Assembly (NCBI GenBank): GCA_036172315.1
Contig: JASFBC010000093.1
Location: 27,108 to 91,107 of the forward strand
Reading direction: 5' to 3'
From: Anaerolineae bacterium
GTDB lineage: Bacteria; Chloroflexota; Anaerolineae; B4-G1; DUEL01
DNA: 64,000 bases
In this document: piece by piece, positions 1-64,000 of the stretch
Layout: each line of letters begins with the position of its first letter
Position numbering within the stretch: position 1 is the first letter of the stretch
Translations under genes and position numbers: made by a program
The notes under the pieces: generated by a model
The model's input: only the letters and a program-made list of their open reading frames with translations
What the model was told of the DNA's origin: nothing
Database searches by the model: none

Positions 1-17
1 ACAAGGGGGCAAAGCCC

Positions 18-440
18 ATGTTGATGCCGAAACGGGTGAAATACCGCAAACAGATGCGCGGACGGATGAAAGGCCGCGAGAGCCGGGGCACCGAAGTTGC
101 CTTTGGTGAATACGGCCTGCAGGCATTGGAGCCGGCCTGGATCACCAGTCGCCAGATTGAGGCCGCACGGCGGGCCATCGTCCGCTTCGTCCGCCGGCGC
201 GGAAAGTACTGGATTCGGATTTTTCCGGATAAGCCGGTCACGGCCAAGCCCGCCGAGACCCGCATGGGGAAGGGGAAGGGCGCCGTAGACCACTGGGTGG
301 CTGTGGTTCGGCCAGGCCGCATCCTCTTTGAACTGGCGGGTCTGCCCGAAGAGCAGGCCCGGGAGGCGATGCGGCTGGCGGCCAACAAACTGCCCATCAA
401 ATGCCAGTTTGTCACCCGGGAAAAATTGATGGGGGAGTAG
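18..440 (+). CDS. rplP: 50S ribosomal protein L16
   Basis: N-terminus [11 protein letters not shown] and the overall sequence are typical of L16; it lies in conserved S10/spc operon order. Confidence 0.95.
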
Positions 441-441
441 C

Positions 442-657
442 ATGCGAGCCAGAAAACTCCGGTCGTTGACCGATGCTGAATTGCGTGCCCGGTTGGAAGA
501 TGCCTATCGGGAACTGTTCGTCCTGCGGCAGGACTGGTTTATGAATCGTCTGCAGGACAATAACCGCATCACCGCCACCAAACGGGACATCGCCCGCATC
601 AAGACCATCTTGCGGGAGCGGGAGTTGGCCCGCATGATGCAGGAGGCGACGCAATGA
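442..657 (+). CDS. rpmC: 50S ribosomal protein L29
   Basis: A 71-aa basic helical protein immediately after rplP; its stop overlaps the rpsQ start (ATGA). Confidence 0.9.
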
Positions 658-926
658 AAGAACGACGAAAGCGGCTGGTCGGGCGTGTCGTCAGCGATAA
701 GATGCAGAAGACGGTGGTGGTGCAGGTGGAAAGGACCCATCGCCACCCCCTCTATGGTAAGGTGGTGCGGGTGCGGAAAAAGTATTACGCCCACGACGAG
801 GAAAACTCCTGCCGCACCGGTGACCTGGTACGGATTGTGGAATCCCGGCCGCTGAGCCGACTAAAGCGGTGGGTGGTGGAGGAGATTCTGGAACGGTCCG
901 AACGTCCTGAGGAGGTGGCCGTATGA
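654..926 (+). CDS. rpsQ: 30S ribosomal protein S17
   Basis: Carries the S17 motif [14 protein letters not shown]...HDE; translationally coupled to neighbours by ATGA overlaps. Confidence 0.95.
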
Positions 927-1294
927 TCCAGCAGGAGACCCGTTTGACGGTGGCAGATAACACCGGGGCAAAGGAACTGCTTTGCATTCGCGTGTTGGGC
1001 GGCTCCAAGCGGCGGTACGGCTACGTCGGGGACGTCATCGTGGCGACGGTCAAACAGGCCACGCCCAACGCGTCGGTGAAGAAGGGGGATGTGGTCAAGG
1101 CCGTCATTGTCCGCACGGCCAAAGAGTACCGGCGACCCGACGGCTCCACTATCCGCTTTGATGACAACGCGGCAGTTCTTCTGGATGCCACGGGCGTCAA
1201 TCCGCGCGGCACCCGCATTTTCGGGCCCGTCGCCCGGGAGTTGCGAGATAAGGGATTTATGAAGATCATTTCTCTGGCACCAGAGGTGTTGTGA
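923..1294 (+). CDS. rplN: 50S ribosomal protein L14
   Basis: N-terminus [17 protein letters not shown] is the L14 signature. Confidence 0.95.
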
Positions 1295-1349
1295 GCACGA
1301 AATTGCGTACTTTCGTCCTCTGTGTATTTCGTGGAACGAGAGGTGAAGA

Positions 1350-1673
1350 ATGGGCATTCGGGTCAAAAAGGGAGATACGGTGGAGGTCATCGCCGGGGAT
1401 GACCGGGGGAAGCGTGGGGAGGTCCGCCAGGTGCTTCCGAAGGAGAATCGGGTGGTGGTCTCCGGTGTGAATCTGGTCACCAGGCATCAGCGGCCGATCC
1501 GCGCGGGCCGGGGACAGATTCAGCCAGGGCGAATTCAGTTTGAGGCGCCGATTCATCTTTCCAATGTGATGCCGGTCTGCCCGCACTGCAAGGAAGCGAC
1601 GCGGGTGGGCTTTGAGCGCCAGGAGGACGGGCGCAAGGTGCGCATCTGCAAGCGGTGCGGACAGTCTTTCTAA
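1350..1673 (+). CDS. rplX: 50S ribosomal protein L24 with C-terminal C4 zinc ribbon
   Basis: KOW-domain N-terminus ([18 protein letters not shown]) aligns to L24; the C-terminal hairpin carries CPHC...CKRC where E. coli L24 has NAAT...FKSN. RBS GAGAGGTG lies upstream. Confidence 0.9.
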
Positions 1674-1725
1674 CCTCGTTTATCGGCTCGCTTACTAACT
1701 TGCACATTCGCAAACTTTTGATCAG

Positions 1726-2274
1726 GTGAATCCAATGCAGCGATTGCAGGCTTTGTATCGGGAACAGATTCGGCCGACCCTTATGCGGGAATTTGGCTAT
1801 CGCAACATTATGGAAGTCCCCCGGTTGCAGAAGATCGTCATCAACATCGGTATGGGGGAGGCACTGGATAATCCTAAGTCGCTGGATTTTGCTGTCCAGG
1901 ACCTGGCGACCATCACCGGGCAGCGGCCGGTCATCACCAAAGCGCGCAAATCCGTTGCCAGTTTCAAACTGCGGGCCGGCCGGGCGATCGGGGTGAAGGT
2001 GACGCTGCGGGGCGAGCGCATGTGGGCGTTCCTGGACCGGCTCTGCAACGTGGCGCTTCCCCGGCAGCGGGACTTTCGCGGTGTTTCTCCCTCTGCCTTT
2101 GACGGACGGGGGAACTATACGCTGGGTCTGCGGGAGCAGTTGATTTTCCCGGAGATCAACTATGATAAGATTGACAAAATTCGCGGCATGGAAGTCACCA
2201 TCGTGACCACCGCGAAGACGGATGAGGAGGCCCGGCGGCTGCTGGAACTTCTGGGGATACCCTTCCGGCGGTAA
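1726..2274 (+). CDS. rplE: 50S ribosomal protein L5
   Basis: Sequence [13 protein letters not shown]...[20 protein letters not shown] is typical L5. Confidence 0.95.
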
Positions 2275-2326
2275 GGGGAGCCGCAATGCGGGCCTTCCCG
2301 TGCCCCTATCTGAAGGGTTCGGTGGA

Positions 2327-2560
2327 ATGGTCGGGGGATTCATGTTCCAGTACGACCGGGAAGCGGATATCCTGTCTATCAACACCGTCTCGCCCTATTC
2401 AGCGCAGGAATCAGAGGGGTTGGGGGATGAAATTATCGCCCGCCTGAATCCGGAGACCGGTCTGTTTTTCACCACCCGCCTTTTGAGGGGGAGTGGTTCT
2501 CCCCTCCGAGAGTCGCCGATTTGCGGATCTCGGTTTCGCCAGAAGTGGCTGCAGAGGTGA
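2327..2560 (+). CDS. DUF2283-family small protein (orphan, antitoxin-like) inserted in the spc operon
   Basis: The motif FQYDREADILSI...GDEIIARLNPETGLFFT matches the DUF2283 pattern (YDxEADxLYI ... DENGxIVGIEIL). The start could be ATG 2327 or 2342; both have G-rich RBS. It fills the otherwise unusual 376-bp rplE-rpsZ gap. Confidence 0.6.
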   Translation: MVGGFMFQYDREADILSINTVSPYSAQESEGLGDEIIARLNPETGLFFTTRLLRGSGSPLRESPICGSRFRQKWLQR

Positions 2561-2649
2561 GCGCTGAGTCAGGCAATTGAGATTCACGTAATGGCGGTAT
2601 GACCTCATCCAGTTAGCCGGACATCCTCTTTGTCGGAGCAGATACAGGT

Positions 2650-2832
2650 ATGACAAGAAAATGCATGCCCTATCGGGAAATGCGACGGAAGTATAAGGTG
2701 CGGGTGCGAAACCGCTGCAAGCGCTGTGGCCGACCGCGCGGCTATTACCGCCGCTTCGGCCTCTGCCGCATCTGCCTGCGGGAGTTGGCCCTGGAGGGGC
2801 TGATCCCCGGGCTGACCAAGTCCAGTTGGTGA
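2650..2832 (+). CDS. rpsZ: 30S ribosomal protein S14 type Z (zinc-binding)
   Basis: A 60-aa protein with CKRCGRP...CRIC zinc motif in the canonical position between L5 and S8. Confidence 0.93.
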
Positions 2833-2845
2833 GGGTGACGGACCG

Positions 2846-3259
2846 ATGACGGTGACAGATCCGATTGCCGATATGTTGACCCGCATGCGCAATGCGATTG
2901 CGGTGGGGCACCCCACCGTGGAGATGCCCTCTTCCAAAATGAAAGTCGCCATCGCTCGCATCCTGAAGGAAGAGGGGTATATTGAGGACTACCGGGTGGT
3001 GGAGTCGCCGGAGCAGCCTCGCTATCGCCTGGTGATCCGCCTGAAGTATATCGGGGAACAGCGGAAGCGGCGGTCCGTCATCCAGGGACTGCGACGGGTC
3101 AGCAAGCCGGGCCGCCGGATTTACACCCGCGCGTCCGAGATTCCCTGGGTGAAAAGCGGTATGGGCATCGCCATCCTCTCCACTCCCAAGGGAATCCTCA
3201 CCGGCGAACAGGCCCGACGGCTGCGGGTGGGCGGCGAGGTTATCTGCTACGTGTGGTAG
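2846..3259 (+). CDS. rpsH: 30S ribosomal protein S8
   Basis: Carries the S8 N-terminal motif [13 protein letters not shown]. Confidence 0.95.
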
Positions 3260-3269
3260 GGAGGACGGG

Positions 3270-3839
3270 ATGTCGCGAATTGGTCGGATGCCGATCCCTT
3301 TGCCCCCCGGGGTGAAGGTGGAAATTCAGGGTAGCCAGGTCACCGTAAGCGGCCCGAAAGGGACGCTGACGCGTACGTTTGACCCGGCGATGCAAATTAT
3401 TAAAGAAGATAATACCCTGCGGGTCTACCGGCCCACGGATGCCCGGCACCATCGGGCGCTGCATGGGCTGACCCGTGCCCTGCTGGCGAATATGGTGGAA
3501 GGGGTCTCCCAGGGGTTCCAGAAGCAACTGGAGATTCGCGGCGTTGGGTACCGCGCCGAGCGCCAGCCCGACGGGACGCTGGTTATGCACCTGGGATTCC
3601 CTCACCCGGTCCGTGTCCGCCCGCCGGAGGGCATCACTTTTGATGTAGACCCCAAAATGGGCATTATTACCATCCGGGGCGCGGATAAGGAGACAGTGGG
3701 ACGGGTTGCCGCCGAAATCCGCGCCTGGCGCCCGGCTGACCCGTATCTGGGGAAAGGGCTCCGCTACCTGGGCGAGCAGATTCGCCAGAAGGCCGGGAAG
3801 GCCGGCAAGGGTAAGGGCAAAGGCAAAGGGAAGAAGTAA
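3270..3839 (+). CDS. rplF: 50S ribosomal protein L6 with Lys/Gly-rich C-terminal tail
   Basis: L6 fold motifs are present (SRIGRMPIPLP, VKVEIQG); an extra tail KAGKAGKGKGKGKGKK follows. Confidence 0.93.
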   Translation: MSRIGRMPIPLPPGVKVEIQGSQVTVSGPKGTLTRTFDPAMQIIKEDNTLRVYRPTDARHHRALHGLTRALLANMVEGVSQGFQKQLEIRGVGYRAERQPDGTLVMHLGFPHPVRVRPPEGITFDVDPKMGIITIRGADKETVGRVAAEIRAWRPADPYLGKGLRYLGEQIRQKAGKAGKGKGKGKGKK

Positions 3840-3857
3840 GGATCAGGGAGCAAGATT

Positions 3858-4223
3858 ATGGTGGAAAAAGATCGCCGGTTGGGACGACTGCGCCGACGCA
3901 AGCATGTGCGCAAGAAGGTGTTCGGCACGCCCGAGCGCCCGCGTCTGAACGTTTTTCGCAGTCTGCGGCATATCTACGCCCAGGTGATTGATGATACAGT
4001 GGGACATACACTGGTCTCCGCCTCTACCCTGGACCCGGAAGTCCGGGAGCAGATTGCAGGATTGAAGAAGAGGGAGCAGGCCCGGGTGGTGGGGAAGGTC
4101 CTGGCGGCCCGTGCCCTGGCCCGGGGGGTCACCAAAGTGGCCTTTGACCGGGCGGGATACAAATACCACGGTCGGGTGAAAGCGCTGGCCGATGCCGCCC
4201 GCGAGGGTGGGTTGGATTTCTAA
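3858..4223 (+). CDS. rplR: 50S ribosomal protein L18
   Basis: Basic N-terminus [19 protein letters not shown] with spc-operon context. Confidence 0.93.
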
Positions 4224-4258
4224 GCGGAACCCAGAGCAAGGAATCGGGAGGCAAGCGA

Positions 4259-4795
4259 ATGGACCTGGATCAGGAATTTGAACTGGAGCCAACGGCGCCG
4301 GTAGAATTGGACGAGCGGGTCGTGGAGATCAAGCGGGTTGCCAAAGTCATCAAGGGCGGGCGCCGGTTCGCCTTTCGGGTGACGGCCGTGGTCGGCGATC
4401 GCAACGGCCGCGTCGGCATCGGCGTGGGCAAAGCGCGCGCCGTCCCGGACGCCATCCGCAAGGCCACGGAGCGAGCCCGGGCTTCTATGATCCCGATCCC
4501 CCTGGTCGGGCGGACCATCCCGCACGATGCGATGGGCGAATGCGGCGGCGCCCGGGTGCTGATCAAGCCCGCCTCACCGGGTACTGGCGTCATCGCGGGC
4601 GGCGGCGTGCGCGCCGTGTTGGAAGCAGCGGGTATCCACGACGTGCTGACCAAGTCTATGGGCAGTTCCAGCATGCTCAACGTGGTGAAGGCGACCATGG
4701 AGGCCCTGCAGCAACTGCGCTCCCACGAGGAACTGGCGCGGGAGCGGGGCCTGCCGGAGACCCGGGTGATGCCGTTCTGGATGCGGGGACGGTAG
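4259..4795 (+). CDS. rpsE: 30S ribosomal protein S5
   Basis: S5 signature [31 protein letters not shown]. Confidence 0.95.
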
Positions 4796-4817
4796 ATTGG
4801 CAGACACGGGAGAGGCA

Positions 4818-5012
4818 ATGGAAAAGCGGAAGATTCTCCGTATCACCCTGGTTCGCAGCCCAATCGGGTATTCCAGAGACCAGAAGGCGACCGTCCGGGC
4901 GCTGGGTCTGCGCCGTCTCCATCAGACGGTGGAGAAGGCCGACACGCCGACCATCCGGGGGATGGTGGCTAAGGTCCAGCATATGTTGAAGGTGGAAGAG
5001 GTTGAGGGATGA
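4818..5012 (+). CDS. rpmD: 50S ribosomal protein L30
   Basis: L30 motif [13 protein letters not shown]...[13 protein letters not shown] 4818 has RBS GGGAGAGG; the ORF track begins at an in-frame TTG at 4797. Confidence 0.88.
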
Positions 5013-5488
5013 AACTGCACGATTTGCAGCCGGCTGAGGGTTCTAAGAAGCGCCGCAAACGGAAGGGCATCGGCATCGCGGCCGGTCAGGGGAAGACCGG
5101 CGGGCGCGGGACAAAGGGGCAGAAGGCCCGCAGTGGAGGAAGCATCCCACCGTACTTTGAGGGCGGGCAGTTGCCGCTGGTCCGCAAACTCCCCTTCGCG
5201 CGGGGCGTCGGTTTCCGGAATCCCTGGCGGGCCCGTTTCACACCGGTCAACGTGGACCGGCTGGCCCAGTTCGCGCCGGGGAGCGTGGTGACTCCAGAGG
5301 AACTGGCGGATGCCGGCCTGATTCGGGACCCCGATGAGTGGGTGGTCATCCTGGGGCGCGGGGAGTTGGACATCCCGCTGACGGTAAAGGCCCATCGTTT
5401 CTCCGCCAGCGCGCGGGCCAAGATTGAGGCCGCTGGCGGCACTGTGGAAGAGTTGCCCTGGGAGCGGGGCGGCTACCGGACGCGGTAA
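5009..5488 (+). CDS. rplO: 50S ribosomal protein L15
   Basis: Gly/Arg-rich N-terminal region [16 protein letters not shown] is typical L15; the start overlaps the rpmD stop. Confidence 0.93.
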
Positions 5489-5514
5489 GCGATCCGCGAT
5501 AAGCGAGGTAAGCG

Positions 5515-6834
5515 ATGATCCAGGCCGTACGTGATGCCCTGAGGCTTCCCGACCTGAGACGGCGGCTGTTCTACACGCTGCTGATTCTGGTTATCTTTCG
5601 CGTAGCCTCTCACGTGCCGGTGCCGGGCATTGACCGGGAGGCTCTGCGCAGCCTGACCGGTGGGGCGGCCCAACTGGTCAACATTCTGGACCTGCTCTCT
5701 GGCGGCGCAGTAGCGGAATACTCGGTGCTGGCAAACGGGGTCTATCCGTACATCAACGCATCCATCATTATCCAGTTGCTGGTTCCGGTCATCCCGGCGC
5801 TGAAACGGCTGGCAGAGGAGGAAGGGGAAGCCGGACGACGGAAACTGAACCAGTGGACGTACTACCTGACCATTCCACTGGGGATGTTGCAGGCCTGGGG
5901 TCAGGCCCAGTTGTTCAACAGCGCGGCCGCGCGCCCGATCCTGCCCAACTTCGGCTTCCATCGGCCGGAGTTCATCCTGCCTACCATCTCGGTCCTGGTG
6001 GCCATGACGGCGGGCACGATGTTTGCCATCTGGCTGGGTGAGTTGATCTCCGAACAGGGCATTGGTAACGGTCTTTCGCTCATCATCTTCGGCGGCATCG
6101 TGGCCCGGACGCCGGCCAACGTGGCGCGGATTTACACTACGGATGGTCTCCTGGGCATTCTCTTTTTCCTGATCATCACCGCGCTGGTGGTCTTCGTTAT
6201 CGTCTATGTCCAGGAGGGAGAGCGGCGCATTCCGGTGCAGTACGGCAAGCGGGTACGGGGCCGGCGGATGTACGGCGGCGGCAGCACCTACATCCCGCTG
6301 CGGGTCAATATGGCCGGGATGATCCCGCTCATCTTTGCCCAGTCTCTGCTCACTCTGCCTGCGGTCATTGCCCAGTTCTTCGCCAATTCGTCCAACGTGA
6401 ACGTGGCGAGGGTGGCAGCGGATATTATGAACTTCTTCAGCGGGCACACAGTGGAGTGGTATACCACTCTCTTCTACGCGGTGCTCTACTTTGCTGCTGT
6501 CGTCGGCTTCACATACTTCTACACCTTCGTTCTGGTAGAGCAGCAGAACTTGCCGGAGAATCTGCAGAAATACGGCGGGTTCATCCCGGGTATCCGTCCC
6601 GGCAAGCAGACGGCAGACTACATTAATGGGATCTACAAGCGCATCACTCTGTTCGGGGCTCTGTTCCTGGGCGGTGTCGCCGTCCTGCCCTTTATTGTTC
6701 AGTTGGTGATGAACACCCGGGTGCTGCTCATCACCTCTGCGGGACTGCTCATCGTTGTCGGCGTCGTGGTGGATACGATGCGGCAACTGGAGGCCCAGTT
6801 GCTGATGCGGCATTATGAGGGATTCATCCGATGA
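5515..6834 (+). CDS. secY: Preprotein translocase subunit SecY
   Basis: A 439-aa polytopic membrane protein with SecY motifs (LRRRLFYTL, GGIVARTP) at the conserved position after rplO. Confidence 0.95.
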   Translation: MIQAVRDALRLPDLRRRLFYTLLILVIFRVASHVPVPGIDREALRSLTGGAAQLVNILDLLSGGAVAEYSVLANGVYPYINASIIIQLLVPVIPALKRLAEEEGEAGRRKLNQWTYYLTIPLGMLQAWGQAQLFNSAAARPILPNFGFHRPEFILPTISVLVAMTAGTMFAIWLGELISEQGIGNGLSLIIFGGIVARTPANVARIYTTDGLLGILFFLIITALVVFVIVYVQEGERRIPVQYGKRVRGRRMYGGGSTYIPLRVNMAGMIPLIFAQSLLTLPAVIAQFFANSSNVNVARVAADIMNFFSGHTVEWYTTLFYAVLYFAAVVGFTYFYTFVLVEQQNLPENLQKYGGFIPGIRPGKQTADYINGIYKRITLFGALFLGGVAVLPFIVQLVMNTRVLLITSAGLLIVVGVVVDTMRQLEAQLLMRHYEGFIR

Positions 6835-6861
6835 ACACCATGCCGATTTCCCACGAAGAAA

Positions 6862-6902
6862 GTAACTATTCAGCCCGATGGAGATCGCCCTCCTGGCGCC
6901 GA
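6862..6902. repeat. Partial copy (left end only) of a MITE-like intergenic repeat
   Basis: GTAACTATTCAGCCCGATGGAGATCGCCCTCCTGGCGCCGA is near-identical to the left ends of the copies at 7743 and 53873. Confidence 0.75.
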
Positions 6903-7011
6903 GATGAACCCTTTGTGGAAGAAGCGGATTGACCGGGAAGCCATCTATGTAGGGGCAAGAACAGGTCTAGAACATTCTGCAACATGTTCTGGAAGTAACA
7001 CGGGTGATCGT

Positions 7012-7707
7012 ATGGGCTGTCGGATTGTCCTTTTGGGTATGCCCGGCGCGGGCAAGGGGACTCAGGCGGAGCAACTGGCTCAGGCGCTGGGAGTCCCCCA
7101 TGTCGCCAGCGGTGACCTGTTTCGGGAACACCTGGATAAGGGGACAGAACTGGGCCGCCAGGCGCGGGCCTATATGGAGCGAGGTGACCTGGTGCCCGAT
7201 GAGGTGACCATCGGCATGGTCGCCGAGCGGATCGCCCGCCCGGATTGCATCGGCGGCTTCATCCTAGATGGCTTCCCGCGCACCGTTGCCCAGGCGGAGG
7301 CGCTGGAGCGCCTCCTGCGAGGAAACGGGACCGCGCTGGATATGGTAGCCTTTATCCGGGTGCGGGAGGAGGTCGCGTTGGCCCGTCTGGCGGGCCGCTG
7401 GACCTGTCGGAATTGTGGGGCAGTCTATCACACCCTGTTTAACCCACCCAGGCAGGCCGGGATGTGCGATGCCTGCGGCGGCGAACTCTACCAGCGCCCC
7501 GATGAGACGGAGGAGGCTCACCGCCGCCGCCTGAAGGTCTATCAGGAACAGACGGCGCCGCTGGTGGACTACTACCGTCAATCTGGCCTGCTGGTGGAGA
7601 TAAACGGCGAGCAGTCCATTGAAGATGTCCAGGCCGACCTGCGGGCAGCCGTGGAGAGCGCCTGCGGCCGACTCGGCGGAGAAAGCCCACAAAGCGCTTC
7701 CCGCTGA
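7012..7707 (+). CDS. adk: Adenylate kinase with zinc-binding lid
   Basis: P-loop GMPGAGKGTQ and lid cysteines CRNCG...CDACGG. The ORF-track start at 6904 adds a non-homologous extension that overlaps the repeat, so ATG 7012 is preferred. Confidence 0.9.
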   Translation: MGCRIVLLGMPGAGKGTQAEQLAQALGVPHVASGDLFREHLDKGTELGRQARAYMERGDLVPDEVTIGMVAERIARPDCIGGFILDGFPRTVAQAEALERLLRGNGTALDMVAFIRVREEVALARLAGRWTCRNCGAVYHTLFNPPRQAGMCDACGGELYQRPDETEEAHRRRLKVYQEQTAPLVDYYRQSGLLVEINGEQSIEDVQADLRAAVESACGRLGGESPQSASR

Positions 7708-7742
7708 GCCGCTACCCAGACCGGTCTACGGGTTTCCTTAAC

Positions 7743-7893
7743 CACTATTCAGCCCGACGAAGACCGCCTTCTATGCGCCGATGGGGGGCAGGGGCAATGG
7801 AGGGGCAACCCCTGCAGTTGCCCTACAAGGACGGCGCAGGCCGTCCTCCGGCTGAAGGCCCGGAGAGGCCGACTTTCCGTCAGCGCTGAGTTT
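7743..7893. repeat. MITE-like intergenic repeat, copy B
   Basis: Shares ACTATTCAGCCCGA...GGACGGCGCAGGCCGTCC...GACTTTCCGTCAGCG blocks with the copy at 53873-54045; internal palindromes are present. Confidence 0.75.
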
Positions 7894-7903
7894 CCTTCTT
7901 CCC

Positions 7904-8665
7904 TTGATCCAACTGAAGTCATCAGGCGAAATTGGAAAAATGCGTCAGGCCGGGCGGATTGTCGCCGAGGTCCTGCTGCGGATGCGGGAATGGGTGAGGC
8001 CCGGCGTCACCACGGCGGAGTTGAACGAGAAGGCAGAGGACCTGATCCGACGCCGGGGCGGCATCCCGTCCTTTAAAGGGTATCCGCCAGGGAGCCCGCA
8101 TCCCTTTCCGGCCGCAATCTGTGCGTCCGTTAACGAGGAACTGGTCCACGGGATTCCTGGCCCCCGGGTGCTGAAAGAAGGGGACATTATCAGTATAGAC
8201 GTCGGGGCCATCTACGACGGTTATCACGGTGATGCGGGCATCACCCTGCCGGTGGGGGAAGTGAGCCCGGAGGCCCGGCGGCTGTTGGAGGTGACGGAGG
8301 AAGCCCTCTACCTCGGGATTGCCCATGCCCGGGCCGGGAACCGTGTCGGCGACATCTCCGCCGCCATTCAGACCTTTGTGGAGTCCCAGGGCTACAACGT
8401 GGTGCGGGAGTACACCGGGCACGGGATCGGTCGGCAGATGCATGAGCCGCCGCAGATTCCCAACCATGGGGAGCCGGGACGGGGGCCGCTATTGTGGTCG
8501 GGGATGACCGTCGCCATAGAGACGATGGTCCTGGCAGGCGACCATCGGGTCCGGACCCTGCCCGACCACTGGACGGTCGTCTCCGTGGATGGCAAACTGA
8601 CGGCCTACTTTGAACACACTGTCCTGATCCGGGACGGAGAGGCGGAGATATTGACGCGGCTGTAG
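7904..8665 (+). CDS. map: Methionine aminopeptidase type I
   Basis: MAP N-terminus ...IKSSGEIGKMRQAGRI and metal-ligand context (DVGA..DGYHGD...HGIG...E). Confidence 0.93.
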   Translation: MIQLKSSGEIGKMRQAGRIVAEVLLRMREWVRPGVTTAELNEKAEDLIRRRGGIPSFKGYPPGSPHPFPAAICASVNEELVHGIPGPRVLKEGDIISIDVGAIYDGYHGDAGITLPVGEVSPEARRLLEVTEEALYLGIAHARAGNRVGDISAAIQTFVESQGYNVVREYTGHGIGRQMHEPPQIPNHGEPGRGPLLWSGMTVAIETMVLAGDHRVRTLPDHWTVVSVDGKLTAYFEHTVLIRDGEAEILTRL

Positions 8666-8753
8666 GTGAAGTTATCCGGGTTTGAGCCGGGGAGCCCTTC
8701 AGGCGGCTATAGCATATGCCGCCGAGGTCGTCAGTGAGTAAGAGGAGGATAGA

Positions 8754-8867
8754 GTGAAAGTTTCACCTTCGGTCAAACGGCGCTGTCCCAAATGCAAAAT
8801 CATCCGTCGTAAAGGGGTGATTCGGGTCATCTGCGAGAACCCGAAGCACAAACAGCGACAGGGCTAA
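8754..8867 (+). CDS. rpmJ: 50S ribosomal protein L36
   Basis: Translates to [37 protein letters not shown] with a GTG start and RBS AGGAGGA 6 nt upstream. It is absent from the ORF track because it is shorter than the track cutoff. No infA lies between map and rpmJ. Confidence 0.92.
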
Positions 8868-8898
8868 TTCACGCTTCACGCATTCTATCGGAGGAGGT

Positions 8899-9288
8899 AT
8901 GGCTCGTATTGCCGGTGTAGACCTGCCCAGAGATAAACGGGTGGAGATCGGCCTGACCTATATCTACGGCATCGGGCGCAGTCTGAGCAATCAGATTCTG
9001 CGCAAGGCCGGCGTGAACCCGAATAAGCGGGTGAAAGACCTCAGCGAGGCCGAGGTGGCCCGTCTGCGCGAGATCATTGATCGGGAGTATAAGGTGGAGG
9101 GCGACCTGCGGCGTGAGGTGCAGATGAATATCAAGCGCCTGATAGAGATCGGGTGCTATCGTGGATTGCGCCATCGGATGAACTTGCCGGTGCGCGGTCA
9201 GCGCACGCGGACCAATGCGCGCACCAAGCGGGGGCCGCGCAAGACCGTTCCCGGTCGCGGCCGCCGCCGGGGCGCCAAGAAGAAGTAA
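8899..9288 (+). CDS. rpsM: 30S ribosomal protein S13
   Basis: N-terminus [26 protein letters not shown]. Confidence 0.95.
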
Positions 9289-9322
9289 TCCGCAAATCTG
9301 CCATCTGTTCACGGAGTTGACT

Positions 9323-9718
9323 ATGTCTCGTGCTCAAAGACGTCGCAGAGTTACCCAGCGGGTGCGCCGCGCGACCCCGCGCGGGGTGGCCCACATTCAC
9401 GCCAGTTTCAACAACACCATCATCACGATCACCGACCCTCAGGGGAATGTCATTAACTGGGCCAGCGCGGGACTGGTGGGCTTTAAGGGCTCCCGTAAGA
9501 GCACGCCCTTCGCGGCCCGCCAGGCCGCCCAGCGCGCGGCCAAAGACGCCCTGGATAACGGGGTGACCGAGGTGGATGTGCTGGTCAAGGGGCCGGGCCC
9601 GGGGCGGGAGGCAGCCATCCGCTCCCTCCAGGCTTCGGGGCTCAAAATCCGCTCCATCACCGATGTGACGCCCATCCCGCACAACGGTTGCCGGCCCCCT
9701 AAGAAGCGCAGAGTGTAA
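9323..9718 (+). CDS. rpsK: 30S ribosomal protein S11
   Basis: S11 motif [18 protein letters not shown]; start ATG 9323 has RBS ACGGAG. The ORF-track 5' extension is not homologous. Confidence 0.93.
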
Positions 9719-9743
9719 TGATGAATTAGAGTAAGGAGTGAGT

Positions 9744-10382
9744 ATGGGCAGATACACAGGCCCGGTTTGTCGGTTGTGTCGCCGCGAAGGACAAAAGTTA
9801 TTTTTGAAAGGCGCGCGCTGCACATCGCCCAAGTGTGCTCTGGAGCGCCGGGATCACCCGCCCGGACAGCACGGGCAGATGGCCCGTTTCCGACGGGGAC
9901 AACCCACGGATTACTTCCGCCAGTTGCGGGAAAAACAGAAAGTTAAGCGGGTCTACGGCATTCTGGAGCGGCAGTTCCGCCGCTACTTCCGGGAGGCGTT
10001 GCGGATGCCCGGCCTGACCGGCGAAAATCTACTCATCCTGCTGGAGCGCCGTCTGGATAACGTAGTCTACCGGCTGGGCTTTGCCGACTCGCGTGCCCAG
10101 GCCCGCCAACTGGTTCAGCATGGCCACTTCACCGTCAACGGCCGACGGGTCACTATCCCGTCCTACCTGGTCTGGCCCGGTGACCGGATCGCGGTGCGGG
10201 AAGGAAGCCGCAGGCGACCATATTTCCAGGAACGCGCGGAGATGCTGGGCGAGATGAGAGTTCCCGATTGGCTCTCTCTGGACGCGGCGGACCTTTCCGC
10301 CCGGGTTCTGGGAATGCCCAGGCGGGAGCATGTGGACATCCCGATCAACGAGCAACTGGTCGTGGAGTACTACTCTCGGTAG
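9744..10382 (+). CDS. rpsD: 30S ribosomal protein S4 (zinc-finger type)
   Basis: N-terminus [16 protein letters not shown]...CTSPKCA (C4). RBS AAGGAG lies 5 nt before ATG 9744. Confidence 0.93.
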
Positions 10383-11384
10383 GTGGCGATGGCTGCACAG
10401 AGGGAACTCCGATTTGCCGCACCGGTTTTGCCGAAAATTGAAAAAGAGGTGCTGACCCAGCAGTACGGCCGGTTCGTCATCGGCCCGCTGGAGAGTGGCT
10501 ACGGGATCACGCTGGGGAACGGACTGCGGCGGGTCCTGCTCTCCTCCCTTCCCGGAGCGGCCGTCACCTCTGTCCGTATCTACGATGTCCCTCATGAATT
10601 CGCGACCATCCCCCATGTGCGGGAGGACGTGATGCAAATCCTTCTTCAGGTGAAGCAATTGCGCCTGAAGATGGATGGCGACGACCCGATGCGAATGGCT
10701 CTCTCCGTTCGGGGGAATGGCGTGGTGACCGCTGGTGACATCCAGGCACCGCCAGAGATAGAGATTCTCAACCCGGACCTCTATCTCTTCACCACCGACT
10801 CCCCCGAGGCCGTGGTGGAGATGGAGTTCACCGTGGAACGGGGACGGGGTTACTCTCCTGCCGAAGAGCGGGAGCGCCGATCCCTGGGTGAACTTCCAGT
10901 AGATGCTCTGTTCAGTCCTGTCCGGCGGGTGGCGTTCAACGTGGAGCGGGCACGGGTCGCCCAGCGGACCAACTACGACCGGCTGAATATGGAAATCTGG
11001 ACCGACGGCCGCATTGGCCCGCTGGAGGCTCTCAAGGAGGCGGCCCGAATTCTGGTCACCCACTTTCGCCTCATCGCCGGGATTACGGAGGAGCCGGAGT
11101 TAGTGGGCGAAGAGGAGAGAGGGATCCCGGCCCGAATCTACGAGGTCCCGATAGAAACTCTGGGGCTGACCGCGCGCGTCTACAACGCCCTGAAACGGTC
11201 GGGAATCTCCCGGGTCGGAGAGGTCCTGGAAGTGCTGAGCCGGGGCGATGAGGCGGTCCGGACCATCCGCAACTTTGGCGATAAGTCTATGGCAGAATTA
11301 ATGGAAAAACTGGGCGCAGCCGGGTACTTGACTTATCTGCCCCGGCCACCCGTGAGGGAATCGGGAGAACTGGGAGAATCATAA
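10383..11384 (+). CDS. rpoA: DNA-directed RNA polymerase alpha subunit
   Basis: Alpha N-terminal and C-terminal domain motifs (ITLGNGLRRVLLSS; C-terminal ...RNFGDKSMAE). Start is GTG 10383 or ATG 10389. Confidence 0.93.
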   Translation: MAMAAQRELRFAAPVLPKIEKEVLTQQYGRFVIGPLESGYGITLGNGLRRVLLSSLPGAAVTSVRIYDVPHEFATIPHVREDVMQILLQVKQLRLKMDGDDPMRMALSVRGNGVVTAGDIQAPPEIEILNPDLYLFTTDSPEAVVEMEFTVERGRGYSPAEERERRSLGELPVDALFSPVRRVAFNVERARVAQRTNYDRLNMEIWTDGRIGPLEALKEAARILVTHFRLIAGITEEPELVGEEERGIPARIYEVPIETLGLTARVYNALKRSGISRVGEVLEVLSRGDEAVRTIRNFGDKSMAELMEKLGAAGYLTYLPRPPVRESGELGES

Positions 11385-11426
11385 GAGGAATAAGAATCGG
11401 GAGAATTAGCGGTTGGGAGGAGGAGG

Positions 11427-11828
11427 ATGCGACATCGGGTTGCAGGAAAGAAACTGAATCGTTCCAGCGGCCATCGCCGGGCCCTGTTTCGGAATCTGGT
11501 TTCGGCGTTAATCTACCACGAGCGGATAGAAACAACGGAAGCGAAGGCGGAGGCCATTCGCGGGCATGCGGAGAAACTCATTACTCTGGCCAAGCGAGGG
11601 CTGGCAGCGAATGACCCGGCCTACGGCGTCTATGCCCGCCGTCTGGCCGCAGCCCGCATAAATCGCTGGGTGGTCTCCCCCGAGGGGGAGCGGGTGGACC
11701 TGGTCAAGAAACTCTTTGAGGAGATCGCGCCGCGCTACCAGAACCGACCCGGCGGATATACCCGCATCATCAAACTGGGCCCGCGCAAGGGCGACGCGGC
11801 CCCTATGGTGGTGCTGGAACTGGTGTAA
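11427..11828 (+). CDS. rplQ: 50S ribosomal protein L17
   Basis: N-terminus [24 protein letters not shown]. Confidence 0.95.
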
Positions 11829-11858
11829 CGGATTGCGGATTGCCGTGCGATATAGAAT

Positions 11859-12623
11859 TTGTCCATGCGCGTTCGGGCGGTCGTGGCCTATGATGGCACT
11901 CACTACCAGGGCTTCCAGCGACAGACCAGCGGGCCCACCGTCCAGGAGGCCCTGGAGCGGGCGCTGGAACGGGTGACGGGAGAGCCAGTCACCATTCTGG
12001 CCGCCGGCCGCACCGATACGGGAGTTCACGCTGAAGGGCAAGTCATCGCCTTTGACACGGAGTGGAGGCATTCGCTGACGGCGCTCCTGCGGGCGCTGAA
12101 CGCGGTGCTCCCGCCCGATGTCGCGGTGCGGGAGGTGGCTCCGGCCCCCCCGGACTTTCACCCCCGCTACGATGCGATCAGCCGGTACTACCGGTACACC
12201 ATTTACAACCATCCGGTTCGTTCGCCGCTGGCCCGCTGGACCAGTTTCCACATCGCATGGCCGCTGGACGTGGAGGCAATGCAGGCAGCGGCGGCCCTGC
12301 TGGTCGGTGAGCATGATTTCGCCGCCTTCGGCACCCCACCGAAGAGGGAGAACACCATCCGGCGGGTGCTGCGGGCCGGGTGGCACGCCGACCCGCCCTG
12401 GCTGTACTTTGACATAGAGGCCAACGGATTCCTGTACCGGATGGTCCGCATTCTGGTCGGCACGATGATTCGGGTTGGCCTGGGACGGCTATCGGTGGAG
12501 GCGTTCCGCGAGATTTTTGTCTCCGGCGATCGCCGCCGGGCCGGACCGGCGGTACCCCCGCACGGTCTCTGCCTGATGGCGGTGAGGTATCCACAGGGAG
12601 ATCTCAGAATCAGCGAATCATAG
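11859..12623 (+). CDS. truA: tRNA pseudouridine(38-40) synthase
   Basis: Carries AYDGTHYQGFQRQ and the catalytic block GRTDTGVHA. Confidence 0.9.
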   Translation: MSMRVRAVVAYDGTHYQGFQRQTSGPTVQEALERALERVTGEPVTILAAGRTDTGVHAEGQVIAFDTEWRHSLTALLRALNAVLPPDVAVREVAPAPPDFHPRYDAISRYYRYTIYNHPVRSPLARWTSFHIAWPLDVEAMQAAAALLVGEHDFAAFGTPPKRENTIRRVLRAGWHADPPWLYFDIEANGFLYRMVRILVGTMIRVGLGRLSVEAFREIFVSGDRRRAGPAVPPHGLCLMAVRYPQGDLRISES

Positions 12624-12632
12624 AAGCAAGGA

Positions 12633-13070
12633 GTGATGAGTGTGAAGACGTACGTCACCCAACCCGATGAGGTGAAACGGGAGTGGTTCGTTGTGGACGC
12701 CAGCGGGAAGACGCTGGGGCGTCTGGCAACGGAGGTGGCCCGTATTCTGCGCGGGAAACATAAGCCTATTTACTCCCCGATGATAGATGTAGGGGATTAC
12801 GTCATCGTAGTCAACGCCGAGAAGGTGCGGGTTACGGGCCGCAAACTGACCCAGAAGTTCTACTACCGCCATTCCGGCTACCCGGGCGGCTTCAAACAGA
12901 TTAGCCTGCGGGATATGCTGGCTCGTCACCCGACGCGCGTCATTGAGTACGCCGTTTGGGGAATGCTCCCCAAGAACGCTCTGGGGCGGCGGATGTTTAA
13001 GAAACTGAAGGTATATGCCGGGCCAGACCACCCTCATCAGGCCCAGAACCCGAAACCGCTGGAGTTGTAG
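12633..13070 (+). CDS. rplM: 50S ribosomal protein L13
   Basis: L13 motifs [19 protein letters not shown] and [11 protein letters not shown]. Confidence 0.95.
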
Positions 13071-13089
13071 GAGGGTGAGGAGAGAACCG

Positions 13090-13491
13090 ATGGCAGAACA
13101 GCAACAGTATTATGAAGGCGTGGGACGTCGCAAGGAAGCCACCGCGCGGGTGCGGCTCTACCCCGAGGGCGACGGGAAATTTGTGGTCAATGACCGGCCC
13201 CTTCAGGAGTACTTCGTCCGCAAGATAGATGTGATGCGCCTGATGGAGCCGCTGAAGGTCACCGGGATGGATGGCCGCTTCAATATCTCCGTCCAGGTGA
13301 AGGGGGGCGGGATCAGTGGTCAGGCCGGGGCGGTGCGGCTGGGCCTGGCGCGGGCGCTGCTCCAGGTGGACCCCCAACTGCGGCCGCTTCTGCGCCAGAA
13401 GGGGCTGTTGACCTGCGACGCGCGGGTGAAAGAGCGCAAGAAGCCGGGCCTCAAGCGCGCCCGTAAGGCCCCGCAGTATACGAAGCGGTAG
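13090..13491 (+). CDS. rpsI: 30S ribosomal protein S9
   Basis: YYEGVGRRKEATARV...C-terminal KARKAPQYTKR; RBS GGAGGGTGAGGAG lies upstream of ATG 13090. Confidence 0.93.
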   Translation: MAEQQQYYEGVGRRKEATARVRLYPEGDGKFVVNDRPLQEYFVRKIDVMRLMEPLKVTGMDGRFNISVQVKGGGISGQAGAVRLGLARALLQVDPQLRPLLRQKGLLTCDARVKERKKPGLKRARKAPQYTKR

Positions 13492-13516
13492 CGCGAAAAA
13501 CGCAAAGGGCCGGGGA

Positions 13517-13566
13517 AAAGACCCTCCCGCAGATTCTCAACCTGCGGGAGGGTCTTTGCGTTTGCG
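13517..13566 (+). terminator. Rho-independent terminator ending the r-protein operon
   Basis: AAAGACCCTCCCGCAG-N-CTGCGGGAGGGTCTTTGCGTTTGCG: a perfect ~14-bp stem followed by a T-rich tail. Confidence 0.8.
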
Positions 13567-13700
13567 GATGCCGGCCTTCAGCGCCTACGACTACGACTGC
13601 CTCGTTGCCCCTCCCTCTGCCCCCCTGGTAGCGGCGAAGCCGCCGGGGATGAGGTGAGGACTTCCCTGTCCCAACGGATGTCCCAATCTCGGGCGAGGGC

Positions 13701-13729
13701 TTGACACCCCCTCCGGTTTATGCTATCAT
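13701..13729 (+). promoter_or_regulatory. Sigma-70-like promoter for the MBL/epimerase operon
   Basis: TTGACA-N17-TATCAT with an extended -10 TGC upstream. Confidence 0.6.
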
Positions 13730-13811
13730 CCTTCTACCTCCCCAATGGGGGGCTGGAGGCAGCAGCACTACCCCACCCCTATCTGCAAGCAGCGAATAAA
13801 GGAAGTGACCT

Positions 13812-14693
13812 ATGCTCCAGGAACGGGTCTCCGCCGACATCTACCTCTTCACCAGCGACCTTTATACCCAGGTCACCGCCGGTGTCATCGTGACCCCGGC
13901 AGGAGCCGTCCTGGTGGACACCCTCCCGTTTCCTATAGAGACCCAGGCCATTCTCCAGTTTCTATCTCGCCGGGTGCCGGCTGGCCTCCGGTACATCATC
14001 TTCACCCACTACCACGCGGACCACATTTACGGTGCCCATCTGTTCCCCGATGTCCCCGTCATCGCTCACGCGCGATGCCGGGAACATCTGCTCCTCTCGG
14101 GGAAGGAAGGGCTAAAAGCCGCGCGCGCGGAGGCGCCAGACCTCCTGGAGAATGTGGTCATCCGTCTGCCCGATATCACGCTGGATAGCGGTGAGATGAT
14201 CCTCTCCTTAGGCGGCAAGACCCTGCGCATCTTTGAGACCCCCGGCCACTCCGATGATGGTCTCTCCATCTACGTGGAAGAAGACCTGGTGCTCTTCGCG
14301 GGCGACGCGATGATGCCTATCCCCACAATTGTGGACGGCGACCCGGAGGTGCTGAAGCAGTCGCTTCGGAAAATCCAGGCCATAGAACCCGATAGTATCG
14401 TCCAGGGACACGGAGAGGTGATTCTGCGGGGAGAAGTCAAGGATGCGCTGCGGACTAACATCGCGTATCTGGAGACCATTCAGCGGATCGCGAGTGAGGC
14501 GGTGACCAACGAACGGCGTCGGGCCACACTTCTCAAAACCGACGTGGAGAAGTGCGGGGTTCCTCGCGTGGCTCTGAATGGAGAAGCCCCTCGGCTCCAC
14601 GCGGCCAACCTGCGGACGCTCTATAACCGCCTGGCCCGCTCTGCAGGCAAGGAGGAATGGGCGACCTCTCAGAAATCGGGGAGAAAAGGATGA
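13812..14693 (+). CDS. MBL-fold metallo-hydrolase
   Basis: THYHADHIYG (HxHxDH) zinc-binding motif; 293 aa. Confidence 0.85.
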   Translation: MLQERVSADIYLFTSDLYTQVTAGVIVTPAGAVLVDTLPFPIETQAILQFLSRRVPAGLRYIIFTHYHADHIYGAHLFPDVPVIAHARCREHLLLSGKEGLKAARAEAPDLLENVVIRLPDITLDSGEMILSLGGKTLRIFETPGHSDDGLSIYVEEDLVLFAGDAMMPIPTIVDGDPEVLKQSLRKIQAIEPDSIVQGHGEVILRGEVKDALRTNIAYLETIQRIASEAVTNERRRATLLKTDVEKCGVPRVALNGEAPRLHAANLRTLYNRLARSAGKEEWATSQKSGRKG

Positions 14694-15649
14694 ACGTCGC
14701 GATTACCGGGGCAGCAGGATATGTGGGGCAACAATTGATGGCCCGATTGGGGGCCGATTCTGAGGTGGAACAAATCTTCGGCCTGGACATTCGGCTTCCT
14801 GAAATGTCGCTTCCCTCCGGCGCGATGTTTCTTCAAATGGACATTCGCGACCCCACACTGGGAGATACTCTCCGGCGCTGCGGAGTAGAGAGCCTAGTCC
14901 ACACTGCGTTTATCCTCTTCCCCCATCCTCGCCGACTGGCCCTGATGGAACAGGTCAATGTAGGGGGGACCATCAATGTCCTGAGGGCCTGCCGGGAAGC
15001 GAGAATCTGTCGCTTGATCATCCTTTCCAGCATCACGGTCTACGGTGCCTGGCCCGATAACCCAATCCCGCTAACCGAAGAACACCCTCTCCGCCCCAAT
15101 CCTAACTACCCCTATGGTGTGCACAAAGGTCTGGTGGAACGACATTGCCGTGAGTTTTCAGAGGAATACCCTCAGGTCGCATGCATCATATTGCGTCCCC
15201 CGGGAATTTTCGGCCCTCATGCCCGGGGTCCCCTGGCGGACTTTCTTCGGCGCTCCAGCGCGGTCATCGTCGACGGAGGATATGCCCCCGGCCAGTTTGT
15301 CCATGAAGACGACCTTGTGGACCTGATCGGAAAATGCCTGCGGAGCGATGTCCGGGGGGCTTTTAATGCAACCCCCAATGACTGGCTTCCCTGGCGGGAA
15401 ATCTGGGGCAGCGTCGGGAAGAAACTTCTGAACTTTCCCTGGCCAGCCGCGCGTCTGATCTTTGGCCTGCTCTGGCGAATGGAGCGGCTGGGCTACGTCA
15501 CCCATCCCGGTCAGGTCAACCTGACCCGGTTTCCCCTTGTGGCCAGCAACGAGAAGGCCCGCCGACAACTGGGCTGGCAACCAGCATATACAACTCTCCA
15601 GACCGTTCAATCTTTCCTTGCAAGAGGGAACGATGAATCGTCGTACTGA
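14690..15649 (+). CDS. NAD-dependent epimerase/dehydratase (SDR extended family)
   Basis: Rossmann motif ITGAAGYVGQQL at the N-terminus. ATG 14690 overlaps the upstream stop (ATGA) and has RBS GGGAGAAAAGGA. Confidence 0.85.
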   Translation: MNVAITGAAGYVGQQLMARLGADSEVEQIFGLDIRLPEMSLPSGAMFLQMDIRDPTLGDTLRRCGVESLVHTAFILFPHPRRLALMEQVNVGGTINVLRACREARICRLIILSSITVYGAWPDNPIPLTEEHPLRPNPNYPYGVHKGLVERHCREFSEEYPQVACIILRPPGIFGPHARGPLADFLRRSSAVIVDGGYAPGQFVHEDDLVDLIGKCLRSDVRGAFNATPNDWLPWREIWGSVGKKLLNFPWPAARLIFGLLWRMERLGYVTHPGQVNLTRFPLVASNEKARRQLGWQPAYTTLQTVQSFLARGNDESSY

Positions 15650-16286
15650 CATTTTGGTCGGCATCTCTATGGCACTGGTTATCGTCGGAGTTTCTCTCAC
15701 CGGGCTCCTTTTTCGCTGGCCATGGATGTTTTCCCTTATTGCCTGGCTGATGGTAGCCCTCTACCTGGCTTATATCGGGATAACCCGAAACCCTCTGTTC
15801 CTGCGGCTTCTGACCTTTGCCCTGGCCTGCAATCTCCCTCAACTGCTGACCGATTTTTACCATGCCAGAGTTGTCCACACACTGGTCTATGACGATTTCC
15901 TGTTCAGAGTGCTGGATACCCCTGATTATATCATCGCCGGATGGGGATTCGCCTTCCTGCAACTGGGGTATCTCTTCCTCCGGTTACGCCCCCGGCTGGG
16001 CACCGGCCTCACCACTGCGTTGATCACAGCAGGAGGGACAGTCGTTCACTCCTGGTATGAAGAGATGGCCTATCAGTCCCATACCTGGCGATACCTGGAC
16101 GCCCGGATGATCGGTCACGTGAGCCTGTGGGTCATCTTTTCCTTTGTCCTCATTATCGCCACGATTTGTCTGCTCCTGACCTGGCTGGAGCGACGAGAAC
16201 ATCCGGCATGGTGGGTGGGCGGGGGGATCCTGAACGGCATCGGGATATTCGCATACTCAGCTCTTGGGGTGGCACTCCTGCGATAG
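15633..16286 (+). CDS. Integral membrane protein of unknown function
   Basis: At least six predicted TM helices; ATG 15633 has RBS AGAGGGA; 17-bp overlap with the epimerase gene suggests an operon. Confidence 0.7.
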   Translation: MNRRTDILVGISMALVIVGVSLTGLLFRWPWMFSLIAWLMVALYLAYIGITRNPLFLRLLTFALACNLPQLLTDFYHARVVHTLVYDDFLFRVLDTPDYIIAGWGFAFLQLGYLFLRLRPRLGTGLTTALITAGGTVVHSWYEEMAYQSHTWRYLDARMIGHVSLWVIFSFVLIIATICLLLTWLERREHPAWWVGGGILNGIGIFAYSALGVALLR

Positions 16287-16526
16287 TCGTATCACGCTCT
16301 TCTTTGGCCGGAGAGTAAGAGATAAACAGATGGCTGAATCTTAAAAAGTTGTACCGGTAGCGCATGGAGTACTCATTGCCGGGAAACGTGGCGCAAGATA
16401 AATCGCCACCAAGCCTCATCTTCCTCGAGAATTGTAGATCGTCACAATACTCTTCGCGTCTTTCCCGGCAGATAGCCGCAATTATCTGAGAGGTTATTTT
16501 ACATCCTTCATAGTCATCACAGGGTC

Positions 16527-16868
16527 TGTGGATTTGTGGATAACCGGGCAAGGGGAATCAGCAACCCCTAATTCTCGGGAAGTGGAGGTGGGTGAGGTGT
16601 ATTAGTGGGGATAGATGAAGCGGGTATCGCCTTCGGAAGTTGGGGATAGATATGGGAAAACCGGAAAGAGCCCATCTGGGGCTTGTATCTGGAAGGGTGA
16701 ACTCTCGCCAAAGAAGCGCGGTATCTGGGCGGGATTATCCACAGGCGGCCCGGGTTATCCACAGAAACGGGCAGGTTATCCACACCCGGAACGAGGCGCG
16801 GGGTGGGAAAGAGGACATATATGGGAGATGGGGACAATTGCCCTGCCAGAAATGGGGGGTGTGGATGA
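16527..16868. promoter_or_regulatory. DnaA-box cluster in a 650-bp non-coding, locally AT-richer region (candidate oriC or DnaA-regulated region)
   Basis: Perfect TTATCCACA at 16735-16743, 16755-16763 and 16776-16784 in direct orientation with 20-21-bp phasing. Perfect complement TGTGGATAA at 16536-16544, abutting TGTGGATTT at 16527-16535. TGTGGATGA at 16860-16868. An AT-rich stretch lies at 16321-16350. Confidence 0.6.
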
Positions 16869-16941
16869 GTGGAAGGAGTTGTGATTTCCAGTAAGCAGAG
16901 TGGGAGTAGCGTTCACCCATAGAATTCCCAGGAGGTATCCT

Positions 16942-18669
16942 ATGGAACTGATCCGATTCCTTCCTGTAGCCCGGGGGGACGAACCGGCTGAACTGGTGCT
17001 CCGAAACGGACGGGTCATCAATGTGTATACGGCCGAGATCATAGAGGCCGATATCGCGATCGCGGACGGCCTCATTGTCGGCGTGGGGAGAGGATACGAA
17101 GGCCGCCAGGAGATAGATCTGAGGGGCCGGTATCTTTGCCCCGGCCTGATAGACGCCCACGTCCATATAGAGTCTTCTATGGTGACCCCCTACCAGTTCG
17201 CCCGTGCCGTTGTCCCTCGGGGAACAACGACCGTCGTCTGCGACCCGCATGAAATCGCTAATGTGGCCGGAACGGCCGGGATCCGCTATATGCTGGACGC
17301 CTCGGAAGGGTTGCCGTTGACCGTCTACGTGAATCTTCCCTCCTGTGTACCGGCCACGACAATGGGAACCGCCGGCGCCGAATTGGGCGCAGCCGACCTG
17401 TTGCCTCTGGCAAATCTCCCCCGCGTTCTGGGCCTGGCCGAGATGATGAACGTCCCGGGTCTGGTTCTGGGATTCCCCGACGTGCTGGCAAAGGTGGAAG
17501 CATTTCGGGATCGGGTGATAGACGGTCACGCCCCGGGCATCAGCGGGAAGTGGCTCCAGGCGTATGTGGGCGCCGGGCCGGGTTCGGACCATGAATGTAC
17601 CACTGCCGCCGAGATGATGGAGAAACTCCGCCTGGGGATGCGCGTCTTCATCCGGGAATCCACGGCGGCGAAAAACCTGCGCGCCCTGATACCGGCCATC
17701 ACCCCCCAGAACAGCCGTCGGTGCGCCTTCTGCACCGATGATCGCCACCCGGCTGACTTGCTGGATGAAGGGCATCTGGATCACCTCATTCGACTGGCAG
17801 TTTCTGAAGGGCTGGACCCGGTTACGGCGATCCAGATGGCCACCCTGAACGCGGCGGAATGGTTTCGCCTGCGTGACCGGGGGGCCATCGCCCCCGGCCT
17901 GCGGGCCGACCTGGTGGTCTTCTCGGACCTGAGGAATTTCCGACCGGAGATGGTCTTCTCCGCCGGGCATCTGGTGGCTCAGGCCGGAGAGCCGGTTAGC
18001 CGCTGGGAGGAGCCTCCGGCGGACGATTCCCCGGTTCGGGATACGGTGCGGGTGGAATGGGAGCGGGTCTCTCTGCGGATAGGGGCTCCGAACTCCGGCG
18101 CCCGGAGCGTTCGGGTACGGGTCATCGGCGTCATCCCCGATCAGGTCCTGACAGAACACCGGATTGAGGAACTCCCTGTACGGGACGGAGAGGTGGTGGC
18201 CGCTCCGGAGCGGGACATCCTGAAACTGGCCGTCATAGAGCGACATCAAAGGACCGGCAATGTGGGGCTTGGGTTTGTGCAAGGGCTGGGACTTCGCCAG
18301 GGAGCCCTGGCGGGGAGCGTGGGGCACGATGCCCACAACCTCATCGTTGCCGGTTGCGATGATGTTTCTATGATGACCGCGGCGCGCACGGTGGCCCGGA
18401 TGGGTGGCGGCCTGGCCGTCGCGGTGGGAGAGCAGGTACTGGCAACAGTGCCGTTACCGGTCGCCGGTCTGATGTCGGATCAGCCGGTAGAGATGGTCCG
18501 TTTCCAGATGGACGGCCTGACCCAGGCAGCGCGGTCCCTGGGGACTTCCCTGCCAGACCCGTTGATGACGCTGAGTTTCCTGCCCCTGGAGGTCATCCCG
18601 GCGCTGAAGTTGACGGATCAGGGGCTGGTGGACGTGGAGCAGTTTGCCTTTGTATCCCTTTTTGCTTGA
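16942..18669 (+). CDS. ade: Adenine deaminase
   Basis: Amidohydrolase metal motif GLIDAHVHIESS and overall AdeC-like length. RBS AGGAGG lies 6 nt before ATG 16942. Confidence 0.88.
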   Translation: MELIRFLPVARGDEPAELVLRNGRVINVYTAEIIEADIAIADGLIVGVGRGYEGRQEIDLRGRYLCPGLIDAHVHIESSMVTPYQFARAVVPRGTTTVVCDPHEIANVAGTAGIRYMLDASEGLPLTVYVNLPSCVPATTMGTAGAELGAADLLPLANLPRVLGLAEMMNVPGLVLGFPDVLAKVEAFRDRVIDGHAPGISGKWLQAYVGAGPGSDHECTTAAEMMEKLRLGMRVFIRESTAAKNLRALIPAITPQNSRRCAFCTDDRHPADLLDEGHLDHLIRLAVSEGLDPVTAIQMATLNAAEWFRLRDRGAIAPGLRADLVVFSDLRNFRPEMVFSAGHLVAQAGEPVSRWEEPPADDSPVRDTVRVEWERVSLRIGAPNSGARSVRVRVIGVIPDQVLTEHRIEELPVRDGEVVAAPERDILKLAVIERHQRTGNVGLGFVQGLGLRQGALAGSVGHDAHNLIVAGCDDVSMMTAARTVARMGGGLAVAVGEQVLATVPLPVAGLMSDQPVEMVRFQMDGLTQAARSLGTSLPDPLMTLSFLPLEVIPALKLTDQGLVDVEQFAFVSLFA

Positions 18670-18683
18670 CATAGGGGGATAGA

Positions 18684-18708
18684 GGGCGGCGGCCGAAGGC
18701 CGCCGCCC
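18684..18708 (+). terminator. GC hairpin terminator-like element after ade
   Basis: GGGCGGCGGCC-GAAG-GCCGCCGCCC. Confidence 0.5.
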
Positions 18709-18742
18709 CCCACCCTCGCTGTCTCCCCGGAGGAGGCCGACC

Positions 18743-20698
18743 ATGAGTTTCGCCAAAGCGGGAGTGACTCTCGGGGAAGGCCCCGTTCGTCCGCCAGACC
18801 TGGAAACCCTTCAGCAGGCCGCTGTAGAAGCGGTGCGGCTGCGGGCCGGAGCGAACTCGGTAGGCGACCTGGATGCTCTACGGGGGCTGGGTATTCAGCG
18901 CTTCCTGGTTCAATTGCTGAGCCCCCAGCCTGACGCAGAGCCGACTCCGCCGGAAGTGTTTGTAGAGGAATTCGCCCCTCTGGTGGCCGCGTTCCTCCGG
19001 GCCGGCGTCACCGATTTTGAAATCCACGGGGAGCCCAACACCGCCGTGCGCGGCTACGGCGTCTCCTGGGATTCCCCCGCCGCCTTCTCTGCATGGTTTG
19101 TCGCCGTGGCCGACGGCCTGCGCCGTTGCTTCGGCCCGCCCCTCCGGGTAGGCTTCCCCGGCCTGGCTCCCGCCGGCCCCGCCCTGCCTGGACTGACCCC
19201 TCTCGTCCCTGATGAGACGTTCCTGAGCGAGTGCCGGGAAGCGCTGACCGCCGCCGACTTCGTCTGCTGCCATGTCTACTGGACAACGCGAGCCGAAATG
19301 GAGAACTACAACGGCGCCTTGCGCTTCCTGCGCCTCTATATGGAAAGGCCGGAGGTCCGTCCCAGGCCGGTCGTCATTTCCCAATTTGCCAATGTCAACC
19401 CGGCCCTATCGGACGCGGAGAAGGGCGCCCAATACGCCGACTTCTTTTTTTTCTGTACGCAGTATGACCGGATAGAGGCGGCATACGGTTTCCTCCTCCG
19501 CCCTTCCGACCCCTCCTGGACCGGGCTGGCCTGGCTTCGTCCCGACGGCACTCCGACGGCCATTCCGGGCGCGGTGGGCAGTCGGAAACGCATGCCCCAT
19601 CCGGCCGCACTGCGGCTGATCTGGCCGACGGTTACCCGGGCCTACACTCAGGCCTACGGCGACCGTCAGCAGACCTACTACGAGGCCTCCTGGGACCCCG
19701 TCAACCAGACCTACTGGCTGCACGGGGGGCACGAGGGGGTGGATTTGCAGGCGGCGGAGGGCTCTCCCATTCTGGCCTGCCTGCGGGGGCAGGCCTTTCA
19801 TGGGCCGCCGGGCACCGCCTACGGGAAGTACATCCGGATCATCAGCAACGTGCCCGGAGTGGGCCAGGTCACCCTCCTCTACGGCCACCTGCGGGAGATT
19901 CTGGTGCCGGACGGCAGCACGGTCTCAGCGGGAGAAGTGATCGGTCTGGCGGGGCGGACCGGTCAGGCGACCGGCCCCCATCTCCATCTGGGGATGAGGA
20001 TTGGGGGGCTGGAACTGCGGCCCACCAGCCATTACCTGAATCCCCGGCGCTATCTGGAGCCGGTGCGGGGCACCCCCCGGGTGCCGTACGAGCGTACCTA
20101 TGTCCTGCTACCCCCGCAGGCCGACCAGGCCTGGGCTGAGGCGGTGGTGATGGCCACATGGGACACCCGCCGTTTCACCGTGGGCGGCAGCGCCGACGAT
20201 GCCGGTATCGGCGACTTGCCGGTCCGGCGGGTGATCGCCGTCAATCCGGAGGGCTGGCCTGGCGACCTGGCGGCCTTCTTCGCGAAGCACTACCCGGGAG
20301 TGGCTCTGGTGCCGGTCAGCGCAGAGAGTCCGGAGGAACTGGCGGAGATTCTGCGGACCTTGCCGCCCTCACCCGACGGGCCGGGAGGGCCGCCCTCATC
20401 CGGTGGGTTGCCCCGGGTCCAGTACGGCCGAACCTACGTCCTCCTGCCGCCGCAGGCCGGCCGGGCCTGGGCCGAGGCGGTGGTGGCGGCAACATGGGAC
20501 CGCCATCGCTACACCCTCGGCGGCAGCGCTGACGACGCCGGCATTGGCGACCTGGATTTCCGACGGGTGTTCGCGGTCAACCCGGCAGGTTGGGGCGGAG
20601 ACCTGCGGGCTTTCTTTGAACGGTACTATCCGGGGGTCATCTACATCCCTGTGGAGGCGGAGACGCCGGAGGAATTGAGGGAGTGGCTGAAAGAGTAG
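18743..20698 (+). CDS. Multidomain M23 (LytM-type) peptidase: TIM-barrel glycoside-hydrolase-like N-domain plus two tandem ~95-aa C-terminal repeats
   Basis: M23 motifs HGGHEGVDL and GPHLHLG. N-domain carries FEIHGEPN (clan GH-A-like NEP motif). The C-terminus has two ~75%-identical repeats beginning at about 20072 and 20408. Confidence 0.85.
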   Translation: MSFAKAGVTLGEGPVRPPDLETLQQAAVEAVRLRAGANSVGDLDALRGLGIQRFLVQLLSPQPDAEPTPPEVFVEEFAPLVAAFLRAGVTDFEIHGEPNTAVRGYGVSWDSPAAFSAWFVAVADGLRRCFGPPLRVGFPGLAPAGPALPGLTPLVPDETFLSECREALTAADFVCCHVYWTTRAEMENYNGALRFLRLYMERPEVRPRPVVISQFANVNPALSDAEKGAQYADFFFFCTQYDRIEAAYGFLLRPSDPSWTGLAWLRPDGTPTAIPGAVGSRKRMPHPAALRLIWPTVTRAYTQAYGDRQQTYYEASWDPVNQTYWLHGGHEGVDLQAAEGSPILACLRGQAFHGPPGTAYGKYIRIISNVPGVGQVTLLYGHLREILVPDGSTVSAGEVIGLAGRTGQATGPHLHLGMRIGGLELRPTSHYLNPRRYLEPVRGTPRVPYERTYVLLPPQADQAWAEAVVMATWDTRRFTVGGSADDAGIGDLPVRRVIAVNPEGWPGDLAAFFAKHYPGVALVPVSAESPEELAEILRTLPPSPDGPGGPPSSGGLPRVQYGRTYVLLPPQAGRAWAEAVVAATWDRHRYTLGGSADDAGIGDLDFRRVFAVNPAGWGGDLRAFFERYYPGVIYIPVEAETPEELREWLKE

Positions 20699-20741
20699 AA
20701 AGTACGGGCAGCAAAGTCCCGCCCTTTCCTCTAATATACCG

Positions 20742-20771
20742 AAAGGCCGCCCCTGTGGGGGGCGGCCTTTT
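20742..20771. terminator. Bidirectional hairpin terminator between convergent genes
   Basis: AAAGGCCGCCCC-TGTG-GGGGCGGCCTTTT, flanked by A and T tracts. Confidence 0.75.
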
Positions 20772-20789
20772 GGCCGGAGGGCGTTTGAA

Positions 20790-21056
20790 CTACACCTGAT
20801 CTTTCCCTGGACCGACCTTGTAGTAATCGGCGTTTTTCTGGATGTCGGCCTTGTAGGCGTCTGGCACCTCATCCTCGTGGAAGATGGCCTCGTTGGGGCA
20901 CTCCGCGGCGCAGGCCCCGCACTCAATGCAGGTGTCGGGGTCGATATAGTAAGTGGGCCAGTTGGGGTCTCCATCCACAAAGTGAATAGAGTCGGTCGGG
21001 CAGACATCCACGCAGGCTCCGGCCCGCTTGCACAGGCTGGTGATGACGTATGCCAT
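20790..21056 (-). CDS. fdxA: 7Fe ferredoxin ([3Fe-4S][4Fe-4S])
   Basis: CKRAGACVDVCP and CIECGACAAECP cluster motifs; 88 aa. Confidence 0.9.
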   Translation of the reverse strand: MAYVITSLCKRAGACVDVCPTDSIHFVDGDPNWPTYYIDPDTCIECGACAAECPNEAIFHEDEVPDAYKADIQKNADYYKVGPGKDQV

Positions 21057-21129
21057 TTTGAACCTCCGTAATAAAAGGTATGTTGGGGTGGAAACGGTCC
21101 CATTGACGGGAGGGTCGCCGGACGGCGCT

Positions 21130-21157
21130 ATTATACCATTATGCCGGAGATTTGCAA
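21130..21157 (-). promoter_or_regulatory. Near-consensus promoter for the ferredoxin gene
   Basis: On the minus strand: TTGCAA-N16-TATAAT, about 65 nt upstream of the start. Confidence 0.55.
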
Positions 21158-21158
21158 T

Positions 21159-21920
21159 TTAGTTCTGGCGTGGGCCGATAGGACGGCGGTGGGCCCAGCG
21201 TTCGCCTCCATCCACGAAGAGGACTTCTCCCGTGATGGAATCGGCGTGAAGGAGGAAGAGGACGGCCTCCGTCACATCCTGGGGGTCTCCCCAGCGCCCC
21301 AGCAGGGTCCCCTGGGCGATCCGCGCCCGGTCTTCCTCCGGATAGTCCGGTGGGGGTAGAACAGGCCCGGGCACCACTCCGTTTACCCGCACGTGGGGTG
21401 CCAGTTCCACCGCCAGGTTGCGGGCCAGTGCCCAGAGCGCGCTTTTCCCCACGCTGTGGGCCAGGAAGTCCGGCCACGGGTCAAAGGTCCCCCGGTCCAG
21501 GATGACCACGATGCTCCCCTCTCCCCGTGCGACCATCCCCGGCGTCAGTTCGCGGGCCAGGATGAAGAACCCGTCCACCAGCACTCCCAGGACCTGGCGC
21601 CAGACCTGGAGCGTCGTCCCGGAGAGAGAGGCCCGCACGAAAGGGGAGGCGCCGTGGATAATGACGTCCACGCGGCCGAAGTGGGCCTCAGCCGCGCGGG
21701 CCAGCGAGAGGACTTCCTCTGGGTTGGTCAGGTCGGCCCGGAGAGCGACCGCCTCCACGCCCCGCCGGCGGGCCTGGGAGATGGTCTCCTGGGCGGCTTC
21801 GGCGGAGCGGTGATAGTGGACAACCAGATGGGCGCCGGCGGAGGCCAATCCCAGGGCGATAGCGCGCCCCACTCGCACGGCTCCCCCGGTGACCAGAGCG
21901 ACTTTACCGGAGAGGTTCAT
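21159..21920 (-). CDS. SDR-family oxidoreductase
   Basis: Motifs TGGAVRVGRAIA and YxxxK context. The start was trimmed to MNLSGKV (ATG 21920) because the longer ORF runs antisense into the tRNA-Pro gene. Confidence 0.85.
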   Translation of the reverse strand: MNLSGKVALVTGGAVRVGRAIALGLASAGAHLVVHYHRSAEAAQETISQARRRGVEAVALRADLTNPEEVLSLARAAEAHFGRVDVIIHGASPFVRASLSGTTLQVWRQVLGVLVDGFFILARELTPGMVARGEGSIVVILDRGTFDPWPDFLAHSVGKSALWALARNLAVELAPHVRVNGVVPGPVLPPPDYPEEDRARIAQGTLLGRWGDPQDVTEAVLFLLHADSITGEVLFVDGGERWAHRRPIGPRQN

Positions 21921-21980
21921 TCGCGATGCCTCCAATGCCGTACTTGCCAAAATCCGCAGGCCTGCTATAATATAAACGAA

Positions 21981-22055
21981 CGGGGCGTGGCGCAGTTTGG
22001 CTAGCGCGCTACAATGGGGTTGTAGAGGCCGACGGTTCAAATCCGTCCGCCCCGA
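21981..22055 (+). tRNA. tRNA-Pro (anticodon GGG)
   Basis: Manual cloverleaf: acceptor CGGGGCG/CGCCCCG, D-arm GCGC, anticodon loop ATGGGGT, T-loop TTCAAAT. Preceded by TTGCCA-N16-TATAAT at 21944-21971. Confidence 0.85.
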
Positions 22056-22062
22056 CAAGGGG

Positions 22063-22102
22063 ACGTGCCAGGCACTGGGAGAGTGCCTGGCACGTTTGCT
22101 TT
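22063..22102 (+). terminator. Rho-independent terminator after tRNA-Pro
   Basis: ACGTGCCAGGCACT-GGGAG-AGTGCCTGGCACGT followed by TTGCTTT. Confidence 0.8.
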
Positions 22103-22721
22103 ACAGCAGTTGCTGGAGGCGCTCCTGAGAGACCCTCCGCACCTCCTCGTGGATGGAGCGGCCGTGGCTATCCATCGTCACCACCAGGGGGAGGTTCTCC
22201 ACCCGGATGACCCAGAAAGCCTCCGGCACCCCGAACTCCTCTTTTTTGTAGACGGCCAGGACCTCCTGGACGGTATCGGCGATGAGGGTGGCCGCGCCCC
22301 CCACGGCGTGGAGGTAGACCGCGCCATGTTCCTGGCAGGCCTGCAGGGTCCGGGGACCCATTCCTCCTTTGCCGATGACTCCCCGCAGGCCGAAGTGGGC
22401 GATGACGTCGGCCTGATAGGGCTCCTCCCGGATGGAAGTGGTGGGTCCGGCGGCGACGAACTCCCAGCGGCCGTCTTCTCGCTGGCGGACCACCGGCCCG
22501 CAGTGGTAGATGGCGCTGCCCGCCAGCCATCGGCGCAATTCCTCATAGAGGGCCCGCTCGCTCTCCGGCACAGCGGCGGAGCGGATGAACGTCTCCACCA
22601 TGTACTTGTGGGCCGCGTCCCGCCCGGTGACGATGACACCAGAGAGGTAAACTGTATCCCCCACATGAAGGGAACGGACGGCTCCTTCGGAGATGGGAAT
22701 GGTCAGATGAACGGTTGCCAT
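22101..22721 (-). CDS. Class I fumarate hydratase / L(+)-tartrate dehydratase beta subunit (Fe-S hydro-lyase C-terminal domain)
   Basis: 206 aa, MATVHLTIPISEGAVRSLHVGDTVYLSG...; RBS GGGAGGAAAAGG upstream. The longer ORF-track extension is discarded. Confidence 0.85.
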   Translation of the reverse strand: MATVHLTIPISEGAVRSLHVGDTVYLSGVIVTGRDAAHKYMVETFIRSAAVPESERALYEELRRWLAGSAIYHCGPVVRQREDGRWEFVAAGPTTSIREEPYQADVIAHFGLRGVIGKGGMGPRTLQACQEHGAVYLHAVGGAATLIADTVQEVLAVYKKEEFGVPEAFWVIRVENLPLVVTMDSHGRSIHEEVRRVSQERLQQLL

Positions 22722-22744
22722 ATCCTTTTCCTCCCTGACCGGGA

Positions 22745-23611
22745 TCAGGAGTACGTCATCGTCCCGTTCTTGACTTCCATTCGCGCCCGGCGGCATGCCC
22801 AGCACATGTAGGCGACGGTGACGAAGTAGCAAGCGGGCAGCCGATGGGCCGCGCCGATTTTGACGCCGAAGATGGTGGTCTTCCCGCCGAAGCCCATGGG
22901 GCCTACCCCCAGTTCGTTGCATTCTCGCAGCAGTCGCTCCTCCAGCGCGGCCAGTTCCGGCACCGGGTTGACATCATCCAGCGGACGGAGGAGTTGCATC
23001 TTAGCGTAGGAGTAGGCTGTTCCCCGGTCGCCTCCGATACAGATGCCCAGGATGCCCGGAGCGCACCCCTCGCCCTGGGCCCGGTGGACTGCGTCCAGCA
23101 CGACTCGCCGGACCCCCTCCAGGTCGCGGCCGGCCTTCAACGGCTCGGAGGGGAGGCTATACTGGATGCTGACGTTCTCGCTGCCCCCTCCTTTGAGGAG
23201 CAGGGCGACCTCCAGTCCATCGCTGTCCACCTCTTCCATATGGAAGACCGGGAAGCCGATGCCCAGGTTGTTGCCGCTATTCCGCCCGGTGACGGAATCC
23301 ACGGCGTTGGGGCGCAGGTAGGCGCGGCGGGTAGCCTCCGCCACTGCCGCTTCGGCCTGGGCGCGCAGTTTCCCGGCGCTCATCCCGGCCGGGTAACGGA
23401 TATGGAAGATGGGGGTGCCCGTATCCTGGCAGATGGGCTGGGAACGGGCGCGCGCCAGGGCGACGTTCTCCAGGATGGCCGTCAGCGCGCTGGCGGCGGC
23501 GGAACCCGCTTCCTCCCGATCGCGGGCGGCCTGCAGAGCGGCCTCTACGTCGGCGGGGAGGTCGGTAGAGGCCCTTCGGATCAGTTCTACCAGAGGTTCG
23601 GTCAGGTCCAT
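22745..23611 (-). CDS. Class I fumarate hydratase / tartrate dehydratase alpha subunit
   Basis: CQDTGTP [4Fe-4S]-ligand motif; 288 aa. Confidence 0.85.
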   Translation of the reverse strand: MDLTEPLVELIRRASTDLPADVEAALQAARDREEAGSAAASALTAILENVALARARSQPICQDTGTPIFHIRYPAGMSAGKLRAQAEAAVAEATRRAYLRPNAVDSVTGRNSGNNLGIGFPVFHMEEVDSDGLEVALLLKGGGSENVSIQYSLPSEPLKAGRDLEGVRRVVLDAVHRAQGEGCAPGILGICIGGDRGTAYSYAKMQLLRPLDDVNPVPELAALEERLLRECNELGVGPMGFGGKTTIFGVKIGAAHRLPACYFVTVAYMCWACRRARMEVKNGTMTYS

Positions 23612-23690
23612 ACCATTTCCTCCTGAGCAACGCCCCTTTGCCGCGCTTCGTGACCGACGCGCGTGCTTTTCGGCGGCGGGAAAGGCTTCC

Positions 23691-23936
23691 TCAGTGGAGG
23701 GTGATCAGCCAGCGATCGTACGCGGAAAGGTCAGGCTGCATCAGCCCTTTCTCTACCAGGATTCTCTCCATCAACGCGATGCGCTGCCGGTACCGGCGCA
23801 CTTCGGCATCCAGCGCCTGGACACGCTCCTCCAGATCTCGCATCCGGGCTTCCATCTCCCGGATACGCCGTTCCTGCTCCTGGAGTCTCCGCTCAACGGA
23901 CTCAATCCACTCCTCTATAGAAAATTGCTCCATCAT
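23691..23936 (-). CDS. Small coiled-coil protein of unknown function
   Basis: 82 aa, MMEQFSIEEWIESVERRLQEQERRIREMEARMRDLEERVQALDAE...; strong RBS GGGAGGTAAGG. Confidence 0.55.
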   Translation of the reverse strand: MMEQFSIEEWIESVERRLQEQERRIREMEARMRDLEERVQALDAEVRRYRQRIALMERILVEKGLMQPDLSAYDRWLITLH

Positions 23937-24049
23937 CCTTACCTCCCTTCCTGGGATACTTGCTGCTGCAACTGCCGTCGGTTTAGAATATCGGAACTGC
24001 ATGCTGTGGCACTCCGGCATTCCGCTCGTCGCAAGAGCCAAGGGCGTTA

Positions 24050-25006
24050 CTATCGTGGCTTTGGGATGGCCAGATCCGCCGGGCCCTGATCGGAGAGTTT
24101 CAGGTGGGGGTAGGTGGCCTGGATGAGTTCGTGGATAATCTGGGCGTACTTCACCTTTTCGCGGGCCTGCCAGGCCAGGAAGTCCGGGCTGGTCCAGGGA
24201 CGATAGATGGCCCCCGCTCCCGCCGCCAGCGCCGGTCCGGGCTCAATCTTGAAGTAGCAGGGCGCGCAGACCCGCGCCATCTCCGCCCCCTCGTAGAAGC
24301 GGTTGAAGCCGCCGAAGGAGTCGGAGAGGTAGATGTGCAGGTCCATCGGGATGTCTATAGCCTGGCGGATGGAGGCCAGTTGGGGAAGGGAGAGATCGCC
24401 CAGGGGGTTGAAGGTGGAAGCGCCCAGCATCTGGAGCACCTTCCCGCCGGCGGCCGACGCGTGACCGGCGAAGATACTGACCTTGAAGACCACATCCTCG
24501 GGGATGTCGCCGGTCTTTTTTAACTGGTTGACCACCCAGAGAAGCCCCTCGTCAATGCAGAGAAAGCCCCGAAAGCCGATGTCAATGCATCGCAGCATCT
24601 CGGCGATGACGTAGGAGAGTTGATCGGAGCCCCGGTAGCGGAGGCCGGAGAGGGCGCCCTCGGGGGTCGCCAGTTGCCGCCCCACGTCCCAGCCGGAGCG
24701 GGGGCCGGGGGTGATGATGACCTCCAGTTTCGCCTCCGCCGCCATCTGGGCGAAATCCCGCAGTTCGGCATCGTCCAGCAACGTGGAGCCCATCACAGTG
24801 GAGATGAGCCGATGGATGGGGACGTTGCGCTTGCGCATCTCGTCAATGAGCGCTTCCAACACCTGAGGCCGCTCCACGCCGGAGATTTCCATCCGGTAGT
24901 GGGCGCCGTCGGGGAAGCGCTTGGGGCTATCGGGCAGGTCGTAGGCATCCCGCCCCGGGATACCCACTTTCTCCAGCATCTTCCGAACGTCGTTCCAGTT
25001 GCGCAT
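24050..25006 (-). CDS. Conserved hypothetical protein (318 aa)
   Basis: Long clean ORF with coding-like composition; no family confidently recognised by eye. Confidence 0.6.
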   Translation of the reverse strand: MRNWNDVRKMLEKVGIPGRDAYDLPDSPKRFPDGAHYRMEISGVERPQVLEALIDEMRKRNVPIHRLISTVMGSTLLDDAELRDFAQMAAEAKLEVIITPGPRSGWDVGRQLATPEGALSGLRYRGSDQLSYVIAEMLRCIDIGFRGFLCIDEGLLWVVNQLKKTGDIPEDVVFKVSIFAGHASAAGGKVLQMLGASTFNPLGDLSLPQLASIRQAIDIPMDLHIYLSDSFGGFNRFYEGAEMARVCAPCYFKIEPGPALAAGAGAIYRPWTSPDFLAWQAREKVKYAQIIHELIQATYPHLKLSDQGPADLAIPKPR

Positions 25007-25033
25007 AGTTCCTCCTCGAAGTTGAACTGGGGG

Positions 25034-25762
25034 TTACCACATGGGAGAAAATGAGGACCAGAGGTTGGGGCCTCCGGCCTGCATATCCGTCCAGGGGTAC
25101 GGAGGGCCATCCAGGCGCCCGTTCACTGTCACCGCCATCTCGTTCAGTTGCATCCAGGCCGGCAGGAACAGGCTGAACGGATAATAGTGGGTTCGTCCGT
25201 CGTAGGCGTCTATCAGGTAGAGGCCATTGGTGTCGTATCCGACGGCGATGAACGTATGTTCCCACTGGACGACGATGGAGACGGTGCCATCGGCGGCGGT
25301 CCAGGAAGCGATTTCCGGCTGGAGCATCCGGTAAGTGGCCCAGATGACCACGGGACGTCCGGCGGCCAGTTCTTCTTTCAGGGGCTCCAGCCCGAACCAT
25401 CGGTGAGCGTGGGCATCCAGCCCGTACCGGCGCAGGGCGGTGGCGACAGGGCCGGCGTAGACGCCGTAGCCGCCCGGGGGCAGGCTCCCCGGCGGGTCGT
25501 CCACGTCACCGACGAAGCCGGAGTGGGGGTTATCGGAGCGGGGCAGGGTGTGGAAGAAATCCTCCTCGCTGACGGTGACGCCCCAGAAAGCGGCCAGGTC
25601 CACGGCCGAACGGGCCTCGCAACTGAGCGGGCGCTCCTGCCGATGTCCCACTACCCCGGGGACGTAGGCGGATTCGGGGGGGCCAGGAGCCGCGTGGACA
25701 GTCACCGGCAGGAAAAAGAAGAGGGCCAGGACCCGGTTGATGAATCGGTTCATTCCCGTCAT
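25034..25762 (-). CDS. Secreted C39-like (papain-fold) cysteine peptidase
   Basis: Signal peptide MNRFINRVLALFFFLPVTVHA and catalytic-Cys context LSCEARS. The start could be TTG 25774, ATG 25762 or ATG 25753. Confidence 0.65.
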   Translation of the reverse strand: MTGMNRFINRVLALFFFLPVTVHAAPGPPESAYVPGVVGHRQERPLSCEARSAVDLAAFWGVTVSEEDFFHTLPRSDNPHSGFVGDVDDPPGSLPPGGYGVYAGPVATALRRYGLDAHAHRWFGLEPLKEELAAGRPVVIWATYRMLQPEIASWTAADGTVSIVVQWEHTFIAVGYDTNGLYLIDAYDGRTHYYPFSLFLPAWMQLNEMAVTVNGRLDGPPYPWTDMQAGGPNLWSSFSPMW

Positions 25763-25770
25763 TCGGGGGC

Positions 25771-26523
25771 TCAACCTCCTTTCAGGCGGGCCAGTTCGGC
25801 CCGCAACCGCTCCAGTTCCTCCTCCGCCCGGCGGCGGGCCTCCGCCTCCTCCGCCGCCCGCCGCTCCGCCTGACGGCGGGCCCTTTCCGCCTGACGGCGG
25901 GCTTCCTGAGCCTCCAGTGGCGTCAGCAATCGCTCCCCTGTGCGGGGGTCCACCAGCCGCAGGAAACTCCCCTCCACCCGCAACTCCAGCCCCAGCACCT
26001 GGCTCACCAGTGGCTCCTCTTTCACCTGCCGGTACCCCTCCGGCGTCAGCCGGAAGGCTATCAGGGGCGGGCGAAGGTACTCGCCCAGGGGGTCAAAGAG
26101 GAAATACTCCTGCACCCCCAGCAACTCGTAGATGCCTTTCTTCGCCCCCAGGTCCTCGTAGCGGGTCTTTTTGGAGGTCAGTTCAAAGGCCACATCGGGG
26201 CCCCTCCCCTCCTTCCACACCTGGTAGATGCGGCGCTCGCCCTTCGGGACCCCTTTCACGACGAAGACGTCGGGGCACACGACCTGAGAGGGGTCGCCCT
26301 CCACGAAGTAGACGAAGAGGTTGCTCGCCACATAGACGTTGGGGTCGTTCCGGAAGTAGTCCGCCAGGGCCTCCCGGAGGTAGATAAGTTGGCTGATGTG
26401 TGCGTCCGTCTCGCCCATCGGCTTCCCATCCGACTCGGGGTACTCAACGGGGGTGGGGGGGAGATAGACGACCTCCACCCGGGGGATAACTTCAACTTTT
26501 TCCTGAACCGCTACTTCTGCCAT
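25771..26523 (-). CDS. Uma2-family (DUF820) endonuclease with coiled-coil tail
   Basis: PDVAFELTSKKTRYEDLGAKKGIYELLGVQEYFLFDP matches the Uma2 core; C-terminal ARRQAERARRQAERR coiled coil. Confidence 0.8.
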   Translation of the reverse strand: MAEVAVQEKVEVIPRVEVVYLPPTPVEYPESDGKPMGETDAHISQLIYLREALADYFRNDPNVYVASNLFVYFVEGDPSQVVCPDVFVVKGVPKGERRIYQVWKEGRGPDVAFELTSKKTRYEDLGAKKGIYELLGVQEYFLFDPLGEYLRPPLIAFRLTPEGYRQVKEEPLVSQVLGLELRVEGSFLRLVDPRTGERLLTPLEAQEARRQAERARRQAERRAAEEAEARRRAEEELERLRAELARLKGG

Positions 26524-26563
26524 TGCTTGCTCTCCAGAATCTGGCCGGGCGTCCGGCGGCCAG
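26502..26563. repeat. 63-bp direct repeat, copy 1 (Uma2 5' end plus upstream)
   Basis: About 95% identical to 27425-27488. Confidence 0.85.
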
Positions 26564-26603
26564 ACGACGTCGCCTTTCCTGGTGATCGGCCCACCACCGG
26601 CCC

Positions 26604-27410
26604 TCACGCCTTCGGGCCTGCCTCCTCAGCCACGGCTTGCTCCAGTTGCCGCATAATCGCCCGGGCTTCCTTCACTGCCTCCGGCGCCGCCTCGTACACC
26701 GCCATCCCGCGCAGGTCGGCCTCAATGATGGCCGGATTAGCGGAGAGATACCCCAACACCGGCAAGGGACTCTGCCCGGCGATGAAAGCCCGGTCGGCGT
26801 CGGTGCGGACCTTGTTGCCCACGACAAACAGTCGCTTCAGCCCGATGTCGCCGGCCAGTTCCCGAATCCGCTCGGCGACCTCCAGGCTTCGCCTCCCCGG
26901 CTCCACCACCACCAGCATTGCGTCCACGGCCTGGGCGGTGGCCCGCCCCAGGTGCTCCACGCCGGCCTCCATGTCCATTATCAGCATCTCGCCCCGGTAG
27001 AGCAACAGGTGGGTAACCAGCGCTCTCAGCAGGGCGTTCTCCGGGCAGAGACAGCCGGAACCACCCTTCTCCAATGTGCCCAGTTTCAGCAGCCGCACGC
27101 CGTTGTGGAGGATGCTGAAGCGGTCGGGGATGTCGTCCACGCGGGGGTTCAGGCTGAAAAATCCGCCGAAGGAGCCGGGCTTGGCTCCGGTTCGCTCGTA
27201 GATGAGGTCCTCCATTTCGGAGATAGGGGTGAGGTTCTGCGCCAATTCGGGCGGGAAGCCGAGGGCTCCGGCCAGCCCGCCGGCCGGGTCGGCGTCAATA
27301 GCGATGACGTTGCGCCCCTCCTGGGCGTAGATATGGGCCAGCAGGGCGGCCAGCGTGGTTTTGCCGACACCGCCCTTGCCGGTGATAGCGATTTTCTGCA
27401 GCGAGGTCAT
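26604..27410 (-). CDS. CooC/AcsF-type P-loop ATPase (Ni-insertion accessory family, MinD/Mrp-like)
   Basis: Deviant Walker A GKGGVGKTT and the CxC motif GCLCPE. Confidence 0.8.
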   Translation of the reverse strand: MTSLQKIAITGKGGVGKTTLAALLAHIYAQEGRNVIAIDADPAGGLAGALGFPPELAQNLTPISEMEDLIYERTGAKPGSFGGFFSLNPRVDDIPDRFSILHNGVRLLKLGTLEKGGSGCLCPENALLRALVTHLLLYRGEMLIMDMEAGVEHLGRATAQAVDAMLVVVEPGRRSLEVAERIRELAGDIGLKRLFVVGNKVRTDADRAFIAGQSPLPVLGYLSANPAIIEADLRGMAVYEAAPEAVKEARAIMRQLEQAVAEEAGPKA

Positions 27411-27424
27411 AGGCTCCTTTTTCC

Positions 27425-27488
27425 CCTGAACCGCTACTTCTGCCATGGCTTGCTCTTCCAGAATCTGGCCGGGCGTCCGGCGGCCCAG
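27425..27488. repeat. 63-bp direct repeat, copy 2
   Basis: CCTGAACCGCTACTTCTGCCATGGCTTGCTCTTCCAGAATCTGGCCGGGCGTCCGGCGGCC. Confidence 0.85.
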
Positions 27489-27616
27489 CGGGGTGCGGTC
27501 AAAGTCGGCGTCCAAATTGACCAGTGGGAGGCCGTACTTCTCCAGCGTTCCGCCTCGTCAGCCCGCTCCTGGTCCAGCAACAGTTCCAGTAAGATATTGG
27601 TGTCAAGCAGATACAC
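27434..27616 (-). pseudogene. Truncated VapC-like PIN-domain toxin remnant
   Basis: N-terminus MYLLDTNILLELLLDQERADEAER is a PIN start. The frame collapses after about 25 aa, and a PIN-like C-terminal fragment (LPLVNLDADFDRTP) sits in another frame. Confidence 0.5.
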
Positions 27617-27752
27617 CGGCCCACCGATCCCGAATTTGATGCTGGAGTTCTACATCCACCTCCTCCACCGCGCGGTCTGTATTTTAACACACTCTGGAAG
27701 AGTTGCCAATCGCGGAGGTTCTGATATACTTGCCCTGTGCAGGAGGAGAGCC

Positions 27753-28490
27753 GTGAAACTTTCTGTGATCATGCCCGTCTACAACGAAATCGGTACCATT
27801 CGGGAGATTCTCCGCCGGGTGCGCGCCGTCCCGCTGACCGTCTCCATCGGCTACGGGCCCCAAAATGGGGAGGTAGTGAAACTGGAGCGGGAGGTCGTCA
27901 TTGTGGACGATGGTTCCACCGACGGGACGCGCGAGGTCCTGCGGGAGTATGAAGGGGAGCCGGACATCCGGGTGATCTACCACGAACGGAATCAGGGGAA
28001 GGGTGCGGCGGTCCGTACCGGACTGGACCACGCCACCGGCGACATCTTCATCGTCCAGGACGCCGACCTGGAATATGACCCCCGGGACTACCCGGCCCTG
28101 CTCCGGCCCATTCTGGAAGGGCGCGCTCAGGTGGTGTACGGCTCCCGCTTCCGGGGCGGTCCCACGAAGGCCATGTTTTTCTGGCACATGGTCGGCAACC
28201 GCTTCCTCACCCTGGTCACCAATATCCTCTACGACTCCATCCTCACCGATATGGAGACGGGGTACAAGATGTTCACCCGTGAGGTGGCCGGGAAGTTGCG
28301 CCTGACCGAGCGGGGCTGGGGGTTTGACCCCGAGATTACGGCCCAGATTCTCCGGCGAGGCTACCGCATCTACGAAGTACCCATCTCTTACACGGGTCGG
28401 GAGTTCACCGAGGGGAAGAAAATCTCCTGGAAGGACGCTTTCACTGTTCTGAAGACTCTGTTTCGCTGTCGGTTCCAGCGGCTGGAATGA
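27753..28490 (+). CDS. Family-2 glycosyltransferase (polyprenol-phosphate sugar transferase type)
   Basis: VKLSVIMPVYNE...VVIVDDGSTDGT...QDADLEYDP. GTG 27753 has RBS AGGAGGAGAG; the long upstream ORF-track extension is antisense to cooC. Confidence 0.85.
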   Translation: MKLSVIMPVYNEIGTIREILRRVRAVPLTVSIGYGPQNGEVVKLEREVVIVDDGSTDGTREVLREYEGEPDIRVIYHERNQGKGAAVRTGLDHATGDIFIVQDADLEYDPRDYPALLRPILEGRAQVVYGSRFRGGPTKAMFFWHMVGNRFLTLVTNILYDSILTDMETGYKMFTREVAGKLRLTERGWGFDPEITAQILRRGYRIYEVPISYTGREFTEGKKISWKDAFTVLKTLFRCRFQRLE

Positions 28491-31264
28491 CAAACCCTCG
28501 TCCGTCCGTGTTGATCCGCGTCCCCTGGGGCGACCGGCTCGCCGGGGGCGGGGCAATCCTGGCCCTGGGTCTGCTGATCCTGCTGGCTTTCTGGCCCATC
28601 GGCCCGGCGGGCCGGGTGATTGCCGGCGGAGACCTTTTCACTTACTTCTATCCGTACTGGGCCGAGGGGGCGCGGGCGCTGAGGGCCGGACGGTTGCCCC
28701 TCTGGAATCCGTATCTCTTTATGGGCGTCCCCCTTCTGGCCAACAGCCAGGCCGGAGTCCTCTATCCCCTCAATTGGCCTCTCTGGCTCCTCCTTCCGCC
28801 CCACGCCGCGCTCCACTGGAGCGCGCTTCTCCACCTCTGGCTGGCGGGAAGCGGGACCTATCTCTACGCCCGCGCGGCGCTGCGTGTAGGACGGCTGGGG
28901 GCATGGGCGGCCGGGGTTGCATTTGCCCTGGGCGGATACCTGGGCGCGCAGGTGGAACACGTCAACCAGTTACAGGCGCTTTCCTGGTTTCCCTGGGCCT
29001 TGCTTCTCTACGAACGGGCAGTGGATCGGGGGGACGGTCGCTGTTGGCGGGGCGCGCTCGGTGGATTGGCCATCGGCATCGGGCTGATGCTGCTGGCCGG
29101 GCATACCCAGTCCGCCTTCATCGGACTGATGGGGCTGGGGGTCAACGCGCTGATCCCCCGCCCGAGGGTGCCCCTGGGCCGCCGCCTGGGCGTCCTGGCC
29201 GGGGCGGCAGCGCTGGGGGCCCTGCTGGCGGCGGTGCAACTGATCCCTACCGCCGAACTGGCCCGCTACTCCGTCCGTAGCGGTGGCCTCCCTTTCAACG
29301 AGCGGGTCTCCTTCTCCCTCTCACCCCTCTACCTGGCCCGCGCGCTCCTCCCCGGCTACGGCCAGCCCGTCGCGCCGGAGCATCTGGAGTACGTCGCCTT
29401 TATCGGCGTCACCGGCCTTCTCCTCGCCCTTCACGCTTCCCGTTTCACCCTTCAACTTCCCCCTCTCTGGCTCTCCCTCTCCGGCCTCTTCCTGGCCCTG
29501 GGCCTCTACAACCCCCTTTATCTCCTCCTAGCCCGCTTCGTGCCGGGGTTTGCCCACTTCCGCGCCCCGGCCCGCTGGCTGGCCCTCTGGGCCTTTGGCG
29601 CCGCCGCGCTGGCCGGTATCGGCTTAGACCGGGTCGCTGCGGCGCAAGGCAAGATAGATCGCAAGATTTATCTGGCGCTGCTGGTGTTTTCCCTATGGGG
29701 GGCGCCGAGAGGCCAGGCCGACCGGCTGACCATCGCCCTCTGGCCGGCGGCAGCCGTGTTGGGCGGGGTGCTCCTGACCCTGAGCCGCCGCTTTCCCCGT
29801 CCCGCCGCGCTGGGACTGGTTGCGCTTCTCCTGGCGGAACTCCTCCTCGCTGCCCGTACCCTCCCCTATGCCCGCGCCACTGCACCGGAGGCCTATACCT
29901 CCCTCCGCCCCGCCACTGCTCACCTCCTGGCATCAGGCAGAGGGAAGCACCCGCCCGACCGTTTTCTCAGCCTCTCCGCCCTGGCCTTTGACCCCGGCGA
30001 TAAGCCCGAACTGGAGATCATCTATAGCCCGCAGTTGAGCCGGGACGCTGTCTACAGCCTCCTGATCGCCGCCAAACACCGGGAAGTCCTCTCCCCCAAC
30101 CTGCCCCTGGCCTTTCGCGTCCCGGCAGTGGACGGATACGACGGCGGCCTCCTGCCGCTGGCCCGCTACGTTGCCCTGGAGCGGGCTTTCCTGCCCGAGG
30201 AGGCTGTCTCCATAGACGGACGGCTGCGGGAGAACCTGCGCACCGTCCCCGACGGCCGCTGGCTGAGTCTCCTCAACGTCCGCTACTTCATCACCGATAA
30301 GGTTTTTGACGCCTGGCTGGACGACGTCTTCTACGACCTCCAGTTCGGGGCCGATCTGACGGTGGGGGAGTCGGCGGCGGTGGCGGAGGTTCCCCCCTTT
30401 GAGGCGACCGCGCTGGGGCTGGTCAGTTATCTGGATGGGGCCGCCGCCCTGCCCGACGGGACCGTGGTGGGCTATGTGACGGTTGCCTTCGCCGACGGCG
30501 CAGTCCAGACCTTCCCGCTGCGGGCCGGTCAGGAGACGGCGGAGGGGGTATACGGGCCGGAGGTGGCCCACGCGCCCGCCCCCATCGGCGGCCACTTCTG
30601 GCCGGGCCGGCCCGAGGGGAACGACTACGCCGTCCGCCTGCGCTGGGACCGGGCCTCCCGCCCGACCGCCGTCTCCGTAGAGGTCACCCTCCCTCAAGGG
30701 CGGCTGGTGGTCCGGGGGCTCAGCCTGATAGACGAGCGCACGGGCGCCTTCCAGGCGCTGGTTATATCCGACCGGGGCCGCTTCCGTCTGGTCCACTCCG
30801 GCGACGTGAAGGTCTACGAGAACCTGGACCTCCTCCCGCGCGCGTTCGTCGTCCATCGGGCGCGGGTGCTGGACGCCTTTCCGGCCGATTTTGACCCGAC
30901 GGCCGAGATTATCGTAGAGGGCGGGCCGGAACTGGACGTGCATGCGGAGGGGCCCGAATCGGTGCGAATCACGGCCTACGAGCCGGAGCGTGTGGAGATA
31001 GAGGTGGAGATGACCGCGCCAGGGTATCTGATGCTGACCGATGCCCAATACCCGGGCTGGCGGGCCTGGGTGGACGGGTGGGAAACACCCATCGCGACGG
31101 CCGACCTCCTGTTCCGGGCTGTTTATCTGGGCCCCGGGCGGCATCGGGTGGAGTTCCGGTTTCAGCCCCGCTCGCTCCTGCTGGGCGCGGTGGTCAGCCT
31201 GGGGGCGGTGGTGGGGATGGCTACCGGATCCGCCCGCGGCTGCGGGGCTTCCCGGCCCCGGTAG
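28487..31264 (+). CDS. YfhO-family polytopic membrane protein (GT-C-like), partner of the GT2
   Basis: 925 aa with many TM segments and YfhO-type N-terminal motifs; the start overlaps the GT2 stop (ATGA). Confidence 0.8.
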   Translation: MTNPRPSVLIRVPWGDRLAGGGAILALGLLILLAFWPIGPAGRVIAGGDLFTYFYPYWAEGARALRAGRLPLWNPYLFMGVPLLANSQAGVLYPLNWPLWLLLPPHAALHWSALLHLWLAGSGTYLYARAALRVGRLGAWAAGVAFALGGYLGAQVEHVNQLQALSWFPWALLLYERAVDRGDGRCWRGALGGLAIGIGLMLLAGHTQSAFIGLMGLGVNALIPRPRVPLGRRLGVLAGAAALGALLAAVQLIPTAELARYSVRSGGLPFNERVSFSLSPLYLARALLPGYGQPVAPEHLEYVAFIGVTGLLLALHASRFTLQLPPLWLSLSGLFLALGLYNPLYLLLARFVPGFAHFRAPARWLALWAFGAAALAGIGLDRVAAAQGKIDRKIYLALLVFSLWGAPRGQADRLTIALWPAAAVLGGVLLTLSRRFPRPAALGLVALLLAELLLAARTLPYARATAPEAYTSLRPATAHLLASGRGKHPPDRFLSLSALAFDPGDKPELEIIYSPQLSRDAVYSLLIAAKHREVLSPNLPLAFRVPAVDGYDGGLLPLARYVALERAFLPEEAVSIDGRLRENLRTVPDGRWLSLLNVRYFITDKVFDAWLDDVFYDLQFGADLTVGESAAVAEVPPFEATALGLVSYLDGAAALPDGTVVGYVTVAFADGAVQTFPLRAGQETAEGVYGPEVAHAPAPIGGHFWPGRPEGNDYAVRLRWDRASRPTAVSVEVTLPQGRLVVRGLSLIDERTGAFQALVISDRGRFRLVHSGDVKVYENLDLLPRAFVVHRARVLDAFPADFDPTAEIIVEGGPELDVHAEGPESVRITAYEPERVEIEVEMTAPGYLMLTDAQYPGWRAWVDGWETPIATADLLFRAVYLGPGRHRVEFRFQPRSLLLGAVVSLGAVVGMATGSARGCGASRPR

Positions 31265-31271
31265 GGGAAGA

Positions 31272-31301
31272 GGCGGCGGTGGCCCGCAGGGCCGCCGCCG
31301 C
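31272..31301. repeat. GC hairpin element (copy 1 of 2)
   Basis: GGCGGCGGTGGCCCGCAGGGCCGCCGCCGC; a near-identical copy lies at 40259-40288. Confidence 0.7.
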
Positions 31302-31309
31302 AAAATCCA

Positions 31310-31555
31310 TCATTTCAGTAGTCGCACGACGATATTGAGAACGATGGTGAGCAGCAGGCTCAGGATGATGGATCCCAGAATGGGGATGACGCAGGTGAAC
31401 CCCGGCCGCTCAATGCGGAGCGTTCCGGGGAAATCCCCCACTCCGGCCAATCGGCCCATCAGCCAGATCAGGCCGCCGATAGCGGCCAGGACCAATCCCA
31501 AGAACACCATCCATTTCCCCAGCCATTCCATACCGTTCATATCTGCCTTCCCCAT
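31310..31555 (-). CDS. DUF2905-family small membrane protein
   Basis: FPGTLRIERPGFTCVIPILGSIILSLLLTIV matches the DUF2905 pattern. Confidence 0.7.
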   Translation of the reverse strand: MGKADMNGMEWLGKWMVFLGLVLAAIGGLIWLMGRLAGVGDFPGTLRIERPGFTCVIPILGSIILSLLLTIVLNIVVRLLK

Positions 31556-31558
31556 CCC

Positions 31559-32596
31559 CTACTCGGTTCGGGTGACTTTTTGCAGACCGCGCGGCTGATC
31601 CGGGTTCAGCCCCCGGGCCTGGGTCAGTCCCAGGGTGAAAAGTTGCCCCGGGACGACAGCGACCATCGGGGAGAGCCATTCGGGAATCCCCTCGGGCAGC
31701 GGGAGCGGGGTCTGTGCCAGGAAGAGAGCCTCTTCCAGCGCCGAGATGACCACCAGTTCCGCTTCCCGCTCCCGTAAACGGTGCAGAAAGTCCGCCATCT
31801 CGGCCGTCACTGCGCCCTCTGGCACGATAGCGATGACCGGGAACCCCTTCTCCACCAGCGCCACCGGGCCGTGCTGGAAATCGGCCGAGGAGTAGGGTTC
31901 AGCCAGGACGTAGGTCAGTTCCTTCAGTTTCAGGGCGATCTCATAGGCAGTGGCATAGTTATAGCCCCGGCTGACCACCACGCAGGACTCCATATACCGG
32001 TAGCGCGCACTGGCCCGAAGGATGTCCGGCGCTGAGGATACCACCCGGCGAAGGGCCTCCGGCACCGTCCGCAGGGCAGCAAACATCTCTGCATCCCCGG
32101 CCAGTGCGGCGCTGATCATCCCCAGGGCGAACAGAGAGGCCGTGTAAGTTTTGGTCGCTGCAACGCTCCGCTCGGCGCCGGCGTGGAGAGGAATGAGGAG
32201 TTCGGCGGCTTGCGCCAGCGGGGAGACCGGGTCGTTGGTCACCGCCAGCGTGAGGGCCCCCTGCCGCCGTCCTTCCTCCACCACGGCCACGATGTCGGGC
32301 GATTGGCCGGATTGGGAGACCGCGATGACCAGCGCATCAGCCAGACGGGGCGGACGGCGGTACAGGGTGAAGAGAGAGGGAGTTGCCAGCGCTACCGGCA
32401 AACCGTTCACGGCGCCCAGGAGGTACTGCCCGTAACGGGCGGCGTTATCGGAACTGCCGCGAGCGACCAGGACTGCAAAGCGCGGCGCGCGCTTCCGGAT
32501 CGCTTCGGCAACGGCTTTTACCGTCCCCTGCTCGTGCTCCATCAGCCGAGCCAGCACCTCCGGCTGTTCCAGAATCTCCTGCTCCAGATAGGACAT
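31559..32596 (-). CDS. SIS-domain sugar-phosphate isomerase/deaminase (GlmS C-terminal-like, AgaS/FrlB type)
   Basis: Two SIS modules, with VARGSSDNAARYGQY and VAVTNDPVSPLA motifs. Confidence 0.8.
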   Translation of the reverse strand: MSYLEQEILEQPEVLARLMEHEQGTVKAVAEAIRKRAPRFAVLVARGSSDNAARYGQYLLGAVNGLPVALATPSLFTLYRRPPRLADALVIAVSQSGQSPDIVAVVEEGRRQGALTLAVTNDPVSPLAQAAELLIPLHAGAERSVAATKTYTASLFALGMISAALAGDAEMFAALRTVPEALRRVVSSAPDILRASARYRYMESCVVVSRGYNYATAYEIALKLKELTYVLAEPYSSADFQHGPVALVEKGFPVIAIVPEGAVTAEMADFLHRLREREAELVVISALEEALFLAQTPLPLPEGIPEWLSPMVAVVPGQLFTLGLTQARGLNPDQPRGLQKVTRTE

Positions 32597-32612
32597 GCTC
32601 TCTCCTCAGCGG

Positions 32613-33467
32613 TTACCAGAATCTATCCCCGCCCAGCATCCGTCGGAGAAAGTGGTATATCGCATAGCACTCCATCGCGAACGGCGGGAAGCCCAGCATG
32701 CCCAGAATGGGCATCCGGAAGTAGTGGATTCCGAAATCCAGAGGCCATGGGATGGTATAGCGCCAGCCAGCCGTGGCCCAGTAGTTCCAGAATTCCCAGA
32801 GCAATCCGCAGACGCCCCCCGCTGTCAGCAGAAGCAACGCAGGGCGGGGATTCCCCTCTTCCCATTCCCGGTAGCAGGAGGGGGCTCCCAGTTGCCGATT
32901 CACCGGTTCCAGAAAGAGGACAAAGCCCGTCCAGACAAACATGAAGGTGAAGGGACGAGCCGGCGCGGGGAGGATGGGAGGAATTGTCAGGAAGGCGATC
33001 CCCAGCAGAAAGGAGAATGCGGCTCCGAAAGGCGTCATCGGTCGGGGCGAAGCCCGGACCCCTCGGAAGAGGCCCAGGCCGTCCAGCACGTCCGCCGTCT
33101 CAAAGATGGCGGGGAAAATGGTGGCGAAGGACCACAGGTAGGCCAGGTTTCGCTCCCATGGGTTCTCCGGCACGCCAACGTAGTACCAGTTGCCCAGGCG
33201 CAGGTTATAGAGTTCAAAGAGGAGCCAACTGCCCACGGAGAGCCAGGGCATCATCAGTGCTTGTCGCGGTTCGCTCCGGATCAGCGAACGCCCCCGCAGG
33301 CGAAAGGCGAGGGCATCGGCGAAGAGGATGTAGCCGGTCCAGACGATGGGGGTAAACCAGCGGGAGACGAAGGGCTGGCGGAGAATCAGGCCCGCCTCTG
33401 CTCCGATGACGATGAGAGCGCCGAGCCAGCCATAAAAGGGGAACCGAGCAGAAGACCGCTCTTCCAT
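32613..33467 (-). CDS. Integral membrane protein of unknown function
   Basis: 284 aa, Trp/Phe-rich, more than six TM helices. Confidence 0.65.
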   Translation of the reverse strand: MEERSSARFPFYGWLGALIVIGAEAGLILRQPFVSRWFTPIVWTGYILFADALAFRLRGRSLIRSEPRQALMMPWLSVGSWLLFELYNLRLGNWYYVGVPENPWERNLAYLWSFATIFPAIFETADVLDGLGLFRGVRASPRPMTPFGAAFSFLLGIAFLTIPPILPAPARPFTFMFVWTGFVLFLEPVNRQLGAPSCYREWEEGNPRPALLLLTAGGVCGLLWEFWNYWATAGWRYTIPWPLDFGIHYFRMPILGMLGFPPFAMECYAIYHFLRRMLGGDRFW

Positions 33468-33525
33468 GGGCTTTCACCCCCCGCATATAGCATAATAGCC
33501 CGGTGGAGCACCCGGGCTATGGAAG

Positions 33526-33597
33526 AGCGGGTGACGGGATTCGAACCCGTGGCATTCAGCTTGGGAAGCTGACGTTCTACCGCTGAACTACACCCGC
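33526..33597 (-). tRNA. tRNA-Gly (anticodon CCC)
   Basis: Minus-strand cloverleaf GCGGGTG-TA-GTTC..GAAC-G-TCAGC-TTCCCAA-GCTGA-ATGCC-ACGGG-TTCGAAT-CCCGT-CACCCGC-T, followed by a hairpin (TAGCCCGGGTG...CACCGGGCTAT). Confidence 0.85.
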
Positions 33598-33676
33598 TTT
33601 GGTTATAATTATAGCCGGGAGTGCTGAAAAGTCAAGTAGCCCTAAGGGCTTTTCAACTGCGGAACAATCACGCGGC

Positions 33677-35374
33677 CTATTCTCCCGCTACCCAGCCCGC
33701 ATTGGCGCGGTACAGCGTCCACATTTGGATCGGGGGGCAGGCTGCCACGTCCCTTATAGGAGTGACCCAGACATGGGCTGTTTCTCCCCTTATCTCCACT
33801 CGCTGAGCCTCGCCGCCCCGGTCCGCGACGGCTCGCGCGATGGCCAGGTACTCTGATGCTGAGGGGACGGAAAAATCCCCCTCCAGGGCCCGCTCCGCGC
33901 CGCCGATCAGAAGGGCGGCCTCGTTCAGAGCGCCCTGGCGAAGGGCTTCTTGGGCCGAGATGAACATCAGTTCTATCGCAATGGCGCGAGGGGAGCGCGG
34001 ACGCCGCAGGAAATCGGTGGTGATCCCTCGCCGTTTCCCCTCCGCTGCATCGGGGAACCATCCGCTCAGGAAGTGCGCCATCGGGTCCTTTGCCTGCTGG
34101 TAGCGGCGGATGGCGTCAAAGAGACGAATGGTCAATTCCACATCCTGCATCTCTTCCGGAGTGGTGGGTTGAGCGGATAACCATGCCCGAAAAGAGGATT
34201 CCACATCCTCCAACCCCAGGCCAAAGGAACGGCGCAGCGCCCTATCCAGCGCCTCAGGAGGCGGCGCAGGGGCCATTTCCTCCGGCCAGCGGTAGAAAGA
34301 GAGAAATCTCTCCCATCCGTAGGTCTCCACCAGATAGGCGACCAGGGCGGCGGCCTCCAGGTAGCCGATTTCGTGCTGGTGGCGATAGAAGTCCTCCACC
34401 AGTTCGGATAGCGGGATATACCGGTCCCCCCGGACCAGCGCACCCGCCCGCGAGGGGATGGATTCGGGCCGGTAGTGGCCTCCGGCGACCCATACGGCCA
34501 GACCTTCCTCCAGGAGAGCCGGTGTCATCGGGCCCGTCAGCGAGGCATCCAGCACGTGGGTCGCTTCATGGCGGAGGACGGTTTCCAGCCCCTCCCCGGT
34601 GTAGAGGCGATCCGGGTAGGAAAGGACAATGCCCCCCAGGACATATCCGCCCTGGCCCAGCACCCGCCCGATGAAGTACACCTCCAGCGGCGACGCCAGC
34701 CGGACGCCCAGCCGCTCCTGGACGAAGGCGACAGCGCGGTCGGTGGCCTGAGTCAGAACGGGCAGGTCCCGCTCGGCGCGGGTACAGGTCAGGTAGTAGA
34801 GTATGCAGCAGTGGGTGGTCGTCATCGCCCAGGTGGCCAGAGCCTCCGGGGCCGGGCGGGCGGCGTCGGCGATGAACCGGACGGTCAGCGTGACCACGTT
34901 GTTGGCCGGGTCCTCGTCTCCTGCCCGGATGCGGTCATCAGGGTCCAGGTGGACCACCAGGGTCTCCCGTCCTCCGGCATCCTGCGTATCCCAGGCCCAG
35001 GTCAGGTGGGCACGCGGCACCTCATCAAAGGCCGGATAGCCAACGGTCCCCTCGGCCAGAACTTGCCGCTCCGTCCCCTGGAGGCGGTAGATACGGACGG
35101 TCAGGTCTTCCGGCGAGATGGTGCCCAGATGGCGCGGGACGACCTCAAAGGAAATGATGTCGCCCCGGTAGAAGAGCCAGCGGCCCCCCGGTCCGGGGGC
35201 CGGCAGCGGGTAGAGGGTGACGTCTTCGGGGGTGAGGGAGAGGTCAGGAGGCGAAGGTGTGGGCGGGGTGGTGGGAAGCAGTCCGGTCAGAAACCCCGAA
35301 GGAGCACAAGCCAGGATAACCGTCACGAAAATGCCAGCGACGATCATCCGGGAACGGGTTATCCCCCACATCAT
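33677..35374 (-). CDS. Putative lipoprotein zinc metallopeptidase (HExxH)
   Basis: Lipobox-like ILAC after the signal peptide; HEATHVLD motif; 565 aa. Confidence 0.7.
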   Translation of the reverse strand: MMWGITRSRMIVAGIFVTVILACAPSGFLTGLLPTTPPTPSPPDLSLTPEDVTLYPLPAPGPGGRWLFYRGDIISFEVVPRHLGTISPEDLTVRIYRLQGTERQVLAEGTVGYPAFDEVPRAHLTWAWDTQDAGGRETLVVHLDPDDRIRAGDEDPANNVVTLTVRFIADAARPAPEALATWAMTTTHCCILYYLTCTRAERDLPVLTQATDRAVAFVQERLGVRLASPLEVYFIGRVLGQGGYVLGGIVLSYPDRLYTGEGLETVLRHEATHVLDASLTGPMTPALLEEGLAVWVAGGHYRPESIPSRAGALVRGDRYIPLSELVEDFYRHQHEIGYLEAAALVAYLVETYGWERFLSFYRWPEEMAPAPPPEALDRALRRSFGLGLEDVESSFRAWLSAQPTTPEEMQDVELTIRLFDAIRRYQQAKDPMAHFLSGWFPDAAEGKRRGITTDFLRRPRSPRAIAIELMFISAQEALRQGALNEAALLIGGAERALEGDFSVPSASEYLAIARAVADRGGEAQRVEIRGETAHVWVTPIRDVAACPPIQMWTLYRANAGWVAGE

Positions 35375-35394
35375 TATCCCTTACTCCTGCTTCT

Positions 35395-36210
35395 TTACAC
35401 CTCTTCCCCAAACCGGGGGCTGTATCGCAGGAAGACCAGGTAGCCGATAACCAGGACGATGAGCGATGTCACGGCCGTCCGCAGGAGAAAATCCCACGCG
35501 GTAGAGGTCCCCCAGTAGAGAAGGTCGCGGTACGAAGATATGATGGAGGCCATTGGATTCAGCCGCAGCAGCCAGGCCCGCACGTTGATGGAGACGCCCC
35601 ACAGGACGTACCGCTCTGGTACCGTAGTAAGGGGATAAAAGATGGGAGTGAGGAAGAACCAGGCCAGCAGGAGTACCTCCATAATCAGCCGGGTGTCCCG
35701 GTAAAAGACGTTCAGCGTGGCGGTGATGAATCCGACGCCGACGGTGAACATCAACTGAATCAGCAGGGTGACCGGGAATAGCAGGGCCCAGCCGGTCAGC
35801 GGATTCCCCATCGCCAGAGCCAGCAGGAAGAAAACGGGGAGGGAGATGAGGAAGTGGACCATGTTGCTCAGTACGGCGGAGAGGGGGAGCACCTCGCGGG
35901 GAAAATAGACCTTTTTGACCAGCGGGGCGGCGTCCACGATGCTATTGGTTGCCTGGGAGATGGCGTTGGTGAAAAAGTTCCAGGGCAACAGGGCACAGAG
36001 GATGAAGACGGGATAGTTGCGGAGATTGGAGTGGCCCGCCAGAATGTTGAAGACGACGGTATAGACAACCATCATCATCAGGGGGTTGACCCACGACCAG
36101 GCCACGCCCAAGATGGAGTTTTTATAGCGGGCCTTCAGGTCCCGGATGACCAGGTTGAGGACCAGGTCCCGGTACTGCCAGAGTTCTCGCAGGTGCTGGA
36201 GAAGGTCCAT
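35395..36210 (-). CDS. ABC-2-type transporter permease (Wzm/TagG-like)
   Basis: Six TM segments and ABC-2 signature region; no adjacent ATPase gene. Confidence 0.8.
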   Translation of the reverse strand: MDLLQHLRELWQYRDLVLNLVIRDLKARYKNSILGVAWSWVNPLMMMVVYTVVFNILAGHSNLRNYPVFILCALLPWNFFTNAISQATNSIVDAAPLVKKVYFPREVLPLSAVLSNMVHFLISLPVFFLLALAMGNPLTGWALLFPVTLLIQLMFTVGVGFITATLNVFYRDTRLIMEVLLLAWFFLTPIFYPLTTVPERYVLWGVSINVRAWLLRLNPMASIISSYRDLLYWGTSTAWDFLLRTAVTSLIVLVIGYLVFLRYSPRFGEEV

Positions 36211-36221
36211 TGTGCTGACGG

Positions 36222-36881
36222 TTATATCGGTTTGCCCTCTTCGGCGGCGATAGGAGTCTGGGCCCGGCGGATGTGCCGGTAGATGTAGTACGCCAGACCG
36301 GCCAGAAGGGCGATCGCGATGGGGATGTCAAAGGGGCGCATGATTTCCCGGATGCGCTCCCATTCGCTGCCGAATGCATGGCCTGCGGCGGCCAGTGCGG
36401 CGCACCAGATGAAGGAGCCGACGAAACTGAGAAGGGTGAATCGGGCAAACGGGACCCGGACAACGCCCGCCGGGAAGGAGATGAACGTACGCACGATGGG
36501 CAGGAGGCGGGAGATGAAGACGGCCCAGTCACCCCAGCGGGCGAACCAGCGGTCGGCCTGTTCCAGGTCGTGCTGGGAGATGAGGATGTATCGGCCCCAG
36601 CGCTGGAGAAAAGGGCGCCCTCCCCACATCCCCAGCAGGTAGGAGGCGATGGAGCCGACAGAGCATCCAAGTCCGCCGTAGAAACCGCCGTCCAGGATGG
36701 CCCGCCAGAACGGCAACCCTTTCGCCTGTACCAGCATCCATCCGGCCAGCGGCATAGTCACTTCGCTGGGGATGGGGATATTGGCGCTCTCCAGTGCCAT
36801 GATCAACACGACCCCGGGCCAGCCGATCGCGTTCAGCACGGAATGGAGAAATTCCACAATGGCGGTTTCTATCGCTTCCAT
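36222..36881 (-). CDS. DedA/VTT-domain membrane protein
   Basis: DedA motifs ...GWPGVVLIMALESANIPIPSE...GRPFLQRWGRY. Confidence 0.8.
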   Translation of the reverse strand: MEAIETAIVEFLHSVLNAIGWPGVVLIMALESANIPIPSEVTMPLAGWMLVQAKGLPFWRAILDGGFYGGLGCSVGSIASYLLGMWGGRPFLQRWGRYILISQHDLEQADRWFARWGDWAVFISRLLPIVRTFISFPAGVVRVPFARFTLLSFVGSFIWCAALAAAGHAFGSEWERIREIMRPFDIPIAIALLAGLAYYIYRHIRRAQTPIAAEEGKPI

Positions 36882-37044
36882 AAGACTCCTTGGGTATGGT
36901 GGATCTGCGGCTTTTCTCAGGCGGCTGGATTATACCATTTGGCCTCAGAGGGGGCAAATGGGCGGTTGCGCGTTTGAAAACTCCGGTGTACAATATAACC
37001 CGTTTGAGCCGACCCGATTTATCTCAAACGGAGGAAACGTCCCA

Positions 37045-37647
37045 ATGTCACCCCGGAAGAGAGAGTTGCCGGAAATTCCCCCTGAACTGGTCGGTACTGT
37101 TCACATTACCCCGATAGACGCCATCTATAACTGGGCGCGCAGGCGCTCCCTCTGGCCTATCTTCTTCGGTCTGGCCTGCTGTGCTTTTGAGATGATCGGT
37201 ACCTTTGCGGCCCGCTTTGACCCCTCCCGGTTCGGGATGGAAATTATGCGGGCCAGTCCCCGTCAGGCCGACCTGATGATTATCAACGGCACCGTGACGA
37301 AAAAGATGCTCCCCCAGGTCGTCCGTCTCTACAACCAGATGCCGGAGCCCAAATACGTCCTGGTGATGGGTGCCTGTGCCATCTCCGGTGGCCCCTTTAA
37401 GGAGGGGTATAATGTCGTTTCCGGCATAGATAAGTATCTCCCGGTGGATGTCTACGTTCCCGGCTGTCCGCCCCGTCCGGAGGCGCTCCTTCATGGCTTT
37501 CTGACCATCCACGCCAAGATGGAGCGGGAGTCCCTCCGCCATCTGCGTTGGTATAAGAAGGGTGAGGCCCCGGAGTCCATCCCCGTCCCCGAACTGGGCC
37601 CTGACCTGGTGGACTGGCGGCTAACGGAGAAGATAGAGGCTTCGTAA
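37045..37647 (+). CDS. nuoB: NADH-quinone oxidoreductase subunit B
   Basis: N2 cluster cysteines CCAFEM...GACAISGG...PGCPP. ATG 37045 has RBS GGAGGAAACG, with candidate promoter TTGCGC-N17-TACAAT (36968-36996). Confidence 0.9.
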   Translation: MSPRKRELPEIPPELVGTVHITPIDAIYNWARRRSLWPIFFGLACCAFEMIGTFAARFDPSRFGMEIMRASPRQADLMIINGTVTKKMLPQVVRLYNQMPEPKYVLVMGACAISGGPFKEGYNVVSGIDKYLPVDVYVPGCPPRPEALLHGFLTIHAKMERESLRHLRWYKKGEAPESIPVPELGPDLVDWRLTEKIEAS

Positions 37648-37781
37648 TTATCAGCGTCCGCTCAGGCCAGAATTAGAGCCATTTTCCGACTTTGTCCGGG
37701 CGATTCAGGGGAAGGGAAGCCCTCGCCTGCGACAACTCCGGTATCTGCTCCGGATCTAATCCCAGTTAGTGAGGCTTACTT

Positions 37782-39545
37782 ATGGCAACCGAACGGATTT
37801 CAGGACCTGCCACCGCTATTCTCACTCACCTTCAGGAGCAATTCCCCGATGCCATACAACCCGTCCCAACGCCGTACCAGGGAGCCATCGTCGCCCGGGA
37901 CCGCTTGGTGGAGGTCGCCCGGTATCTGCGGGATGAACTGGGGTTTGTTTATCTCTCCAGCGTCACCGCAGTGGATTACCCCGAGCCGCTGAACGGGATG
38001 CCCCCCTGCTTTGACGTAGTCTACCACTTTTTCCAGGGCCGGGGGGGGCCGCTCACCCTCCATGTCCAGGTGGACCGGGAAAATCCCGTCGTCCCCTCGC
38101 TGGCTCCTCTCTTCCCCTCCGCTCTGGTCCAGGAGCGGGAGGCATGGGACCTGATGGGGGTCCGCTTTGAGGGGCATCCGGACCTGCGGCGCATTCTCCT
38201 CTGGGAGGGGTTTGACGGGCATCCCCTGCGCAAAGACTGGAAGGAAGTCTACTACGAAGAGGAGCACAAGCCCTACGGCAGCCGCTTCCCGGAGGGTCGG
38301 CCGGTGCCGGCGGAGAGCCGCAGTCCCTTCGGCGATAACCTCCGCTATCCGCCCGGATGGTCGCCGCGCGATTGGCGCCCCCTGGTGGATGTCTGGGGAT
38401 ACGCGCCCCATGATGAACTGGCCCGGCAGGAGAACCCCGACCACCCCGCCGACCGGGTGGTGCTCAATATGGGCCCCCACCACCCCTCCACGCACGGCGT
38501 CCTCCGTCTCCTGGCCACGCTGGAAGGGGAGCGGATCGTCAAACTGGAGCCGATGATGGGCTTCCTCCATCGCTGCCACGAGCAGATCGGCGAGCGCAAT
38601 ACCTGGCTGGGCAATATCCCCTACACCGACCGGCTGGACTACGTCTGCGCGATGTCCAACGAACTCCCTTACGTCCTGGCGGTGGAGAAACTGCTGGGGG
38701 TGGAGCCGCCACCGCGCGCCCAGTACATCCGGGTCATCATGGCCGAGTTCACCCGTTTTCTGAATCACGCCGTCTCCATCGGCTTCGCCGGCAACGACCT
38801 GGGCATCTACTTTACGGCGATGCTCTACGCACTGGAGGAGCGCGAACACATTCTGGACCTCTTTGAGATGGTCTCCGGCTCCCGGATGATGTGCAACTAT
38901 ATGCGCTTCGGCGGCGTGGCCCACGATATGAACGAGGAGGCATTGTCCCTGGCCCGCGCCCTGGCTTTTGAGCGACTGCCCCGTTTCGTGGACCAACTGG
39001 AGGCCTACTTCACCGACAACGAACTCTTCAAGGCCCGGGCGATCGGCGTGGGAGTGCTACCGCCGGAGATGGCTGTTGCCTACGGCTGCACCGGGCCGCT
39101 CCTGCGGGCCTCCGGTGTCCCCTACGACGTCCGCCGGGCCGAGCCCTATCTGGTCTATGACGAGTTGGATTTTGACATCGTCGTGGGCCAGAACGGCGAT
39201 GTCTACGACCGCTATCTGGTCCGGATAGGGGAGATGCGTCAGAGCCTGCGCATCCTCCAGCAGGCCCTCAACCGCCTGCCCGGGGGGCCGATTATGGCCG
39301 GGAAGAAGTCGGCGACGCTCAAGGTTCCGGCCGGGGAGTCGTATGGTCGGGTTGAGGCACCCAAAGGCGAACTGGGCTTCTACATCGTCTCCGACGGAGG
39401 CCCCAACCCGTACCGCTACCATATCCGCGCCCCCTCGTTTATCAACCTGGGGGTGATGGGGGAAATCTGCCGGGGGCATCTCATCGCCGACGTGGTCATC
39501 ATCCTGGCCAGCATTGACATCACGCTGGGGGAAGTGGACCGGTAG
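37782..39545 (+). CDS. nuoCD: NADH-quinone oxidoreductase fused subunit C/D
   Basis: 587 aa. NuoC N-half, then NuoD half with complex-I-type (Cys-less) MGPHHPSTHGVLRL and C-terminal ITLGEVDR. Confidence 0.9.
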   Translation: MATERISGPATAILTHLQEQFPDAIQPVPTPYQGAIVARDRLVEVARYLRDELGFVYLSSVTAVDYPEPLNGMPPCFDVVYHFFQGRGGPLTLHVQVDRENPVVPSLAPLFPSALVQEREAWDLMGVRFEGHPDLRRILLWEGFDGHPLRKDWKEVYYEEEHKPYGSRFPEGRPVPAESRSPFGDNLRYPPGWSPRDWRPLVDVWGYAPHDELARQENPDHPADRVVLNMGPHHPSTHGVLRLLATLEGERIVKLEPMMGFLHRCHEQIGERNTWLGNIPYTDRLDYVCAMSNELPYVLAVEKLLGVEPPPRAQYIRVIMAEFTRFLNHAVSIGFAGNDLGIYFTAMLYALEEREHILDLFEMVSGSRMMCNYMRFGGVAHDMNEEALSLARALAFERLPRFVDQLEAYFTDNELFKARAIGVGVLPPEMAVAYGCTGPLLRASGVPYDVRRAEPYLVYDELDFDIVVGQNGDVYDRYLVRIGEMRQSLRILQQALNRLPGGPIMAGKKSATLKVPAGESYGRVEAPKGELGFYIVSDGGPNPYRYHIRAPSFINLGVMGEICRGHLIADVVIILASIDITLGEVDR

Positions 39546-39647
39546 CCAGATGAATCTCCGCCTGGACGACAGACCACCGACCCCTGTCGTCTGGGGTCTG
39601 CGGTCTATGGTCTGGGGCAAATCCTGTTTCTGAAAGAGGTCAACGCT

Positions 39648-40226
39648 ATGTACATCGGATGGAATATCCTCAAAGCGCTCTGGATTACCTTCCGTCGGTT
39701 CGTGGAGTCGTATATAGACGACCTCAAGTGGCTTTTCAAAAAGGGCTTCGGGAAACGGTATACGCCGGAGACGCTGCCCATTCGTCAACACCCTCTGACC
39801 AAACGGGGCATTTTCACGGTCCAATATCCGGCGGAGCGGCTGCCGCTGCCGGAGCGCTTCCGGGGCTTCCCCTTCCTGGTCTACGACGACGAGACTGGGA
39901 AACTCCGCTGTACGGCCTGCGGGACCTGCGCGCGGGTCTGCCCGCCCCAGTGCATCTGGATTGTCCGCGCCACGGACCCCCAAACCGGCAAGCCGTTACG
40001 GGAACCGGCGGAGTTTTATGTGGACATCAGTATCTGCATGAACTGCGGCTTCTGCGCCGAATTCTGCCCCTTCAACGCGATCAAGATGGGGCATGAGGTG
40101 GAAATTGCGGCTTTTGGCCGGGCGGATTTACTGTGGAACGCGGAGAAATTGCGTCGCCCGCTCTCTTATCATGCGCAGATCCATCCGAACGATTACGCGC
40201 AGGAGCGGGGTGGGAAAGGGGAATAG
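39648..40226 (+). CDS. nuoI: NADH-quinone oxidoreductase subunit I (2x[4Fe-4S])
   Basis: CTACGTCARVCP and CMNCGFCAEFCP. Confidence 0.9.
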   Translation: MYIGWNILKALWITFRRFVESYIDDLKWLFKKGFGKRYTPETLPIRQHPLTKRGIFTVQYPAERLPLPERFRGFPFLVYDDETGKLRCTACGTCARVCPPQCIWIVRATDPQTGKPLREPAEFYVDISICMNCGFCAEFCPFNAIKMGHEVEIAAFGRADLLWNAEKLRRPLSYHAQIHPNDYAQERGGKGE

Positions 40227-40258
40227 CCCTCCGCCATACCTAGGCATGCCCGAATTTT

Positions 40259-40288
40259 TGCGGCGGCGGCCCGCAGGGCCGCCGCCGC
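40259..40288. repeat. GC hairpin element (copy 2 of 2)
   Basis: GCGGCGGCGGCCCGCAGGGCCGCCGCCGC between convergent nuoI and the aldehyde oxidoreductase gene. Confidence 0.7.
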
Positions 40289-40295
40289 ATCAGGT

Positions 40296-43022
40296 CTACT
40301 GTTTCAGCCTCAGCGGCAACTGCCGAATACGTGTCCCCACAGCATGATAGACCCCGTTGGCGACCGCCGGGGCCACCGGAATCGTCGGCAGTTCCCCGAT
40401 GCCTTTGGCTCCGTAGGGCCCCTCCGAGGTGGGGTGCTCTACAACGAATGAGAGGATTTCCGGCACATCTGCCAGCGTGGGCAGGCGGCAATCGGCCAGT
40501 TTGCGGGTGCGGGGCACACCATCCTCCAGGACGAACGCTTCCTTCAGCGCCGCTCCCAGCCCCATCACGATTCCGCCCTCAATCTGGCCTTCCAGCGCCA
40601 GCGGGTTCATAGCCCGTCCCACGTCGTGGGCGACGATCATCTTCCGCACCCGAATCGTTCCCTTCCCCTCGTCCACTTCCACCAATGCAGCGTGGGCGGC
40701 GAAACTGTAGGCCACGTAGGTGTCCCCTTCCTGGTCCACAGGCCGGGTGGGCGGCATGTCGTACCGGTGCCGGATGACGGTGGGACGCCCCTCAGCCCGT
40801 GCCCACCGGACGGCCTCCGCCAGGGGGATTTCCCCGAGTGGCGTGAAAACGGCCCCGTCCCGGAACTCCAGGGAATCCGGCGGGACGTCCAGCCGTTCGC
40901 TCACCCCGGCGGCTATCTGCTCTCGCAGCCGGACGGCCGCCAGCCGCACCGCGTTGCCGGAGACGAAGGTCTGGCGAGAGGCGGTGGTGGGGCCGCCCTC
41001 GGGAGTCCGGTCGGTATCTGGCGGGATGATCCGGACCCGCTCGCCGGGGGCTCCCAGTTCTTCGGTAACGATGGCCATCAGGACGGTCGGCAGTCCCTGC
41101 CCCATCTCCGCCGAGCCGACGCGCACCTCGGCACCGCCCTCTTCGGTCAGTTCCACCTCGGCGATCGCGAAGTCGGCGGCGCCGCCGCCCAGACCGGTGT
41201 TCTTGTAGGCCAGCGCGATACCCCAGCCGAAGGCGCGCGTGCCTTCCCGCCATCCCCAGCGAATCGGCTCCTCCGGTCCCAGCCCCTGCTCCTGCCGGAT
41301 CGCCGCCTCCACCCGGTCCAGGCACTCTTCCAGCCCCACGCTCTCCCGCAGCCGCTGCCCGGTGCAGGTGACGGAGCCCACCCGCAGGAGATTCCGCCGC
41401 CGAATGGTAATCGGGTCTATCCCCAGTTCGTGGGCCAGTTCGTCCAGCGCGCTCTCCACGGCGAAAGCGACCTGAGGGACGCCGAAGCCGCGAAATGCCC
41501 CGGCGGGCGGGTTATTGGTGTAGTAGAGATAGCCGTCAATGCGGACGTTGGGGATTTCGTACGGCCCCCCGGCGTGGCTGACGGCGCGGGCCAGGACCTT
41601 TGTTCCCAGGCTGGCGTAGGCGCCCGTATCGGCCCAGATTTCACTCTCCAGGGCGACCAGGCGGCCGTCCCGCCGGGCGCCCAACCGGACCCGGATGACG
41701 GTCGCATGCCGCTTGGGGTGCGCCAGCAGGGACTCGGCACGGCTGTAGCGGATTTTGACCGGCCGGCCGGTAGCGCGGGCCAGCAATGCGGCATGAATCT
41801 GCCCGGCGATGTCCTCCTTGCCGCCGAACCCGCCGCCCATCACCGTGGCGACCACCCGGACATCCTCCCCCAGCGCGGCGGCGATCTGGGCCCGGTCGGC
41901 ATGGGGAATCTGGGAGCCGACGTACACCTCCAACCGGCCGTCCTCGCCGCGCCGGGCGACAGCGCACTCCGGCTCCAGAAACGCGTGGTCTACTGCCGGG
42001 GTCTGGTACGTCCGCTCTATCACCACGTCCGCCCCGGCGAAACCGCGCTCCGCATCCCCCCGGCGGACGTGGAGTTCCTCCAGGAGGTTACCGGTGGGGT
42101 GGTCTTCGTGGACGCGCGGGGCATCCGGGCGGCGGGCCTGGAAGACGTCCGCCACCACCGGCAACGGCTCGTACTCCACCCGGATGCGCTCCAGTGCCTG
42201 CCGGGCGGCCTCCGGGCTCTCCGCCGCCACCAGCGCAACGGCGTCCCCCACGTAGCGGACCTTGTCGGTGCAGAGGACAGGCCAATCCCGGTGGATCAAT
42301 CCGTGCCGGTTCTCGCCGGGAACGTCCTTCCCGGTCAGGACGGCATGAACGCCGGGGAGAGTGCGGGCTTCGGAGACCTCTATCTGCCGGATGCGGGCGT
42401 GGGGGATGCCGGCCCGCAGGGCGGCGCCGTGGAGCATTCCGGGGAAGGCGAGGTCATCCGCGTAGCGGGCGGCGCCGGTCACTTTGGCCAGGGCGTCCGG
42501 GCGGGGGAGGGGGCGGCCCACCGCGCGCCCCGGCGGCCGGGTGGCGGGGATGAACAGCCCGGTATCCCGTCCGGCGGCTGCGCGGACGGCCGCCACGATG
42601 CTCCGGTAGCCGGTGCAGCGGCAGAGGTCATGGCGCATGGCGGCGAAGATTTCCTCATCGGTGGGATGGGGGTTGCGCAGGAGGAGCCCCAGCGCGGCCA
42701 TCACCATCCCCGGGGTACAGAAACCGCACTGGATTGCGCCGTAGCGGATGAAGGCTTCCTGCAGGGGGTGGAGGATGCCGCCCCGGGCGACGCCCTCAAT
42801 GGTGAGCACCTGCGCGCCCTGGGCCCGGAGGGCCGGGAAGCGGCATGAGCGGACGGGCTTGCCGTCCACCAGGACGGTGCATGCGCCGCAGGCGCCCTCA
42901 CCGCAGCCGACTTTGGTGCCGGTCAGCCCCAGGTCGGTTCGGAGGACATCGGCCAGAGTGCGGCCTTCGGACACTTCCAGGCTCACCGCCTGGCCGTTGA
43001 CGGTCATCTGGAGAAAGGGCAT
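40296..43022 (-). CDS. Molybdopterin aldehyde oxidoreductase with fused N-terminal [2Fe-2S] domain (MOP/xanthine dehydrogenase family; no FAD subunit)
   Basis: 908 aa. N-terminal ferredoxin-like GCGEGACGAC and QCGFCTPG motifs, then MoCo-binding large-subunit region. Confidence 0.85.
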   Translation of the reverse strand: MPFLQMTVNGQAVSLEVSEGRTLADVLRTDLGLTGTKVGCGEGACGACTVLVDGKPVRSCRFPALRAQGAQVLTIEGVARGGILHPLQEAFIRYGAIQCGFCTPGMVMAALGLLLRNPHPTDEEIFAAMRHDLCRCTGYRSIVAAVRAAAGRDTGLFIPATRPPGRAVGRPLPRPDALAKVTGAARYADDLAFPGMLHGAALRAGIPHARIRQIEVSEARTLPGVHAVLTGKDVPGENRHGLIHRDWPVLCTDKVRYVGDAVALVAAESPEAARQALERIRVEYEPLPVVADVFQARRPDAPRVHEDHPTGNLLEELHVRRGDAERGFAGADVVIERTYQTPAVDHAFLEPECAVARRGEDGRLEVYVGSQIPHADRAQIAAALGEDVRVVATVMGGGFGGKEDIAGQIHAALLARATGRPVKIRYSRAESLLAHPKRHATVIRVRLGARRDGRLVALESEIWADTGAYASLGTKVLARAVSHAGGPYEIPNVRIDGYLYYTNNPPAGAFRGFGVPQVAFAVESALDELAHELGIDPITIRRRNLLRVGSVTCTGQRLRESVGLEECLDRVEAAIRQEQGLGPEEPIRWGWREGTRAFGWGIALAYKNTGLGGGAADFAIAEVELTEEGGAEVRVGSAEMGQGLPTVLMAIVTEELGAPGERVRIIPPDTDRTPEGGPTTASRQTFVSGNAVRLAAVRLREQIAAGVSERLDVPPDSLEFRDGAVFTPLGEIPLAEAVRWARAEGRPTVIRHRYDMPPTRPVDQEGDTYVAYSFAAHAALVEVDEGKGTIRVRKMIVAHDVGRAMNPLALEGQIEGGIVMGLGAALKEAFVLEDGVPRTRKLADCRLPTLADVPEILSFVVEHPTSEGPYGAKGIGELPTIPVAPAVANGVYHAVGTRIRQLPLRLKQ

Positions 43023-43180
43023 CGGGGCCTCCTGGGTGGACTACGGATGACGGACGACCGACGATGGACGATGGGCGACGCCATTATATGCCGCTGTTCC
43101 GGTCATATCAACACGAGTCCTCCGTGGTCTGTGGTCATTTGACAATCCCCTCCTCCCGTGTTATACTCTCCTGTGCGCGA

Positions 43181-43254
43181 GGGCCGTTAGCTCAGTCAGG
43201 CAGAGCAGGGGCCTTTTAAGCCCTTGGTCGCAGGTTCAAATCCTGCACGGCTCA
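43181..43254 (+). tRNA. tRNA-Lys (anticodon TTT)
   Basis: Cloverleaf GGGCCGT-TA-GCTC..GAGC-A-GGGGC-CTTTTAA-GCCCT-TGGTC-GCAGG-TTCAAAT-CCTGC-ACGGCTC-A. Promoter TTGACA-N17-TATACT lies at 43138-43166; terminator CCCTCCCGCAGGGCGAACGCTGGCGGGAGGGTTTTT at 43267-43302. Confidence 0.85.
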
Positions 43255-43322
43255 CAGGCCGCACTACCCTCCCGCAGGGCGAACGCTGGCGGGAGGGTTT
43301 TTCGCATACATAAGGAGCAGGC

Positions 43323-43829
43323 ATGCCTCTGCCGGAGTGGGCCTTCTGGCTGACGCTGGGCGTTATGGTGGTGGGGCTCATCGGGACGTTGATTCCCGTT
43401 CTGCCCGGCGTGGAACTGATCTGGCTGGCCGCGCTGGTCTACGCAATTGCCGAGCGATTCGTCACGATTGACCCTCTGACCTTCACCGCACTGACCGTGC
43501 TGGCCGCCCTCGGTATCACGGCCAACATCTGGGCCGGCCACCTGGGGAGCCGTCTGGGTGGGGCATCCTGGCAGGCGCTGCTGGCCGGTTTGGGTCTTGG
43601 CGCGGTCGGATTCATCATCGGCCTGTTCGTGGGGGGCATCGGAGCCGTGCCGGGAGGACTGGTGGGGGCCCTGGCCGGGATTTTGCTGGTGGAATATCTT
43701 CGCTGGAAGGAGTGGAAGGCGGCCGCCCGCGCGGGCACTGGATGGCTGGTGGGATGCCTGCTCTCCGGCCTCATTCAGATGATTCTGGGGACGATGATGA
43801 TTCTGCTGTTCCTCTGGCAGGGGCGGTAG
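43323..43829 (+). CDS. DUF456-family membrane protein
   Basis: Four TM helices; N-terminus MPLPEWAFWLTLGVMVVGLIGTLIPVLPG is typical of DUF456. Confidence 0.7.
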   Translation: MPLPEWAFWLTLGVMVVGLIGTLIPVLPGVELIWLAALVYAIAERFVTIDPLTFTALTVLAALGITANIWAGHLGSRLGGASWQALLAGLGLGAVGFIIGLFVGGIGAVPGGLVGALAGILLVEYLRWKEWKAAARAGTGWLVGCLLSGLIQMILGTMMILLFLWQGR

Positions 43830-44466
43830 AGGCCATAAGGTGGATTCTCTGCCGGGTGACCCGGAAGAAGCCATCGGCCAGACCCAGCGCGTCCAGCACC
43901 TCCTCCGGTCGGCCCGTCGCACCCGCGCGGGCCGAAAGGCACATCGTCAGCACGATCTCCCCTGCGCGGGATTCCTCCAGAGAGAGGTCCAGAATCAACG
44001 GACGCAGGTCGTAGGGACGGCCCCGGCGCTCCCGGGGGAGCGTCTCCGCCGCCAGCAGGTCCTCTATCCGCCGCTGGATCTCTTCTGCCGGGACGGCCGT
44101 CTCCACCGTCACCGCATATTCGGCGGCCACTACCTGCGAGGGGAGGGACGGGGCACCGGGGAGAACCGTTTCTATGCTCCGTATCGTCAGTCCTTCGGGG
44201 AGGGTGGCGGTCAGGGCCTGGACGATGCGCTCCGGCTCTACCGGTCGCTCCAGCCAGAGGTCCAGCCATTCCGCTTCCGAGGCGAAGCCCAGAGGCAGCG
44301 GCGCGGCGACCTGAAGGCGGGGACGGGGCGTAAAGCCCCTGGTGTAGGCCAGGGGCAGGCCGGCTCGCCGGATGGCCCGCTCCCACACCCGCACCTGCTC
44401 CAGGTGGGAGATGTAGCGTATGGGGCCCTCTACGGCGTAGGTAATTCGCCAGCGGGTTTCGGACAC
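43771..44466 (-). CDS. DUF2344 (TIGR03936, radical-SAM-linked) protein
   Basis: RITYAVEGPIRYISHLEQVRVWERAIRRAGLPLAYTRGFTPRP matches the DUF2344 N-terminus. Confidence 0.7.
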   Translation of the reverse strand: MSETRWRITYAVEGPIRYISHLEQVRVWERAIRRAGLPLAYTRGFTPRPRLQVAAPLPLGFASEAEWLDLWLERPVEPERIVQALTATLPEGLTIRSIETVLPGAPSLPSQVVAAEYAVTVETAVPAEEIQRRIEDLLAAETLPRERRGRPYDLRPLILDLSLEESRAGEIVLTMCLSARAGATGRPEEVLDALGLADGFFRVTRQRIHLMASTAPARGTAESSSSPESSE

Positions 44467-44467
44467 G

Positions 44468-45067
44468 CTACAGTTCCCGTCGCCCTTCCAGGGCGTTGGT
44501 CAGGGTGACCTGATCGGCATATTCCAGGTCGCCCCCGACGGGAAGCCCCCGCCCCAGGCGGGTCACCCGGACTCCCAGAGGACGAAGTTTGGCGACCAGA
44601 TAGGCGGCCGTGTAATCCCCTTCGCTGGTGGGATTGGTCGCCAGGATGACTTCGCGCACTTCCCCGCCCTCCACCCGTCGCAGCAGTTCGGCGATCCGCA
44701 GATTTTCGGCGAACACCCCCTCCATCGGGGCCAGCGCGCCGTGGAGGACGTGATATAATCCCCGATAGTGCTCCGTCCGCTCAATCGCCACCACGTCCAG
44801 CGGCTCCTCCACCACACAGATGGTCGTCCGGTCGCGCGCCGGGTCGCAGCAGATGGGGCAGGGGTCCTGTTCGGTGATGTTGTAGCAGACGGAGCAGAGG
44901 CGCGTCTGGGCCCGGAGGTCCTGCAGGGCCTGGGCCAGCCGCAGCGCCAGGTCCGACTCCCCCCGCAAGAGAAAGAAGGTGAGGCGCGAGGCCGTCTTGG
45001 GGCCGATCCCGGGGAGTTCGGAAAAGGTCTCTATCAGCCGCAGGACGGAGGGCGGGAGAGCAGACAT
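44468..45067 (-). CDS. recR: Recombination protein RecR
   Basis: HhH motif (LPGIGPKTA), C4 zinc finger CSVCYNITEQDPCPIC, and Toprim domain. Confidence 0.92.
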   Translation of the reverse strand: MSALPPSVLRLIETFSELPGIGPKTASRLTFFLLRGESDLALRLAQALQDLRAQTRLCSVCYNITEQDPCPICCDPARDRTTICVVEEPLDVVAIERTEHYRGLYHVLHGALAPMEGVFAENLRIAELLRRVEGGEVREVILATNPTSEGDYTAAYLVAKLRPLGVRVTRLGRGLPVGGDLEYADQVTLTNALEGRREL

Positions 45068-45083
45068 CGGGGCAAGTACCCTT

Positions 45084-45425
45084 CTACAGCCCCAGATCCA
45101 GCCCCAGGCCGCCAGTCACTGCGCTCATCCGCTCGGCGGCGGCCTTCTCCGCCTGCTCCAGTCCCTGGTTGACGGCCGCCACGATCAGGTCCTGGAGCAT
45201 CTCCACGTCGTTGGGGTCCACGACATCGGGCTGAATCTGGAGGGATTTCAGCCGACGGTCTCCGGAGACGACAGCCGTAACGGCTCCGCCGCCGGCCGTG
45301 GCAGTGATGGTCATCGCGGCGATCTCTTCCTGCGCCTTCATCAGGTCGTCCTGGAGGCTCTGCAATCGCCGCCACATGTCGCCGGAGGCGCCGAATCCGC
45401 CGGGCATAAACCGTCTTTTTGCCAT
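45084..45425 (-). CDS. ybaB: Nucleoid-associated protein YbaB/EbfC
   Basis: 113 aa, MWRRLQSLQDDLMKAQEEI...AVTAVVSGDRRLKSLQI pattern; immediately upstream of recR. Confidence 0.88.
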   Translation of the reverse strand: MAKRRFMPGGFGASGDMWRRLQSLQDDLMKAQEEIAAMTITATAGGGAVTAVVSGDRRLKSLQIQPDVVDPNDVEMLQDLIVAAVNQGLEQAEKAAAERMSAVTGGLGLDLGL

Positions 45426-45580
45426 TGGTCCCTCCCGTGTAGCAGGACAACTTCACAGGAGTTGTCCTGCTTTTACCGAACTGTAACCGAAACGCAATTC
45501 ATATCCCGCCGGGCTGGTGTATAAGGATAACATGGAAAGGCTGATTTGGCAACAGTGCAGGGCTAAAAGGAGGTAGCCCG

Positions 45581-48319
45581 ATGAATCAGAGAGGTCTTTC
45601 TAAACCCACTGCGGCGGGTCTGGCGGGGGTCCTGCTGCTCCTGCTCTGTTTCCTGGCCCTGGGGCCGCCGACCGCTGCCAGCCCCCGGCCCCTGGCCGCT
45701 CAGAGCGCCACCGCTGGCATTACCCTCACCAAGTCCGCCCCGCCCCTCCTCTATCAGAATTGGCCCGACCCCATCCGTATCCCTTACACGCTCACCCTTC
45801 AGAATCCCCAGAACCGCGCCGTCGCCGCTGGAGCCACCGTTACCGATGATCTCCCGCCCGGTGGCACACTGGAAAACGGGACCACCGGCTCTGACTGGGT
45901 CGCTGTTCTGGTGGCAGGCAGTACGGCTGTAACCTATACATCCGGGCGCACCCTCTCGGATACCCTGTCCCTGGTCGGGACCTACAACGTCTCCTTTACC
46001 CCGCCCCTGCGGGACCGCACTCCCATCGTTAATGCCGCCTACTGTTTCAGCGGGACGGTGGACGGGACGCCGCGCGCCTTCTGCGAGACCGCGCCGGTCA
46101 CCACCCTCATCCGGGCGCCGGACTTCGGCCTGGCGGTGAGCGCGACCGCACCGGTCTGCGCGGGCGGGCGGGTCACCTACACCCTCGCCGTCACCAACCC
46201 CGGCGGCGTCTCCACCCGCGTCCCCTTCACCCTGACCGGCGGAATGCCTCCCCCGCTGACGGTCGTTTCGGAGACGGTCTCCGATGGCGGCATCTGGGTC
46301 TCCCCGACGGTCACCTGGACCATCCCGACGGTCCTTTCCGCCTCTGGCGGCAATGCGGTGACCCGTACCTTCGCCGCCACCGTCGCGCCGGGCACGCCTA
46401 CCGGCACCCTCCTGACCACGACCTACCGCTTCACCAGCCCGGAGGTCCTGCCCAACGTCCCCCTCTGGGAGCACGGCCTCGCGGTCGTCCGCACCACCGC
46501 CGCCTTTACCCACACCGCGCCGGTCTGCCATGGCCGCCTGGTCGGCTTCTATAATCTCAGCCAGAACGCGACGGCCTATCAGTGGAACTTCGGCGACGGG
46601 TCACCCGTCGTCACCGAGACCAACCCGACGCACCTCTACGCCGGCCCCGGCACCTACACCGTCGTCCTGACCGCCACCGGTATCTGCGGCACCGACGTGA
46701 TCACAGGCCCGGTGACGGTCTACCCGCTTCCCTCGCCGAACCTCCTCATTGTCCCCAGCCCGACGCGGGCAGGCGTCTCCACCGGTTTCTGGGACATTGG
46801 CAGCGGCGGGCAGGAGTGGCTCTGGGATTTCGGAGACGGCTTCACCGCCCATACGGCCGTCCCCTCCACCACTCACGTCTATACCCGCACGGGCGGCGTG
46901 GTGGCCAGCGTGACCGCTATCGCCGCGACCGGCTGTACGAGCACATCCTTCCGCGCGCTGACGGTGGAGCCGGGCCCGCCCTGTTCGGTGGCGCTGACGG
47001 CCCCGCTGATGGCGCCGGTCAGCACCTCTGTGGAGGTCCAGGCGGCCGTCGCCGATCGCTTCGGGAATCCGGTGCAGAATGGGACGGTGGTCACCTTCGC
47101 GGCCGGTCCTCCGGCGACGGTGGCCCCGGTCACCGGCACGACCCGGGGCGGCGAGGCCCGGACGTGGGTCTCCTCCACCGTTGCCGGAACGGTGACCGTG
47201 ACGGGCACCGCCGACGGCGCCTCCGGCACCGCCACCATCCGGTTCGTCACCGTCGGGCCGGTCTATCTGCCTCTGGTGATGCGGTCGTTCCCGCCCGTGC
47301 CCTTCTGCGCGCCCCAGCGGGTCGCCACGCTGGACGCCGGGCCGTACCCCTACGGGGTGGCGATAGACCCGGCGGGCCGTCGGGCTTTCATCGCCCATGA
47401 CCAGGGCGTTCGGGTGATAGACACCGTCCACCACACCGTTATCACCGACATCCGTTCCGCGCCCGCCGGCTTCGGCATCGCCTACGACCCGGAGCGCAAC
47501 CGCATCTGGGTGGCGACGCGGGACACCACCCCAGGGCGCGTGCGGGTGCTGGACGGGAGCACATACGCGCTGCTGGCGACGCTTCCGGCGGGCAACGGCG
47601 TGCATTCCGTCGCCTACAATCCGAACACCGACCGCGTTTACGTCAGCAACTTCGGCAGCGGGACGGTGGGGGTCTATGACGCCGCCACCCTCGCGCCGAT
47701 CACCACGCTGACCGGTTTCGGCGAGCCCGCGCATACGGCCGTCAACACCGCCACCAACAAAATCTACGTGGCGGACCACGGGACCTTCAAGGGGGTGGTG
47801 GTCATTGACGGCGCCACCCACGCCTGGCGCTACATCCAGTCCACCAATCCGGCGCTGGTGCTGCTGGATGCTTACGGCGTGGCGGTGGATGCGCGGCGCA
47901 ACCGTATCTACGCCACCGGCATCTCCCAGGGCCGCATCGCGCTGATAGACGGGGCAACGGATACGATTGTGGGGGCGATGGACGTGAAGCGGGGCGACGG
48001 CTCCCGGGTGCCGCTGCGGGTCATCGCCGTCAACCCCGACATCGGCGCCTACGGCCACCTGTGGACGGTCACTTCCGAAGAGGACGGGGGGCTGAACCAG
48101 GTGCTGCTCATCCCGGTCTGGCCGATGGGGACGCCGACGCCGGTGCCGCTGGACCTGCCATCGTACCCGCTGGAGGGGGTCGCGCTGGACCCGACGACGA
48201 ACCGGGTCTGGGTGACCAGTGTCCGGAGCGGGCAGGTGACAGTGGTGCAGGACGGGGAGCCCCTCTGCACGACGCCGTTCTCGGCGGAGCGGATGTTCCG
48301 CATCCAGCGGTTGCCGTAA
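45581..48319 (+). CDS. Large secreted multidomain surface protein (DUF11 repeats, PKD domains, Big-like Ig domain, C-terminal YVTN beta-propeller)
   Basis: Signal peptide; PKD motifs (WNFGDGSPV...YTVVLTAT; WDFGDGFTA...); YVTN-type repeats in the C-terminal third. Confidence 0.8.
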   Translation: MNQRGLSKPTAAGLAGVLLLLLCFLALGPPTAASPRPLAAQSATAGITLTKSAPPLLYQNWPDPIRIPYTLTLQNPQNRAVAAGATVTDDLPPGGTLENGTTGSDWVAVLVAGSTAVTYTSGRTLSDTLSLVGTYNVSFTPPLRDRTPIVNAAYCFSGTVDGTPRAFCETAPVTTLIRAPDFGLAVSATAPVCAGGRVTYTLAVTNPGGVSTRVPFTLTGGMPPPLTVVSETVSDGGIWVSPTVTWTIPTVLSASGGNAVTRTFAATVAPGTPTGTLLTTTYRFTSPEVLPNVPLWEHGLAVVRTTAAFTHTAPVCHGRLVGFYNLSQNATAYQWNFGDGSPVVTETNPTHLYAGPGTYTVVLTATGICGTDVITGPVTVYPLPSPNLLIVPSPTRAGVSTGFWDIGSGGQEWLWDFGDGFTAHTAVPSTTHVYTRTGGVVASVTAIAATGCTSTSFRALTVEPGPPCSVALTAPLMAPVSTSVEVQAAVADRFGNPVQNGTVVTFAAGPPATVAPVTGTTRGGEARTWVSSTVAGTVTVTGTADGASGTATIRFVTVGPVYLPLVMRSFPPVPFCAPQRVATLDAGPYPYGVAIDPAGRRAFIAHDQGVRVIDTVHHTVITDIRSAPAGFGIAYDPERNRIWVATRDTTPGRVRVLDGSTYALLATLPAGNGVHSVAYNPNTDRVYVSNFGSGTVGVYDAATLAPITTLTGFGEPAHTAVNTATNKIYVADHGTFKGVVVIDGATHAWRYIQSTNPALVLLDAYGVAVDARRNRIYATGISQGRIALIDGATDTIVGAMDVKRGDGSRVPLRVIAVNPDIGAYGHLWTVTSEEDGGLNQVLLIPVWPMGTPTPVPLDLPSYPLEGVALDPTTNRVWVTSVRSGQVTVVQDGEPLCTTPFSAERMFRIQRLP

Positions 48320-48372
48320 AAACGGTCCTCACCTCTCCCCCGGCCCTTCGGCGAAGGGGATGGGGTGAGGAC

Positions 48373-50094
48373 CTACTCCGGCAGTTCGCACCCCTCCATC
48401 CAGACCGCCGCCAGGTTCTCCAGGTCGGGCGGGGTGAGGTTGGCCCACGGGTCCACGATGACATCCAGCACTCCCGGTTTGCCCGAGGCGACGGCCCGCT
48501 CCAGCGCGGGCAGTATTTCCTTCGGGTCCTCCACCCGTTCCCCCCAGCAGCCGCAGGCGCGCGCAATTTCGTCGTAGCGGATGTCGGTGAAGTCCACGCC
48601 GATGTAGCGCGCGTCGTAGTTGGCCATCTGGGAGGCCTTGATCATCCCCCACTGCCGGTCGTTGGCGACGATGACGACGACCGGGACCTTCAGCCGCGCG
48701 GCCGTCTCCAGTTCCTGTATGTTCAGGCCGAAGGCGCCATCGCCGCAGATGGCGTAGACGGGCCGGTCCGGCGCGGCCAGTTTGGCCCCGATGGCGTAGG
48801 GGAGCCCCGTCCCCAGATGGCCGGAATCCGCCGCCCAGAGGAAGGACCGGGGCGCGTAGACCCGGTTCAGGTAGTGGGCCCAGACGGTCGTGTTCCCGCC
48901 GTCCACGACGGTGATGGCCTGGCGCGGGAAGAAGGCGCGCACGTCCCGCATCAGCCGGAGGGGATGGATGGGCTTCCCGTCCGATTCGGCCTGTTTCTCA
49001 AAGTTGGCCAGCCAGGCCTGCTGGGCGGCGTGGTAAGCCTCCATCTGGGGCCGCTCCGGAACCGGGGGGGTCAGCCGCCGGACGGCCTCTATCAGCGCGC
49101 GCAGGGTGGCCTTCGCGTCCCCTACCAGCGCCAGGTCCACGGGGCGGTTGAGGGCGATGTTCTCCGGTTCCACGTCAATCTGGATGAACTTCTGGACGTC
49201 CGGCTCGCCCCACATCGGCGGCTGTCCCCAGAAGTCCACATCCCCCAGCCGCCCGCCGACCAGGAGCACCACGTCCGCCTCGTTCTGCGCGCCCAGCGCG
49301 CCGTAGCCGCCGGGGATGAGGCAGAGGGGGTGATCCTCCGGCAGGACGCCGCTGGCTCCCATAGAGGTGGTGACGGGCGCGGAGAGGTACTCCGCCAGTT
49401 CCCGCACCTCGTCCCAGGCGCCGGAGCGGAGGACGCCGCCGCCGGGGTGGATGAGGGGCCGCTCCGCCGCTACCAGCATTCGGGCGGCTTCTTCTATCAG
49501 ATGGGCTGGCGCGACCGGGCGCTCCAGGGCCCGGTACCGCCGGGGCGGCCAGGGGTGGTAGGTGAGTTCCGCCTCCTCCACCCGCGAGAGCAGTACGTCC
49601 ACGTGCAGGTCCAGGTAGACGGGGCCGGGGCGGCCGGAGAGGGCGATCCGGAAGGCCCGCTGGACCAGTTCAGGGATACGCTTCCAGTGGGTGATGCGGG
49701 CACGCCACTTGGTGATAGGGGCCAGGAGGTCCACCTGGTTGAGGGACTGCATGGAGCCCCGTTCGGGGTAACTCTTCCAGGTCTGGTTCTGGGCGCCCAG
49801 GACGATGAGGGGGATGGAGTCGGCCCAGGCGGCGTAGACGCCGGGGACCAGGTCGGCCACCCCCGGCCCGACGGTGCCCATACAGACGCCCGGCTCCCCG
49901 CTGACGCGGGCGTAGGCGTCGGCCATGTGGGCGGCGGCCTGTTCGTGGCGGGTCATCACGAACTCCATCCCCGCCGACGGCCCCAGCCGCCGGATGGCAT
50001 CCAGGACGGGGCAGAGTTGGCCGCCCGGGATGCCAAAGACGTAACGGACGTTCTCCTGAATCAGGCATTGGACGAAGAGTTCGGCTCCGATCAT
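48373..50094 (-). CDS. Thiamine-pyrophosphate enzyme, acetolactate-synthase-like
   Basis: TPP motifs (GIPGGQLCPVLDA...; GDGAFGLNIQELETA); ATG 50094 has a GGAGG RBS. The ORF-track 5' extension is discarded. Confidence 0.85.
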   Translation of the reverse strand: MIGAELFVQCLIQENVRYVFGIPGGQLCPVLDAIRRLGPSAGMEFVMTRHEQAAAHMADAYARVSGEPGVCMGTVGPGVADLVPGVYAAWADSIPLIVLGAQNQTWKSYPERGSMQSLNQVDLLAPITKWRARITHWKRIPELVQRAFRIALSGRPGPVYLDLHVDVLLSRVEEAELTYHPWPPRRYRALERPVAPAHLIEEAARMLVAAERPLIHPGGGVLRSGAWDEVRELAEYLSAPVTTSMGASGVLPEDHPLCLIPGGYGALGAQNEADVVLLVGGRLGDVDFWGQPPMWGEPDVQKFIQIDVEPENIALNRPVDLALVGDAKATLRALIEAVRRLTPPVPERPQMEAYHAAQQAWLANFEKQAESDGKPIHPLRLMRDVRAFFPRQAITVVDGGNTTVWAHYLNRVYAPRSFLWAADSGHLGTGLPYAIGAKLAAPDRPVYAICGDGAFGLNIQELETAARLKVPVVVIVANDRQWGMIKASQMANYDARYIGVDFTDIRYDEIARACGCWGERVEDPKEILPALERAVASGKPGVLDVIVDPWANLTPPDLENLAAVWMEGCELPE

Positions 50095-50369
50095 AGAAGG
50101 CCTCCATTTGATTATTGACGACGGACTATAGACCATTGACATGGACTGGGGGCTACGGACCCCTCCATAAACCGCTCGCCCTTCCACAGGTTAGCGGGCA
50201 GCCCGCGATGGCCTGCGAAGTCCTCACCCCTCCCCGCCGCCTTCGGCGGCAGCGGCAAAGCCCCTGGGGTAGGGTGAGGATACCCCCACCAGCCCTATGT
50301 CCCAACTCGCGTCTGAACCTCAGAATCTCATCTTGACAATTGGAATTCTTTCGCTATAATAATAGCACA

Positions 50370-50443
50370 GGCGACGTAGCTCAACGGCAGAGCAGGGGAC
50401 TCATAAGCCCTTGGTTGGGGGTTCAAATCCCTCCGTCGCCACC
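50370..50443 (+). tRNA. tRNA-Met (anticodon CAT; elongator or tRNA-Ile2 type, with G1:C72)
   Basis: Cloverleaf GGCGACG-TA-GCTC..GAGC-A-GGGGA-CTCATAA-GCCCT-TGGTT-GGGGG-TTCAAAT-CCCTC-CGTCGCC-ACC. Promoter TTGACA-N16-TATAAT lies at 50333-50360. Confidence 0.8.
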
Positions 50444-50647
50444 TGAGGCAGTGGAGCGTGAGATTCATCCAGCGGGGCCGAGTTTGCCCGCCGGATGAAC
50501 AACGAGCGGGAGCGGCTGGGCGGCCCATCGGGTATCCACCGACCGTTCGCGAGCAATATACCCTTGCCACCGGCCGCACCGACGCCGTCTGCAACCGCTT
50601 CGTCGTTGAGTACGAGTCCCCTGGATCCCTCCGGGAGAATGCCCCTC

Positions 50648-52011
50648 TCACCAGGCCGCTGTTTTGATGCCCCTTCGCTTCGCCTCGGGGCTCTGCCGCA
50701 CCCTCATCCCCGAAAACCCGAAGGAAGGCAGGCAGCATCCTCCCAGGTACGCTTCCAGATACCGATAATCCGGCGTCAGTTCTCCCCGATAGACGATGAC
50801 CGCCCGCTTGATCTCCGGCGGCAGGTCCAGTTGCTCAAAGGGGACGGTGTAATCGGCACGGGTGATGGCGGGGACGAATTCCCGGAGGACGGCGCTGAAA
50901 TCCACCGACGCGTCCCGGGGCATCTCACTGGGCAGGATGTCCACCGCCATCACCACCCCCTCCCCAGCCCAGCCGTCAGTCGTCTGCCCGGTGCGGGGAT
51001 GGTAGACGTAGATGGGGTTGCCCGGGTCGGTGGCGCGGGCGGTACATTCTATGGCGCCTTCTATGTCGCAACTGATGTCGCCGATGATCCGCAGGCGGGG
51101 CCGGCGCCCCGAACAGTTCCCGCAGGTACGCCTTCGTTACCAGGCGGGGGTAGCGGGCCTCCCAGTAGATGCCGTTGACCAGAACGGTCAGATACGGCAC
51201 CCAGGCCGCAAACCGGGAGCGATACTTTTCCGGATGCCGATAGTAGTCCTGGAGGTCAAACCGGTCCTCCGGGGAGACTGGCTCCACCATGTGCTCCTCC
51301 CGGAACACCACCTTGTAGAGAATGTGGTTGTCCGGTCCCTCCGCGAAGAGGGCAGGCAGGTCCTCCGGCGTCCGTTCCTGGAAGGGGAGCAGGTCAAAGA
51401 TTTCCTGGGCGCCCCGGGAGACGTTGCCGTAGCCCGCGAAGCCCACCACCAGCGGTGCCAGGATAGGGGGGAGGCCCTGGGAGCGGATGCGCTCGCCCAC
51501 CTCCCGTACTGCCCGGCGGGCCGCTTCCCCGTCGGGGTAGTGGATGGCCCGGTCTATGCCGACAAAGGGGTTGGGGATGCCCTCCCACTCCAGCCGTCGG
51601 CCCAGGGCCCAAAGGGTCTCCAGCATGCCGGCCCACCCGGCATGGCGGCCGATGAGGCGGCGGCCCTTCTCGTCCGTCACCCTTTCATAGCAGGACGCAG
51701 CCCAGTTCCATCAATCGGCGCAGCATGGGCATATTGCTGGCCCTTGATGACGTGGGCGAAGAAAATATAGGTCTTGCCCGGCAGGAGTTGGGCCGGTGGA
51801 ATCCCCTTGATGCCGAAGATGACGTCGCAGCCGGAGAGGTCTTCCTGGACGGTGACCCCGGCGGCCCGGTATTCCTGGTCGGAGAAGACCCGAATCTCCG
51901 ACGGCTGGACGACGACCGCCAGGCCGTGTTGTTCCTGGAGGGCACGAGCGTCCTGGGGGGTGATGGGGACGCGCCGCTCCCAGACCGACTTGTCCTCGCG
52001 GCGGATGCCAA
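50648..52011 (-). pseudogene. LOR/SDH (saccharopine-dehydrogenase-like) gene disrupted by multiple frameshifts
   Basis: Homologous peptide segments lie in at least four different frames: VGIRREDKSVWERRVPITP...FFAHVIKGQ / NMPMLRRLMELGCVLL / YERVTDEKGRRLIGRHAG...RYPRLVTKAYLRELFG / RLRIIGDISCDIEGAIECT...MAVDILPSEMPRDAS. Confidence 0.6.
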
Positions 52012-52030
52012 CGCATGGGGGGCATCTTTC

Positions 52031-52498
52031 CTATTCCACTTTCCAGTACGGGCGCTCCGCCTCCCAGCGGGTGCGGAACTCCTCGGGAGCCGTTGTCAGC
52101 AGGGCCTCCCCTTCAGCGGTGACGGTTCCATCGGGGAGGCGAATCTGCCCGGCCACTTTAGCGCCAGCCCCGCCGATCTGCTCCACCCACCCCACTGCGA
52201 GCAAGGGCGTGCCCGTCGGAGTGGGACGGCGATAGCGGACCGTGAGGCGAAGGGTTGCCATGAAGGTCTCATGGGTGGTATGCAGCATGACCGCCCGCCC
52301 GGAGACCTCGTCCAGAATAGCGGCGATCACTCCGCCGTGGGCGATGCCCGGATAGCCCTGGTAGGTCTCCGGGATGGTGAATTCGGCCCGTACGACCTGG
52401 TCCTCCGGGTCCTCGTAGAACTTCAGTTTCAGGCCGCAGGGGTTTTCCCGGCCGCAGACGAAGCACATGCGGGAGGTAGGTTGGGGACGCATAGACAC
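52031..52498 (-). CDS. Hotdog-fold acyl-CoA thioesterase (PaaI/YbgC-like)
   Basis: The CFVCGRENPCGL motif and overall length are characteristic. Confidence 0.75.
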   Translation of the reverse strand: MSMRPQPTSRMCFVCGRENPCGLKLKFYEDPEDQVVRAEFTIPETYQGYPGIAHGGVIAAILDEVSGRAVMLHTTHETFMATLRLTVRYRRPTPTGTPLLAVGWVEQIGGAGAKVAGQIRLPDGTVTAEGEALLTTAPEEFRTRWEAERPYWKVE

Positions 52499-52602
52499 CT
52501 CGTTCTCAGAACAGTGCTTTGCTCCGTGCCTTCCTCACCCCCCGGCAGGGGAAGGGCTGAACCACCGCCTGGCAGGTGGTTACAATCTTTGTGCTGCGCT
52601 GC

Positions 52603-53850
52603 TCAGGATTCGGGGAGGGGCAACAGGATGTGGACGGTTGTTCCAGGCAGGCGCACCTCATCCCGCCCCTCGCTTTCTATCCAGATTCTCCCTTTGTGGG
52701 CCTCAATGATTCCCCGGGCCAGGCTGAGGCCCAGGCCCAGTCCGCCCCCCTTGAAGGCCGTCTTGCTGGAATGGTGGAGTAAGGTCTCCTCCACCACGTA
52801 GAACCGCTCAAAGATGCGCTCCCGCTCCGCTGGATCAATCCCGATACCGGTATCCTGGACGCTCAGATGGATGGTGTGGTCCACCACCCGTCCGGTGATG
52901 CGGATCGTGCCACCGTCGGGGGTATATTTGACCGCGTTGCTGATCACATGCCAGAGGGCCTGGAAAAGCCGCTGGGCATCTGCCATAATTATCGGCAGAG
53001 CCTCCAGTCCTTCAAACTCAAAGGTCAACTGTCGCTCCGGGCCCAGGTTGCGGATGTTGCGCACCACATTCTGGATGAGGGAATTCAGGGGAACGGGGCC
53101 GATGCTCAGTTCCAGTTTGTTGGCCTCAATGAGGAAGACGTTCAGGATGTCGTCCACCACCTGATTCAGGCGGCGGGTGGCCTGCATGACCTGATGGAGC
53201 AGATGACGGGGACTCCCTTCCTCATCCGGGCCGCCAGGGATGTCGGGGATGGAGAGCAGGATCTGGCTGTAGCCATAGATGGCGGTGAGAGGGGTGCGCA
53301 GTTCGTGGCCGGCCAGGATGATGAAATCGGTTTTCATCTTATCCAGCCGTTGGAGTTCGGCGTGGGCCTTCTCCAGTTCGCGGATTTTCCCTTCCAGCCG
53401 CTCCACCAGGCGGCGGCTGTACTCTACCAGATAGTCCGCTTTCTCCTGAGGGGACTCTATCCGTTCCCGCAAGCCGCCCAGGAACGCCTTCACCTGCTGG
53501 GGGAAACGGTCCACATCTATCGGTTTGGGGATGTATCCATCGCATCCCGCGATGAGCGCCCGCTCCCGGTCCCCGCGCAGGGTGGCAGCGGTCACGGCGA
53601 CGATGGGGACGTCTTTCAGTTCTTCCAGCGCGCGCAGCCGGGTGGTGACCTCATAGCCGTCCAGCCCGCTGATGTTGATGTCCATCAGGATGAGGTCGGG
53701 CCGCAGTTGCCGGGCGGCTTCCAGGGCCGCGATCCCATCGGTGACGATGCGCACTTCAAAGCCTTCGGCCTCCAGCACCCGCTGCACCAGTCGGGCGCTG
53801 GAAGGGTCGTCCTCTACATACAGGATGCAGGCGCGTGCGTTTCGGTGCAT
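52603..53850 (-). CDS. Hybrid response-regulator/histidine kinase (REC-HisKA-HATPase)
   Basis: REC motifs (VEDDP; LILMDINISGLDG; VTAAT), H-box LAGHELRTPLTAIYGY, and G-boxes GGGLGLGLSLARG. Confidence 0.88.
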   Translation of the reverse strand: MHRNARACILYVEDDPSSARLVQRVLEAEGFEVRIVTDGIAALEAARQLRPDLILMDINISGLDGYEVTTRLRALEELKDVPIVAVTAATLRGDRERALIAGCDGYIPKPIDVDRFPQQVKAFLGGLRERIESPQEKADYLVEYSRRLVERLEGKIRELEKAHAELQRLDKMKTDFIILAGHELRTPLTAIYGYSQILLSIPDIPGGPDEEGSPRHLLHQVMQATRRLNQVVDDILNVFLIEANKLELSIGPVPLNSLIQNVVRNIRNLGPERQLTFEFEGLEALPIIMADAQRLFQALWHVISNAVKYTPDGGTIRITGRVVDHTIHLSVQDTGIGIDPAERERIFERFYVVEETLLHHSSKTAFKGGGLGLGLSLARGIIEAHKGRIWIESEGRDEVRLPGTTVHILLPLPES

Positions 53851-53872
53851 GTTCCCCTTCCTCCAAATTTTC

Positions 53873-54045
53873 GTAACTATTCAGCCCGATGGAGATCGCC
53901 CTCTTGGCGCCGATTGGAAATCGGCCTCCCCTGGGCGCTTTCGCGCCGGGCGTCAACCTCCGTTGACGCCCTGGGAGGACGGCGCAGGCCGTCCAGAGGC
54001 CGCAGGCCCAGGGAGGCGGACTTTCCGTCAGCGTTGAATAGTTAC
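53873..54045. repeat. MITE-like intergenic repeat, full-length copy C with terminal inverted repeats
   Basis: GTAACTATTCAGC...GCGTTGAATAGTTAC termini. The interior is rich in palindromes (GTCAACCTCCGTTGAC, GGCGCTTTCGCGCC, GGACGGCGCAGGCCGTCC). Confidence 0.8.
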
Positions 54046-55709
54046 AAATTTTCCATCGCGCCGCTGATTTCGCGGAGCAGTTCCTCGTCGGTGAAGGCGC
54101 CCTTCTGAAGCAGGGCCTGGATGTGGCCGCTGAGCCGGGCCCGCTCATTGGGCGTGAGTTCTTTGGCCGTGACGACAATGACCGGAATATCCCGCAATTC
54201 CTCGTCGGCGTTGAGCACCTCCAGCACCCCGAAGCCGTCCACCTCCGGCATCATCAGGTCCAGCAGGATGAGGTCGGGGCGCTCCTGGCGGATGAGTTCC
54301 AGTCCCTCCCGGCCGTTCTCGGCCTCCAGAATCTGGTAGGGGCCCCGGACCTGGAGGATGCGCCGGAGGAGGCGGCGGGCGCCCGGGTCGTCCTCCAGGA
54401 TGGCCACGCGACGGACGTCCCGACCCAGTGACTCCAGCGACCCCAGCAGTCCCTCCTCCGGGGCCGGCGCGCGGGCAGGCGCCTCCACCGTCTGCACCCA
54501 GTCTTCTCCCAGCAGGTGTTTCTCCACCGGGAAGGTGTGGCCGGAGCAGTTGACGACGATCACCTCGTCCCGCCGGATGACCCCTTTGCTGAGCAGTTGG
54601 AAAAGGCCGGCGAAAGCAATGCCCGCCGCCGGCTCCATGGAGATACCCTCCAGTTTCGCCAGAACATGGATGGCGCGGAAGGCCTTTTCGTCGCTGACCA
54701 TTTCAAAGGCGCCGCCATGCTCCCGGATCACCCGGGCCAGGAAGGTATAAGCCGGGCCGGGGTCACCGGTCGCGACGGTGATAATGCGGGTGCGGGGATT
54801 GAGGACCGGCTCCGCTTTCTCCAGCCCCTTTTTGAAGGAGTGGACCATCGGGGCGCACCCTTCGGCCTGGACGCAGGCCAGGCGGGGCATGCGGTCTATC
54901 AGGCCCATGCGCAACAGTTCCTCAAACCCCTTCCAGACTCCGACCGGCCCCAGCCCGCCGCTGACGGCCTGGATATACCAGTCCGGCGCGCGCCAGGGGG
55001 TGGTGGGGCCGGGGCCCAGGTGCGCGGCCAGTTGTTCGGCGATCTCAAAGGCTACCGTCTTCATGCTCTCCCGCGCGGCGATGGAGCGGATGCCCCGGTC
55101 CAGATAGAGCCCCCGCCGCTTCGCAAATTCCGCCGCCACCTGCTTGGTCTGGTCGTAGGTGCCGGTGACCTTGACGACTTTGGCGCCGTAGATGGCGACC
55201 TCGCGCATCTTCTCCGCCGGGACCAGGCTGGTGAGGAAGGTCCAGATTTTAATGCCCGCCAGGGCGGAGTAGGCGGCGTAGGAGATGGCGACATTGCCGG
55301 TGGAAGCCAGAACCGCCTCAGTGACTCCCAGTTCTTTCATCACGGAAACCGCCAGGGCGGCCTGCCGGTCCTTGAAGGAGCCGGTCGGCCCCTGCCGTTC
55401 GTCCTTGATGTAGAGATGGGAGCATCCCAGCATCATCCCCAGGTTGACGGCCCGCAGGAGAGGGGTGCCTCCCTCGCCCATGCTGAGCCGGTGGGCATCA
55501 TTCCGGAGGGGAAGGAGTTCCCGGTAGCGCCACATCGTCTGGGGACGGCGGGGCATTTCCCGCTGCCAGATACGGGCCACGCTCGGGTAGTCATAGATAA
55601 CGTCCAGCCAGTCCCCATCGCACTGCGGGCAGCGCTCCAGGGGACGGGTGAACGGCTCATGGTAGCCACAGCGAGTGCATTGCAGGTACGGGTACTGGTG
55701 AGTATCCAT
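54042..55709 (-). CDS. Threonine-synthase-like PLP enzyme (N-terminal zinc ribbon) fused to a C-terminal response-regulator receiver domain
   Basis: Zn ribbon CTRCG...CPQCDG. PLP-lysine motif GPTGSFKDRQ. C-terminal ~125 aa is a complete REC (ILEDDP; LILLDLMMPEVDG; VVTAK). The ORF is continuous with no internal start; RBS GGGGAGAGAG lies before ATG 55709. Confidence 0.8.
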   Translation of the reverse strand: MDTHQYPYLQCTRCGYHEPFTRPLERCPQCDGDWLDVIYDYPSVARIWQREMPRRPQTMWRYRELLPLRNDAHRLSMGEGGTPLLRAVNLGMMLGCSHLYIKDERQGPTGSFKDRQAALAVSVMKELGVTEAVLASTGNVAISYAAYSALAGIKIWTFLTSLVPAEKMREVAIYGAKVVKVTGTYDQTKQVAAEFAKRRGLYLDRGIRSIAARESMKTVAFEIAEQLAAHLGPGPTTPWRAPDWYIQAVSGGLGPVGVWKGFEELLRMGLIDRMPRLACVQAEGCAPMVHSFKKGLEKAEPVLNPRTRIITVATGDPGPAYTFLARVIREHGGAFEMVSDEKAFRAIHVLAKLEGISMEPAAGIAFAGLFQLLSKGVIRRDEVIVVNCSGHTFPVEKHLLGEDWVQTVEAPARAPAPEEGLLGSLESLGRDVRRVAILEDDPGARRLLRRILQVRGPYQILEAENGREGLELIRQERPDLILLDLMMPEVDGFGVLEVLNADEELRDIPVIVVTAKELTPNERARLSGHIQALLQKGAFTDEELLREISGAMENL

Positions 55710-55813
55710 CTCTCTCCCCTGGGGGCGGGGCGGATTCTCATTCTGCGAAGCCCCTTCGGGGGTTGGATAGCCCGAAGGGTTTTGCCGCTTGAGCCCGCCG
55801 CTTGAGTGGTTCA

Positions 55814-58800
55814 TTATCCCTCCCCAGACCCTTCGGGCCACCCCCTCCTCTTTTCAGATTGAGGGTCTGGAGAGGGAGGGGAAAGGGGGGTGAGGGAGTC
55901 CGGTTTTCGGACAACTTCCAGGAGCGGCAGCCAGACGGTGCAGCGGGTGCCCTTCCCTACCTCGCTTTCCACCGCAATCCGCCCACCGTGACGGTCCAGC
56001 ATCTCTTTGACAATGGAGAGGCCCAGGCCGGTGCCAGGAATCTGCATCTGGCGCGGCCGCTCCCCCCGGAAGAAGCGGTCAAAAATATAGGGCAGTTCAT
56101 CTTTGGGAATGCCGATGCCGGTATCGGCGACGGTGACCGTTGCCCAGCGATGTCCCTCTCGTTCCCCCTCTCCGGTGCTCACCTCCACCCGTCCGCCTGA
56201 AGGGGTGTGCTGAATGGCGTTGCGGATCAGGTTGTTCAGCACCATGCGGAGCGCGTCGGGGTCGGCACGGGCAACCGGTTCCTCCTCCGCCAGGTGGCAC
56301 TCCAGCACCAGCCCCTGGGCCAGCGCCAGGGGCCGCTGCGCGTCCACCACCTCTGCTACCAGAGCGTTGAGCCCCACCGGGCCGAACTGCATCCGGGTAG
56401 CCCCGGAATCCAGCCGGGAAATTTCCAGCACATCCTCCACCAGGCGGGCCTGCCACTCCACCTCCCGCTCCATAATCTCCAGATATTCGGGGAGCAGTTC
56501 GGGCGTCCTCCGCAGGAGGTGGAGATAGGTCTTGATGGTCGTAAGGGGGGTGCGCAATTCGTGGGAGATATTGGAGATGAACCGGACGCGCAGCCGCTCC
56601 AGCGTCTTGTACTGGGTTACATCATGGAGGACAACGACGACCGCCGTTTCCCCCTCAATTCCTTCAATCGGGGACGCCCGGACTTCCAGGTCCAGCCCCG
56701 GCAATTCCACCACCTCCTCGGGCCGCTCCCGGGCTTTTCGGGCTACCCGCCGAACCGCTTCCTCCAGCCGCTGGGCGTCCTCGGGGGAGAGGTCCCGGGT
56801 CAGCCATCCCTGGACGACCGGGTTGGCCTGGAGAATCTCCCCCTGAGAGTCGGCCAGGATGATGCCGTCGCCGGTGCTGCGCAGGACGGCCTCCAATCGG
56901 GCGTACTGGGCCGCCAGTTGCGCCGTCCGCTCCCGCACCTGCTCCTCCAGCGTCCCGGCATAGCGGCGCAGTTCGGTGTAGAGGTGGGCGTTCTCCAGCG
57001 CGATGGCGACATGGTCGGCGAACGCTCTCAGCCGGGCCGCGTCGGCAGAGGTGAACTGGTGGGGGCGGGTGCCGTCCACGTTCAGGAAGCCCACGGTGAT
57101 CCCCCGGACAACGATCGGCGCGGCCACATAGGAGCGAATCCAATCCAGCCCCTCCAGCCGGACCCAGAGGGGGTCGGCATGGGTATCGGGGATAAGCAGC
57201 GGATCACCGGTCCGGGCCATTCTCTGAAGGGTAGGGATCTCCATCACCGGAAACCCCAGAGAGGCAACCCGTTCTTCTGCTCCGAACTGTTCGTATCCCC
57301 GTCCGCCTGCAATGCGGGCGATGCCGTCTTCTATCAACATTACATTGAAGGCATCGCCAGGCACCACCCGCGCCACCTGCTCCAGAATGTGCTCCAGCAC
57401 CTGGGTCGGGTCCAGGGTGCGGGTGATCACAGCGGCCGCCTCCGCCAGCGCCTGGGCCAGTTCCCGCTGCTCCCGTTCGGCCCGGTAGAGCCGCTCGTTC
57501 TCTATCGCCCTGGCCAGCGCGTCGGCCACCTGCTGGAGGAGAGGAACCTGCCCGTGGCGGAAGTTCCGCTCCCGGGTGCTGACGACGTGGAGGGCGCCGA
57601 TGACCTGCATGCCCACCCGCAGCGGCAGGCTCACATAGGAGCGAAAGCCCGCCTTGTAGAGAGCCTGAATAGCCGCGTACTCCTTCTCGGCGCTCATATC
57701 GGGGCAAAAACGGGGCCGGCCCTCCAGCAGGTCGTCCCAGACCGGGGTGGTGGAGAGAGGGAGGAGGGTGCCTTCCTCCAGGATGGGGAAGGGGGTCTCC
57801 AGGACAGCGATGCGGTAATGGGTCCTATCTTCCAGAAGCGCCACGGCAACCCGGTCGCAGCCGGTGAGGATACACAGGCCATGGACCAGGACGCGGAAGG
57901 CCTGGCGGACCTCCAGGGTGTTCAGCGCGGTGGCGATGAGCGCCAGGATCTCCTCTTCCTGCGCCCGACGGTGCTCCTCCTCATAGAGGCGGGCGTTCTC
58001 CAGCGCTACCGCCACCTGGTCCGCCAGCGCGCGCAGGAACTCCATGTCCACTCCCCGGAACGCGTCCACCTGCGGGCTCTGGAGGTCCAGGTTGCCCAGG
58101 ACCCGGTCGCCCCGCAGGAGTGGGATCACCAGTTCGGAGCGGGTAGTGGGGATCAGCGGGAAATAGTCCGGATCCTGCCGGACGTCGGGGACGTAGCAGG
58201 TCATACGGGTGCGGTAGGCGCGAGAATGGATGCCCTCCGTCAGGCTGAGGGGCTGGGTGAGGGCCCGCTCCCGCTCCTGGGGGGAATAACCGCGCAGGGA
58301 GCGGCGCTCAAAGACCCCCCGCTCCGGGTCGGGCACCAGGACCGAGCCGTGGGTGGCGCCGGTGGCCCGTACCGCCTCTTCGGTCAGCCGGTCCAGGATG
58401 GCCTCCGTATCCAGGGTGGAGTTGACGACCTGGCCGATACGGTAGAGGGCCTCCTGACGCTCCCGGGCGGCCCGCTCCTGTTCATAGAGGCGAGCGTTCT
58501 CTATGACCGCGGCCGCGTCCGCGGCCAGCGTCTGGCAGAGGCGGATTTCGGCCTCGGCGAACGCTCGCTCCTGGCGGCTCTCGCAAAGAGCGACGAAGCC
58601 GATAGCGCGATCGCGCACCACCAGGGGGACAACCAGTTGGGATTTCCAGCCGTACCGCTCCACCTCCGCCCGGTCGCCCGCATTCAGGTAGCCGCCGGCC
58701 TGGAGAACCAGAGGCCGCCGCTCCCGGAGCGCACGAACCACTCTCGGATGGAGGCTCAGGTCAAAGGTCTGGCCTATATCGGTGAGGGCCGCTGCCCGTT

Positions 58801-61800
58801 CTTTTTCCGATGCCTGGGGGCCAAACCACCCCTTCACTTCGGTAGCGGTATGGGTCGCCTCATCCCAGAGGCTGATGTAGACGCTGGTGACATCCAGCGC
58901 CTGGCCGATTTGCTGGGCCAGCGCTTCCAGCGCGGCGTCCAGTTCCCGCTGGGAGGAAATGGTGACGGCGGCCTGATAAAGGAAGGCCATCTCTTCGGCT
59001 CGCCGCTGCTGGGCCTGATAGAGTTGGGCGTTCGTGATGGCGGCGGCGATGTGGCCCGCCAGAGTCTCCATCACGGCCACGTCCAGCGGGGTAAAGGCAC
59101 CCCGGCGTGCGCTCTGGAGAGTGAGCACACCCACCAGCCGCCCGTGATACTTCAGGGGGACATCCAGTTCGGCGCGAGTCCCGGTGAGATACGGAGCGAT
59201 GGAGCGGGGCTCCTGGCTCACGTCGTTGGCCAGGAGCGTCTTGCCGGTCCGGGCTACCCAGCCGATCATCCCCTCGCCGACCTTCTGGCGGAAGCCCGGA
59301 GGGGTGAGGCCGGCCCAGATTCCCGCCCCGGCGACGAACTCCAGTTCCCCCGCCGCCTCGTCCAGAAGCATCAGGCCAACGTAGTCGTAGCCGAAAGCCC
59401 GGACGATGCCCTCCACCGCCTCCTGCCAGACCGCCTCCGGCTCCAGGATGGCGGCCAGCCGTTCCCCCAGTTCGGCTACGGCGGCCATGCGGCGGGCCCG
59501 CTCCCGTTCGTCCTCATAGAGGCGGGCGCCGGCCAGAGCCCCGGCGATGATCACTCCGGCGGCCTCCGCCAGGTGAGTGTGGTCGGGGGTGAAGGCGGCC
59601 CTCTGCGCGCTTCCCAGGCTCATCACGCCGACCAGTTCCTCCCCAAAGCGGAGAGGAATGCTGAGAGCGGAGCGGACATGCTCGTCCACCCCCTGAAATA
59701 CCAGCCAGCGGTCGTCCTGAAGCACGTCATCTACCACGGCGGTCCGGCGGTGGAGGGCGACCCAGCCGGCCAGCCCTTTCCCGACGGTCAGTTGCAGGCG
59801 ACGGTCCAGGCTTTCCGCTTCCCTATCGCCGGGGCCGGTGGCAGCGATGAGCCGCAGGCGGGGGGTGCCCGGTTCAGCCACAAAGACGACTCCCTGCTGG
59901 GCTCCGGTCATCCCGCAGAGGGCTTCCAGGGCCTCCTGGGCGATAGCCCGCGCGTCCAGGGTTCCGGCCAGCCGCTGCCCCAGGCGGTGGAGGAAATCCA
60001 GTTGCTCCCGCTCCTGCCGGAGGGTCTCGTAGAGGCGGGCGTTGGAGAGGGCGATGGCGGCCTGGGCCGCGAAGAGGTCCAGCAGGTCGGCGTCCTCCTG
60101 GGAGAAGGTGCGGGGCGGGTCGGCCAGGACGATGAGGACGCCCAGTATCTCCTCTCCCCGCCGCACCGGCACGCCGATGACCGCTGTCCAGGGGTAACCG
60201 GCGTACTGCGCCGGACGGTCCTCCTGCTGCGAATAGTTATCCACCCAGAAGGGGCGGCCCGTCTTCCAGACCCGGCGGGTAATCACGCCCTCGGAGGGCC
60301 GCAAGCGGGTTCCGACGGGGGGTTGATTGGGGCCGACGGAGACGACCCACTCCAGAGCATCCTCCTCCGGCCGGTAGAGGTAGAGGCCCCCGCCGCTTCC
60401 GCCCACCAGGTCCACCGCCCGCCGGACGATGGAGGATAGGAGGGCATCCAGGTCCAGCCGTGCAAAGAGTTCTAATCCGACCTGGCGGAGGGCTTCTATC
60501 TGCTCGGCCCGGCGGCGGACGGCCTCCTCGGCCCGCACCCGATCGGTGAGGTCCACGATGGAGCACAGGATGGCCGGGCGGCCCCGGTAGTCCACGCGGG
60601 TGCCCAGCACCTCGCAGGGGAAACGGGAGCCGTCCTTGCGCAATCCCTGGATGGTGTAGTGGACGCTCATCACTTCGCCATTCGGCCGTTTCCGGATGTT
60701 CTCCGCTACCCGCTCCCGATCTTCGGGGGCCACCACATCCAGAGGCCCCAGCCGGTCTATCAGTTCTTCCGGCTCATAGCCGAACATATGGGCGCCGGCG
60801 GGGTTCACATACCGGAGCAGGCCGTCCTGGATCAGGTAGACGCCGGTCAGTGCGTGTTCGGCCAGGAGGCGGAAGCGCTCCTCGCTCTCCCGCCGCGCCT
60901 CCTCCTGCTCCAGGGAATGGAAGGCGAAGGCCAGGTCTTCAGCGATCTCGCTCAGGAGTTTTTGCTCTTCGGGGGACGGGGTGAGATCGGGGGATAGCGC
61001 GATGCCGAGGAAGCCGTAAGTCCGCCCGCCGTGGGCCATGCGGACGACCATTGCGGCGGCGCCCCGGTAGGTCAGGCGGACGGGGCAATCCGGACAGGCC
61101 TCCGGTTCGGGGATGATGAGCGGTTCGGACATTGTCAGGGCCTGGCGGGCGCAGGTGGGGAGTCGGCCTTCGCCCCAGGCCTTCAGCAGCGCGGGGAAGC
61201 CCGTCCCGATGGGCCCGGCGGCGGCCCCGGAGAGAGCCCGGCCGGCCTCGTCGGTGAGAACGGCCCAGGCTCCGAGGTAGTCGCGCGTGCGAACCAGTTC
61301 GTCGCAGGCGATCCGGATAAGGCACTCCCTATCTTTTTCTCGGGTAGTGGCCTGATTGATGTTGCGGATGGCCCGCAGGACGGCGTTGAGGCGGGTCAGT
61401 TCCTCTTCCCTTTGTCCCAGTGCATCCAGCGTCTCGTTGAAAGCCCGGGCCAGGTCGGCCAGTTCGTCCCGGCCGCGCAGGGTAACCCGGCCTCCGGGCT
61501 CGCCCCTGGCGCCGATGGCCCGGACCTGCGCGGCCAGCGCGGCCAGCCGGACCAGGATGTCCCGGTCCAGGAGCAGGAGGACCGCCAGGGTAACCAGGAG
61601 GCCGAGGGCGACCACTGTGCCGATGAGGTAACGGAAAGCCAGCAGGCCGCGCGCGTAAGTTTCCCGGGGGCCCTCGGTCCGCAGGACCAGCGCCGGGCGG
61701 CCGTAGAGGTCCGTCAGCAGCCCATATCCGGCGATGCGAGCCCCGTCCAGCGGTTGGGCCCGGACGGGGGTCTGGGGGGAGAGGTGGGGGTAGATGACTC

Positions 61801-62443
61801 GCAGGTCCTCAGGCCACTCCTCGGAGCGGTCAGCCCGGTGGGCGGTGACGGAGAGGTCCAGGCGCTGGCTCATCCAGTCCAGGAGGTCGGCGTTCAGATA
61901 GCGGCCGAAGACGAGAACACCGCGCGCAGGGCCCCGGTCCTCGGAGGTCAGGATGGGGCGCGCAGTCACCAGGAGGACGCCCTCGGGCAGCAGGAGCAGG
62001 CCGCGCAGCCCCTCTTCGGGGACGCGAGTCAGGACCGGCAGCGCGTCGTAAATCTCCCGGGGGACCGGTGCCTCCTCTGCGGCCTTCAGGTCGTAGGCCC
62101 GGGCCAGGACCACCCGGCCGGAGGCGTGGACGAAGAGCATCAGGTTGAGGTGGGTGTTCAGGAAAGTCTCATCGGTGATGTTGGAGCGGATGTACGCGGG
62201 ATTGACGTCCTCTATGAAGGCGTACGTATCGTCCCAGGAGGCCCAGTCGTGGTTGAGGGTGTCTATAGGCCGCAGTTCGTCCTCCAGGAAAGCCCGGACG
62301 CGGTGGGCATCGTGCTCTGTATCCCGGAGTTCGGCCTCCGCAAAGGCACGCAGGAGGGTCCGGGAGAAGAGCAGGCCCAGCAGCGCCACCAGGAAGACAA
62401 TGGTCAGACCTACAGTCAGTAGAGTACGGGTTCGGAGGGACAT
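55814..62443 (-). CDS. Giant sensor histidine kinase (TM-CHASE4-TM-HAMP, multiple GAF/PAS, HisKA-HATPase), 2209 aa
   Basis: N-terminal TM plus CHASE4-like periplasmic block; repeated GAF/PAS segments. H-box ISHELRTPLTTI; G2 GTGLGLSIVKEM. Confidence 0.85.
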   Translation of the reverse strand: MSLRTRTLLTVGLTIVFLVALLGLLFSRTLLRAFAEAELRDTEHDAHRVRAFLEDELRPIDTLNHDWASWDDTYAFIEDVNPAYIRSNITDETFLNTHLNLMLFVHASGRVVLARAYDLKAAEEAPVPREIYDALPVLTRVPEEGLRGLLLLPEGVLLVTARPILTSEDRGPARGVLVFGRYLNADLLDWMSQRLDLSVTAHRADRSEEWPEDLRVIYPHLSPQTPVRAQPLDGARIAGYGLLTDLYGRPALVLRTEGPRETYARGLLAFRYLIGTVVALGLLVTLAVLLLLDRDILVRLAALAAQVRAIGARGEPGGRVTLRGRDELADLARAFNETLDALGQREEELTRLNAVLRAIRNINQATTREKDRECLIRIACDELVRTRDYLGAWAVLTDEAGRALSGAAAGPIGTGFPALLKAWGEGRLPTCARQALTMSEPLIIPEPEACPDCPVRLTYRGAAAMVVRMAHGGRTYGFLGIALSPDLTPSPEEQKLLSEIAEDLAFAFHSLEQEEARRESEERFRLLAEHALTGVYLIQDGLLRYVNPAGAHMFGYEPEELIDRLGPLDVVAPEDRERVAENIRKRPNGEVMSVHYTIQGLRKDGSRFPCEVLGTRVDYRGRPAILCSIVDLTDRVRAEEAVRRRAEQIEALRQVGLELFARLDLDALLSSIVRRAVDLVGGSGGGLYLYRPEEDALEWVVSVGPNQPPVGTRLRPSEGVITRRVWKTGRPFWVDNYSQQEDRPAQYAGYPWTAVIGVPVRRGEEILGVLIVLADPPRTFSQEDADLLDLFAAQAAIALSNARLYETLRQEREQLDFLHRLGQRLAGTLDARAIAQEALEALCGMTGAQQGVVFVAEPGTPRLRLIAATGPGDREAESLDRRLQLTVGKGLAGWVALHRRTAVVDDVLQDDRWLVFQGVDEHVRSALSIPLRFGEELVGVMSLGSAQRAAFTPDHTHLAEAAGVIIAGALAGARLYEDERERARRMAAVAELGERLAAILEPEAVWQEAVEGIVRAFGYDYVGLMLLDEAAGELEFVAGAGIWAGLTPPGFRQKVGEGMIGWVARTGKTLLANDVSQEPRSIAPYLTGTRAELDVPLKYHGRLVGVLTLQSARRGAFTPLDVAVMETLAGHIAAAITNAQLYQAQQRRAEEMAFLYQAAVTISSQRELDAALEALAQQIGQALDVTSVYISLWDEATHTATEVKGWFGPQASEKERAAALTDIGQTFDLSLHPRVVRALRERRPLVLQAGGYLNAGDRAEVERYGWKSQLVVPLVVRDRAIGFVALCESRQERAFAEAEIRLCQTLAADAAAVIENARLYEQERAARERQEALYRIGQVVNSTLDTEAILDRLTEEAVRATGATHGSVLVPDPERGVFERRSLRGYSPQERERALTQPLSLTEGIHSRAYRTRMTCYVPDVRQDPDYFPLIPTTRSELVIPLLRGDRVLGNLDLQSPQVDAFRGVDMEFLRALADQVAVALENARLYEEEHRRAQEEEILALIATALNTLEVRQAFRVLVHGLCILTGCDRVAVALLEDRTHYRIAVLETPFPILEEGTLLPLSTTPVWDDLLEGRPRFCPDMSAEKEYAAIQALYKAGFRSYVSLPLRVGMQVIGALHVVSTRERNFRHGQVPLLQQVADALARAIENERLYRAEREQRELAQALAEAAAVITRTLDPTQVLEHILEQVARVVPGDAFNVMLIEDGIARIAGGRGYEQFGAEERVASLGFPVMEIPTLQRMARTGDPLLIPDTHADPLWVRLEGLDWIRSYVAAPIVVRGITVGFLNVDGTRPHQFTSADAARLRAFADHVAIALENAHLYTELRRYAGTLEEQVRERTAQLAAQYARLEAVLRSTGDGIILADSQGEILQANPVVQGWLTRDLSPEDAQRLEEAVRRVARKARERPEEVVELPGLDLEVRASPIEGIEGETAVVVVLHDVTQYKTLERLRVRFISNISHELRTPLTTIKTYLHLLRRTPELLPEYLEIMEREVEWQARLVEDVLEISRLDSGATRMQFGPVGLNALVAEVVDAQRPLALAQGLVLECHLAEEEPVARADPDALRMVLNNLIRNAIQHTPSGGRVEVSTGEGEREGHRWATVTVADTGIGIPKDELPYIFDRFFRGERPRQMQIPGTGLGLSIVKEMLDRHGGRIAVESEVGKGTRCTVWLPLLEVVRKPDSLTPLSPPSPDPQSEKRRGWPEGSGEG

Positions 62444-62452
62444 TTTTCAGAG

Positions 62453-62543
62453 CGTGAAACGTGAAACGTGAAAAGTGAAAAGTGAAACGTGAAAAGTGAA
62501 ACGTGAAAAGTGAAAAGTGAAAAGTGAAACGGGAGACGGGAAA
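62453..62543. repeat. Tandem heptanucleotide repeat (NGTGAAA)x11 plus 2 degenerate units, immediately 5' of the giant kinase start
   Basis: CGTGAAA/AGTGAAA units are perfectly phased from 62453 to 62529, then CGGGAGA and CGGGAAA. They fill the whole dtd-to-kinase spacer; there is no SD before ATG 62443. Confidence 0.9.
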
Positions 62544-62546
62544 GGG

Positions 62547-62984
62547 CTATCGTTCCAGCAGGATGGTCACCGGACCGTCGTTGTGGATTTCCACCAGCAT
62601 GTGGGCGCCGAAAATGCCGGTTCGGACGGGGACGCCGACGGCGGCCAGTTCTTCGGCGAAGCGGCGCACCAGGGGCTCCGCCACCTCCGGCGGGGCGGCA
62701 TCGGTGAAGGAGGGGCGGCGGCCTTTGCGGGCGTCGGCGTAGAGGGTGAACTGGGAAACGACCAGCGCCTGGCCACCCACATCCAGGAGGCTGGCGTTCA
62801 TTTTGCCGCCGGCGTCCTCAAAGATGCGCAGGCCGGCCACCTTCTGGGCCAGCCAGCGGGCCTCTTCCTCCGTGTCGGTATGGGTCACCCCCACCAGCAC
62901 CACCACCCCCGGGCCGATGGCCGCGACGGTCTCCTCACCCACCGACACCCTCGCCGCCTGCACTCGCTGAACAACGACACGCAT
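62547..62984 (-). CDS. dtd: D-aminoacyl-tRNA deacylase
   Basis: MRVVVQRV...SQFTLYAD...GIFGAHM; RBS GGGGAG lies before ATG 62984. Confidence 0.9.
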
Positions 62985-63041
62985 CGTTTTACTCCCCTCA
63001 ATCAATGTGCCAAGGCGCTTGGGGAAGTGCCTGGTATGTGC

Positions 63042-64000
63042 CTACGGCAACCCCACCGCCGCTTTCACTTCGGCGATGGTCCGGGTGGCGATCGCAGAAG
63101 CCCGGCGGGCTCCCTCGGCCAGAATGTCCCATATGGTATCCGGGTTGGCCGCCAGCGCGGCCCGTCGCTCCCGAAACGGGGCGAAGTATTCGGTCAGATT
63201 GCGGGCAAAGATTCTCTTGCAATCCACGCAGCCAATGCGGGCGGTCCGGCAGTCAGCATCAATCTGGGCCACTTCGTTGGGGGAGAAGAACCGGTGCAGG
63301 GAAAAGACGTTGCAGACTTCGGGCCGTCCAGGGATGTGGCGGTGGGTCCGCTGCGGGTCGGTGACCATCTGCATCACTCGCTGGTGAATCTCCTCCGGCG
63401 AGGCGGCGATCTCAATGTGGTTGTTCAGGGACTTGCTCATCTTCTGCTGGCCGTCAATCCCCAGGACTTTGGGGAAATCGGTGTGTTTCGCCTGGGGTTC
63501 CACCAGCACAGGGCCGAAGTGGGCGTTGAACCGCCGGACAATCTCCCGGGTAAACTCCAGATGGGGAGCCTGGTCCACGCCGACGGGGACCGTATCAGCC
63601 TTATAGAGGGTGATGTCCGCCGCCATCAGCACCGGATAGCCCACCAGCCCGTAGTTGACGTTATCCGGTTGCTGGCGGACTTTCTCCTTAAAGGTGGGCA
63701 GGCGGGTCAGCCATCCCAGCGGGGTGACCATAGATAGGATGGTGTGCAGTTCGGTCACCTGAGGGACATGGGACTGGACGAAGAGGATGGTCCCCCGCTC
63801 CGGGTCCACTCCTGCGGCCAGCCAGTCCAGGACCATTTCATACGTCCATTCCCGCAGGTATTCGGTATCCCTCAGGGTGGTCAGTGCGTGAAGGTCCACG
63901 ACGCAGTAGATGCAATCGTAGTCGTCCTGAAGGGCAACGTAGTTGCGGATGGCACCCAGGTAGTTGCCCAGGTGCTGCCGACCTGTCGGTCGGGCGCCGG
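63042..64000 (-). CDS. trpS: Tryptophan--tRNA ligase (5' end runs off the window)
   Basis: KMSKS motif. Upstream in-frame translation continues (HLGNYLGAIRNYVALQDDYDCIYCVVDLHALT) to the window edge. Confidence 0.88.
   Translation of the reverse strand, partial: GARPTGRQHLGNYLGAIRNYVALQDDYDCIYCVVDLHALTTLRDTEYLREWTYEMVLDWLAAGVDPERGTILFVQSHVPQVTELHTILSMVTPLGWLTRLPTFKEKVRQQPDNVNYGLVGYPVLMAADITLYKADTVPVGVDQAPHLEFTREIVRRFNAHFGPVLVEPQAKHTDFPKVLGIDGQQKMSKSLNNHIEIAASPEEIHQRVMQMVTDPQRTHRHIPGRPEVCNVFSLHRFFSPNEVAQIDADCRTARIGCVDCKRIFARNLTEYFAPFRERRAALAANPDTIWDILAEGARRASAIATRTIAEVKAAVGLP

Follow-up and report, generated by a model that had tools for sequence, protein, structure and literature searches.

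We identified a conserved noncoding module of about 400 bp (16479-16885) that is probably the dnaA-unlinked chromosomal origin of replication (oriC) of a Thermoflexales bacterium (Chloroflexota, class Anaerolineae). The module lies in a 64-kb window, by which we mean the whole stretch of 64,000 nucleotides that was analyzed. We favor this reading because conservation among relatives, architecture, the existence of dnaA-linked copies, and an apparent local switch in strand composition all agree. A dnaA-unlinked oriC was what the original prediction had offered as a candidate, and these signals support it, although it remains a prediction. The element is most likely an ordinary type of origin that is placed away from dnaA.

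A cluster of DnaA boxes in a noncoding gap

The module occupies most of a 655-bp noncoding gap (16287-16941) between a gene for a DUF6989 membrane protein and ade. The features of this region are as follows.

15537-16286, + strand: gene for a DUF6989 membrane protein (Pfam), left flank, outside the module
16287-16478, no strand: variable left part of the gap, outside the module, with no alignment among the nine orthologous loci
16479-16885, no strand: whole conserved module, proposed oriC core (alignment A1 of nine loci)
16479-16518, + strand: candidate DNA unwinding element, AT-rich with a T-rich top strand (stability ranking)
16508-16522, + strand: DnaA-trio-like element of the left unit with a 3-nt period, TCA TAG TCA TCA CAG (in-register conservation in nine orthologs)
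16523-16526, + strand: 4-nt spacer GGTC between trios and boxes; other modules have a GC cluster, GGGC or GGGGC, there
16527-16535, - strand: weak DnaA box TGTGGATTT, two mismatches, overlapping the left perfect box by one base
16535-16543, - strand: left perfect DnaA box, TGTGGATAA on the + strand, exact match
16565-16610, no strand: conserved inverted repeat CCCCTAAT ... ATTAGTGGGG in the spacer (columns conserved in A1)
16606-16614 and 16641-16649, - strand: two TGGGGATAG sites, two mismatches each, in the orientation of the left boxes
16735-16743, 16755-16763, and 16776-16784, + strand: triple array of perfect DnaA boxes, 20 and 21 bp start to start
16816-16827, + strand: conserved CATATATGGGAG, one copy of a CCAGATATGG-like motif, near-invariant in nine orthologs
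16847-16868, + strand: right unit, a second trio-plus-box arrangement of CAG AAA TGG, GGGG, and TGTGGATGA (repeat family D1)
16860-16868, read as a box on the - strand: TGTGGATGA, one mismatch, belonging to the right unit
16942-18669, + strand: ade, adenine deaminase (Pfam), right flank, outside the module

The perfect DnaA box TTATCCACA occurs four times in the 64 kb, and all four copies fall within 250 bp (16535-16784). Dinucleotide-preserving shuffles of the 64 kb contained 0.07 perfect boxes on average and never reached four, which bears out the earlier claim of a density beyond chance. Together with the sites that carry one or two mismatches, the four perfect boxes form a cluster inside 350 bp, the concentration well above chance that is looked for in an oriC. 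The original prediction was right about the long noncoding region, the three same-orientation perfect boxes with 20- to 21-bp phasing (16735, 16755, and 16776), the one-mismatch box at 16860, and the two-mismatch box beside an inverted perfect box; that inverted box exists on the - strand as claimed, but it starts at 16535 and not at 16536. The boxes of the triple array are two helical turns apart and point in the orientation opposite to the left boxes, from which a spacer of about 190 bp separates them. Within the spacer, TGGGGATAGAT is present twice (16606 and 16641), and the two TGGGGATAG sites, which are poorly kept among orthologs (2 to 5 mismatches), are possible low-affinity DnaA sites.

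Candidate unwinding and trio-like elements

The candidate for the AT-rich unwinding element that an oriC has beside its boxes is 16479-16518, a 40-mer whose stability is exceeded by that of all but one other in the 64 kb (dG -45.4; mean -61.2, sd 4.1; z = 3.8). A similar T-rich 40-mer occupies the matching position in every one of the nine orthologs (z = 2.7 to 3.8), in each case the least stable one and immediately 5' of the trio-like element; it is the composition of this stretch that is kept, not the sequence itself. Another stretch, 16321-16350, had been put forward as the most AT-rich of the window and as the unwinding element, and neither claim survived: it has 21 A+T of 30, a value equaled by 16483-16512 and exceeded by three other 30-mers with 22, and it falls within the unalignable portion of the gap, so that the relevant easily melted stretch is 16479-16518.

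The left trio-like element has the ortholog consensus TCG TAG TCA TCG TAG and aligns with TAG TAG TCG TAG TAG in one relative (locus L086) and with CAG CAG TAG in a dnaA-linked module (L140). Near-textbook trios stand at the matching position in a more distant relative; in L086, the homologous place holds AT-rich DNA, TAG TAG TCG TAG TAG, GGGC, and tandem boxes. Going outward from the perfect box, the left geometry of the window is an 8-nt weak box, a 4-nt spacer, and the trios, which puts the perfect box 12 nt from the proximal trio. The published box-spacer-trio pattern was found upstream of the same triple array at 42 of 101 metagenome loci, commonly in the form TAG TAG GGGC TGGGGATA TGTGGATAA, and many metagenome modules of this form share the 12-nt distance. 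The right unit reads CAG GAA TAG GGGG TGTGGATGG in orthologs.

One comparison is with origins of the basal unwinding system (BUS) type, reportedly described by Richardson in 2016. These origins, known from incC of the B. subtilis oriC and from homologous regions (Pelliciari 2021; PMC8287927), share with the window tandem boxes of which the distal one is the better, then, after a short spacer, a 3-nt periodic element on the strand bearing 5'-TGTGGATAA-3', and AT-rich DNA beyond; the 12 nt between the better box and the trios fall inside the published mode of 10-13 nt. The published rule asks for at least three consecutive NAN triplets and a box with at most two mismatches, preferably one of a tandem pair whose better member is distal, at a box-to-trio spacing of 0-16 nt with a mode of 10-13 (PMC8287927). 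In the window, TGTGGATTT (two mismatches) is proximal and TGTGGATAA (perfect) is distal, and the 12-nt spacing from perfect box to proximal triplet is within range; however, two to three of the five left triplets carry C rather than A centrally (TCR), and neither unit has more than two consecutive NAN triplets. Because of this shortfall at both units, the module as read from its sequence is BUS-like, yet not a member under the published rule (PMC8287927). The rule is satisfied at the right unit of three of the orthologs, L002, L004, and L030 (CAG GAA TAG/TAA). Besides its TCR triplets, the window differs from BUS origins in that the module is not next to dnaA and in that its far end carries another unit of trios and box (16847-68).

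How the module would work can be sketched from the established model of DnaA-dependent origins, to which the present analysis contributes the sequence anatomy. Domain IV of DnaA would bind the high-affinity boxes, that is, the left perfect box with its weak neighbor and, in opposed orientation about 200 bp away, the three perfect boxes on the right. The two opposed groups and the weaker sites between them would nucleate DnaA oligomers, and a filament of ATP-DnaA could then grow from the left tandem boxes over the 4-nt spacer onto the trio-like element (16508-22). This filament would melt the adjoining T-rich stretch, the weakest of the region (16479-16518), where helicase loading would take place.

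Conservation and gene context among relatives

The core of about 400 bp (16479-16885) is conserved in nine related Thermoflexales genomes, in which the Ade proteins are 85-94% identical and the surrounding sequence has a mean column identity of 49%. The box columns of the triple array and its 20/21-bp spacing are invariant in the nine orthologs, and in most of them the first array box lies about 200 bp past the left perfect box, start to start. The left perfect box is exact in six of eight orthologs and has one mismatch in L011; the aligned position of the weak left box shows two mismatches in six of eight and three in two. A Logan contig from SRR24425660 encodes the identical Ade protein and extends leftward to 95 bp beyond the left perfect box. 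Assemblies of the clade include JADBJJ01, DAOTWL01, JACIWQ01, and JANXCY01.

The neighbors of the module are less constant. Left of the gap, gene content varies, with epimerase and DUF6989 genes present in the window and L003 only; four orthologs (L004, L006, L007, and L030) have no DUF6989 gene and carry an MBL-fold gene directly before the module. A 20-kb inversion that spans the module separates L004, L007, and L030 from the window, and a search for repeats at the ends of this inversion found none. The entire module is inverted in L011, where it adjoins an epimerase gene 2.7 kb from ade, and L086 presents a third, different context.

This variation bears on the earlier suggestion of a DnaA-regulated site upstream of ade. 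If the boxes served mainly for DnaA-dependent control of ade transcription, purine salvage would be tied to the replication cycle, in a manner comparable to the DnaA boxes of the nrd and gua promoters in E. coli. In eight relatives the triple array does precede the ade start by 160-200 bp (in the window this start is an ATG at 16942 with a ribosome-binding site), and a separate group of Anaerolineae-type contigs has deoxynucleoside kinase genes, which also belong to nucleotide salvage, on the flanks of the module. We nevertheless consider this primary role very improbable and the suggestion unsupported: the L011 module faces an epimerase gene instead, L086 differs again, and boxes are absent both from L010 and from ade in relatives that are 70-79% identical. 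Moreover, the ade strand of the gap has no sigma-70-like promoter, a promoter and terminator scan returned nothing that exceeded shuffled expectation, and the unwinding and trio-like elements 400 bp from ade would go unexplained. Since its neighbors are rearranged in some of the nine genomes, we take the module, on this comparative sequence evidence, not to be an ade promoter element; it may additionally influence the regulation of the gene downstream, as a secondary effect.

A long conserved noncoding block, overlapped by mechanical open reading frames of 84-89 aa, could also be a structured noncoding RNA, a small protein gene, or the origin of an integrated mobile element in which DnaA boxes are incidental, but each of these is extremely improbable. 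At gathering thresholds, Rfam reported four tRNAs elsewhere in the window and nothing at the module, and over the gap, even with E up to 10, it gave chance-level matches and no family. RNAalifold on the nine-locus alignment showed no covariation of RNA structure (covariation term +0.78); it paired mostly DnaA boxes with each other, and the inverted repeat at 16565-16610 was predicted to pair, again without covariation. The orthologs differ from one another by indels among other changes, in a pattern unlike that of codons. A plasmid search with the gap in distant mode found no similarity, and the surroundings consist of housekeeping genes and include neither an integrase nor a replication-protein gene, which argues against a mobile element.

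Counterparts linked to dnaA

On several Anaerolineae-type contigs (L140, L154, and L208-210), whose DnaA proteins have named homologs from Anaerolineae, Caldilineae, or Chloroflexi, the same layout lies directly downstream of dnaA. The order of parts is that of the window: a triple array with 20-21 bp spacing, a spacer of 130-200 bp, the box or boxes, a 4-nt spacer, trios, and AT-rich DNA. The flanks of the boxes are also similar (e.g., TGTGGATAAC.GGG.CAAGGGG and GTTATCCACAGAAA), whereas beyond the boxes similarity is below BLAST detection. In these modules the array directly follows the 3' end of dnaA, whereas in the window clade the neighbors are an MBL-fold (or DUF6989) gene and ade. Some Anaerolineae have a bare three-box array after dnaA with no recognizable trios, and such arrays therefore occur outside a full origin.

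DnaA homolog searches did not find the clade's own dnaA locus; the candidates proved to be from other Anaerolineae genera, with a tetranucleotide correlation with the window of 0.77-0.89 (0.97-0.99 within the clade). In a related genus (L203) there are no boxes within 10 kb of dnaA. A second, dnaA-linked origin may exist in the same genome. Pfam together with tblastn, using an approximate E. coli DnaA query, detected no dnaA, dnaN, parAB, or gidAB in the 64 kb, in agreement with the original statement that no dnaA is nearby, and the same search found no dnaA, dnaN, or similar genes in 81 first-round loci. The gene neighborhood that is typical of oriC, though not obligatory (dnaA, dnaN, gidA, or parAB), is thus absent here; E. 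coli is among the bacteria whose origins are unlinked.

Strand composition and gene orientation

GC skew, both sliding-window and cumulative, shows no switch and no V-shape across the 64 kb. At four-fold sites, the replication component of GC skew is 0.009 +/- 0.012, indistinguishable from zero, and the GC-skew analysis that had been recommended as a check is therefore powerless here; AT skew is informative instead. To the right of the module, four-fold-site AT skew is -0.27 in + genes and -0.06 in - genes (Mann-Whitney p = 0.004), and in the non-ribosomal + genes to the left it is -0.03 (p = 0.0055 against the right-hand + genes), values that come from a few thousand sites, with ribosomal-protein codon usage a possible confounder on the left. 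The best change-point within the 64 kb falls at 16.6-20.8 kb. T-rich strands thus appear to diverge at or near the module, as is expected of an origin because Chloroflexi leading strands are G+T-rich (PMC4070872).

The same divergence appears in the independent left flank of L008. At 14 module loci outside the clade, AT skew is -0.167 in genes that point away and -0.018 in genes that point toward the module, a difference for which 6 of 500 random centers were equally extreme. No AT-skew divergence was seen at 14 module-free control loci or at the box-free dnaA gene of L203.

Gene orientation gives a different picture. The S10/spc/alpha ribosomal-protein cluster, rpoA, truA, and rplM-rpsI (1-13.5 kb), along with the next three genes, are transcribed toward the module, and to its right about 66% of coding bases likewise point toward it. 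If the module is where forks start, the ribosomal-protein cluster is therefore head-on to replication. This argument is softened because Chloroflexi show almost no gene-strand bias (0.51-0.53; PMC4070872) and because genes also converge on the dnaA-linked modules. The converging genes raised the idea of a replication terminus, which we rejected in view of the AT-skew polarity and the presence of DnaA boxes and an unwinding element. The observations that count against an oriC are the lack of origin-linked genes, the flat GC skew, trios that fall short of the rule, and the inward-transcribed ribosomal cluster.

These same features could instead fit a DnaA-box cluster that does not initiate, either a site that titrates DnaA or controls its cycle (as datA, DARS, and the B. 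subtilis clusters do) or an oriCII-like regulatory relic, with the true origin elsewhere, possibly upstream of the ribosomal-protein cluster. The module is remote from dnaA and dnaN, the ribosomal-protein genes read into it as if forks came from the left, GC skew does not switch, the trios of the window clade are degenerate, and bare three-box arrays follow dnaA in some Anaerolineae. Clusters of DnaA boxes that resemble origins yet do not initiate are documented (PMC13438810, PMC2533591, PMC4585315). We consider such a cluster possible but unlikely at this locus. The module maintains an unwinding element and a box-proximal period-3 element, neither of which is a known feature of datA, DARS, or the B. 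subtilis clusters; its full architecture matches the dnaA-linked origins of related lineages; and four-fold-site AT skew appears to flip polarity at or near the module, here and at other modules.

Comparison with other origins and DnaA-binding sites

An intergenic cluster of high-affinity boxes away from dnaA is a likeness that the window shares with datA, DARS1, DARS2, the B. subtilis DBCs, and P. aeruginosa oriCII. To our knowledge, none of these has been described with a box-adjacent trio and unwinding element, and none is known as a site of a strand-composition switch; the window module has trio-like and candidate unwinding elements as well as an apparent switch. Sites of the datA, DARS, and DBC type are taken to be boxes without unwinding or trio elements that act on the availability of DnaA or on its nucleotide state, whereas here an unwinding element and a trio-like element are present and conserved.

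The E. coli oriC is likewise unlinked to dnaA and compact, with an unwinding element, T-rich in its top strand, at one end beside a high-affinity box; its end high-affinity boxes are in opposite orientation with weaker sites between them. The window module resembles it in being unlinked, in its size (about 250-400 bp), in its unwinding element at one end, and in its opposed end boxes. It differs in having no GATC clusters and, on the right side, in having three perfect boxes phased at two turns where E. coli has mixed R, C, and I sites.

Within the phylum, the predictions made with DoriC and the BUS program are a weak string for Anaerolinea thermophila, consisting of AAAAGGGGT and a 16-nt spacer, and a weak string for Caldilinea aerophila, with boxes of 4 and 2 mismatches (PMC8287927 supplement); the predicted Caldilinea origin is at about 1.05 Mb in the coordinates of its record. 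By contrast, the modules described here have perfect boxes and, in many relatives, clear TAG repeats. A literature search covering Chloroflexi, Chloroflexota, Anaerolineae, and Thermoflexus turned up no work on their origins.

If the oriC reading is correct, it locates the origin in a Thermoflexales lineage that is uncultured and provides a recognizable origin signature for Anaerolineae-type genomes, for which published predictions are weak and GC skew is nearly flat. Such a signature could be used to orient and close metagenome-assembled genomes and to estimate growth rates from read-depth ratios. Adjacency to dnaA is an unreliable guide in this class because the module sits beside dnaA in some relatives and dnaA is free of boxes in others. 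The conserved TCR triplets would also be a natural test of how strict the need of DnaA for the central adenine of its single-strand binding motif is, a point also raised by the authors of the BUS rule (PMC8287927).

A lineage-specific origin of Anaerolineae type is a further, unlikely reading, in which two trio-plus-box units would surround an opposed three-box array, the trios would tolerate a central C (TCR), an origin factor would bind the several CCAGATATGG-like copies, and flanking genes, the entire ribosomal-protein cluster included, would be transcribed toward the unwinding side. Such a design, if real, would mean that replication and transcription are arranged, or that the origin fires asymmetrically, in a way unlike that of well-studied bacteria. 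Under the ordinary oriC reading, the CCAGATATGG-like motifs and the right-hand unit of trios and box (16847-68) would be conserved accessory sites. Across 16 diverse modules, the CCAGATATGG-like family shows a 20- to 27-fold enrichment.

A conserved cluster of DnaA boxes upstream of ade

We studied the non-coding core between the DUF6989 gene and ade (hereafter, the module), which is probably a chromosomal replication origin unlinked to dnaA. The cluster of DnaA boxes in the original prediction is real and far denser than chance: TTATCCACA has four perfect matches in 64 kb with both strands searched, against a mean of 0.07 in dinucleotide-preserving shuffles, in which four were never reached. 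Boxes with at most one mismatch number 12 in the window, compared with 4.9 expected, and include the one proposed at 16860; the long non-coding gap and the two-mismatch box beside the inverted perfect box were likewise found. The rest of that description is accurate apart from the AT-rich stretch, since 16321-16350 is exceeded by other stretches of the window; it falls in a part of the gap that cannot be aligned among relatives.

Features of the gap and module, left to right (window coordinates, strand)
15537-16286, +, DUF6989 membrane-protein gene, left neighbor of the gap
16287-16941, intergenic gap of 655 bp between the DUF6989 gene and ade
16479-16518, candidate unwinding element, T-rich top strand, second least stable 40-mer of the window (z = 3.8)
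16508-16522, +, left trio-like element TCA TAG TCA TCA CAG
4-nt spacer between the left trio-like element and the weak box plus perfect box
16527-16535, two-mismatch box TGTGGATTT, overlapping the left perfect box by one base
16535-16543, -, perfect box TTATCCACA
Spacer of ~190 bp between the left boxes and the triple array
Starts 16735, 16755 and 16776, +, triple array of perfect boxes TTATCCACA, spacing 20 and 21 bp
16816, CATATATGGGAG, nearly invariant in nine orthologs
16847-68, right unit CAG AAA TGG GGGG TGTGGATGA, same form as the left unit (repeat family D1)
16860-16868, -, one-mismatch box
16942-18669, +, ade, right neighbor of the gap

The triple array is oriented opposite to the left boxes, and the ~190-bp spacer includes GTATCTGG / AGATATGGG motifs, an inverted repeat (CCCCTAAT / ATTAGTGGGG) that is conserved, and two TGGGGATAG sites that are weakly so. 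A motif resembling CCAGATATGG / CCATATCTGG occurs at 16650, 16687, 16722, and 16816 and in other modules (L086, L089, L102, L117, L160, and others); across 16 diverse modules of the window's type its enrichment is 20- to 27-fold, and it could be a site for a second origin-binding factor. The module has no Rfam match and displays no RNA covariation.

Conservation and independence from neighboring genes

Searches with the Ade protein led to loci from uncultured Anaerolineae and Thermoflexales genomes. The window is chromosomal, because it also holds the S10/spc/alpha ribosomal-protein cluster, rpoA, nuo genes, and tRNAs. In eight loci with Ade identity of 86-94%, the cluster upstream of ade has a single fixed layout of one inverted perfect box, ~200 bp, and three direct boxes at 20/21-bp spacing. 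A nine-locus alignment defines a conserved core at ~16495-16885, and the gap's leftmost 200 bp are unalignable; box columns are invariant, compared with 49% column identity overall. All orthologs are likewise T-rich and weak at the position of the unwinding element (z = 2.7 to 3.8), with differing sequence, and the left trio-like element keeps its register, with the consensus TCG TAG TCA TCG TAG.

The module occurs independently of its neighbors. In locus L011 it lies 2.7 kb from ade in inverted orientation, flanked by genes for a membrane protein and an epimerase; in L004, L006, L007, and L030 an MBL-fold gene immediately precedes it; and among the loci compared, epimerase and DUF6989 genes lie to its left only in the window and L003. 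Relative to the window, L004, L007, and L030 differ by a ~20-kb inversion (13.8-33.6 kb) that spans the module, reaching 3 kb to one side of it and 17 kb to the other. In all three, the MBL-fold gene is immediately preceded by the genes that the window has at 35395-36210 and 33677-35374. A search for repeats at the inversion ends found none. Further small inversions surround the module in L011 and L086. Boxes near ade are absent from L010 and from relatives with 70-79% Ade identity. The original prediction had offered a regulated site upstream of ade as its alternative; given this varying context, an ade-specific promoter element can be rejected as the main explanation, and control of ade, together with other readings, shares only the probability left by the two readings weighed below.

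The left flank is hypervariable (14657-16478, of which 16287-16478 is unalignable among relatives). Strain-level heterogeneity at this place is suggested by several assembly contigs (L001, L002, L005, L009, L012) that stop at or within the module.

Comparison with known origin elements and related modules

The basal unwinding system (BUS) rule calls for a box with at most two mismatches; a spacer of 0-16 nt, most commonly 10-13; and at least three consecutive NAN triplets on the strand carrying 5'-TGTGGATAA-3' (PMC8287927). The window shares the box pair and 12-nt spacing but fails the strict rule because either unit has just two consecutive NAN triplets. Deviant trios lacking the central adenine were anticipated by the authors of the rule (PMC8287927), and L002, L004, and L030 conform to it in their right unit (CAG GAA TAG/TAA, 4 nt, TGTGGATGG).

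A scan of metagenome contigs for three boxes phased two turns apart yielded at least 120 loci from many taxa, ~25 of those listed having dnaA and/or dnaN in view. Among listed matches with sufficient upstream sequence, 42/101 carry a box-spacer-trio element that obeys the strict rule, correctly oriented and 60-320 nt upstream. The commonest form among the matches listed is TAG TAG GGGC, an 8-nt weak box, and then TGTGGATAA, a geometry that the window's left unit shares. Locus L086, which encodes a homolog of the window's MBL-fold gene, has in the homologous place AT-rich AGTATGTATATATTTATTGATATCT, TAG TAG TCG TAG TAG, GGGC, and tandem boxes, followed by a middle perfect box, the triple array, and TATATATGG.

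Some of these modules are linked to dnaA. In L140, whose DnaA has named homologs from Anaerolineae, Caldilineae, or Chloroflexi, a full module directly follows dnaA, with box flanks like those of the window (TGTGGATAACTGGGACAAGGGG; GTTATCCACAGAAA). The arrangement recurs downstream of dnaA in L208-210 (three boxes, ~170 bp, TTTTCCACA, CCAC, CTA CTA CTC CTT CTA, and AT-rich DNA), and the L154 module is likewise linked. In L089, L102, L114, L117, L141, L160, and L187, dnaA is absent and the module separates a deoxynucleoside kinase gene and a ~335-aa protein without a Pfam match on one side from spoVS and a second deoxynucleoside kinase gene on the other. In a related genus (L203, L211-213), dnaA has no box within 10 kb and hardly any intergenic space. 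Together, these dnaA-linked, dnaA-free, and box-free dnaA loci indicate that an origin-type module is variably linked to dnaA in this class. In the Anaerolineae-type loci L140, L202, L203, L205, L210, and L211, dnaN never follows dnaA. A three-box array alone is no proof of an origin, because L202 and L205-207 have a bare array after dnaA in which clear trios were not seen. Nucleotide-salvage genes recur beside such modules (deoxynucleoside kinases in the L089 group, ade in the window).

Strand composition and gene orientation

The GC-skew check proposed with the original prediction, run on the window, gave no V-shape in sliding skew at 16.5 kb; at four-fold sites on the right side the replication component is 0.009 +/- 0.012, and GC skew is therefore unable to decide. 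All genes left of the module are on + and about two-thirds of coding bases to the right are on -, the reverse of the usual divergence from an origin; in Chloroflexi, gene-strand bias is almost nil (0.51-0.53) and leading strands are G+T-rich (PMC4070872).

AT skew at four-fold sites does switch. It is -0.27 in + genes right of the module, compared with -0.06 in - genes there (Mann-Whitney p = 0.004) and -0.03 in non-ribosomal + genes to the left (p = 0.0055 against the same reference). In a change-point scan the switch is best placed at 16.6-20.8 kb (log-likelihood gain over null 8.0-10.5; no switch, 2.6), and the polarity, with diverging T-rich strands, is that of an origin. L008, with different genes in its left flank, has the same pattern (- genes, -0.36; + genes, 0.00). 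Across 14 out-of-clade module loci, genes pointing away have an AT skew of -0.167 versus -0.018 for those pointing toward the module, a divergence equaled in 6/500 random centers; GC skew there takes the expected direction without significance. In 14 module-free relatives centered on ade, the AT-skew difference is -0.013, and the dnaA locus L203, which lacks boxes, shows no switch. All these tests use small numbers of sites, and on the window's left side replication and expression effects are not fully separable.

Genes on the unwinding-element side are transcribed toward the module (window 1-16286, including the whole S10/spc/alpha cluster), as are rpoD and its neighbors (L210, 5956-12500) and rpsB-tsf-pyrH-frr (L202, 14472-21380) at dnaA-linked modules. 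Because it also occurs there, the head-on pattern does not discriminate between readings, but it lacks an explanation if the modules are origins.

Counted against an origin are the absence of origin-linked genes nearby, the degenerate trios, the flat GC skew, and the ribosomal-protein cluster, which would be head-on. A DnaA-binding locus that does not initiate, serving in titration or DnaA-cycle control or persisting as a relic origin, is a distinctly less probable reading. Favoring an origin are a box density under purifying selection, an unwinding element of conserved composition and correct placement, the box-spacer-trio geometry, an architecture identical to that of dnaA-linked origins of the same class, retention through local inversions spanning the module, and a strand-composition switch of the right polarity. 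The candidate dnaA-unlinked origin of the original prediction stands as the probable reading. Origins unlinked to dnaA and box-spacer-trio origins are both already known; what is new is a further member in a poorly studied phylum with weak published origin predictions. The TCR triplets (central C instead of A), second trio-plus-box unit, CCAGATATGG-like motif, and converging genes are unusual candidate features that merit a specialist look.

Other features of the window

A tandem repeat, (CGTGAAA) x 13 at 62453-62543, occupies the short gap between dtd (62547-63005, -) and a gene for a 2209-aa sensor histidine kinase with CHASE4, PAS, and 7-8 GAF domains (55814-62443, -). nuoC and nuoD are fused into one gene (587 aa) at 37782-39545, and a ybaB-recR pair is found at 44468-45425 (-), with dnaX not adjacent.

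Follow-up and report, generated by a model that had tools for sequence, protein, structure and literature searches.

What can a phosphorylation switch do on an enzyme of amino-acid chemistry? Two-component systems act almost always via transcription or second messengers, and a gene on contig JASFBC010000093.1 of an Anaerolineae bacterium, in a window of 64,000 nucleotides (the whole stretch that was analysed), raises the question whether a signal can reach such an enzyme directly. The original prediction read this gene as a threonine-synthase-like, pyridoxal-phosphate (PLP)-dependent enzyme joined in frame to a response-regulator receiver (REC) domain, an architecture that it did not recognise as described. 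The single uninterrupted frame of 555 codons is indeed there, running from an ATG at 55709 to a stop at 54044-54042 without internal stops, on the minus strand, which had been left unstated. Its parts are as follows.

54042..55709, minus strand: open reading frame of the zinc-ribbon/PALP/REC fusion, 555 amino acids plus stop, supported by full-length homologues
55710..55719, minus strand: purine-rich GGGGAGAGAG abutting the fusion ATG, a putative Shine-Dalgarno-like site read from the sequence
55620..55679, minus strand: N-terminal C4 zinc ribbon (Cys11, Cys14, Cys27, Cys30), from Cys conservation
54540..55484, minus strand: PALP (PF00291, fold-type II PLP) core, residues 76-390, from Pfam and from PDB sequence and fold matches
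54411..54530, minus strand: Pro/Ala-rich interdomain linker of about 40 amino acids, residues 394-433, of low conservation
54072..54407, minus strand: C-terminal REC domain, residues 435-546, Pfam E 1.1e-19

A longer form of the gene, with a GTG start (to 55841), was considered and rejected; it overlaps the upstream kinase gene, and the N-termini of homologues do not back it. An exact-sequence look-up of the window's fusion protein returned no record, and close homologues were used instead.

Are both halves what they appear to be? In the Pfam search proposed with the original prediction, both domains came out as significant: PALP at residues 76-390 with E 6.4e-61 (206.7 bits against a cut-off of 35) and Response_reg (PF00072) at residues 435-546 with E 1.1e-19 (71.1 bits against 30.2). 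Each motif that had been named is present as well. GSFKDRQ occupies residues 110-116, with the codon of the Schiff-base Lys113 at 55371-55373, and the profile match, this lysine and a glycine-rich PLP-phosphate loop together place the core within the PALP family. Its top PDB matches, by sequence and by fold, are threonine synthases (ThrCs), and the fold search also matches structures of serine dehydratase and TrpB. The zinc ribbon, which gives a weak Pfam match to DUF7129 at residues 8-34, is also present in unfused ThrC-like relatives. On the receiver side, the profile match is accompanied by the acid pocket ILEDD (residues 437-441), the phospho-acceptor Asp484 within LILLDLMMPEVDG (codon 54258-54260), Thr514 and Lys536, which together make it a member of the REC family, and the top PDB matches are single-domain response regulators (RR468, CheY, DivK, Spo0F). 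Judged by these residues, the REC domain should accept phosphate. A structural model had also been suggested; the AF2 model is moderate (pLDDT 73.6, pTM 0.66) and confirms the folds only, not a contact between REC and the enzyme, and pLDDT falls below 50 in the linker region (residues 391-420).

Might such a protein be an artefact, in which a missed stop or a frameshift joins two genes in the assembly? A separate gene of the window, at 50648-52030 on the minus strand, has its reading frame disrupted at two points, and therefore indel errors or pseudogenes do exist in this sequence. Nevertheless, the same unbroken architecture recurs across 80 independent species-level genomes among the matches listed, all of which carry full-length fusions of 54-94% identity and almost all of which are labelled Anaerolineae or Chloroflexota. 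The uninterrupted fusion occurs at 70-94% identity in at least 120 protein clusters, and well over 200 clusters, drawn from NCBI, JGI, ENA and Logan assemblies, show the architecture with a comparable length and linker. A genome scan gave at least 581 matching stretches, so that the gene is widespread in the class. Since these comparative data show the same fusion in independent assemblies, the artefact is refuted, its chance being next to nil. The in-frame fusion is genuine, and the worry about a missed stop or frameshift, for which resequencing had been suggested, is removed by the comparison of homologues (these at least 120 clusters and 80 genomes) rather than by resequencing.

Residue conservation was scored across 82 distinct sequences of the fusion family (54-94% identity). 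The four zinc Cys are invariant apart from one sequence that has a gap at C11/C14, while Lys113 in SFKDRQ, STGNV and the PLP-phosphate loop S250-G-G-x-G-P, and on the REC side E/D439, D440, D484, T/S514 and K536, are invariant or almost so across the 82. Because the key residues are kept while the linker varies, purifying selection for function acts on both halves.

What, then, would phosphorylate the receiver? As the original prediction stated, the fusion gene lies between two kinase genes, on the same strand.

55814..62443, minus strand: upstream sensor histidine kinase of 2209 amino acids, CHASE4-HAMP-PAS-8xGAF-HisKA-HATPase by domain search
52603..53850, minus strand: downstream REC-HisKA-HATPase hybrid kinase of 415 amino acids, starting 191 nt past the fusion gene
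52031..52498, minus strand: 4HBT-family thioesterase, the next same-strand gene, filling the slot of EamA in most other lineages

The gap between the end of the upstream kinase gene and the fusion gene is 104 nt, and no terminator-like site was found on its coding strand in the window. This setting is conserved, which weighs far more than what a single window shows: a same-strand sensor kinase ends less than 500 nt upstream of the fusion in 72 of the 75 loci whose flanks are long enough; the gap has a median of 30 nt, and in some cases the two genes overlap. An adjacent kinase and receiver on one strand, kept across species, is what is expected of a two-component operon, and the 2209-aa kinase is, from this arrangement, the likely cognate phosphodonor of the fusion. 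The upstream kinases are PAS/GAF-rich, and most of them across the loci are hybrids with two REC domains, in which Hpt was not detected. On the downstream side, a REC-HisKA-HATPase kinase is found in 23 of 70 loci, the window included, and an EamA/DMT transporter gene stands directly downstream of the fusion, or just past the REC-kinase, in 62 of 70. The 64-kb window has no EamA homologue, its lineage being one without the transporter gene. The gene order with the 4HBT thioesterase is repeated in two related loci (L001 and L002), and whether the thioesterase belongs to the fusion system is uncertain. In one more lineage (loci L004 and L005) the fusion occurs without kinases. Since this lineage is without kinases and that of the window without EamA, neither link is obligatory. 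No DNA-binding regulator was found among the same-strand genes of the conserved cluster, and thus the PLP enzyme is its sole obvious output. The structured 191-nt spacer 3′ of the fusion gene was considered as a further part of the system and was dropped; it is not conserved in close relatives.

What chemistry does the enzyme carry out? The simplest idea is that it is an ordinary housekeeping threonine synthase, converting O-phosphohomoserine to threonine, which has acquired a receiver and is tuned by the kinase. The closest solved structures and the best family models are threonine synthases (31-35% identity to solved ThrCs over the whole core; Foldseek E ~1e-26 and TM ~0.8 on the target against ThrC structures), and PGAP and JGI name many members of the fusion family 'threonine synthase', including, in PGAP, some more distant fused relatives. 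The spread in the class, with its at least 581 matching stretches, is like that of a core gene, and a further ThrC-like gene turned up neither in the window nor in 85 related loci (~20 kb each, ~1.7 Mb), a sample far too small to show genome-wide absence. However, both equivalog models stay below their curated cut-offs, NCBIfam TIGR00260 (thrC) with 152.9 against 167.1 and NF006050 with 272 against 303. Moreover, three motifs that are common to four solved bacterial ThrCs and to the zinc-ribbon ThrCs P0190 and P0203 are replaced invariantly across the fused family: STGNT by STGNV, NSxNPxRxEGQKT by D-x-G-x-R/K-S/T...E-x-MKT, and GNAGN by SGGxG. In the T. thermophilus ThrC-analogue structures, these motifs supply the ligands for the phosphate of O-phosphohomoserine (Thr88, Asn154, Ser155, Arg160 and Asn188). 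In the fusion family, the conserved R/K208 could bind an anionic group. It also speaks against a housekeeping role that the genes kept beside the fusion encode a sensor kinase and a DMT transporter, neither hom nor thrB being found in the window or the 85 loci, again too small a sample to speak for whole genomes, and that unfused proteins of this PALP subclade, which carry the diagnostic motifs of the fused family, lie in biosynthetic (sugar or secondary-metabolite) clusters with NeuB, DegT, glycosyltransferases and radical-SAM/SPASM proteins. An ordinary threonine synthase is therefore unlikely. Judged by its sequence, the fusion enzyme is ThrC-like and not a canonical threonine synthase; the name threonine-synthase-like and the assignment to amino-acid metabolism in the original prediction were fair, as long as they are not taken to mean canonical ThrC, given the scores below cut-off and the replaced motifs.

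Another possibility is that the PALP part is no metabolic enzyme and serves as a PLP-based ligand sensor, comparable to the aminotransferase-like domain of GabR/MocR. An amino acid at the PLP site would then alter gain or loss of phosphate at REC, and the protein would report on metabolism to the phosphorelay, drain phosphate as a sink, or connect the large kinase with the REC-kinase downstream. The N-terminus is usually the input side in signalling proteins, and here REC is C-terminal and closest to stand-alone regulators (RR468, CheY, DivK, Spo0F). An operon with two kinases, several RECs, no Hpt and no DNA-binding output is also the typical layout of a branched phosphorelay with sinks, and the conservation of the PLP residues cannot tell sensing from catalysis. 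On the other hand, the full set of active-site motifs is common to the unfused relatives in biosynthetic clusters, as if they were enzymes, the adjacent conserved EamA is easier to explain by a substrate or product that is moved, and we found no precedent for a PALP-fold sensor. Other unfused members of the subclade adjoin amino-acid transporters (SDF, SBP_bac_3), and from these motifs and from the biosynthetic or transporter context it can be argued that the core functions as an enzyme and acts on amino-acid-like metabolites. A sensor is thus quite improbable.

We favour an enzymatic-output response regulator, at a probability of roughly 55%: a kinase would phosphorylate Asp484, and REC would then gate the PLP chemistry of an active enzyme of the ThrC-like subclade. 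The zinc ribbon and the PALP core would form an active PLP enzyme, which belongs to the threonine-synthase-like family but to a subclade that is not canonical, and this enzyme probably carries out a replacement or an elimination, at the beta or gamma position, on an amino-acid-like substrate. The PAS/GAF-rich upstream kinase would pass phosphate onto Asp484 of REC, and the phosphorylated REC, tethered by a flexible linker of ~40 residues, may change the activity of the enzyme, likely by a dimer rearrangement driven by REC or by release of an inhibitory contact. Because the enzyme-REC gene directly follows that of a giant sensor kinase, an environmental signal probably switches the enzyme directly. 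In most Anaerolineae the adjacent EamA/DMT transporter may move the substrate or product, while in the lineage of the window a second REC-kinase takes the place of EamA, probably modulating the flow of phosphate. We infer that the adjacent kinase donates the phosphate, that REC controls catalysis and that the transporter is linked to the enzyme. In favour of an enzymatic-output regulator we count the ThrC-like and LeuA_dimer fusions P0184 and P0211, an in-family precedent for a C-terminal regulatory module. Against it we count the hybrid upstream kinases with two REC domains and without detectable Hpt, as well as the conservation of the PLP residues, which is equally expected in a PLP-based sensor. 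A C-terminal REC is the rarer orientation among response regulators.

Which known enzymes come near to the favoured one, and which replacement reactions are known for ThrC-like cores? Cysteate synthase (TIGR03844; CapA2, PDB 9K3C) and MetM tell us that such cores, labelled 'threonine synthase', can do other replacement reactions. The fusion itself is not a cysteate synthase, as TIGR03844 scores 111.1 bits against a cut-off of 324.9. MetM, a ThrC homologue characterised in S. albulus, is reportedly a homocysteine synthase dependent on MetO-thiocarboxylate (10.1101/2024.10.14.618325), and cyanobacterial relatives have been reported for the ThrC homologue with this activity. A ThrC of a distinct lineage has also been described in Microcystis (PMC12172450). 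An unfused relative of the fusion, P0322, is 56% identical to it, and a phycobilisome-linker gene lies on the same contig. Does P0322 then belong to a cyanobacterial MetM lineage? This found no support, since its nearest relatives are the Anaerolineae fusions and no protein named after Microcystis or a cyanobacterium is among its best 120. A gene for a MetO-like sulfur carrier is missing among the neighbours of the fusion loci as they are annotated.

With regard to signalling, the fusion resembles the CheB methylesterase, the diguanylate cyclases PleD and WspR, the HD-GYP protein RpfG and the PglZ phosphodiesterase PorX, in all of which a complete REC is joined to an enzyme; like these enzymatic-output response regulators it is encoded beside a sensor kinase, and phosphorylation is expected to gate catalysis. 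It departs from them in having as its output a fold-type II PLP enzyme with an amino-acid chemistry, in carrying REC at the C-terminus instead of the N-terminus, and in doing without a nucleotide second messenger. From the side of the enzyme, the threonine deaminase IlvA (ACT-like domain), cystathionine beta-synthase (CBS pair) and the ThrC-like enzymes with LeuA_dimer share the catalytic fold and a C-terminal regulatory domain, and REC occupies the position of the ACT-like or LeuA-type allosteric domains in these related PALP enzymes. Their modules bind small effectors (Ile/Val, SAM and probably Leu, respectively), whereas the fusion has a phosphorylation switch wired to a kinase. Class II ThrCs (T. 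thermophilus 1UIM/1V7C, A. aeolicus 2ZSJ, M. tuberculosis 2D1F) share with it the fold, the PLP Lys in SFKDR and STGN, and the fusion differs from them in its additional zinc ribbon and REC. CheV (CheW-REC) is a precedent, as an analogy only, for a functional N-terminal domain under a C-terminal REC. Similarly, in the Lqs system of Legionella and the Cqs system of Vibrio the gene of a PLP synthase that makes an autoinducer stands together with those of a sensor kinase and a response regulator; this is again analogy only, for LqsA and CqsA are of fold-type I and, unlike the fusion protein, are without a fused REC.

What would such a system be for? Sludge, sediments and hot springs are rich in Anaerolineae, yet these bacteria are poorly studied, and the fusion system offers a handle on their physiology. 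A class-wide system in which a PLP enzyme is the only obvious output would be a clean case of post-translational, signal-gated amino-acid chemistry. One may speculate, although it is doubtful, that kinase, PALP-REC and EamA form an unrecognised signalling-metabolite circuit of filamentous Anaerolineae, in which the kinase, by phosphorylating the receiver's Asp, would turn the PLP enzyme on; an amino-acid-derived small molecule would then be made or destroyed by that enzyme, and exported or imported by the DMT transporter. If this were true, the circuit would be a quorum-sensing-like or cross-feeding switch, and the first instance in which a two-component receiver gates PLP catalysis.

The joining of REC domains to standard metabolic enzymes is an established trend, which puts such enzymes under environmental control (PMC5847659). 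Is the present architecture then new, as the original prediction supposed? A full-text literature search found no paper describing a ThrC/PALP-REC protein, which agrees with the prediction; on the other hand, public databases already hold several hundred predicted fusions, with both Pfam domains precomputed. The prediction had named, as one finding that would speak against it, that such fusions are already a common annotated architecture, and this turned out to be half the case, because the architecture is common in databases yet never characterised. The database entries carry either the name 'pyridoxal-phosphate dependent enzyme' or that of 'threonine synthase', and the several hundred that bear the latter name are probably misnamed.

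The original prediction placed an uninterrupted 555-codon ORF, encoding a threonine-synthase-like PLP enzyme joined to a response-regulator receiver, between two sensor kinases, and the gene is found intact on the minus strand with both kinases in the same orientation. Both the PALP and the Response_reg domains were recovered by Pfam search, and the features concerned, together with the ordinary flanking genes, are as follows.

54042-55709, minus strand: fusion gene, ATG at 55709, stop at 54044-54042, 555 codons, no internal stop
Upstream of this ATG, minus strand: purine-rich GGGGAGAGAG, read from the sequence
Residues 8-34 of the protein: zinc ribbon, weak Pfam match
Residues 76-390: PALP, E 6.4e-61
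Residues 435-546: Response_reg, E 1.1e-19
55814-62443, minus strand: upstream kinase, 2209 aa, CHASE4-HAMP-PAS-8xGAF-HisKA-HATPase
52603-53850, minus strand: downstream REC-HisKA-HATPase protein, 415 aa
48373-50187, minus strand: TPP-dependent acetolactate-synthase-like enzyme, ordinary flanking gene
45581-48319, plus strand: PKD/Big_1/NHL-repeat surface protein, 912 aa, ordinary flanking gene
21981, 33525, 43181 and 50370: four tRNA genes (Pro, Gly, Lys and Met)

Every motif that had been quoted is present: the zinc-ribbon cysteines C11/C14/C27/C30, GSFKDRQ with Lys113 in the PALP core, and, in the REC domain, the ILEDD pocket, LILLDLMMPEVDG with Asp484, Thr514 and Lys536. When 82 distinct sequences of the fused family were compared, the four cysteines, S-F-K-D-R-Q including the Schiff-base Lys113, S-T-G-N-V, the S250-G-G-x-G-P loop, and E/D439-D440, D484, T/S514 and K536 of the REC domain were invariant or nearly so. 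The linker of about 40 residues (394-433) is variable, and it is predicted to be disordered (pLDDT < 50 at 391-420) in an AF2 model that is moderate overall (pLDDT 73.6, pTM 0.66). A fold search with this model returned threonine synthases at the top, followed by cysteate synthase CapA2, serine dehydratases/racemases, threonine deaminases and TrpB.

How widespread is this fusion? At least 120 clusters at 70-94% identity came back from a protein search; each is about 555 aa long, contains both Pfam domains, and derives from MAGs of Anaerolineae, Thermoflexia or Chloroflexi. When one genome per species was scanned, at least 581 relatives were confirmed, and all 80 loci retained from them (54-94% identity) encode the full-length fusion. 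An assembly artefact, that is, a missed stop or frameshift between the PALP and REC parts, is thus ruled out by the comparative data, and we leave it hardly any chance. The loci come from Anaerolineales, Caldilineae, Ardenticatenaceae, Promineifilaceae, Thermanaerothrix, Longilinea, Villigracilis and Leptofilum, and a second protein search added Aggregatilineales and Phototrophicales. One fusion-bearing bin is labelled Lewinellaceae, for which mis-binning is suspected because its layout matches that of a Ca. Villigracilis locus (L024). Clustering at 50% gives six clusters of full-length fusions (P0121-P0126); in two of these, P0121 (708 aa) and P0122 (715 aa), the PALP core is followed by two tandem REC domains. 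Therefore, as judged from the spread of homologues and these clusters, the fusion is a single old clade spanning the GTDB class Anaerolineae.

For the gene neighbourhood, ORFs were called in all loci and compared with the window kinases and one EamA gene from a related locus, and only loci with enough flank entered each denominator. A same-strand sensor kinase ends within 500 nt upstream of the fusion gene in 72 of 75 loci (median gap 30 nt, range -11 to 326), and 61 of these 72 are hybrid kinases with C-terminal REC domains. The upstream kinases sampled are all PAS/GAF-rich, and no Hpt domain was found in them. An EamA/DMT transporter, confirmed by Pfam and weakly matching a carboxylate/amino acid/amine transporter family, lies directly downstream or right behind a REC-kinase in 62/70 loci; a REC-HisKA-HATPase gene follows the fusion gene directly, as in the window, in 23/70. 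Loci L004/L005 are exceptions with EamA and no kinase, and in the window and its closest relatives EamA is absent altogether, its place being taken by a 4HBT thioesterase. The conserved cluster includes no DNA-binding regulator among its same-strand genes. We regard this class-wide trio of kinase, enzyme and transporter, invisible from the window alone, as the chief finding of interest, and it opens the system to direct tests. In many Anaerolineales loci (L018-L063 and others) a conserved divergent pair, consisting of a REC protein (about 245-257 aa) and a kinase with a REC domain (about 525 aa), lies beyond the EamA gene on the opposite strand, about 1 kb downstream, and may represent a further two-component system connected with the fusion module.

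In the window, a class I Trp/Tyr-type (tRNA-synt_1b) tRNA synthetase and D-Tyr-tRNA deacylase come first, then the kinase and the fusion gene, and after them the REC-kinase and the 4HBT thioesterase; this gene order recurs unchanged in a related MAG (92% identity). Between the fusion gene and the REC-kinase lies a 191-nt spacer (53851-54041, minus) with unusually strong folding (-94 kcal/mol, z -3.67) and a perfect hairpin, GGCGUCAAC-GGAG-GUUGACGCC; this spacer is not conserved in the closest related loci. A gene at 50648-52030 (minus), which we take by eye to be saccharopine/alanine-dehydrogenase-like, is split over two reading frames with changes near 51690 and 50990, and the single piece scanned had no Pfam match; it is either a pseudogene or a sign of indel errors in the assembly. 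Rfam gave no matches in the window beyond the four tRNAs.

What kind of PLP enzyme is it? The closest PDB sequences are class II threonine synthases (about 31-35% identity), and scores against the curated thrC equivalog models fall below the cut-offs (152.9 vs 167.1 for TIGR00260; 272 vs 303 for NF006050). In a residue-by-residue alignment, Lys61 and S84-T85-G86-N87 of T. thermophilus ThrC are retained, while three motifs that the four solved bacterial ThrCs all share give way to others, invariantly across the fused family: STGN-T to STGN-V, N154-S155-x-N-P-x-R160 to D-x-G-x-(R/K)-(S/T), and G-N188-A-G-N to S-G-G-x-G. The replaced positions are presumably those that bind the phosphate of O-phosphohomoserine in ThrC-substrate-analogue structures. 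The same replacements occur in unfused zinc-ribbon proteins of 375-435 aa (P0131, P0135-P0137, P0139, P0147, P0160 and P0175), and the canonical motifs are kept in other zinc-ribbon proteins (P0190, P0203); the active-site motifs, not the zinc ribbon, therefore separate the groups. We conclude that the protein is a ThrC-like enzyme; it may have canonical threonine synthase activity, but this is not the favoured reading, and a housekeeping threonine synthase under regulation seems to us unlikely. ThrC homologues have been re-purposed as cysteate synthase and as the homocysteine synthase MetM, which is "often misannotated" as threonine synthase (preprint 10.1101/2024.10.14.618325). The fusion clade was assigned to neither: its score against the cysteate synthase model is far below the cut-off, and the unfused P0322, followed as a MetM lead, had the fused family itself as nearest relatives.

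What is observed directly is the domain content, the conservation of residues and the synteny, and the most economical reading of these is that the protein would act as a response regulator with an enzymatic output: Asp484 would receive phosphate from the upstream kinase, the REC domain on its flexible linker would alter how active the dimeric PLP core is, and the EamA transporter might move a substrate or product of the enzyme. The C-terminal position of the REC domain has precedent, because related PALP enzymes hold small-molecule allosteric modules there, such as the ACT-like domain of IlvA, and P0184 and P0211, within the ThrC-like family, carry a LeuA_dimer allosteric domain. The PALP half and the REC half both look functional. 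As a rival reading, a PLP-based ligand sensor, or a phosphate sink feeding the relay, is quite improbable. We place the fusion with a known class, that of response regulators whose outputs are enzymes; the attachment of REC domains to standard metabolic enzymes is noted as recurrent in a review (PMC5847659). The original prediction did not recognise the architecture as described, and no paper on a ThrC/PALP-REC protein was found in a full-text literature search, which did not reach two response-regulator censuses; however, it is abundant in public databases under generic names (the clusters at 70-94% identity are called "pyridoxal-phosphate dependent enzyme" or "threonine synthase"), so it is unstudied, not unseen.

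P0184 and P0211, zinc-ribbon enzymes of about 611-620 aa from candidate division NC10 and an unclassified bacterium, both outside the window, are a further case, likewise unstudied, of a regulatory domain fused to this catalytic core. Members of the unfused subclade lack a threonine operon context at their examined loci: one lies with a radical-SAM/SPASM enzyme, TauE and an Fe-ADH, and others have NeuB, a DegT aminotransferase, glycosyltransferases and methyltransferases nearby. These settings (L086, L088, L089 and L090; P0137, P0135 and P0160) suggest that these proteins take part in the modification of sugars or secondary metabolites. The nearest unfused relatives of the fused family, P0322, P0333 and P0331 (56-66% identity; L091, L092 and L093), adjoin an SDF transporter and an amino-acid-binding protein in two of three cases. 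Their contigs look cyanobacterial, with a phycobilisome-linker gene in L091 and DUF561 and DUF2301 in L092/L093, and these proteins may have arisen by lateral transfer and loss of the REC domain.

Follow-up and report, generated by a model that had tools for sequence, protein, structure and literature searches.

What kind of element stretches three tightly packed gene junctions of the 64-kb window (the whole 64,000-nt stretch of DNA that was analysed) to highly structured spacers of 177-196 bp, and how it came to lie there, is the question raised by the segment at positions 53873-54045. [quoted passage not shown] The window contains exactly three instances of the left block ACTATTCAGCCCGA, situated at 6865, 7744 and 53876 on the plus strand (against an average of 0.27 in shuffled sequence), and two of the right block GACTTTCCGTCAGCG, at 7871 and 54019; neither BLASTN of the copies against the window nor nhmmer detected any further matching segment in it. 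The full-length element, copy C (53873-54045, plus strand, 173 bp), has the predicted termini, with the first letters GTAACTATTCAGC and the last letters GCGTTGAATAGTTAC. It is oriented antisense to both flanking minus-strand genes, which Pfam assigns to a PALP (threonine-synthase-like) plus receiver protein (PALP-REC, 54042-55841) and to a receiver-HisKA-HATPase kinase (REC-HK, 52603-53850). Copy B (7740-7889, plus strand) is a diverged element of 150 bp placed in sense orientation between adk (adenylate kinase, 7012-7707) and map (methionine aminopeptidase, 7904-8665), both assigned by Pfam; its left and right blocks are common with C (83% identity over 42 nt and 83% over 70 nt, respectively, E=1e-15), its central hairpin is different, and its termini are degraded. 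Copy A (6862-6902, plus strand), the left-end fragment reported upstream of adk, comprises 41 nt in sense orientation in the spacer between secY, which ends at 6834, and adk; it is 97.6% identical to C over these 41 nt (E=1e-14) and may extend to 6913. All three copies are intergenic and non-coding, containing no plausible ORF with a start codon or ribosome-binding site, and the GC content of the element (65%) is close to that of the window (64%). Copies A and B are old and decayed, while C is intact and probably recent.

The left TIR of copy C begins with GTAACTATTCAGCC and the right one finishes with GTTGAATAGTTAC, so both ends start with GTAAC; the inverted match is perfect over 11 nt (GTAACTATTCA) and then continues imperfectly, with mismatches and three single-base gaps, to about 38-40 nt both in C and in L003, a copy from another genome described below, the TIRs of B being decayed. 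Directly abutting the TIR ends of C, the 8-mer AAATTTTC is present on either side as a direct repeat, at 53865-53872 on the left and at 54046-54053 on the right, the right one within the last codons of PALP-REC (minus strand GAA AAT TT-). These flanks are identical in 8 of 8 positions, which at fixed offsets is expected by chance with a probability of about 3e-5, and they form a putative target-site duplication which the original prediction had suggested looking for and had not itself reported. Perfect 8-bp direct repeats of another sequence, GTTTCCTT, flank copy B at 7732-7739 and 7890-7897 (8/8 identical; chance about 0.013 if offsets of +/-10 nt are allowed on each side). Because of them the bounds of B are better set at 7740-7889 than at the predicted 7743-7893, although its position between adk and map and the shared blocks were described correctly. 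Such flanks imply that the right terminus of B is 8 nt shorter than that of C; alternatively, GTTTC on this side may represent a decayed GTTAC terminus. The flanks of L003, TACGGAAG and TACGGCCG, match in 6 of 8 positions at the offsets of C (p about 0.007), and around copy A a weak direct repeat of GAAGAAA (6855-6861) and GAAGAAG (6915-6921) gives a weak hint of a duplication surrounding an internally deleted copy. The 8-10 nt immediately outside the element ends are mostly A/T-rich (AAATTTTC, GAAAATTGG, CATAAAAT, GAAGAAA), with 20-50% GC for the three window copies, one flank of L003 being an exception.

The architecture of these ends bears on several known classes of palindromic elements. 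Integron attC sites were rejected since the ends TCGTAAC and GTTACAA violate both core motifs (R'' RYYYAAC and R' GTTRRRY), and the copies lie in a ribosomal operon and in an operon of two-component genes, the window containing no integrase. Elements of the IS200/IS605-type PATE class have no TIR and no target duplication, contain subterminal hairpins and insert 3' of a fixed tetra- or pentanucleotide. Because TIRs and 8-bp duplications are present, such a PATE was rejected, as was a remnant of a TnpB/IscB omega-RNA, for which no omega-RNA or HEARO-type Rfam match was obtained either.

At copy C the insertion is interwoven with the coding sequence next to it. As was predicted for this gene under the name ThrC-REC, the TAA stop of PALP-REC (54042-54044, minus strand) lies inside the right TIR and is supplied by the terminal G-TAA-C, so that a transposon end can provide the stop codon of a gene. 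The protein tail ...GAMENL* is collinear with the tails ...GAMENA*, ...GAIANL* and ...GATESL* of relatives; therefore the position of the stop is ancestral, and the element replaced the stop codon with no truncation of the protein. When C is removed together with one AAATTTTC, the predicted ancestral sequence ATGGAAAATTTGGAGGAAGG contains no stop codon, whereas relatives have their stop at exactly that position, so that simple cutting and duplication do not suffice and a further change is required. This could be a later TAG>GAG substitution or a small adjacent deletion, and in the case of one post-insertion substitution the ancestral sequence would have been ...GAAAATTTG TAG GA.... The spacers between PALP-REC and REC-HK in relatives are too diverged for the exact pre-insertion sequence at C to be reconstructed from them. 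One proposal regarding this site, the location of C in the promoter region of REC-HK, gained no support: no promoter-like site was found in the element, and in relatives the two genes are separated by 24-34 bp and are probably co-transcribed.

The orthologous sites were compared with those of relatives. PALP-REC homologues at 91-94% identity are numerous, and in the contigs compared the gene order is unchanged and the spacer varies: from PALP-REC to the kinase it measures 24 bp in L006 (GCA_017880035.1) and 34 bp in L042 (SRR28530382), both element-free, 111 bp in L007 and 163 bp in L004, both occupied by unrelated sequence, and 191 bp in the window, where it contains copy C. In the ribosomal operon, the secY-adk spacer is 14-15 bp long in the contigs L036-L041 (Adk 87% identical) versus 177 bp in the window, and adk and map, which abut or overlap by 4 nt in the same contigs, are 196 bp apart in the window. 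The closest relative, L035 (SRR11582154; Adk 94% identical), has an element-free adk-map spacer of 42 bp, and subtraction of B and one GTTTCCTT from the window leaves a spacer of 38 nt. The segment GGAAGAAGCGG at 6914-6924, which follows copy A, agrees with the ancestral spacer between secY and adk found in relatives (in L036, GGGAGAAGCGG). Since element-free spacers in relatives are short, all three sites are gains in the lineage of the window, as judged from relatives with 87-94% identical flanking proteins. The predicted insertions on both sides of adk in the ribosomal superoperon are thereby substantiated, with flanking genes identified by Pfam and junctions element-free in relatives; insertions are thus tolerated inside the spc/alpha ribosomal-protein operon. 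The 11-residue C-terminal extension of Adk and the separation of adk from map are both present in L035 and for this reason predate copy B.

Several other features of these junctions were recorded. In L035 (1-340) a gene other than secY lies upstream of adk; it encodes a product with a different ending and is followed by an unrelated spacer of 129 bp. Thus the linkage of the spc operon seems to be broken there. A 14-nt segment of the secY-adk spacer, CGGGAAGCCATCTA at 6934-6947 (within its 87-nt part 6925-7011), is the perfect reverse complement of 7265-7278 within the adk sequence coding for the LDGFPR motif; by chance, about 0.1 such pairs would be expected within 400 nt in the window. The start codon of map (7904-7906) appears to be TTG with no purine-rich ribosome-binding site upstream (gtttccttcttcccTTG), and the next in-frame ATG is at 7940; in relatives map has an ATG start that overlaps the adk stop or is preceded by GAGAGAAA.

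Whether the repeat exists beyond the window was addressed by searches of public collections. Exact-pattern scanning of 185,579 species-representative genomes returned the left-end pattern in only two contigs, both from metagenome-assembled genomes (MAGs) of Chloroflexota. The first, L003 (MAG PO_10, contig JASFBA010000084.1), contains a full copy of 204 bp at 4020-4223, antisense, between cobS-like and cobU-like genes (assigned by reading ORF translations), with arms 95-97% identical to those of C; across copies the element thus measures about 150-205 bp, B being the shortest. In the second, L002 (MAG H13_138, GCA_034435875.1), a copy in sense orientation lies 25 bp downstream of an unrelated gene and is cut by the contig end. 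The contig L007, also from H13_138, opens within a variant copy located upstream of dtd; this variant has the GTAAC start, a different subterminal segment and the central module common with C; the orthologous site of the window contains no element. Two short Logan contigs of the sample SRR24425660, L001 and L008, carry two window proteins exactly and end 28-29 nt into copies A and C. In total four contigs (L001, L002, L007 and L008) terminate inside copies, which is the expected behaviour of an assembler at a repeat, and the element explains the assembly breaks at these loci, as well as gene callers running ORFs through it. Six loci in three genomes are known in this way: three copies in the window, at least two in H13_138 and at least one in PO_10. 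Their orientation relative to transcription is sense for A, B and L002 and antisense for C and L003. In JGI metagenomes the exact left-end pattern had no matches, and the right-end pattern had 26, all of them due to chance, with no similarity past the 19-mer. The exact-pattern scan of viral contigs revealed no real copies, BLASTN against plasmids revealed none, profiles of the left and right ends, run with nhmmer against about 290 kb (window and relatives), added no copies, and six-frame translations of C and B used as a protein query gave 8000 candidates, 0 of which scored. The family is real, and it is rare in the public collections searched.

This rarity is among the arguments for regarding the copies as not mobile at all, namely as leftovers (solo ends) of a single larger insertion or IS end, or as a relic of local duplication within this genome. 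Such an origin would fit the reduction of A to a left end, the decayed ends of B and the result that no parent IS has been found. It is nevertheless extremely improbable in our estimation, given that full-length copies of the same architecture reside at unrelated loci in three genomes, that the L003 arms have remained so close to those of C, that both ends of C and of L003 are intact and bordered by duplications, and that assemblies break inside copies.

Another possibility concerns RNA rather than DNA. The folding check suggested by the original prediction gave for copy C a minimum of -106.4 kcal/mol with z=-7.8, the opposite strand having z=-6.7 and copy B z=-3.8. Predicted folding of this stability, together with conserved arms and a variable apical region that resemble many RNA families and with the location of A and B within a highly transcribed operon, might be taken to mean that the repeat is a structured non-coding or cis-acting RNA (an mRNA stabiliser or processing site, or an orphan guide-like RNA) which is kept for its fold and was duplicated by recombination. 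However, the two strands fold almost equally, as expected from an inverted repeat in DNA, the copies occur in both orientations relative to flanking genes, and 8-bp direct repeats surround them. RNAalifold with the three full copies, few as these sequences are, returned a covariation term of about zero, double changes being confined to non-homologous centres. Among Rfam 15 families only tRNAs reached the gathering score in the window, with nothing meaningful on the element at E<=10, and promoter-like or terminator-like sites were found in none of the window copies. On this balance we hold the RNA interpretation to be highly unlikely.

The interior of the element was predicted to be rich in palindromes; hairpins are indeed present, but they belong to separate modules that differ between copies. 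The central module of C (53914-53975, plus strand) consists of the hairpins GCCGATTGGAAATCGGC, GGCGCTTTCGCGCC and GGGCGTCAACCTCCGTTGACGCCC and is common to L002 and L007, and unrelated hairpins take its place in B and L003. The centre of B carries GGGGCAACCCCTGCAGTTGCCC, and similar hairpins are located immediately 3' of the PALP-REC stop codon in L004 and L043. In L003 the centre is a hairpin built of CAGACCA-type heptamers, which is 90% identical over 51 nt to a free-standing (CAGACCA)n heptamer-repeat hairpin of the window (39564-39617, minus strand) located in the intergenic region between two NADH dehydrogenase (complex I) genes. Unrelated centres between conserved arms mean that the element is a mosaic, which likely arose as small palindromic repeats, of which the clade has several families, nested in or recombined with one another.

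Repeats of other kinds accompany it in the same genomes. In the window (GGACGAC)x6 occupies 43038-43080, about 100 nt upstream of the tRNA at 43181, and a segment of about 60 bp is present twice at 92-96% identity (26497-26556 and 27420-27480, 923 bp apart) close to a gene of the Uma2 family (putative restriction endonuclease) and to the beginning of a glycosyltransferase ORF, where it may indicate starts of paralogous genes. The spacer separating dtd from a giant (about 2200 aa) sensor kinase gene contains 13 heptamer units CGTGAAA/AGTGAAA in the window (62453-62543), about six similar units (TTCACGN) in L004 (3335-3380), none in L006 and the unrelated unit CCTGCAT/CTTGCAT in L007 (615-695), so that this locus carries different heptamers in related genomes; the arrays recall the STRR repeats of cyanobacteria. 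In L006 a 1.5-kb array (8434-9952) lies between the gene for the sensor kinase and that for PALP-REC; it consists of units of about 150-180 bp with REP-like, GTAG-tagged palindromes GTTCGTAGTGAGG...CTGACTACGAAC, a single relative of which is found in L003 (7205-7290) between two genes next to the cobalamin-type genes. Four independent assemblies of the P0006 lineage (L043, at 7669-8068, L044, L045 and L046) end 160-400 bp past the PALP-REC stop, the contig ends of L043 and L046 consisting of GC-rich hairpin repeats such as CCCCTCCCCTCTCCCC...GGGGAGAGGG. Taken with L004 and L007, this suggests a hotspot at the 3' junction of PALP-REC, where members of the clade collect different small repeats.

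Modular hairpins of this sort bring to mind a mosaic of extragenic palindromes of the REP/BIME type, whose spread would depend on a RAYT (Y1/HUH) transposase or on recombination and not on a DDE transposase. REP/BIME elements are 20-40 bp palindromes which bear a terminal GTAG or CGTC tag and produce no target duplication. Hairpin modules exchanged between copies, one of them even free-standing at 39564-39617, true GTAG-tagged palindromes in the related genomes L006 and L003, and the gathering of different hairpin repeats at identical intergenic spots across relatives would all accord with that scheme. The conserved arms, however, have no terminal GTAG or CGTC tag, the GTAG palindrome motif of L006 and L003 is absent from the window, and long TIRs with 8-bp duplications are not produced by HUH-mediated spread of REPs. 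Accordingly the element itself was rejected as a member of this class, and a REP/BIME-type mosaic appears to us very unlikely.

The best explanation, to which we assign a high probability, is that the repeat is a MITE, a small non-autonomous DNA transposon that inserted at junctions of closely packed genes. The family is new, and its kind is ordinary and well known. By definition MITEs are shorter than 500 bp, bear TIRs, are flanked by direct repeats when young, target AT-rich intergenic sites, form stable stem-loops and often occur in truncated form (PMC10969869). The MITE-like character put forward in the original prediction gains support from the 8-bp flanks, the empty orthologous sites, the six loci in three genomes and the occurrence in both orientations. 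The small number of copies, three in the window and three more in two MAGs, the rarity in the collections searched, the failure of the searches to find a parent IS with matching ends, the ancestral sequence without a stop predicted at C, the shorter right terminus implied for B, and a GC content of 65%, unlike that of many AT-rich MITEs, count against it. We infer mobilisation in trans by a DDE transposase. In such a mechanism a transposase encoded elsewhere in the genome would bind the imperfect GTAAC ends of about 40 bp and cut AT-rich spots of intergenic spacers with an 8-bp stagger, insertion leaving an 8-bp target-site duplication; in a genome of 64% GC, such spots are found mostly at gene ends and in ribosome-binding regions.

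Regarding the source of this enzyme, none of 34 window ORFs compared matches a transposase family, in agreement with the predicted lack of transposase there, and public scans with end patterns for a cognate IS sharing the ends gave only MITE copies or chance matches. The IS66 family is hallmarked by inverted repeats of 20-30 bp starting with GTAAGCG or GTAACCG and by 8-bp direct repeats (PMC11946415, PMC12888890). Because of its GTAA termini and 8-bp duplication the element may be tentatively connected with this family, which as a lead from only two short features would be the most likely transposase source, yet a doubtful one.

A further reading assigns the element a role of its own, as a modular carrier whose conserved 40-bp arms would shuttle interchangeable hairpin cassettes, the heptamer-repeat hairpins that are also free-standing in the genome among them, into operon junctions, where they would act at the RNA level and be retained by selection. 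If true, the stable structure would serve as a determinant of processing or stability, or would uncouple the translation of adk, map and REC-HK. We rate this as unlikely. In a weaker variant of it, the element would be the first documented IS66-derived MITE family in Chloroflexota. Literature search for MITEs of Chloroflexota or derived from IS66 yielded no precedent, and a 2024 review of MITEs mentions neither Chloroflexi nor IS66-derived MITEs.

Among known systems, BOX of Streptococcus pneumoniae and the BIMEs of enterobacteria resemble the element in having conserved outer and variable inner modules, in nesting or combining with other small repeats and in clustering at intergenic hotspots (PMC10969869), but they possess neither long TIRs nor regular 8-bp target duplications and have no sequence similarity with it. 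Elements of the IS66 family are like it in the GTAA ends (GTAACCG in some of them), in the 8-bp duplication and in inverted repeats of 20-30 bp or longer (PMC11946415, PMC12888890). Past GTAA(C), however, the TIR is unrelated to published IS66 ends, since GTAAGCGTCCGG and GTAACCGTCCGG diverge from GTAACTATTCAG of the element after position 5, and no IS66-type transposase or TnpB/TnpC-like gene was found in the window or linked to any copy. The closest likeness is with prokaryotic MITEs such as Correia/CREE of Neisseria, Chunjie of Geobacter, QMITE1/2 of Coxiella and ERIC (PMC10969869), which are likewise shorter than 500 bp and devoid of an ORF, bear TIRs, have direct repeats around intact copies, occupy intergenic AT-rich sites, form very stable predicted stem-loops and are found as full, truncated and decayed copies side by side. 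From these MITEs the present family differs in being GC-rich, in its unusually long (about 40 bp) and imperfect TIRs, in a centre that is swapped for unrelated hairpin modules, in the handful of copies collected so far, and in its host, an uncultured member of Chloroflexota (the MAG records are labelled Anaerolineae and the closest Adk homologues Thermoflexia). It leaves the understanding of MITEs unchanged and makes a small addition to the catalogue of bacterial MITEs, coming from a lineage whose mobile elements are barely described.

Follow-up and report, generated by a model that had tools for sequence, protein, structure and literature searches.

A heptanucleotide repeat array between dtd and a giant sensor kinase gene in an Anaerolineae bacterium, probably a slippage-generated microsatellite

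The window analyzed here is a 64,000-nucleotide (64-kb) stretch of DNA from an Anaerolineae bacterium. It contains a single array of TTTCACN heptanucleotides, located between dtd and the gene for a 2,209-aa sensor histidine kinase. The array is probably a simple sequence repeat (SSR) made and resized by slippage, not a conserved cis-regulatory site. Any effect on the kinase would probably be passive and depend on its length. This reading draws on the anatomy of the array, the missing structure and consensus signals, the turnover of orthologous spacers, the prevalence of period 7, and the finding that such arrays are not specific to one sequence. The array adds to the fast-changing seven-base microsatellites known from many bacteria, and nothing marks it as dedicated to switching or to the binding of a specific factor.

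The array contains 11 perfect NGTGAAA units at an exact 7-bp phase, at positions 62453 to 62529 of the window (plus strand). The order of N on this strand is C,C,C,A,A,C,A,C,A,A,A. The coding strand is the minus strand, on which the array reads (TTTCACN)x11 and N along transcription is T,T,T,G,T,G,T,T,G,G,G. Two degenerate heptads, CGGGAGA and CGGGAAA, at 62530 to 62543 (plus strand) close the 13-unit array. The minus-strand layout is the dtd stop codon TAG (62549 to 62547), CCC, TTTCCCG, TCTCCCG, (TTTCACN)x11, CTCTGAAAA, and the kinase ATG at 62443. The CCC and the two decayed units form a degenerate 5' edge (62530 to 62546, minus strand). The array is polar on the coding strand, with a degenerate 5' end and a sharp 3' end, and variant units at the corresponding end are also found in arrays of other genomes. 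The 9-nt linker CTCTGAAAA (62444 to 62452, minus strand) is A-rich, joins the last heptad to the ATG, and has no Shine-Dalgarno (SD) core. The same position in orthologs is likewise A-rich and lacks an SD.

Tandem Repeats Finder (TRF) scored the array 119 at period 7 (13.0 copies, 89% match) and 135 at periods 14 and 21. The next-best tandem repeats of the window scored far below it. The pattern GTGAAANGTGAAA has 10 overlapping matches in the window against 0.10 expected, all of them inside the array, and none of 100 shuffles reached this count. The sequence, TRF, and the pattern count together bear out the 11 perfect and two degenerate heptads, in the order originally listed. Outside the array the window has 26 GTGAAA hexamers, against about 14 expected, and the idea that they form a dispersed regulator motif was rejected.

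The array is intergenic. It runs from the dtd stop to the kinase ATG and has no start codon on the coding strand inside it. It takes up 91 of the 103 nt of the spacer, in agreement with the earlier estimate of about 90, and 9 nt separate it from the ATG. The spacer contains A15 C34 G8 T46 on the sense strand, or 78% pyrimidine, 33% C, and 8% G. Its GC content is 41%, versus 0.58 to 0.70 across the window. The original prediction spoke of an AT-rich microsatellite in a 66% GC genome; the window itself averages about 64% GC.

The kinase gene (55814 to 62443, minus strand) encodes a protein with the domain order CHASE4-HAMP-PAS-GAFx7-HisKA-HATPase_c by domain matches. An in-frame stop upstream leaves no start earlier than the ATG at 62443, and the N-terminus of the protein, MSLRTRTLLT, is kept in orthologs. 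The upstream cistron, dtd (62547 to 62984, minus strand), encodes a 145-aa D-Tyr-tRNA deacylase (Tyr_Deacylase match) and is preceded by the SD sequence GAGGGGAG. These domain matches support the flanking genes named in the original prediction. Upstream of dtd is a trpS/tyrS-type class I tRNA synthetase gene (tRNA-synt_1b match; 63042 to 64000, minus strand) that runs past the end of the window. The order trpS-dtd-kinase is kept in relatives. On the other side, a gene at 54042 to 55841 (minus strand) overlaps the 3' end of the kinase gene by 28 nt. Domain matches identify its product as a PALP (PLP-dependent enzyme) with a C-terminal receiver. The receiver is the likely phospho-acceptor, and the fusion would be an unusual enzymatic output for the giant kinase. 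The fusion does not contain a DNA-binding domain, which weakens the case for autoregulation by a neighboring regulator.

The array appears in two independent assemblies. A contig from the Logan short-read assembly of SRR24425660 (locus L121) is identical at the dtd end, continues through the first 3.9 units, and stops within the repeat. The shared sequence, which covers these 3.9 units and not the full count of 11, indicates that the array is real and not an artefact of one assembly. The end of the contig shows that the repeat also breaks assemblies. An assembly artefact, which the original prediction had named as an outcome that would count against it, or a mis-collapsed repeat is very improbable. 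Short-read assemblers do break at the repeat, as the end of the Logan contig illustrates, but the two assemblies give the same junction on the dtd side and the same initial units. The 91-bp array is also shorter than a read, its interspersion of C and A units is nontrivial, and homologous arrays are present in related genomes.

Orthologous loci were gathered by a search with the kinase N-terminus (Anaerolineae or Thermoflexia MAGs) and by a degenerate pattern for the dtd 3' end (metagenome contigs). Their spacers differ in both heptad unit and copy number. The spacer of L125 is 284 to 285 nt long, and its 3' end is (TTTCACG)x3-TTTTCTGGAA-ATG, so that the array stops 10 nt before the ATG. The spacers of L159, L164, and L165 contain another heptad, (AATGACC), in seven, seven, and three copies, respectively. 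In these three loci the AATGACC array is followed by three CTACC-type units, the last of which ends about 8 nt before the ATG. At least seven orthologous loci (L122, L123, L160, L161, L163, L169, and L170) have heptad-free spacers. In L122, L123, L160, L161, and L163 the spacer is a GC-rich palindrome. L169, the closest relative by kinase (83%), and L170 have other spacer types again. In L124 another gene lies upstream, and there is no spacer. The flanking coding DNA is 92 to 97% identical between the palindrome and AATGACC types and 80 to 92% identical between the window and all other loci.

L122 (140 to 1016) and L123 (2391 to 3267) carry a pair of MNT/HepT type (NTP_transf_2 plus HepT-like) between trpS and dtd. 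The relatives with this insert have the GC-rich palindrome spacer, and the window does not have the pair.

A second heptad SSR, (GGGAGTA)n, is found about 4.6 kb away in the clade of the relatives. It has 4.3, 6.4, and 10.4 copies between identical flanks (L159, 643 to 672; L160, 830 to 874; L166, 8977 to 9049). Together with the differences among the orthologous spacers, these copy-number differences indicate fast turnover of heptad units and copy numbers in the lineage. The (GGGAGTA)n array is bordered immediately by a hairpin/T-run terminator-like element on one side and by GGAG-ATG on the other. It is the sole sequence there for a promoter or leader, and it brings SD-like GGGAG words.

At the level of sequence, copy number has evolved between species. 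The original prediction had proposed slipped-strand expression variation and had suggested looking for length polymorphism among relatives. The polymorphism was found between species at the orthologous spacer, with 11 (plus two degenerate) or three TTTCACN units, with seven, seven, and three AATGACC units, or with none. What stands of the proposal is a slippage-prone SSR that changes over evolutionary time. All of the variation lies between species or MAGs with flanks 80 to 97% identical, and dtd is alone in its protein cluster.

A contingency locus, in which heptads would be added and lost often and reversibly inside one population and so switch or grade kinase expression, is unlikely. The array is well placed for such a role, since it lies 9 nt upstream of the ATG, where unit number could affect the gene, and occupies the SD position. 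Copy number also differs among orthologs and at the second SSR of the clade, and there is a precedent in a heptameric 5'-UTR SSR with expression inverse to length (PMC12721329). Yet the variation seen is that between species. There is no hmw-like hairpin with a complementary G-rich arm, and the spacer contains no promoter consensus whose spacing could shift. The gene encodes a cytoplasmic-membrane sensor kinase of a free-living, thermophile-type lineage and not a surface antigen. Heptad SSRs are also found in housekeeping spacers (rplO-secY and rpmJ-rpsM).

Local signals were sparse around the array. An Rfam search over 61000 to 64000 at a permissive E-value returned chance-level matches only. 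A scan of 62000 to 63200 found no sigma-70-like promoter and no intrinsic-terminator-like site. No SD core (GGAG, GAGG, or AGGA) was found upstream of the kinase ATG, as the original prediction had noted. An SD-like core is present in only about 40 to 55% of the window genes by a crude count, and its absence from the kinase gene is unexceptional because about half of the genes lack one.

The mRNA from -137 to +60 has a predicted minimum free energy of -25.9 kcal/mol. Shuffled sequences gave -33.9 +/- 3.7 kcal/mol (z = +2.16), and 198 of 200 shuffles folded at least as well as the real segment. No inverted partner array was found within 1.1 kb; the best inverted match was 19 nt at 74%, 511 nt away. 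The weak fold, the composition, and the missing partner describe a lone, unstructured, G-poor direct repeat.

The same composition raises a further possibility. Rho-utilization (rut) sites are C-rich, G-poor, unstructured stretches. The spacer is an unstructured stretch of about 100 nt with 33% C and 8% G, and it might recruit Rho so that fewer transcripts continue into the kinase gene. We consider a rut-like site improbable. The argument for it is compositional, and orthologs with a GC-rich palindrome or other spacers do not have such a composition.

Period 7 dominates the tandem repeats of the lineage. Thermoflexia-like loci totaling 76.5 kb contain 0, 4, 11, 2, and 1 perfect arrays with 2.5 or more copies at periods 5, 6, 7, 8, and 9, respectively. 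Across all retrieved loci, TRF found 254 period-7 arrays (at least four copies and at least 85% match), and every other period had 15 or fewer. Well over 100 of the 254 have unrelated unit sequences. Period 7 leads in every listed genome with GTGAAAN arrays, including Bacteroidota, Chloroflexota, Proteobacteria, and viral contigs. Other heptad units in the lineage or the window are GGGAGTA, AATGACC, CGTCAGT, GTCTGGG, GGACGAC, and GCGATAA.

Three more short, degenerate heptad runs are found in spacers of the window. The run at 5486 to 5514 (GCGGTAA GCGATCC GCGATAA GCGAGGTAA GCG) makes up the whole 26-nt spacer between rplO (5009 to 5488) and secY (5515 to 6834). It begins at the rplO stop codon and finishes at the secY ATG. 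The run at 39589 to 39617 is an imperfect (GTCTGGG)x4 that lies 30 nt upstream of an ATG at 39648. The run at 43038 to 43080 is an imperfect (GGACGAC)x6 that lies 16 nt upstream of the start of a 908-aa gene (43022, minus strand). This gene retains an AGGAGG SD. The spacer between rpmJ and rpsM, in a ribosomal-protein operon, contains (TTCACGC)x2 at 8872 to 8885. rpmJ has a GTG start at 8754 with the first codons GTGAAAGTTTCAC, and the rpsM ATG is at about 8900. The palindrome GTGAAAGTTTCAC at 8754 to 8766 was considered as a regulator site and rejected, as it is the GTG start of rpmJ.

The GTGAAAN unit is not confined to this lineage. (GTGAAAN)x4 was found in at least 120 genome loci from many phyla, with one genome per species. 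The matches listed include Bacteroidota, Chloroflexota, Proteobacteria, Verrucomicrobia, and others. Those from Chloroflexota include a Thermoflexus MAG and an Anaerolineae MAG, and the latter contains an 11-unit array of mixed C and A units 1 nt upstream of a response-regulator gene. The longest array among the matches listed has up to 44 units (Methylotuvimicrobium). L027 (Methylotuvimicrobium sp. KM1) and L051 (Methylomicrobium sp. wino1) contain (GTGAAAG)x44 and (GTGAAAG)x25 at apparently equivalent positions. A second heptad array is close by in each, (GAATAGA)x9 and (TGAATAG)x5.6.

Viral contigs contain (GTGAAAN)x4 at 33 loci. Four control heptads of the same composition, also as four units, were found at 17, 18, 20, and at least 120 viral loci. 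GTGAAAN is therefore not a privileged heptad in these contigs, and that candidate was rejected. The control with at least 120 loci is (GATGAAN)x4; the four other heptads of this composition have 17 to 33. IMG/VR contigs L133, L148, L134, L126, L139, and L151 contain many different heptad arrays at high density, with seven in 10.7 kb of L133.

Among the loci listed, the arrays have no strand bias with respect to genes. The counts of TTTCAC-sense versus GTGAAA-sense arrays were 35:35 at gene starts and 42:39 at gene ends. They come from loci below 56% GC in which ORFs were called crudely, and they are confounded because one strand of the unit contains both GTG and TGA and the other is stop-free. 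No functional theme was found among the genes downstream of TTTCAC-sense arrays in the loci listed. These genes encode a response regulator, ThiG, an HslU-like AAA protein, ETF-alpha, an aminotransferase, a PurH-like protein, DnaJ, and LigA. The gap from a TTTCAC-sense array to the start of an essential gene is 1 nt in L004, 6 nt in L012, 5 nt in L020, 7 nt in L091, and 8 nt in L118, which leaves no room for an SD.

The arrays of the loci listed are polar. The TTTCAC-3' end abuts genes, with gaps of 10 nt or less on the stop side in 28 of 42 cases and of 30 nt or less on the start side in 13 of 35. At the opposite end the neighboring gene is typically 40 to 120 nt away, and the array often passes gradually into variant or decayed units. 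This polarity is partly confounded by the TGA and GTG within the unit.

Some arrays of other genomes have a recognizable setting. In L003, L005, L021, L035, L060, L075, L101, and L106, (GTGAAAN)n starts 0 to 10 nt from a stop codon, and some stop-proximal arrays provide the TGA of the gene itself. A stop-proximal (GTGAAAN)n, a short loop, and an inverted (NTTTCAC)n make a long heptad hairpin with a terminator-like or REP-like look. The window array is not part of an inverted hairpin pair, unlike many of the arrays that abut stops. In the Prevotella/Bacteroidales loci L022, L038, L039, L041, L074, L085, L110, and L116, (TTTTCAC)x4 lies directly upstream of a T-run and GTA(C/T)CTTTGCA, closely similar from locus to locus. 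This element matches the Bacteroidota TAnnTTTG -7 promoter box, and the arrays occupy the upstream part of what would be a conserved promoter.

The original prediction had offered an iterated binding site for a specific regulator as its alternative. The heptads could be a DNA operator for an RHH-type protein or sites of about 7 nt in RNA for the OB-fold proteins Csp or S1. The pSM19035 omega (RHH) repressor binds contiguous 7-bp heptads of the form WATCACW. The 11 contiguous heptads of the window share TCAC with this heptad. The array also overlaps the usual place of the SD, its RNA is predicted to be single-stranded, and TTTCAC-sense arrays abut SD-less starts in several genomes. CspB is described as binding one protein per heptamer (PMC4679880). 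The alternative is nevertheless unlikely, and a sequence-specific operator is unlikely in particular. Orthologous spacers carry TTTCACN, AATGACC, or nothing, so that the unit is not conserved with the kinase gene. GTGAAAN arrays lie beside unrelated genes in many phyla, are divided 35 to 35 by strand, and are no commoner than control heptads. The window has only the one TTTCACN array. No DNA-binding gene was found among the neighbors examined, and none of the four (trpS, dtd, kinase, and PALP-receiver) encodes an RHH protein; the receiver next to the kinase is part of a fusion with a PLP enzyme.

The turnover of orthologous spacers, the prevalence of heptads in the lineage, and the lack of strand bias, gene theme, or excess over controls point instead to a slippage-generated SSR of a known type. 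Strand slippage during replication would make and resize the array in the intercistronic spacer, which is presumably co-transcribed with dtd. In the mRNA the array would form a pyrimidine-rich, G-poor, unstructured leader that has no SD and ends 9 nt before the ATG. It would space the kinase start from dtd, and it may give a single-stranded landing region for SD-independent (S1-type) initiation. Gain or loss of 7-nt units could then tune kinase expression over evolutionary time and would not act as a reversible switch.

The main hint that the array is more than a microsatellite is its position. Three lineages have heptads of two different units in the same spacer, always ending about 8 to 10 nt before the start codon, and this hints at selection at that position. 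The arrays set tightly before essential genes in other genomes and the oriented TAACTGA heptamers of Beggiatoaceae also weigh against the slippage reading. A bolder reading, to which we give only a slim chance, is that start-proximal heptad arrays are widespread SD-independent leaders. Their 7-nt register would match the footprint of OB-fold proteins (Csp/S1), and slippage-driven unit number would be a heritable rheostat. Such a class may take in the window array and the (AATGACC)n and (GGGAGTA)n arrays of its relatives. In other phyla it may include the arrays before dnaJ, ligA, hslU-like, thiG, and response-regulator genes. If true, it would explain the dominance of period 7 among the long SSRs of bacteria.

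Whichever way the position is read, the array documents heptanucleotide SSRs in Thermoflexia-like Chloroflexota, with turnover of both copy number and unit at orthologous sites. Arrays of the GTGAAAN unit recur across many phyla and viral contigs. The dtd-kinase spacer is a natural series with 0, 3, and 11 units of one heptad and 3 and 7 of another before one conserved start codon. It suits questions that have stood since 2007, namely whether start-proximal heptads tune translation and why the period is 7. There is also a consequence for annotation. Such arrays break short-read assemblies, and their internal GTG and TGA create spurious ORF boundaries.

The closest known systems are the long SSRs (LSSRs) of Mrazek (5- to 11-nt class) and the short tandemly repeated repetitive (STRR) sequences of Calothrix PCC 7601 and Nostoc/Anabaena. 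The AATGACC unit of the relatives is TTGGTCA when rotated on the other strand, which is probably one of the Calothrix STRR units. Mrazek, Guo & Shah 2007, as summarized in PMC4679880 and PMC4692102, ranked heptanucleotide repeats first in abundance among the long SSRs of most genomes and proposed polymerase slippage favored by a 7-nt contact. The STRRs of cyanobacteria are intergenic, have 7-bp units, and are of no known function (PMC2670836, PMC4692102). The window array shares with these systems perfect head-to-tail 7-nt units, longer than chance, in a non-coding, intergenic location. Also shared are the excess of period 7 over 5, 6, 8, and 9, with many units per genome, which was found in related loci and in 64 kb of the source genome. 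The rapid turnover between relatives is shared as well, with copy number and presence differing between related genomes (11 versus 3; 7, 7, and 3; absent from at least seven). Neither Thermoflexia-like Chloroflexota nor the TTTCACN unit features in the LSSR/STRR literature compared here.

Most TAACTGA heptamers of marine Beggiatoaceae stand only one or a few nt before start codons that have no SD (MacGregor 2015, PMC4679880). They are also found in ribosomal-protein operons, and binding of S1, Csp, or CsrA has been proposed (PMC4679880). Immediately before such codons they are strongly biased toward the forward orientation (PMC4679880). At least some heptad families are therefore probably functional at the RNA level. 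The window shares with them heptads in ribosomal-protein operon spacers, the neighborhood of a multisensor kinase, and the lack of a theme among downstream genes. The array is likewise in forward orientation near a start without an SD, with a gap of 9 nt. The differences lie in the unit and its distribution. BOGUAY has 169 sets of two to six TAACTGA copies with strong orientation bias, and the window has one long TTTCACN array (11 plus two units) in 64 kb, of a unit that is split 35 to 35 by strand across genomes.

The Xanthomonas GGGAATC repeats vary extensively in length and sequence between close relatives (Rehm 2015, PMC4692102). These and the Nostoc GGGGA(C/T)T repeats resemble the window array in that the heptads lie in spacers of matching gene pairs across related species and vary extensively there. 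Some form inverted hairpin pairs, as do GTGAAAN arrays of other genomes. Their units are G-rich and capable of forming G-quadruplexes, in contrast to the window array, which is G-poor on the sense strand and unstructured.

Reversible expression-setting repeats include (AGAT)n of Moraxella catarrhalis uspA2. The (ATCTTTC)n array in the 5' UTR of Haemophilus influenzae hmw is a proven phase-variable heptamer that acts through a long hairpin and RNase III (PMC12721329). The window array shares with hmw1A and hmw2A a pyrimidine-rich heptamer leader, typically of at least 11 units, with length steps of 7 nt. The hmw genes encode surface adhesins of a host-adapted pathogen, and their population switching has been demonstrated experimentally. 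The window array does not contain the long hairpin with its G-rich arm.

The omega operators have seven to 10 contiguous 7-bp units with a TCAC core, and TCAC is the only part that TTTCACN matches. The window locus differs from them in being chromosomal and intercistronic, with no RHH gene among trpS, dtd, the kinase gene, and PALP-receiver. An operator would be conserved with its regulated gene, but the orthologous spacers contain other heptads or none. Across these systems, the array agrees with the LSSRs in every feature examined. It is like the TAACTGA heptamers in its position and missing SD and unlike them in its unit and orientation bias.
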